A DNA stretch of 64,000 nt from Octopus sinensis (GCF_006345805.1 NC_043025.1:16926001-16990000); one strand, 5' to 3'; numbered from the stretch's first letter, positions 1 to 64,000 are shown. A program made the numbers and translations. The notes: generated by a model not told the origin, from the letters alone.

Positions 1-3000
1 TTTATACACATTTGAAATATTTTGATATTTCTCTAACCTTAACTTTTGAGAATTTAGTGATCTCTTGGATAAATATAAGCTTATTATCACTCATATAGCT
101 TATATTTATAACAGATCACAAGATTTTTTTTTGTGTTTCAAGTACACATTTGAAAATTTTGACAATTTCTCACCTGAAAACTTTTGAGAATTTAGTGATC
201 GTTGGATAAATATAAGCTTATTATCACTCATATAGCTTATATTTACACGAGTCACAAATTTTTTTCTTTTAAGTACACATTTGAAAAATTTTGACATTTT
301 CTAACCTGAAAACTTTTGAGAATTTAGTGATCTCTTGGATAAATATAAGCTTATTATCACTCATATAGCTTATATTTACCTAACAGATCACAAAATTTTT
401 TTTTGTTTTCAGGTACACATTTGAAATATTTTGACATTTTCTAACCTGAAAACTTTTGAGAATTTAGTGATCTCTTGGATAAATATAGCTTATTATCACT
501 CATATAGCTTTATATTTACTTAGACAAATCCAAAATTTTTTTCTATTTTCAAGTACACATTTGAAAATTTTGACATTTTCTAACCTGAAAATTTGAGAAT
601 TTAGTGATCTCTTGGAAAATATAAGCTTATTATCACTCATATAGCTTATATTTACCTACGAGATACAAAATTTTTTTTTTTTTCAAGTACACATTTGAAA
701 TATTTGACATTTTCTAATCTAAAACTTTTGAGAATTTAGTGATCTCTTGGATAAATATAAGCTTATTATCACTCATATAGCTTATATTACCTAACAGATC
801 ACAAATTTTTTTTGTTTTTCAAGTACACATTGAAATATTTTGACATTTTCTAACCTGAAAACGTTTGAGAATTTAGTGATCTCTTGGATAAATATAAGCT
901 TATTTCACTCAGCTACTTATATTTATCTAACAGACCACAAAATTTTTTTTGTTTTCAAGTACACATTGAAATATTTTGACATTTTCTAACCTGAAAACTT
1001 TTGAGAATTTAGTGATTCTCTTGGAAAATATAAGCTTATTATCACTCATATAGCTTATATTTACCTAACAGATCAGATAATTTTTTTTTTTTTAAGTACA
1101 CATTTGAAATATTTTGACATTTCTAACCTGAAAACTTTTGAGAATTTAGTGATTCTTGGATAAATATAAGCTTATTATCACTCATATAGCTTATATTTAC
1201 CTAACGATCACAAAATTTTTTTGTTTTTCAGGTACACATTTGAAATATTTTGACAATTTCCAACCTGAAAACTTTTGAGAATTTAGTGATCTCTTGGATA
1301 AATATAAGCTTATTATCACTCATATAGCTTATATTTACCTAACAAATCACAAAATTTTTTTTTGTTTTTCAGGTACACATTTGAAATATTTTGACAATTT
1401 CCAACCTGGAAACTTTTGAGAATTTAGTGATCTTTTGGAAAATATAAGCTTATTATCACTCATATAGCTTATATTTACCTACGAGATTACAAAATTTTTT
1501 TTTTTTTTCAAATACACATTTGAAATATTTTGATATTTTCTAATCTAAAAACTTTTGAGAATTTAGTGATCTCTTGGATAAATATAAGCTTATTATCACT
1601 CAGTTAATTTATATTTACCTAACAGATCACAATTTTTTTTTTATTTTCAAGTACACATTTGAAATATTTTTACATTTTTAACCTGAAATTTTGAGAATTT
1701 AGTGATCTCTTGGATAAATATAAGCTATTATCACTCATATAGCTTATATTACCTAACAGATCACAAAATTTTTTTTTGTTTTTCAAGTACACATTTGAAA
1801 TATTTTGACATTTTCTCACCTGAAAACTTTTGAGATTTAGTGATCTTGGATAAATATAAGCTTATTATCACTCATATAGCTTATATTTACCTACAGATCA
1901 CAAATTTTTTTTTTTTTCAAGTACACATTTGAAATATTTGACATTTCTAACCTGAAAACTTTTAGAATTTAGTGATCTCTTGGATAAATATAAGCTTATA
2001 TCTCTCACATAGCTTATATTACCCTAACCGATCACAAAATTTTTTGTTGTTTTTCAAGTACACATTTGAAATATTTTGACATTTCTAACCTGAAAACTTT
2101 TGAGAATTTAGTGATCTCTTGGATAAATATAAGCTTATTATCACTCTATATAGCTTATATTTACCTAACAGATCACAAATTTTTTTTGTTTTTCAAGTAC
2201 ACATTTGAAATATTTTGACATTTTCTAACCTGAAAACTTTTGAGAATTTAGTGATCTTGGAAAATATAAGCTTATTATCATCATATAGCTTATATTTACC
2301 TAACAGATCACATAATTTTTTTTTTTTTTTCAAGTACACATTTGAAATATTTTGACATTTTCTAACCTGAAAACTTTTGAGAATTTAGTGATCTCTTGGA
2401 TAATATAAGCTTATTATCACTCATATAGCTTATATTTACCTAACGATTACAAAAATTTGTTTTTGTTTTCAGGTACACATTTGAAATATTTTGACATTTT
2501 CTAACCTGAAAACCTTTGAGATTTAGTGATCTCTGGATAATATAAGCTTATTATCACTCATATAGCTTTATTTTACCTAACAAATCACAAAATTTTTTTT
2601 TGTTTTTCAGGTACACATTTGAAATATTTGACATTTCAACCTGGAAAATTTGAGAATTTAGTGATCTCTTGGAAAATATAAGCTTATTATCACTCATATA
2701 GCTTATATTTACCTACGAGATACAAAATTTTTTTTTTTTTTCAAATACACATTGAAATAGTGATCTCTTGGATAAATATAAGCTTATTATCATTCAGTTA
2801 ATTTATATTTACAGAACAGATCACAAAATTTTTTTCTATTTTTCAAGTACACATTTGAAATATTTTTACATTTTCTAACCTGAAAACTTTTGAGAATTTA
2901 GTTTTCTCTTGGATAAATATAAGCTTATTATCACTCGTAAAGCCTATATTTACCTAACAGATCACAAATTTTTTTTTTTTGAAGTACACATTTGAAATAT

Positions 3001-6000
3001 TTTGACATTTTCTAACCTGAAAAACTTTGAGAATTTAGTGATCTCTTGGATAATATAAGCTTATTATCACTCAGCTAGCTTATATTATCTACAGATCACA
3101 AAAATTTTTTTGTTTTTCAAGTACACATTTGAAATATTTTGACATTTTCTAACCTGAAAACGTTGAGAATTTAGTGATCTCTTGGACAAATATAAGCTTA
3201 TTATCACTCATATAGCTATATTTACCTAACAGATTACAAAATTTTTTTGTTTTTCAAGTACACATTTGAAATATTTTGACATTTTCTAACCTGAAAACTT
3301 TTGAGAATTTAGTGATCTCTTGGATAAATATAAGCTTATATATCACTCATAGCTTATATTTCTAAAGAGATCACAAAATTTTTTGTTTTTCAAGTACACA
3401 TTTGAAATATTTTGACTTTTCTAACCTGAAAACTTTGAGAATTTAGTGATCTCTTGGATAAATATAAGCTTATTATCACTCATATAGCTTATATTTCCTA
3501 CAGATCACAAATTTTTTTTGTTTTTCAAGTACACATTTGAAATATTTTGACATTTTCTAACCTGAAAACTTTTGAGAATTTAGTGATCTCTTGGATAAAT
3601 ATAAGCTTATTATCACTCAGATAGCTTATATTTACCTAACAGATCACAAATTTTTTTTGTTTTTCAAGTACACATTTGAAATATTTTGACATTTCAACCT
3701 GAAAACTTTTGAGAATTTAGTGATCTCTTGGATAAATATAAGCTTATTATCACTCATATAGCTTATTTTACCTAACAGACACAAATTTTTTTTTGTTTTT
3801 CAAGTACACATTTGAAATATTTTGACATTTTCTAACCTGAAAACTTTTGAGAATTTAGTTCTCTTGGATAAATATAAGCTTATTATCACTCATAAAGCTA
3901 TATTACCTAACAGATCACAAAATTTTTTTTTATTTTGAAGTACACATTTGAAATTTTTGACATTTTCTAACCTGAAACCTTTGAGAATTTAGTGATCTCT
4001 TGGATAAATATAAGCTTATTATCACTCATATAGCTATATATTTACCTAACAGATCACAAAATTTTTTTTGTATTTTCAAGTACACATTTGAAATATTTTG
4101 ACATTTCTAACTGAAAACGTTTGAGAATTTAGTGATCTCTTGGACAATATAAGCTTATTATCACTCATATAGCTTATATTTACCTAACAGATCACAAATT
4201 TTTTTTGTTTTTCAAGTACACATTTGAAATATTTTGATATTTCTAACCTGAAAACTTTGAGAATTTAGTGATCTCTTGGATAAATATAAGCTTATTATCA
4301 CTCAGTATAGCTTATATTTACCTAACAGATCACAAAATTTTTTTGTTTTTGAAGTACACATTTGAAATATTTTGACATTTCTAACCTGAAAACTTTTGAG
4401 AATTTAGTGATCTCTTGGATAAAATAAGCTTATTATCACTCAGCTAACTTATATTTATCTAACAGATCACAAAATTTTTTTTCTTTTCAAAGTACATTTG
4501 AAATATTTTGACATTTTCTCCCTGAAAACTTTGAGAATTCAGTGATCTCTTGGATAAATATAAGCCTATTATCACTCAATAGCTTATATTTACTAACGAG
4601 ATCAGAAATTTTTTTTTTTTTTCAAGTACACTTTGAAATATTTTGACATTTTTAACCTGAAAACTTTGAGAATTTAGTGATCTCTTGGATAAATATAAGC
4701 TTATTATCACTCATATAGCTATATTTTACCTAACGATCACAAAATTTTTTTTGTTTTTCAGGTACACATTGAAACATTTTGACATTTCCAACCTGAAAAC
4801 TTTTGAGAATTTAGTGATCTCTTGGATAAATATAATTTATCACTCATATAGCTTATATTTACCTAACAAATCACAAAATTTTTTTTTGTTTTCAAGTAAC
4901 ACATTGAATATTTTGACATTTTCTAAACTGAAACTTTTGAGAATTTAGTGATCTCTTGGAAAATATAGCTTATTATCACTCATATAGCTTAATTACCTAC
5001 GAGATCACAAATTTTTTTTTTTTTCAAATACACATTTGAAATATTTTGATATTTTCTAATCTGAAAACTTTTGAGAATTTAGTGATCTCTGGATAAGCTT
5101 ATTATCACTCATTAATTATATTTACCTACAGATCACAAAATTTGTTTCTATTTTTCAAGTACAAATTTGAAATATTTTGACATTTTCTCACCTGAAATCT
5201 TTTGAGAATTTAGTGATCTCTTGGAAAATATAAGCTATATTATCACTCATATAGCTTATATTTACCTAACAGATCACAACATTTTTTTTGTTTTGAAGTA
5301 CACATTTGAAATATTTTGACATTTTCTAACCTGAAAACTTGAGAATTTAGTGATCTCTTGGATAAATATAAGCTTATTATCACTCATATAACTATATTTA
5401 TCTAACAGATCACAAAATTTTTTTTTTTTTTCAGTACACATTTGAAATATTTTGACATTTCTAACCTGAAAACTTTTGAGAATTTAGTGATCTCTTGGAT
5501 AATATAAGCTTATTATCACTCATATAGCTTATATTTACCTAACAGATCACAAAATTTTTTTTTGTGTTTTCAAGTACACATTTGAAATATTTTGACAATT
5601 TCTAACCTGGAAACTTTTGAGAATTTAGTGATCTCTTGGATAAATATAAGCTTATTATCACTCATATAGCTATATATTACTATGAGATTACAAATTTTTG
5701 TTTTTCAAATACACATTGAAATATTTTGACATTTTCTAACCTGAAAACTTTTAAGAATTTAGTGATCTCTTGGATAAATATAAGCTTATTATCACTCAGC
5801 TAACTTATATTATCTAACAGATCACAAAATTTTTTTTGTTTTTCAAGTACACATTTGAAATATTTTGACATTTTCTCACCTGAAAACTTTTGAGATTTAG
5901 TGATCATTGGAAAATATAAGCTTATTATCACTCATATAGCTTATATTTACCTAAAGATCACAAAAATTTTTTTTTTTTCAAGTACATATTTGAAATATTT

Positions 6001-9000
6001 TGACAATTCTGAACCTGAAAACTTTTGAGAATTCGTGATCTGTTGGATAAATATAAGCTTATTTTCACTCATATAGCTTATATTTACCTAACAGATCACA
6101 AAATTTTTTTTGTTTTCAAGTACACATTTGAAATATTTTGACATTTTTATCCTGAAAACTTTTGAGAATTTAGTGATCTCTTGGATAAATATAAGCTATT
6201 ATCACTCATATAGCTTATATTTACCTAACAAGATCACAAATTTTTTTTGTTTTCAAGTACACATTTGAAAATTTTGACATTTTCTAACCTGGAAACTTTT
6301 GAGAATTTAGTGATCTCTTGGATAAATATAAGCTTATTATCACTCATATAGCTTATATTTCCTACGAGATTACAAAATTTTTTTTTTTTTTCAAGTACAC
6401 ATTTGAATATTTTGACATTTTCTAACCTGAAACTTTTGAGAATTTAGTGATCTCTTGGATAAATATAAGCTTATTATCACTCAGTATAATTTATATTTAC
6501 CTAAGAGATCACAAAATTTTTTTCTATTTTTCAAGTACACATGAAATATTTTGACATTTTCTAACTGAAAACTTTTGAGAATTTAGTGATATCTTGGACA
6601 AATATAAGCTTATTATCACTCATATAGCTTTATATTTACCTAACAGATCACAAAATTTTTTTTGTTTTTCAAGTACACATCTGAAATTATTTGATATTTT
6701 CTAACCTGAAAACTTTGAGAATTTAGTGATCTTGGATAATATAAGCCTATATCACTCAGCTAATTATATTACTAACAGATCACAAAAATTTTTTTATATT
6801 TTTCAAGTACACATTTGCAATATTTTGACATTTTCTAACCTGAAAAACTTGAGAATTTAGTGATCTCTTGGATAAATATAAGCTTATTATCACTCAGTAA
6901 CTATATATTTATCTAACAGATCACAAAATTTTTTTTGTTTTCAAGTACACAATTGAAATATTTTGACATTTCTCACCTGAAAATTTTGAGACTTTAGTGA
7001 TCAGTTGGAAAAATATAAGCATTATCATCATATAGCTTATATTTACATACGAGATCAGAAATTTTTTTTTTTTTAAGTACACATTTGAAGTATTTGACAT
7101 TTTCTAACCTGAAAACTTTTGAGAATAGTGATCTCTTGGATACATATAAGCTTATTATCACTCAAAGCTTATAGTTACCTAACACGAACAAAAAGTTTTT
7201 TTGTTTTTCAGGTACAATTTGAAATATTTTGACAATTTCCAACCTGAAAACTTTTGAGAATTTAGTGATCTCTTGGATAAATATAAGCTTATTACACTCA
7301 TATAGCTTATATTTACCTAAGAAATCACAAAATTTTTTTTTTGTTTTTCAAAGTACACATTTGAAATATTTTGACATTTTCTAACCTGAAACTTTTGAGA
7401 ATTTAGTGATCTTTGGAAAATATAAGCTATTATCACTCATATAGCTTATAATTCCCTACGAGATTGCAAATTTTTTTTTTTTTCAAATACACATTTGAAA
7501 TATTTTGATATTTTCTAACTTAAAAATTTGAGAATTACTGATCTCTTGGATAAATAGAAGCTTATTATATTCAGTTAATTTATATTTAACTAACAGATCA
7601 CAAAATTTGTTTCTATTTTTCAAGTACACATTTGAAATATTTTGACATTTTCTAACCTGAAATCTTTTGAGAATTTAGTGATCTCTTGGACAAATATAAG
7701 CTTATTATCACTCATATAGCTTATATTTACCTAACAGATCACAAAATTTTTTTTTATTTTTCAAGTACACATTTGAAATATTTTGACATTTTCTAACCTG
7801 AAAACTTTTAAGAATTTAGTGATCTCTTGGATAAATATAAGCTTATTATCACTCAGCTAACTTATATTTATCTAACAGATCACAAATTTTTTTGTTTTTC
7901 AAGTACACATTTGAAAATGTTGACATTTCTCACCTGAAAACTTTTGAGACTTTAGTGATCTTGGCAAATATAAGCTATTATCACTCATATAGCTTATATT
8001 TACCTACGAGATCAGAAAATTTTTTTTTTTTTTAAGTACACATTGAAATATTTTGACATTTTCTACCTGAAATCTTTTGAGAATTTAGTGAACTCTTGGT
8101 CAAATATAAGCTTATTATCACTCATATAGCTTATATTTACCTAACAGAACACAAAATTTTTTTTTATTTTTCAAGTACACATCAAAATATTTTGACATTT
8201 TCTAACCTGAAAACTTTTGAGAATTTAGTGATCTCTTGGATAAATATAAGCTTATTATCACTCAGCTAACTTATATTTATCTAACAGATCACAAAATTTT
8301 TTTTTGTTTTTCAAGTACACATTTGAAATATTTTGACATTTTCTCACCTGAAAACTTTTGAGACTTTAGTGATCAGTTGGAAAATATAAGCTTATTATCA
8401 TTCATATAGCTTATATTTACCTACGAGATCAGAAATTTTTTTTTTTTTTTTAAGAACACATTTGAAATATTTGACATTTCTAACCTGAAAACTTTTGAGA
8501 ATTTAGTGATCTCTTGGATACATATAAGCTTATTATCACTCATATAGCTTATATTTACCTAAACCGACACAAAATTTTTTTTGTTTTTCAGGCACACATT
8601 TGAAACATTTTGACAATTTCCAACCTGAAAACTTTTGAGAATTTAGTGATCTCTTGGATAAATATAAGCTTATTATCACTCATATAGCTTATATTTCATA
8701 GAGATTACAAATTTTTTTTTTTCAATTACACATTTGAAATATTTTGATATTTTCTCATCTTAAAAACTTTTGAGAATTAGTGATCTCTTGGATAAATATA
8801 AGTTATTATCATTCAGTAAATTATATTTACCTAACAGATCACAAAATTTTTTTCTATTTTTCAAGTACACATTTGAAATATTTTGACATTTCTAACCTGA
8901 AATCTTTGAGAATTTAGTGATCTCTTGGACAAATATAAGCTTATTATCATTCATATAGCTTATATTTACCTAACAGATCACAAAATTATTTTGTTTTTCA

Positions 9001-12000
9001 AGTACACATCTGAAATATTTTGATATTTTCTAACCTGAAAACTTTTGAGAATTTAGTGATCTCTTGGATAAATATAAGCTTATTAGCACTCATATAGCTT
9101 ATAATTACCTATGAGATTACAAAATTTTTTTTTTTTTCAAATACACATTTGAAATATTTTGACATTTTCTAACCTGAAAACTTTTAAGAATTTAGTGATC
9201 TCTTGGATAAATATAAGCTTATTATCACTCAGCTAACTTATATTTATCTAACAGATCACAAAATTTTTTTTTGTTTTTCAAGTACACATTTGAAATATTT
9301 TGACATTTTCTCACCTGAAAACTTTTGAGACTTTAGTGATCAGTTGGAAAATATAAGCTTATTATCACTCATATAGCTTATATTTACCTAACAGATCACA
9401 AAATTTTTTTTTTTTTTGCAAGTACATATTTGAAATATTTTGACACTTTCTGACCTGAAAACTTTTGAGAATTTCGTGATCTGTTGGATACATATAAGTT
9501 TATTTTCACTCATATAGCTTATATTTACCTAACAGATCACAAAATTTTTTTTTGTTTTTCAAGTAGAGATTTGAAATATTTTGACATTTTTTATCCTGAA
9601 AACTTTTGAGAATTTAGTTATCTCTTGGATAAATATAAGCTTATTATCACTCTTATAGCTTATATTTACCTAACAAATCACAAAATTTTTTTTTGTTTTT
9701 CAAGTACACATTTGAAATATTTGACATTTTCTAACCTGGAACTTTGAGAATTTAGTGATCTCTTGGAAAATATAAGCTTATTATCACTCATATAGCTTAT
9801 ATTTTCCTACGAGATTAAAATTTTTTTTTGTTTTCAAATACACATTTGAAATATTTTGACATTTTCTAACCTGAAAACTTTTGAGAATTTAGTGATCTCT
9901 TGGATAAATATAAGCTTATTATCATTCACTTAATTTATATTTACCTAAGAGATCACAAAATTTTTTTTCTATTTTTCAAGTACACATTTGAAATATTTTG
10001 ACATTTTCTAACCTGAAAACTTTTGAGAATTTAGTGATATCTTGGACAAATATAAGCTTATTATCACTCATATAGCTTATACTTACCTAACAGATCACAA
10101 ATTTTTGGTTTTCAAGTACACATCTGAAATATTTTGATTATTTTCTAACCTGAAAACTTTGAGAATTAGTGATCTCTGGATCAATATAAGCCTATTATCA
10201 CTCAGCTAATTTATATTATCTAACAGATCACAAAATTTTTTCTATTTTTCAAGTACACATTTGCAATATTTTGATATTTTCTAACCTGAAACTTTTAAGA
10301 ATTAGTGATCTCTTGGATAATATAAGCTTATTATCACTCAGCTAACTTATATTTATCTAACAGATCACAAAATTTTTTGTTTTCAAGTACACAATTGAAT
10401 ATTTTGACATTTTCTCACCTGAAAACTTTTGAGACTTTAGTGATCAGTGGAAAATATAAGCTTATTATCACTCATATAGCTTATATTTACATACGAGATC
10501 AGAAAAATTTGAAATATTTTGAGAATTTACTGATCTCTTGGATAAATAGAAGCTTATTATCATTCAGTTAATTTATATTTAACTAACAGATCACAAATTT
10601 TTTTCTATTTTTCGAGTACACATTTGAAATATTTTGACATTTACTAACCTGAAATCTTTGAGAATTTAGTGATCTCTTGGACAAAATATAAGCTTATTAT
10701 CACTCATATAGCTTATATTTACCTAACAGATCACAAAATTTTTTTTATTTTTCAAGTACACGTTTGAAATATTTTGGACATTTTCTAACCTGAAAACTTT
10801 TAAGAATTTAGTGATCTCTTGGATAAATATAAGCTTCTATCACTCAGCTAACTTATATTTATCTAACAGATCACAAATTTTTTTTGTTTTTTCAAGTACA
10901 CATTTGAAATAGTTGACATTCTCACCTGAAAACTTTTGAGACTTTAGTGATCAGTTGGCAAATATAGCTTATTATCACTCATATAGCTTATATTTACCTA
11001 CGAGATCAGAAAATTTTTTTTTTTTTTTAAGTACACATTTGAAATATTTTGACATTTTCTAACCTGAAATCTTTTGAGAATTTAGTGAACTCTTGGTCAA
11101 ATATAAGCTTATTATCACTCATAAAGCTTATATTTACCTAACAGATCACAAAATTTTTTTTTATTTTTCAAGTACACATCAAATATTTTGACATTTTCTA
11201 CCTGAAAACTTTTGAGAATTTAGTGATCTCTTGGATAAATATAAGCTTATTATCACTCAGCTAACTTATATTTATCTAACAGATCACAAAATTTTTTTTG
11301 TTTTTCAAGTACACATTTGAAATATTTGACATTTTCACCTGAAAACTTTTGAGACTTTAGTGATCAGTTGGAAAATATAAGCTTTATCATTCATAGCTTA
11401 TATTTACCTACGAGATCAGAAAATTTTTTTTTTTAAGAACACATTTGAAATTTTTGACATTTCTAACCTGAAAACTTTTGAGAATTTAGTGATCTCTTGG
11501 ATACATATAAGCTTATTATCACTCATATAGCTTATATTTTAAAAACCGACACAATTTTTTTTTGTTTTTCAGGTACACATTTGAAACATTTTGACAATTT
11601 CCAACCTGAAAACTTTTGAGAATTTAATGATCTCTTGGATAAATATAAGCTTATTATCACTCATATAGCTTATATTTACCTACGAGATTACAAAATTTTT
11701 TTTTTTCAATACACATTTGAAATTTTTGTTTGATATTTCTAATCTAAAACTTTTGAGAATTTAGTGATCTCTTGGATAAATATAAGTTTATTATCATTCA
11801 GTAAATTTATATTTACCTAACAGATCACAAAATTTTTTTTCATTTTTCAAGTACACATTGAATATTTGACACATTTCTAACCTGAAATCTTTTGAGAATT
11901 TAGTGATCTCTTGGACAAATATAAGCTTATTATCACATCATATAGCTTATATTTACCTAACAGATCACAAAATTTATTTTTTTGTTTTTCAAGTACACAT

Positions 12001-15000
12001 CTGAAATATTTTTGATATTTCTAACCTGAAAAACTTTTGAGAATTTAGTGATCTCTTGGATAAATATAAGCTTATTATCATTCATATAGCTTATATTTAC
12101 CTAACAGATCACAAAATTTTTTTTTGTTTTTCAAGTAGACATTTGAAATATTTTGATATTTTCTAACCTGAAAACATTTGAGAATTTAGTTATCTCTTGG
12201 ATAAATATAAGCTTATTAGCACTCATATAGCTTATATTTACCTAACAGATCACAACATTTTTTTTTGTTTTTCAAGTACACATTTGAAATATTTTGACAT
12301 TTTGTAACCTGAAAACTTTCGAGAATTTAGTGATCTCTTGGATAAATATAAGCTTATTATCATTCAGTTAATTTATATTTACCTAACAGATCACAAAATT
12401 TTTTTTCTATTTTTCAAGTACACATTTGAAATATTTTAATATTTTCTAACCTGAAAACTTTTGAGAATTTAGTGATCTCTTGGACAAATATAAGCTTATT
12501 ATCACTCATATAGCTTATATTTACCTAACAGATCACAAAATTTTTTTTCGTTTTTCAAGTACACATCTGAAATATTTTCATATTTTCTAACCTGAAAACT
12601 TTTGAGAATTTAGTGATCTCTTGGATTAATATAAGCCTATTATCACTCAGCTAACTTATATTTATCTAACAGATTAGAAAATTTTTTTATATTTTTCAAG
12701 TACACCTTTGAAATATTTTGATATTTTCTAACCTGAAAACTTTTAAGAATTTAGTTATCTCTTGTATAAATATAAGCTTATTATCACACAGCTAACTTAT
12801 ATTTATCTAATAGATCCCAAAATATTTTTTTGTTTTTCAAGTACACATTTGAAATATTTTGACATTTTGTAACCTGAAAACTTTTGAGAATTTAGTGATC
12901 TCTTGGATAAATATAAGCTTATTATCACTCATATAGCTTATATTTACCTAACAAATCACAAAATTTTTTTTTTGTTTTTCAAGTACACATTTGAAATATT
13001 TTGACATTTTCTAACCTGGAAACTTTTGAGAATTTAGTGATCTCTTGGAAAATATAAGCTTATTATCACTCATATAGCTTATATTTTCCTACGAGATTAC
13101 AAAATTTTTTTTTTTTTTCAAATTCACATTTGAAATATTTTGATATTTTCTAATCTTAAAACTTTTGAGAATTTACTGATCTCTTGGATAAATATAAGCT
13201 TATTATCACTCAGCTAACTTATATTTATCTAACAGATCACAAATTTTTTTTTGTTTTTCAAGTACACATTTGAAATATTTTGACATTTTCTCACCTGAAA
13301 ACTTTGAGACTTTTAGTGATCAGTTGGAAAATATAAGCTTATTATCATCATATAGCTTATATTTACCTAGGAGATCAGAAAAATTTTTTTTTTTTTAAGT
13401 ACACATTTGAAATATTTTGACATTTTCTAACCTGAAACTTTTGAGATTTTAGTGATCTCTTGGATACTATAAGCTTATTATCACTCATATAGCTTATATT
13501 ACCTAACAAATCACAAAATTTTTTTTTGTTTTTCAAGTTCACATTTGAAATATTTTGACATTTTCTAACTGGAAACTTTGAGAATTTAGTGATCTCTTGG
13601 AAAATATAAGCCTATTATGACTCATATAGCTTATATTACCTACGAAGATTACAAAATTTTTTTTTTTCAAATACACATTCGAAATTTTGATATTTCTAAT
13701 CTTAAAACTTTTGAGAATTTTGTGATCTCTTGGATAAATATAAGCTTATTATCATTCAGTTAATTATATTTACCTAACAGATCACAAATTTATTTCTATT
13801 TTTTCAAGTACACATTTGAAATATTTTGACATTTTCTAACCTGAAATCTTTTGAGAATTTAGTGATCTCTTGGATAAATATAAGCTTATTATCATTCAGT
13901 TAATTTATATTTACCTAACAGATCACAAAATTTTTTTTTATTTTTCAAGTACACATCTAAATATTTTGACATTTTCTAACCTGAAAAACTTTGAAGAATT
14001 AGTGATCTCTTGGATAAATATAAGCTTTTCATCATCAGCTAACTTATATTTATCTAACAGATCACAAAATTTTTTTTTGTTTTCAAGTACCCATTTGAAT
14101 ATTTTGACATTTCTCACCTGAAAACTTTTGAGACTTTAGTGATCAGTTGGAAAATATAAGCTTATTATCATTCATATAGCTTATATTACCTACAGAGATC
14201 AGAAAATTTTTTTTTTTTTTTCAAGTACACATTTGAAAATATTTTGATTTTTCTAACCTGAAAACTTTTGAGAATTTAGTGATCTCTTGGATACATATAA
14301 GCTTATTCACTCATATAGCTTATATTTCCTACCGATTCAACAATTTTTTTTGTTTTTCAAGCGCACATTTGAAATATTTGACTTGCAAACCTGAAACTTT
14401 TGAGATTTAGTGCGTCTCTTGGCTTCATCTAGTCTCTCTTGGATTTATATACCCATATTAACATCAGCTACTTAAATTTACTAACAGATAAAAAATTTTT
14501 TTATATTTCTCGCAAGTACACATTTGAAATATTTTGATATTTTCTAACCTGAAAACTTTTAAGAATTTAGTGATCTCTTGTTAATATAAGCTTATATCAC
14601 TCAGCTAACTATTATTATCTAATAGATCACAAATATTTTTGTTTTTCAAGTACACATTTGAAATATTTTGACATTTTCTAACCTGAAAACTTTTGAGAAT
14701 TTAGTGATCTCTGGATAAAATATAAGCTTATATCACTCATATAGCTTATATTTACCTACAAATCACAAAATTTTTTTTGTTTTTCAAGTACACATTTGAA
14801 CTATTTGACGTTTTCTAACCTGGACCTTTGAGAATTTAGTGATCTCTTGGATAATATAAGCTTATTATCACTCATATAGCTTATATTTACCTACGAGATT
14901 ACAAAATTTTTTTTTTTTCAAATACACATTTGAAATATTTTGATATTTTCTAATCTTAAACTTTTGAGAATTTAGTGATCTCTTGGATAAATATAAGTTT

Positions 15001-18000
15001 ATTATCATTCATAAATTTATATTACCTAACAGATCACAAATCTTTTTCTATTTTTCAAGTACACATTTGAAATATTTTGATATTTTCTAACCTGAAAACT
15101 TTTGAGAATTTAGTGATCTCTTGGATACATATAAGCTTATTATCACTCATATAGCTTATATTTACCTAACCGATCACAAAATTTTTTTTTGTTTTTCAAG
15201 CGCACATTTGAAATATTTTGACAAGTTGCAACCTGAAAACTTTTGAGAATTTAGTGATCTCTTGGACAAATATAAGCTTATTATCACTCATATAGCTTAT
15301 ATTTACCTAACAGATCACAAAATTTTTTTTCGTTTTTCAAGTACACATCTGAAATATTTTGATATTTTCTAACCTAAAAACTTTTGAGAATTTAGTGATC
15401 TCTTGGATTAATATAAGCCTATTATCACTCAGCTAACTTATATTTATCTAACAGATGAGAAAATTTTTTTATATTTTTCAAGTACACCTTTGAAATATTT
15501 TGATATTTTCTAACCTGAAAACTTTTAAGAATTTAGTGATCTCTTGTATAAATATAAGCTTATTTTGCACTCAGCTAACTTATATTTATCTAATAGATCA
15601 CAAACTATTTTTTTGTTTTTCAAGTACACATTTGAAATATTTTGACATTTTCTAACCTGAAAACTTTTGAGAATTTAGTGATCTCTTGGATAAATATAAG
15701 CTTATTATCACTCATATAGCTTATATTTACCTAACAAATCACAAAATTTTTTTTTGTTTTTCAAGTACACATTTGAAATATTTTGGACATTTTCTAACCT
15801 GGAAATTGAGAATTTAGTGATGTCTTGGAAAATATAAGCTTATTATCACTATATAGCTTATATTTACCTACGAGATTGCAAAATTTTTTTTTTTTCAAAT
15901 ACACATTTGAAATATTTTGATATTTTCTAATCTTAAAAACTTTTGAGAATTTAGTGATCTCTTGGATAAATATAAGCTTATTATCATTCAGTTATTTATA
16001 TTTACCTAACAGATCACGAAATTTTTTATATTTTTCAAATACATATTTGAAATATTTGACATTTTCTAACCTGAAATTTTTTGAGAATTTAGTGATGTCT
16101 TGGACAAATATAAGAACTTATTATCACTCATATAGCTTTATTATTACCTAACAGATCACAAAAATTTTTTTTTATTTTTCAAGTACACATTGAAATATTT
16201 TGACATTTTCTAACCTGGAAACTTTTGAGAATTTAGTGATCTTTGGAAAATATAAGCCTTATTGACACATATAGCTTATATTTCCTACGAGATTACAAAA
16301 TTTTTTTTTTTTCAAATACACATTTGAAATATTTGATATTTTCTAATCTTAAAACTTTTGAGAATTTAGTGATCTCTTGGATAAATATAAGCTTATTATC
16401 ATTCAGTTAATTTATATTTACCTAACAGATCACAAAATTTTTTTCTATTTACAAGTACACATTTGAAAATATGTGACATTTTCTAACCTGAATCTTTTGA
16501 GAATTTAGTGATCTTCGTGGTAAATATTAAGCTTATTATCATTTCAGTTAATTTATATTTACCTAACAGATCACAAATTTTTTTTTTTTTTCAAGTACAC
16601 ATTTGAAATATTTTGACATTTTCTCACCTGAAAACTTTTGAGACTTTAGTGATCAGTGGAAAATATAAGCTTATTATCATTCATATAGCTTATATTTACC
16701 TACGAGATCTGAAAAATTTTTTTTTTTTTCAGTACACATTGAAATATTTTGACATTTTCTAACCTGAAAACTTTTGAGAATTAGTGATCTCTTGGATACA
16801 TATAAGCTTATTATCACTATATAGCTTATATTTACCTAACCGATCACAAAATTTTTTTTGTTTTTCAGGTAACACATTTGAAACATTTGACAATTTCCAA
16901 CCTGAAAACTTTTGAGAATTTAGTGATCTCTTCGATAAATATAAGCTTATTATCAACATATAGCTTATATTGCCTACGAGATTACAAATTTTTTTTTCAA
17001 ATACACATTTGAAATATTTTGATATTTCTAATCTTAAAACTTTTGAGAATTTAGTGATCTCTTGGATAAATATAAGTTTTATCATTCAGGAATTTATATT
17101 TACCTAACAGATCACAAAATTTTTTTCTATTTTTCAAGTACAGATTTGAAATATTTTGACATTTTAACTGAAATCTTTTGAGAATTTAGTGATCTCTTGG
17201 ACAAGTATAAGCTTATTATCACTCATACGCTTATATTTACCTAACAGTCACAAAATTTTTTTTTTTTCAAGTACACATCTGAAATATTTTGATATTTTCT
17301 AACCTGAAAACTTTGAGAATTTGATATTGGATAAATAAGCTTCTTATCACTCAGCTAACTATATTTTCTAACAGATCACAAAATTTTTTTTATTTTTCAA
17401 GTACACATTTGAAATAATTGACATTTTCTAACCTGAAAACTTTTAAGAATTTAGTGATCTCTTGATAAAATATAAGTTATTATCACTCAGCTAACTGATA
17501 TTTACCTAACAGATCACAAAATTTTTTTTTGTTTTTCAAGTACACATTTGAAATATTTTGACATTTTCTCACCTGAAAACTTTTGAGACTTTAGTGATCA
17601 GTTGGAAAATATAAGCTTATTATCATTCATATAGCTTATATTTACCTACGAGATCAGAAAATTTTTTTTTTTTTTTAAGTACACATTTGAAATATTTTGA
17701 CATTTTCTAACCTGAAAACTTTTGAGAATTTAGTGATCTCTTGGATAATATAAGCTTATTATCCACTCATATAACTTATATTTACCTAACCGATCACAAA
17801 ATTTTTTGTTTTTCAAGCGACACATTTGAAAATTTTGGACAATTTCCACCTGAAAACTTTGAGAATTTAGTGATCTCTTGGATAAATATAAGCTTATTAT
17901 CACTATATAGCTTATATTTACCTAACAATCACAAAAATTTTTTTTTGTTTCAAGTAGACTTGAAATATTTTGACATTTTGTAACCTGAAAACTTTTGAGA

Positions 18001-21000
18001 ATTTAGTGATCTCTTGGATAAATATAAGCTTTTTATCACTCAGCTAACTTATATTTATCTAATAGATCACAAAATATTTTTTTGGTTTTCAAGTACACAT
18101 TTGAAATATTTTGACATTTTAACCTGAAAAACTTTGAGAATTTAGTGGTCTCTTGGATACATATAAGCTTATTATCACTCATATAGCTTATATTTACCTA
18201 ACCGATCACAAAATTTTTTTTGTTTTTCAGTTACACATTTGAAATATTTTGACAATTTCCAACCTGAAAACTTTTGAGAATTTAGTGATCTCTTGGATAA
18301 ATATAAGCTTATATCACTCATATAGCTTATATTTACCTAACAAATCACAAATTTTTTTTTGTTTTCAAGTACACATTTGAAATATTTTGACATTTTCTAA
18401 CTGGAAACTTTTGAGAATTTAGTGATCTCTTGGAAAATATAAGCTTATTATCACTCATATAGCTTATATTTTCCTACGTGATTACAAAATTTTTTTTTTT
18501 TTTCAAATACACATTGAAATATTTTGATATTTCTAATCTTAAAACTATTGAGAATTTACTGATCTCTTGGATAAATAGAAGCTTATTATCATTTGTTAAT
18601 TTATATTAACTAAACAGATCACAAAATTTTTTTCTTTTTTGAAGTACACATTTGAAATATTTTGACATTTTCTAACTGAAATACTTGAGAATTTAGTGAT
18701 CTCTTGGACAAATATAAGCTTATTATCATCATATAGCTTATATTACCTAACAGATCACAAATTTCTTTTATTTTCAAGTACACATTTGAAATATTTTGAC
18801 ATTTTTCTAACCTGAAAACTTTCAAGAATTTAGTGATCTCTTGGATAAATATAAGCTTTTATCACTCAGCTAACTTATATTTATCTAACAGATCACAAAA
18901 TTTTTTTGTTTTCAAGTACACATTTGAAATATTTTGACATTTTCTCACCTGAAAACTTTTGAGACTTTAGTGATCAGTTGGAAATATAAGCTCTTATCAC
19001 TCATATAGCTTATATTAAACCTACGAGATCAGAAAATTTTTTTTTTTTTTTTAAGTACACATTTGAAATATTTTGACATTTTCTAACCTGAAAACTTTTG
19101 AGAATTAGTGATCTCTTGGATACATATAAGCTTTTATCACTTCATATAGCTTATATTTACCTAACAAATCACAAAATTTTTTTTTGTATTTCAAGTACAC
19201 ATTTGAAATATTTTGACATTTTCTCACCTGGAAACTTTTGAGAATTTAGTGATCTCTTGGAAATAATAAGCTATTATGACTCATATAGCTTATATTTACC
19301 TACGAGATTACAAAAATTTTTTTTTTTCAATACACATTTGAAATATTTTGACATTTCTAACCTGAAAAACTTTTGAGAATTTGGTGATCTCTTGGATAAT
19401 ATAAGCTTATTATCATTCAGTTAATTTATATTTACTAGACAGATCACAAAATTTTTTTTCTATTTTTCAGTACACATTTGAAATATTTTGACATTTTCTA
19501 ACCTGAAATCTTTTGAGAAATTAGTGATCTCTGGATAAATATAAGCTTACTATATTCAGTTACTTTATATTACCTAACAGATCACAAAATTTTTTTTTTT
19601 TTTTTCAATTACACATCTAATATTTTGACATTTCTAACCTGAAAACTTTTAAGAATTTAGTGATCTCTTGGATAAATATAAGCTTATTATCACTCAGCTA
19701 AGTGCTATTTATCTAACAGATCACAAAATTTTTTTTGTTTTTCAAGTCACATTTGAAATAATTTGACATTTTCTAACCTGAAAACTTTTGAGACTTTAGT
19801 GATCAGTTGGAAAATATAAGCTTATTAACATTCATATAGCTTATATTTACCTACGAGATCAGAAAATTTTTTTTTTTTTAAGTACACATTTGAAAATATT
19901 TTGACATTTCTAACTGAAAACTTTTGAGAATTTAGTGATCTCTTGGATACATATAAGCTTATTATCACTCATATTATATATAAACCGATCACAAAAATTT
20001 TTTTTTGTTTTCAGGTACACATTTGAAACATTTTGACAATTTCAACCTGAAAACTTTTGAGAATTTAGTGATCTCTTGGATAAATATAAGCTTATTATCA
20101 CTCATATAGCTTATATTTACCTACGAGATTACAAAATTTTTTTTTTTCAAATACACATTTGAAAATATTTGATATTTTCTAATCTTAAAACTTTTGAGAA
20201 TTTAGTGATCTCTTGGATAAATATAAGTTTTTATTTACCAGTCATATTTATATTTACCTAACAGATCACAAAATTTTTTTTTTTCAATTACACATCTATA
20301 TATTTGACATTTTCAACCTGAAAACTTTTAAGAATTTAGTGATCTCTTGGATAAATATAAGCTTATTATCACTCATATAGCTTATATTTACCTAACAGAT
20401 CACAAAATTTTTTTTCGTTTTTCAAGTACACATCTGAAACATTTTGATATTTTCTAACCTGAAAACTTTTAAGAATTTAGTGATCTCTTGGATAAATATA
20501 AGCTTATTATCACTCAGCTAACTTATATTTTTCTAACAGATCACAAAATTTTTTTTTATTTTTCAAGTACACATTTGAAATACTTTGACATTTTCTAACC
20601 TAAAAAATTTTAAGAATTTAGTGATCTCTTGGATAAATATAAGCTTATTATCACTCAGCTAACTTATATTTATCTAAAGATCACAAAATTTTGTTTTTGT
20701 TTTCAAGTACACATTTGAAATATTTTGACATTTTCTCACCTGAAAACTTTTGAGACTTTAGTGATCAGTTGGAAAATATAAGCTTATTATCACCCTATAT
20801 AGTATATTTACCTACGGGATCACAAATTTTTTTTTTTTCAAGTACACATTTGAAATATTTTGACACTTTCTAACCTGAAAACTTTTGAGAATTTAGTGAT
20901 CTCTTGTAAACATAAAGCTTATTATCACTCATATAGCCTATATTTACCTAACCGATCACAAAATTTTTTTTTGTTTTTGAAGCGCACATTTGAATATTTT

Positions 21001-24000
21001 GACAATTTCCAACTGAAAACTTTTGAGAATTTAGTGATCTCTTGGACAATATAAGCTTATTATCACTCATATAGCTTATATTTACCTAACAGATCACAAA
21101 ATTTTTTCGTTTGTTCAAGTACCACATCTTGAAATATTTTGATATTTTCTAACCTGAAAACTTTGAGAATTAAGTGATCTCTTGGATAATATAAGCCTTT
21201 ATCCTCAGCTAACTTATATTATCTAACAGATCAGAAATTTTTTTTATATTTTCAAGTACACCTTTGAAATATTTGATATTTTCTAACCTGAAAACTTTTA
21301 AGAATTTAGTGATCTCTTGTATAAATATAACCTTATTATCACTCAGCTCATATATTTATCTAATAGATCACACAAAATTTTTTGTTTTTTCAAGTACACA
21401 TTTGATATTTTTGACCTTTCTAACCTGAAAACTTTTGAGAATTTAGTGATCTCTTGGATACATATAAGCTTATTATCACTCATATAGCTTATATTACCTA
21501 ACCGATCACAAAATTTTTTTTTGTTTTCAGGTACACATTTGAAATATTTTGACACTTTCCAACCTGAAAACTTTTGCGAATTTAGTGATCTCTTGGATAA
21601 ATATAAGCTTATTATCACTCATATAGCTTAATTTACCTAACAAATCACAAAATTTTTTTTTGATTTTCAAGTACACATTGAAATATTTTGACATTTTCTA
21701 CCTGGAACCTTTTGAGAATTAGTGATCTTTGGGCAAATATAAGCTTATTATCACTATATAGCTATATTTACCTACGAGATTACAAAATTTTTTTTTTTTT
21801 TCAAAACACATTTGGAATATTTTGATATTTTCTAACTTAAAACTTTTGAGAATTTAGTGATCTCTTGGATAAATATAAGCTTATTATCATTCAGTTAATT
21901 TATATTTACCTAACAGATCACAAAATTTCTTTATATTTTTCAAGTACACATTGAAATATTTTGACATTTTTAACCTGAAATTTTGAGAATTTAGTGATCT
22001 CTTGGACAAGTATAAGCTTATTATCACTCATATAGTTATATTACCTAACAGATCACAAAATTTTTTTTTATTTTTCAAGTACACATTTGAAATATTTTGA
22101 CATTTTCTAACCTGAAAACTTTTAGAATTTAGTGATCTCTTGGATAAAATAAGCTTATATCACTCATATAGCTTATATTAACCTAACAAAACACAAAATT
22201 TTTTTTTGTTTTTCAAGTACACATTTGAAATATTGACATTTTCTAACCTGGAACCTTTTGAGAATTTAGTGATCAGTTGGAAAACATAAGCTTATTATCA
22301 CTCATATAGCTTATATTACCTACGAAATCAGAAAATTTTTTTTTTTTTTAAGTACACATTTTAAATATCTTAACATTTTCTAACCTGAAAACTTTTGAGA
22401 ATTTAGTGATCTCTTGGATACATAAAGCTTATTATCACTTCATATAGCTTATATTTACCTAACCGATCACAAAATTTTTTTTTCTTTTTCAGGTACACAT
22501 TTGAAAATATTTGACAATTTTCCAACCTGTAAACTTTGAGAATTTAGTGATCTCTGGATAAATATAAGCTTATTATCACTCATATACTTATATTTATCTA
22601 CGAGATTACAAAATTTTTTTTTTTTCAAATACACATTTGAAATATTTTGATACTTTTCTAATCTTAAAACTTTTGAGAATTTAGTGATCTCTTGGATAAA
22701 TATAAGCTTATTATCATTCAGTAAATTTATATTTACCTAACAGATCACAAAATTTTTTTATTTTTCAAGTACATTTGAAATATTTTCACATTTTTCTAAC
22801 CTGAAATCTTTTGAGAATTTAGTGATTCTTGGACAAATATAAGCTTATTATCACTCATATAGCTTATATTTACCTAACAGATCACAAAATTTTTTGTTTT
22901 TCAAGTACACATCTGAAATATTTGATATTTTCTAACCTGAAAACTTTTGAGAATTTAGTGATCTCTTGGATAAATATAAGCTTATTATCACTCAGCTAAT
23001 TTATACTTTTCTAACAGAACACAAAATTTTTTTTTATTTTTCAAGTACACATTTGAAATATTTTCACATTTTCTAACCTGAAAACTTTTAAGAATTTAGT
23101 GATCCCTTGGATAAACATAAGCTTATTATCACTCAGCTAACTTATATTTATCTAACAGATCACAAAATTTTTTTTTGTTTTTCAAGTACACATTTGAGAT
23201 ATTTTGTCATTTTCTCACCTGAAAACGTTTGAGACTTTAGTGATCAGTTGGAAAATATAAGCTTCATATCACTCATATAGCTTATATTTACCTACGGGAT
23301 CACAAATTTTTTTTTTTTTTCAAGTACACATTGAAATATTTTGACACTTTCTAACCTGATAAACTTTGAGAATTTAGTGCTCTCTTGGATACATATAGCT
23401 TATTATCACTCATATAGCTTATATATTACCTAACGATCACAAAATTTTTTTTGTTTTTCAAGCACAATTTGAAATATTTTGACAATTTCAACCTGAAAAC
23501 TTTTGAGAATTTAGTGATCTCTGGATAAAAGTATAAGCTTATTATCACTCATATAGCTTATATTTACCTAACAGATCACAAAATTTTTTTTGTTTTTCAA
23601 GTAGACATTTGAAATATTTTGACATTTTCTAACCTGAAAACTTTTGAGAATTTAGTGATCTCTTGGATAAATATAAGCTTATTCATTCAGTTAATTATAT
23701 CTATACTAAACAGATCACAAAATTTTTTTTCTATTTTTCAAGTACACATTTGAAATATTTTGACATTTTCTAACCTGAAAACTTTTGATAATTTAGTGAT
23801 CTCTTGGACAAATATAAGCTTATTATCACTCATATAGCTTATATTTACCTAACAGATCACAAAATTTTTTTTCGTTTTTCAAGTACACATCTGAAATATT
23901 TTGATATTTTCTAACCTGAAAACTTTTGAGAATTTAGTGATCTCTTGGATTAATATAAGCCTATTATCACTCAGCTAACTTATATTTATCTAACAGATCA

Positions 24001-27000
24001 GAAAATTTTTTTATATTTTTCAAGTACACCTTTGAAATATTTTGATATTTTCTAACCTGGAACCTTTTGAGAATTTAGTGATCTCTGTTGAAATATAAGT
24101 TTACTATCACTCATATAGCTTATATTTACCTACGAGATTGCAAAATTTTTTTTTTTTCAAATACACATTTGAAATATTTTGATATTTTGTAATCTAAAAT
24201 GTTGAGAAATTTAGTGATCTCTTGGATAAATATAAGCTTATTATCACAGTTAATTTATATTTACCTAACAGATTACAAAAATTTTTTTATATTTTCAAGT
24301 AACATTTAAAATATTTTGACATTTTCTAACTGAAATTTTTGAGAATTTAGTGATGTCTTGGACAAATATAAGCTATTATCACTCATATAGCTTATATTTA
24401 CCTAACAGATCACAAAATTTTTTTGTTTTTCAAGTACACATTTGAAATATTTTGACATTTTCTAACCTGGAAACGTTGAGAATTTAGTGATCTCTGGGAA
24501 AATATAAGCCTATTATGACTCATATAGCTTATATTTACCTACGAATTAGTATCTCTGGATAAATAAAGCTTCTTATCATTCAGTTAATTTATATTTACCT
24601 AACAGATCACAAAATTTTTTTATTTCGAGTACACATTTGAAATATTTGACATTACCACACATTTCTCACCTGAAAACTTTTGAGACTTAGTGATCAGTTG
24701 GAAAATATAAGCTTATTACATTCATATAGCTTTATTTACCTACGAGATCAGAAAATTTTTTTTTTTTTTAAGTACACATTTGAAATATTTTGACATTTTC
24801 TAACCTGAAAACTTTGAGAATTAGTGATCTCTTGGATAAATATAAGTTTATATCATTCATAAAATTTATATTTACCTAACAGATCACAAAATTTTTTTTG
24901 TTTTTCAAGTACAATTTGAAATATTTTACATTTCTAACCTGAAATTTTTGAGAATTTAGTGATGTCTGGACGAATATAAGCTTATTATCACTCATATAGC
25001 TTATCTTTACCTAACAGATCACAAAATTTTTTTTATTTTTCAAGTACACTTTGAAATATTTTGACATTTTCTAACCTAGAAACTTTGAGAATTTAGTGAT
25101 CTCTTGGAAAATATAGCCTATATGACTCATATAGTTATATTTACCTACGAATTTAGTGATCTCTGGATAAATATAAGTTATTATCATTCAGTTAATTCTA
25201 TATTACCTAAAGATCACAAAATTTTTTTTATTTTTCGAGTACACATTTGAAATATTTGACATTTCTCAACCTGAAAACTTTTGAGACTTTAGTGATCAGT
25301 TGGAAAATATAAGCTTATTAACATTCATATAGCTTATATTTACCTACAGAGATCAGAAAATTTTTTTTTTTTTTAAGTACACATTTGAAATATTTTGACA
25401 TTTTTAACCTGAAAACTTTTGAGAATTTAGTGATCTCTTGGATAAATATAAGTTATTATCATTCAGTAAATTTATATTTACCTAACAGATCACAAATTTT
25501 TTTCGTATTTTCAAGTACCATTTGAAATATTTTCACATTTTCTACCTGAAATTTTTGAGAATTAGTGATCTCTTGGACAAATATAAGCTTATTATCACTC
25601 ATATAGCTTATATTTACCTAACAGATCACAAAATTTTTTTTGTTTTTCAAGTAGACATTTGAAATATTTTGACACTTTTCTAACCTGAAAACCTTTGAGA
25701 ATTTAGTGATCTCTTAGTTAAATATAAGCATATTATCACTCAGTTAACATATATTTACCTAACAGATCACAAAATGTTTTCAAGTACACATTGAAATATT
25801 TTGACATTTTCTAACCTGAAAACTTTTGAGAATTTAGTTATCTCTTGGATAACTATAAGCTTATTATCACTCATATAGCTTATATTTACCTAACAGATCA
25901 CAACATTTTTTTTTGTATTTCAAGGCACATTTGAAATATTTTGACATTTTCACCTGAAAACTTTTGAGAATTTAGTGATCTCTGGATAAATATAAGCTTA
26001 TTATCACTCAGCTATACTTATATTTATCTAAGAGATCACCAAATTTTTTTTATTTTTCAGTACAACATTTGAGAAATATTTTGACATTTTTAACCTGAAA
26101 ACTTTGAGAATTAAGTGATCTCTTGGATTAATATAAGCCTATTATCACTCAGCTAACTTATACTTATCTAACAGATCAGAAAATTTTTTTATATTTTTCA
26201 AGTACACCTTTCAAATATTTTGATATTTTCTAACCTGAAAACTTTTAAGAATTTAGTGATCTCTTGTATAAATATAACCTTATTATCACTCAGCTAACTT
26301 ATATTTATCTAATAGATCACAAAATATTTTTTTGTTTTTCAAGTACACATTTGAAATATTTTGACATTTTCTAACCTGAAAACTTTTGAGAATTTAGTGA
26401 TCTCTTGGATACATAATAGCTTATTATCACTCATATAGCTTATATTTACCTAACCGTTCACAAAATTTTTTTTTGTTTTTCAGGTACACATTTGAAATAT
26501 TTTGACAATTTCCAACCTGAAAACTTTTGAGAATTTAGTGATCTCTTGGATAAATATAAGCTTATTATAACTCATATAGCTTATATTTACCTAATAAATC
26601 ACAAAATTTTTTTTTGTTTTTCAAGTACACATTTGAAATATTTTGACATTTTCTAACCTGGAACTTTTGAGAATTTAGTGATCTCTTGGAAAATATAAGC
26701 TTATTATCACTCATATAGCTTATATTTACCTACGAGACTACAAAATTTTTTTTTTTTTCAAATACACATTTGAAATATTTTGATATTTTCTAATCTTAAA
26801 ACTTTTGAGAATTTAGTGATCTCTTGGATAAATATAAGCTTATTATCATTCAGTTAATTTATATTTACCTAACAGATCACAAAATTTCTTTATATTTTTC
26901 AAGTACACATTTGAAATATTTTGACATTTTCTAACCTGAAAACTTTTAAGAATTTAGTGATCTCTTGGATAAATATAAGCTTATTATCACTCATATAGCT

Positions 27001-29150
27001 TATATTTACCTAACAAATCACAAAATTTTTTTTTTTTTTCAAGTACACATTTGAAATATTTTGATATTTTCTAATCTTAAAACTTTTGAGAATTTAGTGA
27101 TCTCTTGGATAAATATAAGCTTATTATCATTCAGTAAATTTATATTTACCTAACAGATCACAAAATTTTTTTCTATTTTTCAAGTACACATTTGAAATAT
27201 TTTGACATTTTCTAACCTGAAATCTTTTGAGAATTTAGTGATCTCTTGGACAAATATAAGCTTATTATCACTCATATAGCTTATATTTACCTAACAGATC
27301 ACAAAATTTTTTTTTGTTTTTCAAGTACTCATCTGAAATATTTTGATATTTTCTAACCTGAAAACTTTTGAGTATTTAGTGATCTCTTGGATAAACATAA
27401 GCTTATTATCACTCAGCTAACTTATATTTATCTAACAGATCACAAAATTTTTTTTTGTTTTTCAAGTACACATTTGAAATATTTTGTCATTTTCTCACCT
27501 GAAAACTTTTGAGACTTTAGTGATCAGTTGGAAAATATAAGCTTAATATCACTCATATAGCTTATATTTACCTACGGGATCACAAATTTTTTTTTTTTTT
27601 TCAAGTACACATTTGAAATATTTTGACACTTTCTAACCTGATAACTTTTGAGAATTTAGTGATCTCTTGGATACATATAAGCTTATTATCACTCATATAG
27701 CTTATATTTACCTAACCGATCACAAAATTTTTTTTTCCTTTTTCAAGCACACATTTGAAATATTTTGACAATTTCCAACCTGAAAACTTTTGAGAATTTA
27801 GTGATCTCTTGGATAAATATAAGCTTATTATCACTCATATAGCTTATATTTACCTAACAGATCACAAAATTTTTTTTTGTTTTTCAAGTACACATTTGAA
27901 ATATTTTGACATTTTCTAACCTGAAAACTTTTGAGAATTTAGTTATCTCTTGGATAAATATAAGCTTATTATCACTCATATAGCTTATATTTACCTAACA
28001 GTTCACAACATTTTTTTTTGTATTTCAAGTACACATTTGAAATATTTTGACATTTTCTAACCTGAAAACTTTTGAGAATTTAGTGATCTCTTGGATAAAT
28101 ATAAGCTTATTAACACTCAGCTAACTTATATTTATCTAAGAGATCACAAAATTTTTTTTTATTTTTCAAGTACACATTTGAAATATTTTGACATTTTCTA
28201 ACCTGAAAACTTTTAAGAATTTAGTGATCTCTTAGAGAAATATAAGCTTATTATCACTCAGCTAACTTATATTTATCTAACAGTTCACAAAATTTTTTTT
28301 TGTTTTTCAAGTACACATTTGAAATATTTTGACATTTTCTCACCTGAAAACTTTTGAGACTTTAGTGATCAGTTGGAAAATATAAGCTTATTATCACTCA
28401 TATAGCTTATATTTACCTATGGGATCACAATTTTTTTTTTTTTTTCAAGTACACATTGGAAATATTTTGACATTTTCTAACCTGAAAACTTTTGAGAATT
28501 TAGTGATCTCTTGGATACATATAAGCTTATTATCACTCATATAGCTTATATTTACCTAACCGATCACAAAATTTTTTTTTGTTTTTCAAGCACACATTTG
28601 AATTATTTTGACAAGTTCCAACCTGAAAACTTTTGAGAATTTAGTGAACTCTTAGATAAATATAAGCATATTATCACTCATATATCTTATATTTACCTAA
28701 CAGATCACAATATTTTTTATTGTTTTTCAAGTACACATTTGAAATATTTTGACATTTTCTAACCTGAAAACTTTTGAGAATTTAGTTATCTCTTGGATGA
28801 ATATAAGCTTATTATCATTCAGCTAACTTATATTTATCTAACAGATCACAAAATTTTTTTCTATTTTTCAAGTACACATTTGAAATATTTTGACATTTTC
28901 TAACCTGAAAACTTTTAAGAATTTAGTGATCTCTTGGATAAATATAAGCTTATTATCACTCAGCTAACTTATATCTATCTAACAGATCACAAAAGTTTTG
29001 TTTGTTTTTCAAGTACACATTTGAAATATTTTGACATTTTCTCAACTGAAAACTTTTGAGACTTTAGTGATCAGTTGCAAAATATAAGCTTATTATCACT
29101 CATATAGCTTATATTTACCTAAAAGATCACAAAATTTTTTTTTTTTTTTT
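1..29150 (+). repeat. Domain with variable-order higher-order repeat (ordered monomer variants, often ~6-8-mers)
   Basis: Diagnostic variant monomers recur in conserved order: cagctaac/tttatctaac, then ctcacc..gagactttagtgatcagttgg..ctacgagatcag, then gatacat..gacaatttcc, then gagattac..tcttaaaac, then attcagt(t/a)aattt, then gaaatcttt..ggacaaat. One example 7-mer is at ~8223-9220. The gagacttt marker occurs 20 times between 6988 and 29058, and I did not see it further right. Confidence 0.8.
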
Positions 29151-32100
29151 AAGTACACATTTGAAATATTTTGACATTTTCTAACCTGAAAACTTTTGAG
29201 AATTTAGTGAGCTCTTGGATAAATATAAGCTTATTATCACTCATATAGCTCATATTTACCTAACAGATCACAAAATTTTTTTTTGTTTTTCAAGTACACA
29301 TTTGAAATATTTTGACATTTTCTAACCTGAAAACTTTTGAGAATTTAGTTATCTCTTGGATAAATATAAGCTTATTCACTCATATAGCTTATATTTACCG
29401 AACAGATCACAAAATTTTTTTGTTTTTCAAGTACACATTTGAAATTTTTAACATTTTCTAACTGAAAACTTTTGAGAATTTTGTGATCCTTTGATAATAT
29501 AAGCTTATTATCATTCATATAGCTTATATTACCTAACAGATCACAAATTTTTTTTGTTTTTCAAGTACATATTGAAATATTTTGACATTTTCTAACCTGA
29601 AAATTTTGAGAACTTAGTTATCTCTTGGATAAATATAAGCTTATTATCACTCATATAGCTTATATTTACCTCGCAGATCACAAATTTTTTTTGGTTTTTC
29701 AAGTACAAATTTGAAATATTTTGACATTTCTAACCTAAAAACTCCTGAGAATTTAGTGATCTCTTGGATAAATATAAGCTTATTATCACTCATATAGTTT
29801 ATCACAAGATTTGTTCTTATATTTCAAGTACACATTTGAAATATTTTGACATTTTCTACCTAAAAACATTTGAGAATTCAGTGATCTCTTGGATAAATAT
29901 ATGCTTATTATCACTCAGTTAACTTCAATTTACCTAATAGATCACAAAATTATTTTTTGTTTTTCAAGTACACATCTGAAATATTTTGACATTTTCTAAC
30001 CTGAAAACTTTTGACGATTTAGTGATCTCTTGGATAAATATAAGCTTATTATCACTTAGTTAACTTATATTTATCTAACAGATCAGAACATTTTTTTTTT
30101 GTTTTTCAAGTATACATTTGAAATATTTTGACATTTTCTAACCTGAAAACTTTTGAGAATTTAGTGATATCTTGGAAAATATAAGCTTATTATCACTCAT
30201 ATAGCTTATATTTACCTAACCGATCAGAAAATTTTTTTTTGTTTTTCAAGTACACATTTGAAATATTTTGACATTTTCTAACCTGAAAACTTTTGAGAAT
30301 TTAGTGATCTCTTGGAAAAATATAAGCTTATTATCACTCATATAGCTTATATTTACCTAACCGATCACAAAATTTTTTTTCGTTTTTCAAGGACACATTT
30401 GAAATATTTTGACATTTTGTCACCTGAAAACTTTTGAGAATTTAGTGATCTCTTGGAAAATATAAGCTTATTATCACTCATATAGCTTATATTTACCTAC
30501 GAGATTACAAAATTTTTTTTTTTTTTCAAATATTCATTTGAAATAATTTGACATTTTCTAACCTGAAAACGTTTGAGAATTTAGTGATCTCTTGGATAAA
30601 TATAAGCTTATTATCACTCATATAGCTTATATTTACCTACGAGATTACAAAATTTTTTTTGTTTTTCAAGTACACATATGAAATATTTTGACATTTTCTA
30701 ACCTCAAATGTTTTCACAATTTAGTGAACTCTTGGATAAATATAAGCTCATTATCAATCATATAGCTTATATTTACCTAACAGCTCACAAAATATTTTTT
30801 TGTTTTTCAAGTACACATTTGAAGTATTTTGACATTTTCTAACCTGAAAACTTTTGAGAATTTAGTGATCTCTTGGATAAATATTAGCTTATTATCTTTA
30901 TATAGCTTATATTCTCCTAAGAGACAACGAAATTTTTTTTTTTTTTCAAGTACACATTTGAAATATTTTGACATTTTCTAACATGAAAACTTTTGAGAAT
31001 TTAGTGATCTCTTGGATAAAATTAAGCTTCTTGTCACTCATATAGCTTATATTTACCTAACAGATCACAAAATGTTTTTTTTTTCAAGTACACATTTGAA
31101 ATATTATGACATGTTCTAACCTGAAAACTTTTGAGAATTAATGATTTCTTGGATAAATATAAGCTTATTATCACTCATATAGCTTATATTTTTTTAAGAG
31201 GCAACGAAAAGTTTTTTTTTTTTTCAAGTACACATTTGAAATATTTTGACATTTTCTAACCTGAAAACCTTTGAGAATTTAGTGATCTCTTAGTTAAATA
31301 TAAGCATATTATCACTCAGTTAACATATATTTACTCAACAGATCACGAAATTTCTTTCTGTTTTCAAGTACACATTTGAAATATTTTGACATTTTCTAAC
31401 CTGAAATCTTTTGAGAATTTAGTGATCTCTTGGATAAATATAAGCTATATGAGTGATAGTAAACTTATATTTATCCAAGAGATCACTAAATTAGCTTATG
31501 TTTACCTAAGAGATCACAAAATTTATTTTTGTTTTTCAAGTACACATTTGAAATATTTTGACATTTTGTATTCTGAAAACTTTTGACAATTTAGTGATCT
31601 CTTGTATAAATATAAGCTTATTATCACTCATAAAGCTTATAACAGATGACAAAATTTTTTTTTTGTTTTTCAAGTACACATTTGAAATATTTTGACATAT
31701 TCTAACCTGAACACTGTTGAGAATTTAGTGATTTCTTTGATAAATATAAGCTTATTATCACTCATGTAACTTATATTTAACTAACACATCAAAAATTTTT
31801 TTTTGTTGTTCAAGTACGCATTTGAAATAATTTGACATTTTCTAACCTGAAAACTTTTGAGAACTTAGTGATCTCTTGGATAAAAATAAGCTTATTGTCA
31901 CTCATATAGCTTATATTTACCTTCCAGATCACGAAATTTTTTTTTTTTTTTTTGAAGTACATATTTGAAATATTTTGACATTTTCTAACCTGAAAACATT
32001 TGAGAATTTAGTAATCTCTTGGATAAATATAAGCTTAATATCACTCGTATAGCTTATATTTACCAAACAGATCACAAATTTTTTTTTTTTATTCATGTAC

Positions 32101-35100
32101 ACATTTGAAATATTTTGAAATTTTCTAACCTGAAAACTTTTGAGAATTTTGTGGTCTCTTTGATAAATATAAGCTTATCCTCACTCATAGAGCTTATATT
32201 TACCTAAAGATCACAAATTTTTTTTTTCTTTTTCAAGTACACATGTGAAATATTTTGACATTTCATAACCTATAATCTTTTGAGAATTTAGTGATCTCTT
32301 GGATAAATATAAGCTTATTATCACTCATATAGCTTATATTTACCTAACAGAATACAAAATTTTTCTTTGTTTTTCAAATACACATTTGAAATATTTTGAC
32401 ATTTTCTAACCTGAAAACTTTTGAGAATTCATTGATCTCTTTGATAAATATCAGCTTATTATCACTCATATAGCTTATATTTACCTAACAGATCACCAAA
32501 TTCTTTTTTTTTTTTTCAAGTACACATTTGAAATATTTTGACATTTTCTAACCTCAAATGTTTCACAATTTAGTGAACTCTTGGATAAATATAAGCTCAT
32601 TATCAATCATATAGCTTATTTACCTAACAGCTCACAAAAATTATTTTTTGTTTTTCAAGTACACATTTGAAGTATTTGACATTTTCTAACCTGAAAACTT
32701 TTGAGAATTTAGTGATCTCTTGGATAAATATAGCTTATTATCTTTATATAGCTTATATTCTCCTAAGAGACCACGAATTTTTTTTTTTTTTTCAATACAC
32801 TTTCAAATATTTTGACATTTTCTAACATGAAACCTTTGAGAATTTAGTGATCTCTTGGATAAAATTAAGCTTCTTGTCACTCATATAGCTTATATTTACC
32901 TAACAGATCACAAAATGTTTTTTTTTTCAAGTACACATTTGAAATATTATGACATGTTCTAACCTGAAAACTTTTGAGAATTAATGATTTCTTGGATAAA
33001 TATAAGCTTATTATCACTCATATAGCTTATATTTTCCTAAGAGGCAACGAAATGTTTTTTTTTTTTCAAGTACACATTTGAAATATTTTGACATTTTCTA
33101 ACCTGAAAACCTTTGAGAATTTAGTGATCTCTTAGTTAAATATAAGCATATTATCACTCAGTTAACATATACTTACTCAACAGATCACGATATTTCTTTC
33201 TGTTTTCAAGTACAAATTTGAAATATTTTGACATTTTCTAACCTGAAATCTTTTGAGAATTTAGTGATCTCTTGGATAAATATAAGCTTATTATCACTCA
33301 TAAAGCTTATGTTTACCTAAGAGATCAAAAAATTTATTTTTGTTTTTCAAGTACACATTTGAAATATTTTGACATTTTCTAATCTGAAAACTTTTGAGAA
33401 TTTAGTGATCTCTTGTATAAATATAAGCTTATTATCATTCATAAAGCTTATATTTACATAACAGATCACAAAATTTTTTTTTGTTTTTCAAGTACACATT
33501 TGAAATATTTTGACATTTTCTAACAGGAAAACTTTTGAGAATTTAGTGATCTCTTGGATAAATATAAGTTTACTATCACTCATATAGCTTATATTTACCT
33601 AACAGATCACAAAATTTTTTTTTGTTTTTCAAGTACACATTTGAAATAATTTGACATTTTCTAACCTGAAAACTTTTGAGAATTTGGTGATCAGTTGGAA
33701 AATATAAGCTTATTATCACTCATATAGCTTATATTTACCTTATAGATCACAAAATTTTTTTTTTTTTCAAGTACACTTTTGAAATATTTTGACATTTTCT
33801 AACCTGAAAACCTTTGAGAATTTAGTGATTTCTTTGATAAATAAAAGCTTATTATCACTCATATAGCTTATACTTACCTAATAGATCAGAAATTTTTTTT
33901 TTGTTTATCAAGTACACATTTGAAATATTTTGACATTTTCTAACGTGAAATCTTTTGAGAATTTAGTGATCTCTTGGATAAATATAAGCTTCTTATCACT
34001 CATATAGCTTATAATTACCTAACAGACAACAACATTTTCTTTTGTTTTTCAAGTACACATTTGAAATATTTTGACATTATCTAACAGGAAAACTTTTGAA
34101 AATTTAGTGATCTCTTGGATAAATATAAGCTTATTATCACTTATATAGCTTATATTTTCCTAAGAGACAAGGCAATTTTTTTTTGGTTTTGAAGTACACA
34201 TTTGAAATATTTTGACAGTTTCTAACCTGAAAATTTTGAGAATTTAGTGATCTCTTGGAAAAATATAAGCTTATTATCTTTATATAGCTTATATTCTCAT
34301 AAGAGACAACGAAATATTTTGACATTTTCTAACATGAAAACTTTTGAGAATTTAGTGATCTCTTGGATAAATATAAGCATATTTTCACTTAGATAGCTTA
34401 TATTTTCCTAAGAGACAACGAATTTGTTTTTGTTTTTCCAGTACACATTTGAAATATTTTGACATTTTCTAACCTGAAAACTTTTGAGAATTTAGTGATC
34501 TCTTGGACAAGAGATCACAAAAAAAATATTTTGACATTTTCTAACCTGAAAACTTTTGAGAATTTGGTGATCTTTTGGATAAATATAAGCTTATTATCTC
34601 TCATATAGCTTATATTTACGTAACAGATCACAAAATTGTTTTTTGTTTTTAAGTACACATTTGAAATATTGTGGCATTTTCTAACCTGAAAACTTTTGAG
34701 AATTTAGTGATCTCTTGGATAAATATAAGCTTATTATCACTCATAGAGCTTATTCTTACCTAACAGATCATCAAATTTTTTTTTGTTTTTCAAGTACACA
34801 TTTGAAATATTTTGACAATTTCTAACATGAAAACTTTTGAGAATTTAGTGATCTCTTGGATAAACATAAGCTTATTATCAATCATATAGCTTATATTTAC
34901 CTCACAGATCACTAAATTTTTGTTTTCGTTTTTCAAGTACACATTTGAAATATTTTGAATTTTCTAACCTGAAAACTTTTGAGAATTTAGTGATCTCTTG
35001 GATAAATGTAAGCTTATTATCAGTCATATAGCTTATATTTACCTAACAGATCACTAAATTTTTTTTTTCGTTTTTCAAATACACATTCGAAATATTTTGA

Positions 35101-35480
35101 CATTTTCTAACCTGAAAAGTTTTGAGAATTTGGTGATCTCTTGGATAAATATAAGCTTATTATCACTCATATAGCTTATTCTTACCTAACAGATCACAAA
35201 TTTTTTTTTTGTTTTTCAAGTACACATTTGAAATATTTTGAAATTTTCTAACCTGAAAAGTTTTGAGAATTTGGTGATCTCTTGGATAAATATAAGCTTA
35301 TTATCACTCATATAGCTTATTCTTACCGAACAGATCACAAAATTTTTTTTTGTTTTTCAAGTACACATTTGAAATATTTTGACATTTTCTAACAGGCAAA
35401 CGTTTGAGAATTTAGTGATCTCTTGGATAAATATAAGCTTATTATCACTCATATAGCTTATATTTTCCTAAGAGACAAAA
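29150..35480 (+). repeat. Diverged monomeric domain with private variants, deletions and a ~1-kb duplication
   Basis: The HOR markers are lost and new variants appear (ttcctaagagacaacga, aacaggaaaac, acctcaaatgtttcacaattt). There are several truncated monomers (29810, 34311, 34510). Confidence 0.75.
31447..31492 (-). repeat. 46-nt inverted satellite patch replacing the hairpin loop of one monomer
   Basis: atatgagtgatagtaaacttatatttatccaagagatcactaaatt is the exact reverse complement of 33540-33585. It creates a perfect 29-bp inverted repeat (31416-31444 / 31464-31492). Confidence 0.92.
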
Positions 35481-37561
35481 AATATTTGTGATCTGTTAGG
35501 TAACTATAAGCTATATGAGTGATAATAAGCTTATATTTATCCAAGAGATCACTAAATTCTCAAAAGTTTTCAGGTTAGAAAATGTCAAAATATTTCAAAT
35601 GTGTACTTGAAAAACAAAAAAAAATTTCGTTGTCTCTTAGGAAAATATAAGCTATATGAGTGATAATAAGCTTATATTTATCCAAGAGATCACTAAATTC
35701 TCAAAAGTTTTCAGGTTAGAAAATGTCAAAATATTTCAAATGTGTACTTGAAAAACAAAAAAAAATTTTGTTGTCTGTTAGGTAATTATAAGCTATATGA
35801 GTGATAATAAGCTTATATTTATCCAAGAGATCACTAAATTCTCAAACGTTTTCAGGTTAGAAAATGTCAAAATATTTCAAATGTGTACTTGAAAAACAAA
35901 AAAAAATTTCGTTGACTCTTAGGAAAATATAAGCTATATGAGTGATAATAAGCTTATATTTATCCAAGAGATCACTAAATTCTCAAAAGTTTTCAGGTTA
36001 GAAAATGTCAAAATATTTCAAATGTGTACTTGAAAAACAAAAAAAAATTTTGTTGTCTGTTAGGTAAATATGAGCTATATGAGAGATAATAAGCTTATAT
36101 TTATCCAAGAGATACCTAAATTCTCAAAAGTTTTCAGTTTAGAAAATGTCAAAATATTTAAAATTTGTACTTGAAAAACAAAAAAAAATTTTGTTGTCTG
36201 TTAGCTAAATATAATCTAGATGAGTGATAATAAGCTTATATTTATCCAAGAGATCACCAAATTCTCAAAACTTTTCAGGTTAGAAAATTTCAAAATATTT
36301 CAAATGTGTACTTGAAAAACAAAAAAAAATTTTGTGATCTGTTAGGTAAATATAAGCTATATGAGTGATAATAAGCTTATATTTATCCAAGAGATCACTA
36401 AATTCTCAAAAGTTTTCAGGTTAGAAAATGTCAAAATATTTCAAATGTGTACTTGAAAAACAAAAAACAATTTTGTGATCTGTTAGGTAAATATAAGCTA
36501 TATGAGAGATAATAAGCTTATATTTATCCAAGAGATCACCAAATTCTCAAAAGTTTTCAGGTTAGAAAATGTCAAAATATTTCAAATGTGTACTTGAAAA
36601 ATAAAAAAAAATTTCGTTGTCTCTTAGGAAAATATAAGCTATATAAGTGATAATAAGCTTATATTTATCCAAGAGATCACTAAATTCTCAAAAGTTATCA
36701 GGTTAGAAAATGTCAAAATATTTCAAATGTGTACTTGAAAAACAAAAAAAATTTTGTTGTCTCTTAGGTTATTATAAGCTATATGAGTGATGATAAGCTT
36801 ATATTTATCCTAGAGATCACCAAATTCTCAAACGTTTTCAGGTTAGAAAATGTCAAAATATTTCAAAAGTGTACTTGAAATACAAAAAACAATTTTGAGA
36901 TCTGTAAGATAAATATAAGTTAACTGAGTAAATATAAGCTATATGAGTGATAATAAGCTTATATTTATCCAAGAGATCACTAAATTCTCAAAAGTTTTCA
37001 GGTTACAAGATGTCAAAATATTTCAAAAGTGTACTTGAAAAACAAAAAAAAATTTTGTGATCTGTTAGGTAAATATATGCTATATGAGTGATAGTAAGCT
37101 TATATTTAGCCAAGAGATCACTAAATTCTCAAAAGTTTTCAGGTTAGAAAATGTCAAAATATTTCAAATGTGTACCTGAAAAACAAAAAACAATTTTGTG
37201 ATGTCTTAGGAAAATATAAGCTATTTGAGTGATAATAAGCTTACATTTATCCAAGAGATCACTAAATTCTCAAAAGTTTTCAGGTTAGAAAATTCAAAAT
37301 ATTTCAAATGTGTACTTGAAAAACAAAAAAAAATTTGGGGACTGTTATGTAAATATAAGCTGTATGAGTGATAATAAGCGTATATTTACCCAAGAGATCA
37401 CTAAATTCTCAAACGTTTTCATGTTAGAAAATGTCAAAATATTTGAAATGTGTACTTGACAAACAAAAAACAATTTTGTGATCTGTTAGTTAAATATAAG
37501 CTATATGAGAGATAATAAGCTTATATTTATCGATGAGATCACTAAATTCTCAAAAGTTTTC
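35481..37561 (-). repeat. Inverted satellite block 1 (~2.1 kb, ~15 monomers)
   Basis: The sequence switches to the reverse-complement monomer (tttgtgatctgttagg..ctatatgagtgataataagcttatatttatccaagagatcactaaattctcaaaagttttcagg) after agagacaaaa at ~35480. It returns to forward orientation through a shared ttttc at 37557-37561. Confidence 0.97.
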
Positions 37562-40500
37562 TAACCTGAAGACGTTTCAGAATTTAGTGATCTCTTGGAT
37601 AAATATACGCTTATTATCACTCATATAGCTTATATTTACCTAAGAATCACAGAATTGTTTTTTGTTTTTCAAGTACACATTTGAAATATTTTGACATTCT
37701 CTAAACTGAAAACTTTTGAGAATTTAGTGATCTCTTGGATAAATATAAGCTTATTATCACTCATATAGCTTATATTTACCTAACAGACCACTAAATTTTT
37801 TTTTTCATTTTTCAAGTACACATTTGAAATATTTTGAATTTTGTAACCTGAAAACTTTTGAGAATTTAGTGATCTGTTGGATAAATATAAGCTTATTATC
37901 ACTCATATACCTTATATTTTCCTAAGAGATCAAAAAATTTTTTTTTGTCTTTTTAGTACACATTTGAAATATTTTGATATTTTCTAGCCCGAAAACTTTT
38001 GAGAATTTTGTGATCTCTGGGATAAATATAAGCTTATTATCATTCATATAGCTTATATTTTCCTAAGAGACAACGAAATTTTTTTTTGTTTTTCAAGTAC
38101 ACATTTGAAATATTTGACATTTTCTAACCTGAAAACTTTTGAGAATTTAGTGATCTCTTGGATAAATATAAGCTTATTATCACTCATATAGCTTATATTT
38201 ACCTATCAGATCACAAAATTTTTTTTTGTTTTTCAAGTACACATTTCAAATATTTTGACATTTTCTAACCTGAAAACTTTTGAGAATTTAGGGAACTCTT
38301 GGATAAATATAAGCTTATTATCACTCATATAGCTTATATTTACCTATCAGATCACAAAATTTTTTTTTGTTTTTCAAGTACACATTTGAAATATTTTGAC
38401 ATTTTCTAACCTGAAAACTTTTCAGAATTTAGTCATCTCTTGGAAAAATATAAGCTTATTATCATTTAGTTAACTTATATTTATCTAACAGATCACAAAA
38501 TTTTTTTTATTTTTTCAAGTACACATTAGAAATGTTTTGACATTTTCTAACCTGAAAACTTTTGAGAATTTAGTGATCTCTTGGATAAATATAAGCTTAT
38601 TATCAATCATATAGCTTATATTTACCTAACAGATCACAAAATTTTTTTTTGTTTTTCAAGTATACATTTGAAATATTTTGACAATTTCTAACCTGAAAAC
38701 ATTTTAGAATTTAGTGATCTCTTGGGTAAATATAAGCTTATTGTCACTCAGCTAACTTATATTTACTTTGTTGTTTTTCAAGTACACATTTGAAATATTT
38801 TGAGATTTTCTAACCTGAAAACTTTTGAGAATTTAGTGATCTCTTGGATAAATATTAGCTTATTATCACTCATATAGCTTATATTTACCTAACAGACAAC
38901 AAATTTTTTTTTTTTCCAAGTACACATATGAAATATTTTGACATTTTGTAACCTGAAATCTTTTGAGAATTTAGTGATCTCTTGGATAAATATAAGCTTA
39001 TTATCACTCATATAGCTTATATTTACCTAACAGATCACAAAATATTTTTTTGTTTTTCAAGTACACATTTGAAATATTTTCAGATTTTCTAACCTGAAAA
39101 CTTTTGAGAATTTAGTGATCTCTTGGATAAATATTAGCTTATTATCACTCATATAGCTTATATTTACCTCAGAGATCACAAAATTGTTTTTTGTTTTTCA
39201 AGTACACATTTGAAATACTTTGACAATTTCTAACCAGAAAACTTTTCAGAATTTAGTGATCTCTTGGATAAATATAAGCTTATTATCACTCATATAGCTT
39301 ATATTTACCTAACAGATCACAAATTTCTTTTTTGTTTTTCAAGTACTCATTTGAAATATTTTCACAATTTCTAACATGAAAACTTTTGAGAATTTAGTGA
39401 TCTCTTGGGTAAATATAAGCTTCCTATCACTCAGGTAACTTATATTTATCTAACAGATCACAAAATTTTTTTTTGTTTTTCAAGTACACATTCGAAATAT
39501 TTTGACATTTTCTAACCTGAAAAATTTTGAGAATTAAGTGATCTCTTGGATAAATATAAGATTATTATCACTCATATAGCTTATATTTACCTAACAGATC
39601 ACAAAATTTTTTTTTGTTTTTCAAGTACACATTTGAAATATTTTGACAACTTCTAAACCTGAAATCTTTTGAGAATTTAGAGATCTCTTGAATAAATAAT
39701 AGCATATTATCACACATATAGCTTATATTTACCTAATAGATCATAAAATTTTTTTTTTTTGTTTTTCAAGTACTATGAAATATTTTGACATTTTCTAACC
39801 TGAAAACTTTTGAGAAATAGTGATCTCTTGGATAAGTATTAGCTTATTATCACTTATATTTACTAACAGACAACAAATTTTTTTTTTTTTTTCAAGTACA
39901 AACACATTTGAGATAATTTGACATTTTCTAACCACTAAGAAAAACTTTTGAGAATTAAGTGATCTCTCGGATAATATAAGCTTATTATCACTCTCATAAG
40001 CTGATATTTACTTAAAAAATCACAAAATTTTTTTTTTTTTTTCAAGTACACATTTGAAATATTTTGACATTTTCTAACCTGAAAACTTTTGAGAATTGAG
40101 TGATCTCTTGGATAAAATTACTTATTATCACTCATAGCTTTATTTTACCTAACAGACAACACAAATTTTTTTTTTTTTTTTTCAGTACAACATTTGAAAT
40201 ATTTTGACATTTTCTAACCTGAAAACTTTTGAGAATTTAGTGATCTCTCTCTGGATAATATAAGCTTATTATCACTCATATAGCTTATATTTACCTAAAA
40301 GATCACAAATTTTTTTTTTGTTTTTCAAGTACACATTTGTAATATTTTGACTTTTTTTCACCTGAAAACTTTTGAGAATTTAGTGATCTCTTGGATAAAT
40401 ATAAGCTTATTATCACTCACATAGCATATATTTACCTAACAGACAAATAATTTTTTTTTTGTTTTTCAAGAACACATTTGAAATATTTTGACATTTTCTA

Positions 40501-43500
40501 ACCTGAAAACTTTTGAGAATTTAGGGAACTCTTGGATAAATATAAGCTTATTATCACTCATATAGCTTATATTTACCTATCAGATCACAATATTTTTTTT
40601 TTTTTTCAAGTACACATTTGAAATATTTTGACATTTTCTAACCTGAAAACCTTTGAGAATTTATTGAACTCTTGGATAAATATAAGCTTCTAATCACTCA
40701 TATAGCTTATATTTACCTAACAGATCACAAAATTTGGTTTTCTTTTTCAAGTACACATTGAAATATATTGACTTTTCTAACCTGAAAACTTTTGAGAATT
40801 TAGTGATCTCTTGGATAAATATAAGCTTATATCACTCATATAGCTTATATTACCTAACAGATCACAAAATTTTTATTTGTTTTTCAAGTACACATTTGAA
40901 ATATTTTGACAATATCTAACCTGAAAACGTTTGAGAATTTATTGATCTCTTGGATAAATATAAGCTTATTATCAATCATATAGCTTATATTTACCTAACA
41001 GATCACAAAATTTTTTTTTGTTTTTCAAGTACACATTTGAAATAATTTGACATTTTCTAACCTGAAAACTCTTGAGAATTTAGTGATCTCTTGGATAAAT
41101 ATAAGCTTATTATCACTCATATAGCTTATATTTACCTAACAGATCACAAAATTTTTTTTTGTTTTTCAAGTACATATTTGAAATATTTTGACAATTTCTA
41201 ATCTGACAACTTTTCAGAATTTAGTGATCTCTTGGATAAATATAAGCTTATTATCACTCATATAGCTTAAATTTACCTAACAGATCACAAAATTTTTTTT
41301 GTTTTTCAAGTACACATTTGAAATAATTTGACATATTCTAACCTGAAAACTTTTGAGAATTTAGTGATCTCTTCGATAAATATAAGCTTATTATCACTCA
41401 TATAGCTTAAACTTACCTAACAGATCACAAATTTCTTTTTTGTTTTTCAAGTACTCATTTGAAATATTTTCACAATTTCTAACCTGAAAACTTTTGAGAA
41501 TTTAGTGATCTCTTGGGTAAATATAAGCTTCTTATCACTCAGGTAACTTATATTTATCTGACAGATCACAAAATTTTTTTTTGTTTTTCAAGTACACAAT
41601 TCGAAATATTTTGGACATTTTTCTAACCTGAAAATTTTGAGAATTTAAAGAATCTCTTGAATAAATATAAGCATATTATCACACATATAGCTTATATTTA
41701 CCTAATAGATCACAAAATTTTTTTTTGTTTTTCAAGTACACATATGAAATATTTTGACATTTTCTAACCTGAAAACTTTTGAGAATATAGTGATCTCTTG
41801 GATAAGTATTAGCTTATTATCACTCATATAGCTTATATTTACCTAACAGACAACAAATTTTTTTTTTTTTTTCAAGTACACATTTGAGATATTTTGACAT
41901 TTTCTAACCTGAAAACTTTTGAGAATTAAGTGATCTCTCGGATAAATATAAGCTTATTATCACTCATATAGCTTATATTTACCTAAAAAATCACAAAATT
42001 TTTTTTTGTTTTTCAAGTACACATTTGAATTATTTTGACATTTTCTAACCTGAAAACTTTTGAGAATTGAGTGATCTCTTGGATAAATATTAGCTTATTA
42101 TCACTCATATAGCTTATATTTACCTAACAGACAACAAATTTTTTTTTTTCTCATACAACATTCAAATATTTTGACATTTTCTAACCTGAAAACTTTTGAG
42201 AATTTAGTGATCTCTCGGATAAATATAAGCTTATTATCACTCCTATAGCTTATATATACCTAAAAGAACAGAATTTTTTTTTTTTTTTTTCAAGTAAACA
42301 TTTGAAATATTTTGACATTTTCTAACCTGAAAACCTTTGAGAATTTAGTGATCTCTTGGATAAATATAAGCTTATAATCACTCATATAGCTTATATTTAC
42401 CTAACAGATCACAAAATTTGTTTTTGTTTTTCAAGTACACATTTGAAATATATTGACATTTTCTAACCTGAAAACTTTTGAGAATTTAGTGATCTCTTGG
42501 ATAAATATAAGCTTATTATCACTCATATAGCTTATATTTACCTAACAGATCACAAAATTTTTATTTGTTTTTCAAGTACACATTTGAAATATTTTGACAT
42601 TTTCTAACCTGAAAACTTTTGAGAATTTAGTGATCTCTTGGATAAATATAAGCTTATTATCACTCATATAGCTAATATTTACCTAACAGATCACAAATTT
42701 CTTTTTTGTTTTTCAAGTACTTATTTGAAATATTTTCACATTTTCTAACCTGAAAACTTTTGAGAATTTAGTGATCTCTTGGGTAAAAATAAGCTTATTA
42801 TAACTCAGTTAACTTATGTTTATCTAACAGATCACAAAATCTTTTTTGTTTTTCAAGTACACATTTGAAATATTTTGACATTTTCTAACCTGAAAACTTT
42901 TGAGAATTTAGTGATCTCTTGGATAAATATAAGCTTATTATCACTCATATAGCATATATTTACCTAACAGATCACAAAATATTTTTTTGGTTTTCAAGTA
43001 CACATTTGAAATATTTTGACAAATTCTAACCAGAAAACTTTTGAGAATTTAGTGATCTCTTGGATAAATATAAGCTTATTATCACTCATATAGTTTATAT
43101 TTACCTAACAGATCACAATATTTTTTTTTGTTTTTCAAGTACACATTTGAAATATTTTGACATTTTATAACCTGAAAACTTTTGAGAATTTAGTGATCTC
43201 TTGGATAAATATTAGCTTATTATCACTCATATAGCTTATATTTACCTAACAGATCACAATTTTTTTTTTGTTTTTCAAGTACACATTTGAAATATTTTGA
43301 CAATTTCTAACCTGAAAACTTTTGAGAATTTAGTGATCTCTTGAATAAATATAAGCTTATTATCACTCATATAGCTTATATTTACCTAACAGATCACAAA
43401 ATTTTTTTTTGTTTTTCAAGTACACATTTGAAATATTTTGAGATTTTCTAACCTGAAAACTGTTGAGAATTGAGTGATCTCTTGGATAAATATTAGCTTA

Positions 43501-45176
43501 TTATCACTCATATAGCTTATATTTACCTAACAGACAACAAATTTTTTTTTTTTTTCAAGTACACATTTGAAATATTTTGACATTTTCTAACCTGAAAACC
43601 TTTGAGAATTTAGTGATCTCTTGGATAAATATAAGCTTATAATCACTCATATAGCTTATATTTACCTAACAGATCACAAAATTTGTTTTTGTTTCTCAAG
43701 TACACATTTGAAATATTTTGACAATATCTAACCTGAAAACGTTTGAGAATTTATTGATCTCTTGGATAAATATAAGCTTATTATCACTCATATAGCTTAT
43801 ATTTACCTAACAGTTCACAAAATTTCTTTTTGTTTTTCAAGCACACATTTGTAATATTTTGAGTTTTTCTAACCTGAAATCTTTTGAGAATTTAGTGATC
43901 TCTCGGATAAATATAAGCTTATTATCACTCCTATAGCTTATATTTACCTAAAAGATCAAAAATTTCTTTTTGTTTTTCAAGTACACATTTGAAATATTTT
44001 GACAATTTCTAACCTGAAAACTTTTGAGAATTTAGTGATCTCTTGAATAAATATAAGCTTATTATCACTCATATAGCTTATATTTACCTAACAGATCACA
44101 AAATTTTTTTTTGTTTTTCAAGTACACATTTGAAATATTTTGACATTTTATAACCTGAAAACTTTTGAGAATTTAGTGATCTCTTGGATAAATATTAGCT
44201 TATTATCACTCATATAGCTTATATTTACCTAACAGATCACAATTTTTTTTTTTGTTTTTCAAGTACACATTTGAAATATTTTGACAATTTCTAACCTGAA
44301 AACTTTTGAGAATTTAGTGATCTCTTGAATAAATATAAGCTTATTATCACTCATATAGCTTATATTTACCTAACAGACAACAATTTTTTTTTTTTTTCAA
44401 GTACACATTGAAATATTTTGACATTTTCTAACCTGAAAACTTTTGAGAATTTAGTGATCTCTGGATAAATATAAGCTTATTATCACTCATATAGCTATAT
44501 TTACCTAACAGACAACAATTTTTTTTTGTTTTTCAAGTACACATTTGAAATATTTTGACATTTTCTAACCTGAAAAATTTGAGAATTAGTGATCTCTTGG
44601 ATAAATATAAGCTTATTATCACTCATATAGCTTATATTTACCTAACAGATCACAAAATTTTTTTGTTTTTCAAGTACACATTTGAAATATTTTGAGATTT
44701 TCTAACCTGAAAACTTTTGAGAATTTAGTGATCTCTTGGATAAATATTAGCTTATTATCACTCATATAGCTTATATTTACCTATCAGATCACAATTTTCT
44801 TTTTTTTTTTTCAAGTAAACATTTGAAATATTTTGACATTTTCTAACCTGAAAACGTTTGAGAATTTAGTGATCTCTTGGATAAATGTAAGCTTATAATC
44901 ACTCATATAGCTTATATTTACCTAACAGATCACAAAATTTCTTTTTGTTTTTCAAGTACACATTTGTAATATTTTGAGTTTTTCTAACCTGAAATCTTTT
45001 GAGAATTTAGTGATCTCTTGGATAAATATAAGCTTATTATCACTCATATAGCTTATATTTAGCTAACAGACAACATTTTTTTTTTTGTTTTTCAAGAACA
45101 CATTTGAAATATTTTAACATTTTCTAACCTGAAAAAATCTTTTTTTGTTTTTCAAGTATACATATGAAATATTTCT

Positions 45177-45864
45177 AATGTCAAAATATTTCAAATGTGT
45201 ACTTGAAAAACAAAAAAAAATTTTGTGATCTGTTATATAAATAAAAGTTAACTGAGTGATAATAAGCTTATATTTACCCAAGAGATCACTAAATTCTCAA
45301 AAGTTTTCAGGTTAGAAAATGTGAAAATATTTCAAATGAGTACTTGAAAAACAAAAAAAATATTTGTTGACTGTTACTTAAATATAAGCTATATGAGTGA
45401 TAATAAGCTAATATTTATCCAAGAGATCACTAAATTCTCAAAAGTTTTCAGGTTAGAAATTGTCAAAATATTTCAAATGTGTACTTGAAAAACAAAAAAA
45501 AATTGTGTGATCTATTAGGTAAATATAAGCTATATGAGTGATAATAAGCTTATATTTATCCAAGAGATCACTGAATTCTCAAAAGTTTTCAGGTTAGAAT
45601 TTGTCAAAATATTTCAAATGTGTACTTGAAAAACAAAAAAATATTTTGTGATCTGTTAGGTAAATATAAGCTATATGATTGATAATAAGCTTATATTTAT
45701 CCAAGAGATCACTAAATTCTCAAAAGTTTTCAGGTTAGAAACCGTCAAAATATTTCAAATGTGTACTTGAAAAGAAAAAAATTTTTGTGATCTGTTAGGT
45801 AATTATAAGCTATATGAGAGATAATAAGCTTATATTTATCCAAGAGATCACTAAATTCTCAAAA
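45177..45864 (-). repeat. Inverted satellite block 2 (~0.69 kb, ~5 monomers)
   Basis: Forward sequence ends gaaatattt (45174), followed by ct, then reverse aatgtcaaaatatttcaaatgtgtacttg. The reverse run ends ctcaaaa (45864) and forward aacctgaaaac resumes. Confidence 0.97.
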
Positions 45865-48800
45865 CCTGAAAACTTTTGAGAATATAGTGATCTCTTGTGT
45901 AAATATAAGCTTATTATCACTCAGCTAACTAATGTTTATCTAACAGAGAACAAAATTTTTTTTTGTTTTTTAAGTACACTTTTGAAATATTTTGACATTT
46001 TCTAACCTGAAAACGTTTGAGAATTTAGTGATCTCTTGGATAAATATAAGCTTATTATCACTCATATAGCTTATATCTACCTAACAGATCACAAAATTTT
46101 TCTTTGTTTTTCAAGTACATATTTGTAATATTTTGTGTTTTTCTAACCTGAAAACTTTTGAGAATTTAGTGATCTCTTGGATAAATATAAGCTTATTATC
46201 ACTCATATAGCTTATATTCACAGACCACAAAATTTTTTTTTTTTTTCAAGTACCATTTTGAAATATTTTGACAATTTCTAACTGAAAACTTTTGAGAATT
46301 TAGTGATCTCTTGGATAATATAAGCTTATTATCAGTCATATAGCTTATATTTACTAACAGATCGCAAAATTATTTTCTTTTTCAAGTACACATTTGAAAT
46401 ATTTTTGATATTTTCTAACCTGAAAAACTTTTGAGAATTAGTGATCTCTTGGATAAATATTAGCTTATTATCACTCATATAGCTTATATTTACCTAACAG
46501 ATCACAAATTTTTTTTTTGTTTTTCAAGTACACATTTGAAATATTTTGACATTTTCTAACCTGAAAACTTTTGAGAATATAGTGTTCTCTTGGATAAGTA
46601 TTAGCTTATTATCACTCATATAGCTTATATTTACCTAACAGACAACAATTTTTTTTTTTTTTTTTGAAGTACACATTTGAAATATTTTGACAATTTCTAA
46701 CCTGAAAACTTTTGAGAATTTAGTGATCTCTTGGATAAATATTAGCTTTTTATCACTCATATAGCTAATATTTACCTAAGAGATCACAAAATTTTTTTTT
46801 GTTTTTTAAGTACACTTTTGAAATATTTTGACATTTTCTAAGCTGAAAACGTTTGAGAATTTAGTGATATCTTGGATAAATATAAGCTAATAATCACTCA
46901 TATAGATTATATCTACCCAATAGATCACAAATTTTTTTTTTGTTTTTCAAGTACACATTTGAAATATTTTGACATTTTCTAACCTGAAAACTTTTGAGAA
47001 TTTAGTGATCTCTTGGATAAATATAAGCTTATTATCACTCATATAGCTAATATTTACCTAACTGATCACAAATTATTATTTTGGTTTTCAAGTACACATT
47101 TGAAATATTTTTACAAATTCTAACCTGAAAACTTTTGAGAATTTAGTGATCTCTTGGATAAATATAAGATTCTTATCACTCAGGTAACTTATATTTATCT
47201 GACAGATCACAAAATTTTTTTTTGTTTTTCAAGTACACATTCGAAATATTTTGACATTTTCTAACCTGAAAAATTTTGAGAATTTAGAGATCTCTTGAAT
47301 AAATATAAGCATATTATCACACATATAGCTTATATTTACCTAATAGATCACAAAATTTTTTTTTGTTTTTCAAGTACACATATGAAATATTTTGACATTT
47401 TCTAACCTGAAAACTTTTGAGAATATAGTGATCTCTTGGATAAGTATTAGCTTATTATCACTCATATAGCTTATATTTACCTAACAGACAACAAATTTTT
47501 TTTTTTTTTTTCAAGTACACATTGATGATATTTTGACATTTTTAACCTGAAAACTTTTGAGAATTAAGTGATCTCTCGGATAAATATAAGCTTATTCTCA
47601 CTCATATAGCTTTATATTTCCTAAAAAAATCACAAAATTTTTTTTGTTTTTCAAGTACACATTGAATTATTTTGACATTTTCTAACCTGAAAACTTTTGA
47701 GAATTGAGTGATCTCTTGGATAAATATTAGCTTATTATCACTCATATAGCTTATATTTACCTAACAGACAACAAATTTTTTTTTTTTCTCAAGTACACAT
47801 TTGAAATATTTTGACATTTTCTAACCTGAAAACTTTTGAGAATTTAGTGATCTCTCGGATAAATATAAGCTTATTATCACTCCTATAGCTTATATATACC
47901 TAAAAGAACAGAATTTTTTTTTTTTTTTTTCAAGTAAACATTTGAAATATTTTGACATTTTCTAACCTGAAAACCTTTGAGAATTTAGTGATCTCTTGGA
48001 TAAATATAAGCTTTTAATCACTCATATAGCTTATATTTACCTAACAGATCACAAAATTTGTTTTTTGTTTTCAAGTACACATTTGAAATATATTGACATT
48101 TTTCTAACTGAAAACTTTTGTGAGAATTTAGTGATCTCTCGGATAAATATAAGCTTATTATCACTCATATAGCTTATATTTACCTAAAAGATCAAAAATT
48201 TTTTTTTGTTTTACACATTTGAAATATTTTGACATTTTCTAACCTGAAAACTTTTGAGAATTTAGTGATCTCTTGGATAAATATAAGCTTATTATCACTC
48301 ATATAGCTTATATTTACCTAACAGATCACAAATTTCTTTTTTGTTTTTCAAGTACTTATTTGAAATATTTTCACATTTTCTAACCTGAAAACTTTTGAGA
48401 ATTTAGTGATCTCTTGGGTAAAAATAAGCTTATTATAACTCAGTTAACTTATGTTTATCTAACAGATCACAAAATCTTTTTTTGTTTTTCAAGTACACAT
48501 TTGAAATATTTTGACATTTTCTAACCTGAAAACTTTTGAGAATTTAGTGATCTCTTGGATAAATATAAGCTTATTATCACTCATATAGCTTATATTTACC
48601 TAACAGATCACAAAATATTTTTTTGTTTTTCAAGTACACATTTGAAATACTTTGACATTTCTAACCTGAAAACTTTTAAGAATTTAGTGATCTCTTGGAT
48701 AAATAAGAGCTTATTATCTCATCATATAGCTTATATTTACCTAACAGATCACAAAATATTTTTTTGGTTTTCAGTACACATTTGAAATATTTTGACAAAT

Positions 48801-50243
48801 TCTAACCAGAAACTTTAGAGAAGTAGTGATCTCTTGGATAAATATAAGCTTATTATCACTCATATAGTTATATTTACCTAACAGATCACAATATTTTTTT
48901 TTGTTTTTCAAGTACACATTTGAAATATTTTGACATTTTATAACCTGAAAACTTTTGAGAATTTAGTGATCTCTTGGATAAATATTAGCTTATTATCACT
49001 CATATAGCTTATATTTACCTAACAGATCACAATTTTTTTTTTTTTGTTTTTCAAGTACACATTTGAATATTTTGACAATTTCTAACTGAAAACTTTTGAG
49101 ATTTAGTGATCTCTTGAATAAATATAAGCTTATTATCACTCATATAGCTTATATTTACCTAACAGACAACAAATTTTTGTTTTTTTTTCAAGTACACATT
49201 TGAAATATTTTGACATTTTCTAACCTGAAAACTTTTGAGAATTTAGTGATCTCTTGGATAAATATAAGCTTATTATCACTCATATAGCTTATATTTAGCT
49301 AACAGACAACAATTTTTTTTTTGTTTTTCAAGAACACATTTGAAATATTTTAACATTTTCTAACCTGAAAATGTTTGAGAATTTAGGGAACTCTTGTATA
49401 AATATAAGCTTATTATCACTCATAAAGCTTATATTTACCTAACAGATCACAAAATATTTTTTTGTTTTTCAAGTACACATTTGAAATATTTTGACAATTT
49501 CTAACCTGAAAACTTTTGAGAATTTAGTGATCTCTTGAATAAATATAAGCTTATTATCACTCATATAGCTTATATTTACCTAACAGATCACAAAATTTTT
49601 TTTGTTTTTCAAGTACACATTTGAAATATTTTGAGATTTTCTAACCTAAAAACTGTTGAGAATTGAGTGATCTCTTGGATAAATATTAGCTTATTATCAC
49701 ACATATAGCTTATATTTACCTAACAGACAACAAATTTTTTTTTTTTTCAAGTACACATTTGAAATATTTTGACATTTTCTAACCTGAAAACTTTTGAGAA
49801 TTTAGGAACTCTTGGATAAATATAAGCTTATTATCACTCATATAGCTTATATTTACCTATCAGATCACAATTTTCTTTTTTTTTTTCATAAACATTTGAA
49901 ATATTTTGACATTTTCTAACCTGAAAACGTTTGAGAATTAGTGATCTCTTGGATAAATGTAGCTTATAATCACTCATATAGCTTATATTTACCTAACAGA
50001 TCACAAATTTCTTTTTGTTTTTCAAGTACACATTTGTAATATTTTGATTTTTCTAACCTGAATCTTTTGAGAATTAAGTGATCTCTTGGATAATATAAGC
50101 TTATTATCACTCATATAGCTTATATTTAGCTAACAGACAACATTTTTTTTTTTGTTTTTCAAGAACACATTTGAAATATTTTAACATTTCTAACCTGAAA
50201 AATCTTTTTTTTTGTTTTTCAAGTATACATATGAGCTATTTCT

Positions 50244-50920
50244 AATGTCAAATATTTCAAATGGTACTTGAAAAACAAAAAATTTTGTGATCTGTTATAT
50301 AAATAAACGTTAAACTGAGTGCTAATAAGCTTATATTTACCCAAGAGATCACTAAATTCTCAAAAGTTTTCAGGTTAGAAAAATGTGAAAATATTTCAAT
50401 GAGTACTTGAAAAACAAAAAAAAAAATTTGTGACTTTGTTACTGTATATAAGCTATATGAGTGTAATAAGCTAATATTTATCCAAGAGATCACTAAATTC
50501 TCAAAAGTTTTCAGGTTAGAAATTGTCAAATATTTCAAATGTGTCTTGAAAAACAAAAAAAAATTGTGTGATCTATAGGTAAATATAAGCTATATGAGTG
50601 ATAATAAGCTTATATTTATCCAAGAGATCACTAAATTCTCTCAAGTTTTCAGGTTAGTCAATTTGTCCAAATATTTCAAATGTGTACTTGAAAAACAAAA
50701 AATTTTTGTGATCTGTTAGGTAAATATAAGCTATATGATTGATAATAGCTTATATTTATCCAAGAGATCACTAAATTCTCAAAAGTTTTCAGGTTAGAAA
50801 TGTCAAAATATTTCAAATTGTACTTGAAAAGAAAAAATTTTTGTGATCTGTTAGGTATTATAAGCTAATATGAGAGATAATAAAGCTATATTTATCCAAG
50901 AGATCACTAAATTTTCAAAA
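50244..50920 (-). repeat. Inverted satellite block 3, duplicate of block 2
   Basis: It has the same upstream deletion (ctgaaaaatcttt), the same aagtatacatatg..ttctaatgtca junction and the same right junction as block 2. The offset is ~5.06 kb and this copy has more indel noise. Confidence 0.93.
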
Positions 50921-52149
50921 ACTGAAAACTTTTGAGAATATAGTGATCTCTTGTGATAAATATAAGCTTATTATCACTCAGCTAACTATATTTTATCTAA
51001 CAGATCACAAAATTTTTTTTGTTTTTTAAGTACACATTTGAAATATTTTGACATTTTCTAACTGAAAACGTTTGAGAATTTAGTGATCTCTTGGATAAAT
51101 ATAAGCTTATCACTCATATAGCTTATATTTACCTAACAGATCACAAAATTTTTCTTTGTTTTTCAAGTACACATTTTGAAATATTTTGTGTTTTCTAACC
51201 TGAAAACTTTTGAGAATTTAGTGATCTCTTGGATAAATATAAGCTTATTATCACTCATATAGCTTATATTTCACAGACCACAAAATTTTTTTTTTTTTTC
51301 AAGTACACATTTGAAATATTTTGACAATTTCTAACCTGAAAACTTTTGAGAATTTAGTGATCTCTTGGATAAATATAAGCTTATTATCACTCATTAGCTT
51401 ATATTTACCTAACAGATCGCAAAATTTTTTTTCTTTTTCAAGTACACATTTGAAATATTTTGATATTTTCTAACCTGAAAACTTTTGAGAATTTAGTGAT
51501 CTCTTGGATAAATATTAGCTTATTATCACTCATATAGCTTATATTTACCTAACAGATCACAAAATTTTTTTTTGTTTTTCAAGTATACATTTGAAATATT
51601 TTGACATTTTCTAACCTGAAAACTTTTGAGAATTTAGTGATCTCTTGGATAAATTAGCTTATTATCACTCATATAGCTTATATTTACCTAACAGACCAAA
51701 TTTTTTTTTTTTTTTCAAGTACACATTTGAAATATTTTGACAATTTCTAACCTGAAAACTTTTGAGAATTTAGTGATCTCTTGGATAAATATAAGCTTTT
51801 TATCACTCATATAGCTATATTTACCTAAGAGATCACAAAATTTTTTTTGTTTTTAAGTACACATTTGAAATATTTTGACATTTTCTAACTGAAAACTTTT
51901 GAGAATTTAGTGATCTCTTGGATAAATATAAGCTATAATCACTCATATAGCTTATATTTACCTACAGATCAAAAATTTTTTTTTGTTTTTCAAGTACACA
52001 TTTGAAATATTTTGACATTTTCTAACCTGAAAACTTTTGAGAATTTAGTGATCTCTTGGATAAATATAAGCTTATTATCACTCATATAGCTTATATTTAC
52101 CTAACAGATCACAAAATTGTTTTTTGGTTTTCAAGTACACATTTGAAAT

Positions 52150-55100
52150 ATTTTGACATTTTCTAACCTGAAAACTTTTGAGAATTTAGTGATCTCTTGG
52201 ATAAATATAAGCTTATTATCACTCATATAGCTTATATTTACCTAACAGATCACAATCTTTTTTTTGTTTTTCGAGTACACATTTGAAATATTTTGACATT
52301 TTCTAACCTGAAAACTTTTGAGAATTTAGTGATCTCTTGGATAAATATAAGCTTATTATCACTCATAAGCTTATATTTACCTAACAGATGACATTTCTTT
52401 TTTGTTTTTCAAGTACACATTTGAAATATTTGACATTTTCTAACCTGAAAACTTTTGAGAATTTAGTGATCTCTTGGATAAATATAAGCTTATTATCACT
52501 CATATAGCTTATATTTACCTAACAGATCACAAAATTTTTTTTTGTTTTTCAAGTACACATTTGAAATATTTTGACATTTTCTAACCTGAAAACTTTTGAG
52601 AATTTAGTGATCTCTTGGATAAATATAAGCTTATTATCACTCATATAGCTTATATTTACCTAACAGATCACAAATTTTTTTTTTGTTTTTCAAGTACACA
52701 TTTGAAATATTTTGACATTTTCTAACCTGAAAACTTTTGAGAATTTAGTGATCTCTTGGATAAATATAAGCTTATTATCACTCATATAGCTTATATTTAC
52801 CTAACAGATCAAAAATTTTTTTTGTTTTTCAAGTACACATTTGAAATATTTTGACATTTTCTAACCTGAAAACTTTTGAGAATTTAGTGATCTCTTGGAT
52901 AAATATAAGCTTATTATCACTCATATAGCTTATATTTACCTAACAGACAACAATTTTTTTTTTGTTTTTCAAGTACACATTTGAAATATTTTGACATTTT
53001 CTAACCTGAAAACTTTTGAGAATTTAGTGATCTCTTGGATAAATATAAGCTTATTATCACTCATATAGCTTATATTTACCTAACAGATCACAAAATTTTT
53101 TTTTGTTTTTCAAGTACACATTTGAAATATTTTGACATTTTCTAACCTGAAAACTTTTGAGAATTTAGTGATCTCTTGGATAAATATAAGCTTATTATCA
53201 CTCATATAGCTTATATTTACCTAACAGATCACAAATTTCTTTTTTGTTTTTCAAGTACTCATTTGAAATATTTTCACATTTTCTAACCTGAAAACTTTTG
53301 AGAATTTAGTGATCTCTTGGGTAAATATAAGCTTATTATCACTCAGTTATCTTATATTTATCTAACAGATCACAAAATTTTTTTTTGTTTTTCAAGTACA
53401 CATTTGAAATATTTTGACATTTTATAACCTGAAAACTTTTGAGAATTTAGTGATCTCTCGGATAAATATAAGCTTATTATCACTCATATAGCTTATATTT
53501 ACCTAACAGATCACAAAATTTTTTTTTGTTTTTCAAGTACACATTTGAAATATTTTGACATTTTCTAACCTGAAAACTTTTGAGAATTTAGTGATCTCTT
53601 GGATAAATATAAGCTTATTATCACTCATATAGCTAATATTACCTCAGATCACAAAATTTTTTTTTTGTTTTTCAAGTACACATTTGAAATATTTTGACAT
53701 TTTCTAACCTGAAAACTTTTGAGAATTTAGTGATCTCTTGGATAAATATAAGCTTATTATCACTCATATAGCTTATATTTACCTAACAGATCAAAAATTT
53801 TTTTTTGTTTTTCAAGTACACATTTGAAATATTTTGACATTTTCTAACCTGAAAACTTTTGAGAATTTAGTGATCTCTTGGATAAATATAAGCTTATTAT
53901 CACTCATATAGCTTATAATTACCTAACAGACAACAAATTTTTTTTTTGTTTTTCAAGTACACATTTGAAATATTTTGACATTTTCTAACCTGAAAACTTT
54001 TGAGAATTTAGTGATCTCTTGGATAAATATAAGCTTATTATCACTCATATAGCTTATATTTACCTAACAGATCACAAATTTTTTTTGTTTTTCAAGTACA
54101 CATTTGAAATATTTTGACATTTTCTAACCTGAAAACTTTTGAGAATTTAGTGATCTCTTGGATAAATAAGCTTATTATCACTCATATACTTATATTTACC
54201 TAACAGATCACAAATTTTTTTTTTGTTTTTCAAGTACACATTTGAAATATTTTGACATTTCTAACCTGAAAACTTTGAGAATTTAGTGATCTCTTGGATA
54301 ATATAAGCTTATTATCACTCATATAGCTTATATTTACCTAACAGATCACACAAAATTTTTTTGTTTTTCAAGTACACATTTGAAATATTTTGACATTTTC
54401 TAACCTGAAAACTTGAGAATTTAGTGATCTCTTGGATAAATATAAGCTTATTATCACTCATATAGCTTATATTTACCTAACAGACAACAAATTTTTTTTT
54501 TTTTTTCAAGTACACATTTGAAATATTTTGACATTTTCTAACCTGAAAACTTTTGAGAATTTAGTGATCTCTTGGATAAATAAGCTTATTATCACTCATA
54601 TAGCTTATATTTACCTAACAGATGAACACAAAATTTTTTTTGTTTTTCAAGTACACATTTGAAATATTTTGACATTTTCTACCTGAAAACTTTTGAGAAT
54701 TTAGTGATCTCTTGGGTAATATATAAGCTTATTATCACTCATTAGCTTATATTTATCTAACAGATCACAAAATTTTTTTTTGTTTTTCAAGTACACATTT
54801 GAAATATTTTGACATTTCTAACCTGAAAACTTTTGAGAATTTAGTGATCTCTTGGAAATATAAGCTTATTATCACTCATATAGCTTATATTTACTTAACA
54901 GATCACAAATTTTTTTTTGTTTTTCAAGTACACATTTGAAATATTTTGACATTTTCTAACCTGAAAACTTTTGAGAATTTAGTGATCTCTTGGATAAATA
55001 TAAGCTTATTATCACTCATAAAGCTTATATTTACCTAACAGACAACAAATTTTTTTTTTTTTCAAGTACACATTGAAATATTTTGACATTTTCTAACCTG

Positions 55101-58100
55101 AAACTTTTGAGAATTTAGTGATCTCTTGGATAAATATAAGCTTATTCACTCAATAGCTTATAACTATACCTAACAGATCACAAAATTTTTTTGTTTTCAA
55201 GTACACATTTGAAATATTTTGACATTTTCTAACCTGAAAACTTTTGAGAATTTAGTGATCTCTTGGATAAATATAAGCTTATATCACTCATATAGCTTAT
55301 ATTTACCTAACAGACACACATTTTTTTTTTTTTCAAGTACACATTTGAAATATTTTGACATTTTCTAACCTGAAAACTTTTGAGAATTTAGTGATCTCTT
55401 GGATAAATATAAGCTTATTATCACTCAATAGCTTATATTTACCTACAAACACAAAATTTAAATTTTGTTTTTCAAGTACACATTTGAAATATTTGACATT
55501 TTCTAACCTGAAAACTTTTGAGAATTTAGTGATCTCTTGGATAAACTTATTATCACTCATATAGCTTATATTTACCTAACAGATCACAAAATTTTTTTGT
55601 TTTTCAAGTACACATTTGAAATATTTTGACATTTTCTAACCTGAAAACTTTTGAGAATTAGTGATCTCTTGGATAAATATAAGCTTATTATCTCATATAG
55701 CTTTATATTTACCTAACAGATCACAAATTTCTTTTGTTTTTCAAGTACACATTTGAAATATTTTGACATTTTCTAACCTGAAAACTTTTGAGAATTTAGT
55801 GATCTCTTGGATAAATATAAGCTTATTATCACTCATATAGCTTATATTTACCTAACAGATCACAAATTTTTTTTGTTTTTCAAGTACACATTTGAAATAT
55901 TTTGACATTTTCTAACCTGAAAACTTTTGAGAATTTAGTGATCTCTTGGATAAATATAAGCTTATTATCACTCATATAGCTTATATTTATCTAACAGACA
56001 ACAAATTTTTTTTTGTTTTTCAAGTACACATTTGAAATATTTTGACATTTTCTAACCTGAAAACTTTTGAGAATTTAGTGATCTCTTGGATAAATATAAG
56101 CTTATTATCACTCATATAGCTTATATTTACCTAACAGATCACAAAATTTTTTTTTTTTTCAAGTACACATTTGAAATATTTTGACATTTTCTAACCTGAA
56201 AACTTTTGAGAATTTAGTGATCTCTTGGATAAATATAAGCTTATTATCACTCATATAGCTTATATTTACATAACAGATCAAAAATTTTTTTTTATTTTTC
56301 AAGTACACATTTGAAATATTTTGACATTTTCTAACCTGAAACTTTTGAGAATTTAGTGATCTCTTGGATAAATATAAGCTTATTATCACTCATATAGCTT
56401 ATATTTACCTAACAGACACAAAAATTTTTTTGTTTTCAAGTACACATTTGAAATATTTTGACATTTTCTAACCTGAAAACTTTGAGAATTTAGTGATCTC
56501 TTGGATAAATATAAGCTTATTATCACTCATATAGCTTATATTTACCTAACAGATCACAAATTTTTTTTTTTTTTTCAAGTACACATTTGAAATATTTTGA
56601 CATTTCTAACCTGAAAACTTTTGAGAATTTAGTGATCTCTTGGATAAATATAAGCTTATTATCACTCATATAGCTTATATTTACCTAAAGATCACAAAAT
56701 TTTTTTTTTTTCAAGTACACATTTGAAATATTTTGACATTTCTAACCTGAAAACTTTTGAGAATTTAGTGATCTCTTGATAAATAAAGCTTATTATCACT
56801 CATATAGCTTATATTTACCTAACAGATCACAAATTTTTTTTGTTTTCAAGTACACATTTGAAATATTTTGACATTTTCTAACCTGAAAACTTTTGAGAAT
56901 TTAGTGATCTCTTGGATAATATAAGCTTATTATCACTCATATAGCTTATATTTACCTAACAGATCACAAAATTTTTTTTTTTTTCAAGTACACATTTGAA
57001 ATATTTTGACTTTTCTAACCTGAAAACTTTTGAGAATTTAGTGATCTCTTGGATAAATATAAGCTTATTATCACTCATATAGCTTATATTTACCTAACAG
57101 ACACAAAATTTTTTTTGTTTTTCAAGTACACATTTGAAATATTTTGACATTTTCTAACCTGAAATTTTGAGAATTTAGTGATCTCTTGGATAAATATAAG
57201 CTTATTATCACTCATATAGCTAATATTTACCTAAGAGATCAGAAATTTATTTTTGTTTTTCAAGTAACATTTGAAATATTTTGACATTTTCTAACCTGAA
57301 ACATTTGAAAATTTAGTGATCTCTTGTTAATATAAGCTTATTATCACTCTATAGCTTATATTTATCTAACAAGAACAAAATTTTTTTGTTTTTAAGCTTA
57401 TTATCACTCATATAGCTTTTTTTATTCACCTCACAGACAACAAAAATTTTTTTTGTTTTTCAAGTACACATTTGAAATATTTTGACATTTTCTAACCTGA
57501 AAACTTTTGAGAATTTAGTGATCTCTTGGATAAATATAAGCTTATTATCACTCATATAGCTTATATTTACCTAACAGATCACAAATTTTTTTTTGTTTTT
57601 CAAGTACACATTTGAAATATTTGACATTTTCTAACCTGAAAACTTTTGAGAATTTAGTGATCTCTTGGATAAATATAAGCTTATTATCACTCATATAGCT
57701 TATATTTACCTAAGAGATCACAAAATTTTTTTTTGTTTTTCAAGTACACATTTGAAATATTTTGACATTTTCTAACCTGAAAACTTTTGAGAATTTAGTG
57801 ATCTCTTGGATAAATATAAGCTTATTATCACTCATTAGCTTATATTTCTAACAGATCACAAAATTTTTTGTTTTTTAAGTACACATTTGAAATATTTTGA
57901 CATTTTCTAACCTGAAAACTTTTGAGAATTTAGTGATCTCTTGGATAAATATAAGCTTATTATCACTCATATAGCTAACAGATCACAAAATTTTTTTTTG
58001 TTTTTCAAGTACACATTTGAAATATTTTGACATTTTCTAACCTGAAAACTTTTGAGAATTTAGTGATCTCTTGGATAAATATAAGCTTATTATCACTCAT

Positions 58101-61100
58101 ATAGCTTATATTTACCTAACAGACAACAATTTTTTTTTTTTTTTCAAGTACACATTTGAAATATTTTGACATTTTCTAACCTGAAAACTTTTGAGAATTT
58201 AGTGATCTCTTGGATAAATATAAGCTTATTATCACTCATATAGCTTATATTTACCTAAAAGATCACAAATTTTTTTTTTTTTTTCAAGTACACATTTGAA
58301 ATATTTTGACATTTTCTAACCTGAAAACTTTTGAGAATTTAGTGATCTCTTGGATAAATATAAGCTTATTATCACTCATATAGCTTATATTACTAACAGA
58401 TCACAAATTTTTTTTTTTTTCAAGTACACATTTGAAATATTTTGAATTTTCTAACCTGAAAACTTTTGAGAATTTAGTGATCTCTTGGATAAATATAAGC
58501 TTATTATCACTCATATAGCTTATATTTACCTAACAGATCACAAAATTTTTTTGTTTTTCAAGTACACATTTGAAATATTTTGACATTTTCTAACCTGAAA
58601 ACTTTTGAGAATTTAGTGATCTCTTGGATAAATATAAGCTTATTATCACTCATATAGCTTATATTTACCTAACAGATCACAAAATTTTTTTTTGTTTTTC
58701 AAGTACACATTTGAAATATTTTGACATTTTCTAACCTGAAAACTTTTGAGAATTTAGTGATCTCTTGGATAAATATAAGCTTATTATCACTCATATAGCT
58801 TATATTTACCTAACAGACACAAAATTTTTTTTGTTTTTCAAGTACACATTTGAAATATTTTGACATTTTCTAACCTGAAAACTTTTGAGAATTTAGTGAT
58901 CTCTTGGATAAATATAAGCTTATTATCACTCATATAGCTTATATTTACCTAACAGATCACAAAATTTTTTTTTGTTTTTCAAGTACACATTTGAAATATT
59001 TGACATTTTCTAACCTGAAAACTTTTGAGAATTTAGTGATCTCTTGGATAAATATAAGCTTATTATCACTCATATAGCTTATATTTACCTAACAGATCAC
59101 AAAATTTTTTTTGTTTTTCAAGTACACATTTGAAATATTTTGACATTTTCTAACCTGAAAACTTTTGAGAATTTAGTGATCTCTTGGATAAATATAAGCT
59201 TATTATCACTCATATAGCTTATATTTACCTAACAGATCACAAAATTTTTTTTGTTTTTCAAGTACACATTTGAAATATTTTGACATTTTCTAACCTGAAA
59301 ACTTTTGAGAATTTAGTGATCTCTTGGATAAATATAAGCTTATTATCACTCATATAGCTTATATTTACCTAACAGATCACAAAATTTTTTGTTTTCAAGT
59401 ACACATTTGAAATATTTTGACATTTTCTAACCTGAAAACTTTTGAGAATTTAGTGATCTCTTGGATAAATATAAGCTTATTATCACTCATATAGCTTATA
59501 TTTACCTAACAGACAACAAAATTTTTTTTTGTTTTTCAAGTACACATTTGAAATATTTTGACATTTTCTAACCTGAAAACTTTTGAGAATTTAGTGATCT
59601 CTTGGATAAATATAAGCTTATTATCACTCATATAGCTTATATTTACCTAACAGATCACAAAATTTTTTTTTTGTTTTTCAAGTACACATTTGAAATATTT
59701 TGACATTTTCTAACCTGAAAACTTTTGAGAATTTAGTGATCTCTTGGATAAATATAAGCTTATTTCATCACTCTTATATTACCTAACAGATCACAAAATT
59801 TTTTTTTTTTTTCAAGTACACATTTGAAATATTTTGACATTTTCTAACCTGAAAACTTTTGAGAATTTAGTGATCTCTTGGATAAATATAAGCTTATTAT
59901 CACTCATATAGCTTATATTTACCTAACAGACAACAAAAATTTTTTTTGGTTTTCAAGTACACATTTGAAATATTTTGACATTTTCTAACCTGAAAACTTT
60001 TGAGAATTTAGTGATCTCTTGGATAAATATAGCTTATTATCACTCATATAGCTTATATTTACCTAACAGAAAACAAAATTTTTTTTTGTTTTTCAAGTAC
60101 ACATTTGAAATATTTTGACATTTTCTAACCTGAAAACTTTTGAGAATTTAGTGATCTCTTGGATAAATATAGCTTATTATCACTCATATAGCTTATATTT
60201 ACCTAACAGATCACAAAATTTTTTTTTGTTTTTCAAGTACACATTTGAAATATTTTGACATTTTCTAACCTGAAAACTTTTGAGAATTTAGTGATCTCTT
60301 GGATAAATATAAGCTTATTATCACTCATATAGCTTATATTTACCTAACAGATCACAAATTTTTTTTTGTTTTTCAAGTACACATTTGAAATATTTTGACA
60401 TTTTCTAACCTGAAAACTTTTGAGAATTTAGTGATCTCTTGGATAAATATAAGCTTATTATCACTCATATAGCTTATATTTACCTAACAGACAAAAAATT
60501 TTTTTTTTTTTCGAAGTACACATTTGAAATATTTTGACATTTTCTAACCTGAAAACTTTTGAGAATTTAGTGATCTCTTGGATAAATATAAGCTTATTAT
60601 CACTCATATAGCTTATATTTACCTAACAGACAAAAAAATTTTTTTTATTTTCGAAGTACACATTTGAAATATTTTGACATTTACTAACCTGAAAACTTTT
60701 GAGAATTTAGTGATCTCTTGGATAAATATAAGCTTATTATCACTCATATAGCTTATATTACCTAACAGATCACAAAATTTTTTTTTGTTTTTCAAGTACA
60801 CATTTGAAATATTTTGACATTTTCTAACCTGAAAACTTTTGAGAATTTAGTGATCTCTTGGATAAATATAAGCTTATTATCACTTATAGCTTATATTTCC
60901 TAACAGATCACAAAATTTTTTTTGTTTTTCAAGTACACATTTGAAATATTTTGACATTTTCTAACCTGAAACTTTTGAGAATTTAGTGATCTCTTGGAAA
61001 ATATAAGCTTATTATCACTCATATAGCTTATATTTACCTAACAGATCACAAATTTTTTTTTGTTTTTCAAGTACACATTTGAAATATTTTGACATTTTCT

Positions 61101-64000
61101 AACCTGAAAACTTTTGAGAATTTAGTGATCTCTTGGGTAAATATAAGCTTATTATCACTCATTAGCTTATATTTATCTAACAGATCACAAAATTTTTTTT
61201 GTTTTTTTAAGTACACATTTGAAATATTTTGACATTTTCTAACCTGAAACTTTTAGAATTTAGTGATCTCTTGGATAAATATAAGCTTATTATCACTCAT
61301 ATAGCTATACAATCACAAAATTTTTTTTTGTTTTTCAAGTACACATTTGAAATATTTTGACATTTCTAACCTGAAAACTTTTGAGAATTTAGTGATCTCT
61401 TGGATAAATATAAGCTTATTATCACTATATAGCTTATTATTTACCTAACAGATCACAAAATTTTTTTTTGTTTTTCAAGTACACATTTGAAATATTTTGA
61501 CATTTTCTAACCTGAAAACTTTTGAGAATTTAGTGATCTCTTGGATAAATATAAGCTTATTATCACTCATATAGCTTATATTTACCTAACAGATCACAAA
61601 ATTTTTTTTTTTTTTCAAGTACACATTTGAAATATTTTGACATTTTCTAACCTGAAAACTTTTGAGAATTTAGTGATCTCTTGGATAAATATAAGCTTAT
61701 TATCACTCATATAGCTTATATTACCTAACAGACAACAAAATTTTTTTTTGTTTTTCAAGTACACATTTGAAATATTTTGACATTTTCTAACCTGAAAACT
61801 TTTGAGAATTTAGTGATCTCTTGGATAAATATAAGCTTATTATCACTCATATAGCTTATATTTACCTAACAGACAACAAATTTTTTTTTGTTTTTCAAGT
61901 ACACATTTGAAATATTTTGACATTTTCTAACCTGAAAACTTTTGAGAATTTAGTGATCTCTTGGATAAATATAAGCTTATTATCACTCATATAGCTTTTA
62001 TTTACCTAACAGATCACAAAATTTTTTTTTGTTTTCAAGTACACATTTGAAATATTTTGACATTTTCTAACCTGAAAACTTTTGAGAATTTAGTGATCTC
62101 TTGGATAAATATAAGCTTATTATCACTCATATAGCTTATATTTACCTAACAGATCACAAAATTTTTTTTTGTTTTTCAAGTACACATTTGAAATATTTTG
62201 ACATTTTCTAACCTGAAAACTTTTGAGAATTTAGTGATCTCTTGGATAAATATAAGCTTATTATCACTCATATAGCTTATATTTACCTAACAGACAACAA
62301 ATTTTTTTTTTTTTTCAAGTACACATTTGAAATATTTTGACATTTTCTAACCTGAAAACTTTTGAGAATTTAGTGATCTCTTGGATAAATATAAGCTTAT
62401 TATCACTCATATAGCTTATATTACCTAACAGATCACAAAATTTTTTTTGTTTTTCAAGTACACATTTGAAATATTTTGACATTTTCTAACCTGAAAACTT
62501 TTGAGAATTTAGTGATCTCTTGGATAAATATAAGCTTATTATCACTCATATAGCTTATATTTACCTAACAGATCACAAAATTTTTTTTTGTTTTTCAAGT
62601 ACACATTTGAAATATTTTGACATTTTCTAACCTGAAAACTTTTGAGAATTTAGTGATCTCTTGGATAAATATAAGCTTATTATCACTCAGTTAACTTATA
62701 TTTATCTAACAGATCACAAAATTTTTTTTGTTTTTCAAGTACACATTTGAAATATTTTGACATTTTCTAACCTGAAAACTTTTGAGAATTTAGTGATCTC
62801 TTGGATAAATATAAGCTTATTATCACTCATATAGCTTATATTTACCTAACAGATCACAAATTTTTTTTTGTTTTTCAAGTACACATTTGAAATATTTTGA
62901 CATTTTCTAACCTGAAAACTTTTGAGAATTTAGTGATCTCTTGGATAAATATAAGCTTATTATCACTCATATAGCTTATATTACCTAACAGACAAAAATT
63001 TTTTTTTTGTTTTTCAAGTACACATTTGAAATATTTTGACATTTTCTAACCTGAAAACTTTTGAGAATTTAGTGATCTCTTGGATAAATATAAGCTTATT
63101 ATCACTCATATAGCTTATATTTACCTAACAGATCACAAAATTTTTTTTGTTTTTCAAGTACACATTTGAATATTTTGACATTTTTCTAACCTGAAAACTT
63201 TTGAGAATTTAGTGATCTCTTGGATAAATATAAGCTTATTATCACTCATATAGCTTATATTTACCTAACAGACCACAAAATTTTTTTTGTTTTTCAAGTA
63301 CACATTTGAAATATTTTGACATTTTCTAACCTGAAAACTTTTGAGAATTTAGTGATCTCTTGGATAAATATAAGCTTATTATCACTCATATAGCTTATAT
63401 TTTCCTAACAGATCACAAAATTTTTTTTTGTTTTTCAAGTACACATTTGAAATATTTTGACATTTTCTAACCTGAAAACTTTTGAGAATTTAGTGATCTC
63501 TTGGATAAATATAAGCTTATTATCACTCATATAGCTTATATTTACCTAACAGATCACAAATTTTTTTTTCTTTTCAAGTACACATTTGAAATATTTTGAC
63601 ATTTTCTAACCTGAAAACTTTTGAGAATTTAGTGATCTCTTGGATAAATATAAGCTTATTATCACTCATATAGCTTATATTTACCTAACAGACACCAAAA
63701 TTTTTTTTTTTTTTTCAAGTACACATTTGAAATATTTTGACATTTTCTAACCTGAAACTTTTGAGAATTTAGTGATCTCTTGGATAAATATAAGCTTATT
63801 ATCACTCATATAGCTTATATTTACCTAACAGATCAACAAATTTTTTTTTTTTTTTCAAGTACACATTTGAAATATTTTGACATTTCTAACCTGAAACTTT
63901 TGAGAATTTAGTATCTCTTGGATAAATATACTTATTATCACTCATATAGCTTAATATTTACCTAAGAGATCACAAAATTTTTTTTTGTTTTTCAAGTACA
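52150..64000 (+). repeat. Near-consensus homogeneous monomer domain
   Basis: Most monomers match the consensus apart from homopolymer length, 1-nt indels and the gatcac/gacaac site. No HOR or inversion is visible. Confidence 0.85.
53021..53097. repeat. Intra-monomer imperfect inverted repeat (example copy; present in nearly every monomer): 31-bp arms, 4 mismatches, 15-nt loop
   Basis: Left arm 53021-53051 is aatttagtgatctcttggataaatataagct. The reverse complement of the right arm (53067-53097) is aattttgtgatctgttaggtaaatataagct. The loop is tattatcactcatat and the inner 12 bp (taaatataagct) pair perfectly. Confidence 0.95.

Follow-up and report, generated by a model that had tools for sequence, protein, structure and literature searches.

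In the analysed window (the whole stretch of DNA under study, 64 kb in length), one monomer of a satellite array has exchanged the 15-nt loop of its hairpin for 46 nt of satellite in reverse orientation. The inserted bases are the exact reverse complement of a segment of a different monomer, 2.1 kb away on this molecule, and both flanks are collinear with a sister monomer in a duplicated block. To judge by the sequence, the patch is probably the product of a single switch-and-return templated mutation, in which a polymerase would have switched strands at a fork or in a D-loop. The original prediction had proposed this course of events, a strand switch onto another monomer by way of the monomer's own inverted repeat followed by return, and the reading is supported, the subtype of the mechanism aside; all coordinates and strings of the loop exchange agreed on checking. 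The description of the event as "caught in the act" was, however, an overstatement, the patch being a completed, fixed mutation.

Approximately the whole window is one satellite array, for which Tandem Repeats Finder (TRF) gives a period of 137–141 bp and a dimer signal of 282 bp. The satellite is AT-rich (GC content 24% across the window) and has a monomer of ~141 bp; each monomer contains an imperfect inverted repeat (dyad) of ~25 bp that flanks a 15-nt loop, and the rest is asymmetric spacer. Anchor spacing yields no non-satellite insertions in the window, all anchor gaps being multiples of the monomer length. No published name for the satellite was found in the full-text literature by monomer substrings, or by keywords for a 141-bp dyad satellite. 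Exact patterns of the monomer were absent from the metagenome contigs scanned; the single match among genome contigs, L001 in a Bdellovibrionales MAG, was set aside as a chance 20-mer, the sequence around it being without satellite. Coordinates of the patch, of its sister and donor, of the duplicated and inverted blocks, and the consensus elements of the monomer are collected in Table 1.

Table 1. Features of the patched monomer and of the surrounding satellite array (positions counted from the first letter of the window).
Feature	Position	Strand	Sequence or remark
Duplicated block, copy A	30640..31640 (approximate)	+	holds the patch
Duplicated block, copy B	32490..33450 (approximate)	+	~97% identical to copy A
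Recipient AATT and left arm of dyad (end of fragment F1)	31416..31446	+	identical to sister 33258-33288
12-nt junction homology	31435..31446	+	TAAATATAAGCT; common to recipient left arm and reverse complement of donor right arm
Inverted patch, 46 nt	31447..31492	-	ATATGAGTGATAGTAAACTTATATTTATCCAAGAGATCACTAAATT; loop, left arm and AATT, all inverted
Recipient's own right arm, unaltered	31493..31517	+	AGCTTATGTTTACCTAAGAGATCAC; resumes straight after the patch
New perfect palindrome	31416..31492	.	arms 31416-31444 and 31464-31492, 19-nt spacer
Sister (orthologous) monomer dyad in copy B	33258..33328	+	putative ancestral state
Donor monomer segment	33540..33597	+	33540-33585, reverse complement of patch; 33586-33597, donor side of 12-nt homology
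Inverted block, 14 monomers	35477-37561	reverse	spacer-probe map
Inverted block, 5 monomers	45175-45864	reverse	spacer-probe map
Inverted block, 5 monomers	50242-50920	reverse	spacer-probe map
Consensus monomer, left arm			TAGTGATCTCTTGGATAAATATAAGCT
Consensus monomer, loop, 15 nt			TATTATCACTCATAT
Consensus monomer, right arm			AGCTTATATTTACCTAACAGATCAC
Consensus monomer, asymmetric spacer			~80 nt

The left arm of the patched monomer (...GGATAAATATAAGCT) runs in forward orientation and stops at 31446. The replacement of the loop adds a net 31 nt, that is, the inverted loop plus an extra inverted arm; the patch arm and the old right arm together form a 31-nt direct quasi-repeat, seen by TRF as a period of 31 at 31464–31523. 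The perfect inverted repeat announced by the original prediction (29-bp arms, 19-nt spacer) was recovered in an inverted-repeat search with 100% complementarity. Folded as single-stranded DNA, the ordinary dyad gives −15.6 kcal/mol in the sister and −12.3 kcal/mol in the donor (z ~ −6, well under shuffled controls), versus −27.1 kcal/mol (z = −9.8) for the patched locus. The possibility that the new hairpin belongs to a structured RNA gene, a miRNA precursor, was considered and rejected: the best Rfam match on both strands, MIR781, scores 42 bits against a gathering threshold of 88, and miRNA-like Rfam matches here reflect a generic long hairpin and are not evidence for a gene.

The window holds 24 reverse-oriented loops, 23 of them inside the three large inverted blocks; the patch is the sole one outside. 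Its exit junction CACTAAATTAGCTT occurs once in the window and, given this and the solitary position of the reverse loop, the patch is not a chance arrangement. The junctions of the patch are represented by the strings AAGCTATATGAGTGATAGTAAAC and CACTAAATTAGCTTATG. When the upstream sequence is aligned by BLAST with other parts of the array, the long alignments stop at 31440–31446, at or just before the edge of the patch. A count of loop-flip monomers, proposed earlier as a check, was run for the window and returned the patch as one event among ~450 monomers, with no flipped loop or perfected arm in any other forward monomer of the window outside the three large blocks.

The monomer before the event can be read from a duplication. 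Copy B of the duplicated block lies ~1.83 kb downstream of copy A, each copy spanning ~1 kb; identity between them is 94–100% per 100 columns, versus ~87% for random monomers, and many private variants are common to both. As had been claimed, the sister of the patched monomer in copy B keeps the ordinary loop and the same tail, with the canonical 15-nt TATTATCACTCATAA at 33289–33303. The tail variant of the right arm, AGCTTATGTTTACC, is found at 31493 and 33304 only, and is private to the patched monomer and its sister. Upstream of the patch the two monomers are identical over more than 70 nt, and downstream over 24 nt, followed by a single mismatch; the exchange of 15 nt (TATTATCACTCATAA) for 46 nt is the only structural difference between them. 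Since the sister has the same architecture as all other ~440 forward monomers, it is taken as the ancestral state; the window has no third copy of the duplicated block as an outgroup. Copy A also contains an 8-nt microhomology-flanked deletion, ~150 bp downstream of the patch and near the point where similarity between copies A and B decays.

These flanks also bear on the question of an artefact, be it a template switch made in vitro at the hairpin while the library was prepared, or a consensus that was joined or polished wrongly. It is true that polymerases readily switch strands in vitro on hairpin-forming, highly repetitive templates, and that the assembly of satellite arrays is difficult. 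However, chimeric joins flip the orientation for kilobases, whereas the patch comprises 46 nt and has both flanks in register and in phase with the sister; polishing errors cannot yield an exact reverse complement with the rare alleles of another monomer; and a consensus assembly requires several molecules bearing the same artefact. We consider an artefact very improbable.

The reverse complement of the patch matches positions 33540–33585 at 46/46, the donor segment named in the original prediction, and this is the sole perfect match in the window. Next best is a score of 44/46, reached by ~100 forward monomers and not exceeded by any reverse-oriented monomer of the window. As the consensus itself matches the patch at 44/46, the donor call hangs on specific sites. 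The own-locus sequence predicted from the sister agrees with the patch at 43/46, and at each of the three differences (AAGCT>AAGTT, TAT>TAC, and CATAA>CATAT) the patch has the donor base. Among 288 cleanly aligned monomers, T at column 30 is present in four and C at column 34 in two; the two variants are linked in two forward monomers only, the donor and a divergent copy at 24097. The corresponding rare-allele string of donor-type monomers is AAGTTTACTATC. The rare allele AGTTTACTA, described earlier as almost confined to these places, is limited in the window to two forward occurrences, at 24098 and 33567, and one reverse occurrence, at 31457, versus 335 forward copies of the common form AGCTTATTA; the monomer at 24098 carries a different left arm from that of the donor. 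The probability of both specific changes arising independently in a self-templated patch is of the order of 1e-4. By these alleles, and within the 64 kb, the copied bases are assigned to a 33540-type monomer, not to the locus's own opposite strand; the array runs past the window, hence, another identical donor may exist there. In the frame of copy B, the donor is 282 bp (two monomers) downstream of the sister position, just past the right edge of the copy.

The donor variants and the orientation of the neighbouring monomers also weigh on origins in several steps, namely, a larger inversion that was later trimmed, a same-orientation conversion from an inverted block, or a local switch followed by three mutations. 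The larger inverted blocks of the same array do supply reverse-oriented donors, and one of the two diagnostic variants is present in the reverse-oriented monomer at 37082; the conversion version would draw on a reverse-oriented monomer with GATAGTAAACTT. Against this stands the limit of 44/46 for reverse-oriented monomers in the window. An inversion of 31447–33585 would flip the right arm of the recipient and the next ~14 monomers, but all of these keep the forward orientation and the register of copy B, and undoing the inversion needs a second inversion and a precise deletion. The local switch, in turn, needs three specific substitutions all matching one monomer, including variants at ~1.4% and 0.7%. 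Both the inversion with deletion and the local switch with three mutations were rejected as unparsimonious explanations of the patch, and a multi-step origin in any of its forms appears still more far-fetched than an artefact.

The two junctions of the patch differ in kind. The entry falls, as predicted, in a 12-bp stem common to both orientations: TAAATATAAGCT (31435–31446) is the reverse complement of AGCTTATATTTA (33586–33597), and with flanking bases included the entry homology is 22/25. Since the switch point may sit anywhere in the 12-nt homology, the copied tract is 46–58 nt long. At the return, the join ...CACTAAATT/AGCTTATG... is blunt (AATT/AGCT at 31492/31493). Past this point, the donor continues as CTCAAAAG, and in the ancestral recipient AGCTT was preceded by ...CATAA; as both differ there, the return junction is without microhomology (0 nt), and hence only one of the two switches was homology-guided. 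The blunt return sits at the loop/stem boundary, within 1 nt of the stem base. Expressed in monomer phases, the forward sequence stops at 27, the reverse tract runs from 42 down to 138, and the forward sequence restarts at 43. Had the 26/31 homeology of the arms guided the return, it would have landed 31 nt farther downstream; the patched monomer has both arms instead.

Entry homology, together with two flanks in register with the sister, gives the patch the signature of a switch and return. The following order of steps would produce it. A 3' end bearing the recipient left arm (...TAAATATAAGCT) would leave its template and anneal, on the opposite strand, to a paralogous monomer at its right arm (33586–33597); the near-complementarity of the two arms in every monomer makes such annealing possible. 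Extension would proceed backwards through the donor loop and left arm, over 46 nt, and synthesis would rejoin the original template exactly where the recipient's own right arm begins, so that the imperfect dyad would become a perfect 29-bp palindrome. The switch may have occurred while the recipient end was paired to copy B, through unequal sister pairing or repair synthesis; with the recipient 3' end on copy B, the right arm of the donor would lie nearby, on either the displaced or the lagging-template strand. We infer both the one-step polymerase switch, at a fork or in a repair D-loop, and the direction of synthesis. Several points count against this scheme: a return guided purely by annealing should fall in register with the homeologous right arm (26/31) and not 31 nt earlier; the donor is 2.1 kb off, beyond the same-fork range assumed by the short-range model; the event is a single one (n = 1) among ~450 monomers; and the array extends past the window, where other identical donors may exist.

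The asymmetry of the junctions, 12 nt of homology versus a blunt join, also fits a hybrid mechanism known in yeast (PMC11724301) and brings in break repair as an alternative, in which a hairpin or cruciform would be cut at the loop, the left end would anneal to the paralogue's right arm, or invade it, and prime ~46 nt of synthesis there, and end joining would link the extended end to the other break end, which begins with the right arm. It is the hairpin loop itself that was lost, with the blunt join within 1 nt of the loop/stem boundary, and the 8-nt microhomology-flanked deletion ~150 bp downstream would be compatible with one error-prone repair tract. There is, however, no direct sign of a break, and the position of the blunt junction is given equally by the four-point model for template switches when its points 2 and 4 are adjacent. 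Published foldback insertions are mostly 5–34 bp long and have a break-adjacent template, whereas the patch is 46–58 nt long and comes from a paralogue. As far as can be told from the bases, break repair is a possible but rather unlikely origin; it differs from the preferred switch and return only in the start of the event and in the making of the second junction, and in both routes the monomer dyad primes a templated inverted insertion.

The patch was compared with known systems, and is a clean instance of a well-documented mutation class; the mechanism is not new, and a single event gives no rate. In the four-point model, the middle fragment has to be an exact reverse complement of the reference and at least 14 nt long so as not to be due to chance, and the patch matches at 46/46; the flanks are collinear with the ancestral sequence (the sister in copy B), and the points follow the order 3-1-2-4, with point 3 at AATT before the left arm, point 1 at the end of the left arm, point 2 at the end of the loop, and point 4 at the start of the right arm. 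This type, an inverted repeat with an inverted spacer, makes up 23% of human–chimpanzee template-switch events (Loytynoja & Goldman, 2017, PMC5453318), and inverted spacers are taken there as evidence of inter-strand switching. Similar in order to these short-range switches, the patch differs from them in its source: it was copied from a paralogue and not from its own opposite strand, the own locus matching at 43/46 and the paralogue at 46/46. Long-range sources are deliberately excluded from the published model, while the donor of the patch is at 2.1 kb (282 bp in the copy B frame). In yeast, spacer inversion with or without perfection of the arms, by inter-molecular switching between short inverted-repeat arms, has been described (PMC8604942).

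Classical quasi-palindrome correction (Ripley, 1982) resembles the patch in that an imperfect inverted repeat pairs, the spacer is inverted, and a perfect repeat results. The pre-existing imperfect inverted repeat is found here as well, the sister and the consensus both folding as a hairpin of ~25 bp. However, in the classical outcome the length is kept and one arm becomes the exact complement of the other, whereas here the right arm is untouched, a new 31-nt arm is inserted, and another repeat unit served as template. In yeast, templated inverted insertions at double-strand breaks have been shown to arise from synthesis by Pol delta at one end and capture by NHEJ or alt-EJ at the other, and are mostly 5–34 bp and locally templated (Yu et al., 2024, PMC11724301). 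Like the patch, they are homology-primed on one side, joined without homology on the other, and tens of nucleotides long. The patch has one homology-primed junction and one of the end-joining type (12 nt versus blunt), but in place of a local foldback template it has the alleles of a paralogue, and its tract is slightly over 5–34 bp.

MMBIR/FoSTeS is characterized by microhomology at every switch junction and by an origin at a collapsed fork or a one-ended break. The junctions of the patch have 12 nt (entry) and 0 nt (return), and the patch is a single inverted tract, in contrast to a complex multi-switch rearrangement.

Among satellites, orientation switches are known for TfSat01, the major satellite of Tribolium freemani, where they occur at truncated monomers and form hairpin tips with 9–27-bp loops (bioRxiv 10.1101/2024.12.02.626372; PMC12581902). 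The patch is similar in that a truncated monomer is followed by a reverse one truncated elsewhere, with no foreign sequence in between, and in its 19-nt loop. The TfSat01 junctions, however, bound kilobase-long inverted subarrays, and are conserved and amplified, whereas the patch is a unique excursion with immediate return, its reverse tract of 46 nt being a third of one monomer.

The event indicates that a satellite monomer's internal dyad can offer the pairing for a switch of strands onto a non-allelic unit. It is also an example of a switch within tandem repeats to a non-allelic template, a case that detection models for short-range switches exclude by design. The change from an imperfect to a perfect 29-bp palindrome provides a route both to a stronger non-B-DNA-forming sequence and to reverse-oriented satellite material. 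As a mutation the patch is unusually legible, the ancestor, the donor, and both junctions being readable within 2.2 kb.

The patch might even be a fossil of the same error-prone repair synthesis that copied block B into block A, though we think this improbable. A strand copying the sister would have jumped 282 bp ahead, paired through the dyad, to the strand displaced in that same D-loop, would have copied 46 nt back, and would have returned. At a divergence of ~3%, P(0/46 differences) is ~0.25, so the event may date to the A/B duplication or to the time after it. The absence of differences between patch and donor (0/46), the position of the donor at the very edge of copy B, and the nearby 8-nt deletion are compatible with such a fossil.

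If dyad monomers switch regularly, micro-excursions of this kind could seed kilobase-long inverted subarrays with macro-dyad symmetry. In this window, however, the main monomer dyad is not used at any large-block junction (four independent junctions). The junctions, at 35477–35487, 37557–37561, 45174/45177, 45863–45864, 50241/50244, and ~50911–50920, are near-symmetric U-turns with a phase offset of at most 11 nt and either 2–11 nt of overlap or a 2-nt gap, and are situated at small quasi-palindromes of the spacer, AAAATATTT and AAAAGTTTTC/GAAAACTTTT. A simple two-break inversion was rejected for the large blocks, the two ends of a block turning at different monomer phases. Rejected, too, was their origin as fresh mirror copies of the flanks: mirror identity does not exceed the array background (0.87 ± 0.08), with register drift making part of this comparison uninformative. 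The large blocks are ~94% identical to consensus-like monomers, with no specific donor; by this identity they are older, and do not inform the mechanism of the patch. The blocks at 45 kb and 50 kb are paralogues of each other, lying in a duplication ~5.05 kb apart.

The forward array is interrupted by three reverse-oriented subarrays (see table). At all of their junctions the orientation changes in a near-symmetric U-turn, with a phase offset of at most 11 nt, and each turn site is a small quasi-palindrome in the monomer spacer. The monomer phase of the turn differs between the two ends of each subarray; hence, a simple two-break inversion does not account for them. Segments 45070–46400 and 50100–51400 are paralogous (~94% identity, offset ~5.03–5.07 kb) and contain both inversion junctions, so an inverted block has itself been duplicated, within a larger unit.

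Reverse-oriented subarrays and truncated or odd units in the window
Feature	Positions	Monomers	TRF period(s)	Location
Reverse-oriented subarray	35477–37561	14		within forward array
Reverse-oriented subarray	45175–45864	5		within forward array
Reverse-oriented subarray	50242–50920	5		within forward array
Truncated or odd unit	2524–2999		100/236	left third
Truncated or odd unit	10293–10742		92/232	left third
Truncated or odd unit	24343–25347		197	left third

The 14-monomer reverse block also contains a 19-nt direct tandem duplication at 36910–36964 (TAAATATAAGTTAACTGAG / TAAATATAAGCTATATGAG), which links two different loop alleles and gives a 160-bp monomer (TRF rows 36773–37077 and 36910–36964). 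Slippage could have produced it, as could out-of-register exchange of two monomer variants.

The perfect palindrome created by the patch (31413–31495, both strands) matches several miRNA precursor families in Rfam, all below threshold; the best match, MIR781, scores 42 bits vs. a gathering score of 88, and the resemblance is that of a generic hairpin only. The sole match in the public collection to a 20-mer from the monomer, at 7417–7436 of a contig from a Bdellovibrionales metagenome-assembled genome (L001), lacks surrounding satellite and is a chance match.

In the patch-bearing duplicated block (copy A), the next monomer downstream lacks 8 nt of the right arm at ~31645–31652 (vs. 33461–33468), reading AAAGCTTATAACAG vs. 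AAAGCTTATATTTACATAACAG in the sister block, copy B. ATA microhomology borders this deletion on either side, near the point where the similarity of the two copies decays.

Monomers of the right-hand ~12 kb (52000–64000) are highly homogeneous, consensus-like, and 139–141 bp long. The left third of the window (1–25000) is more divergent, includes a 137-bp length class, and contains several truncated or odd units.
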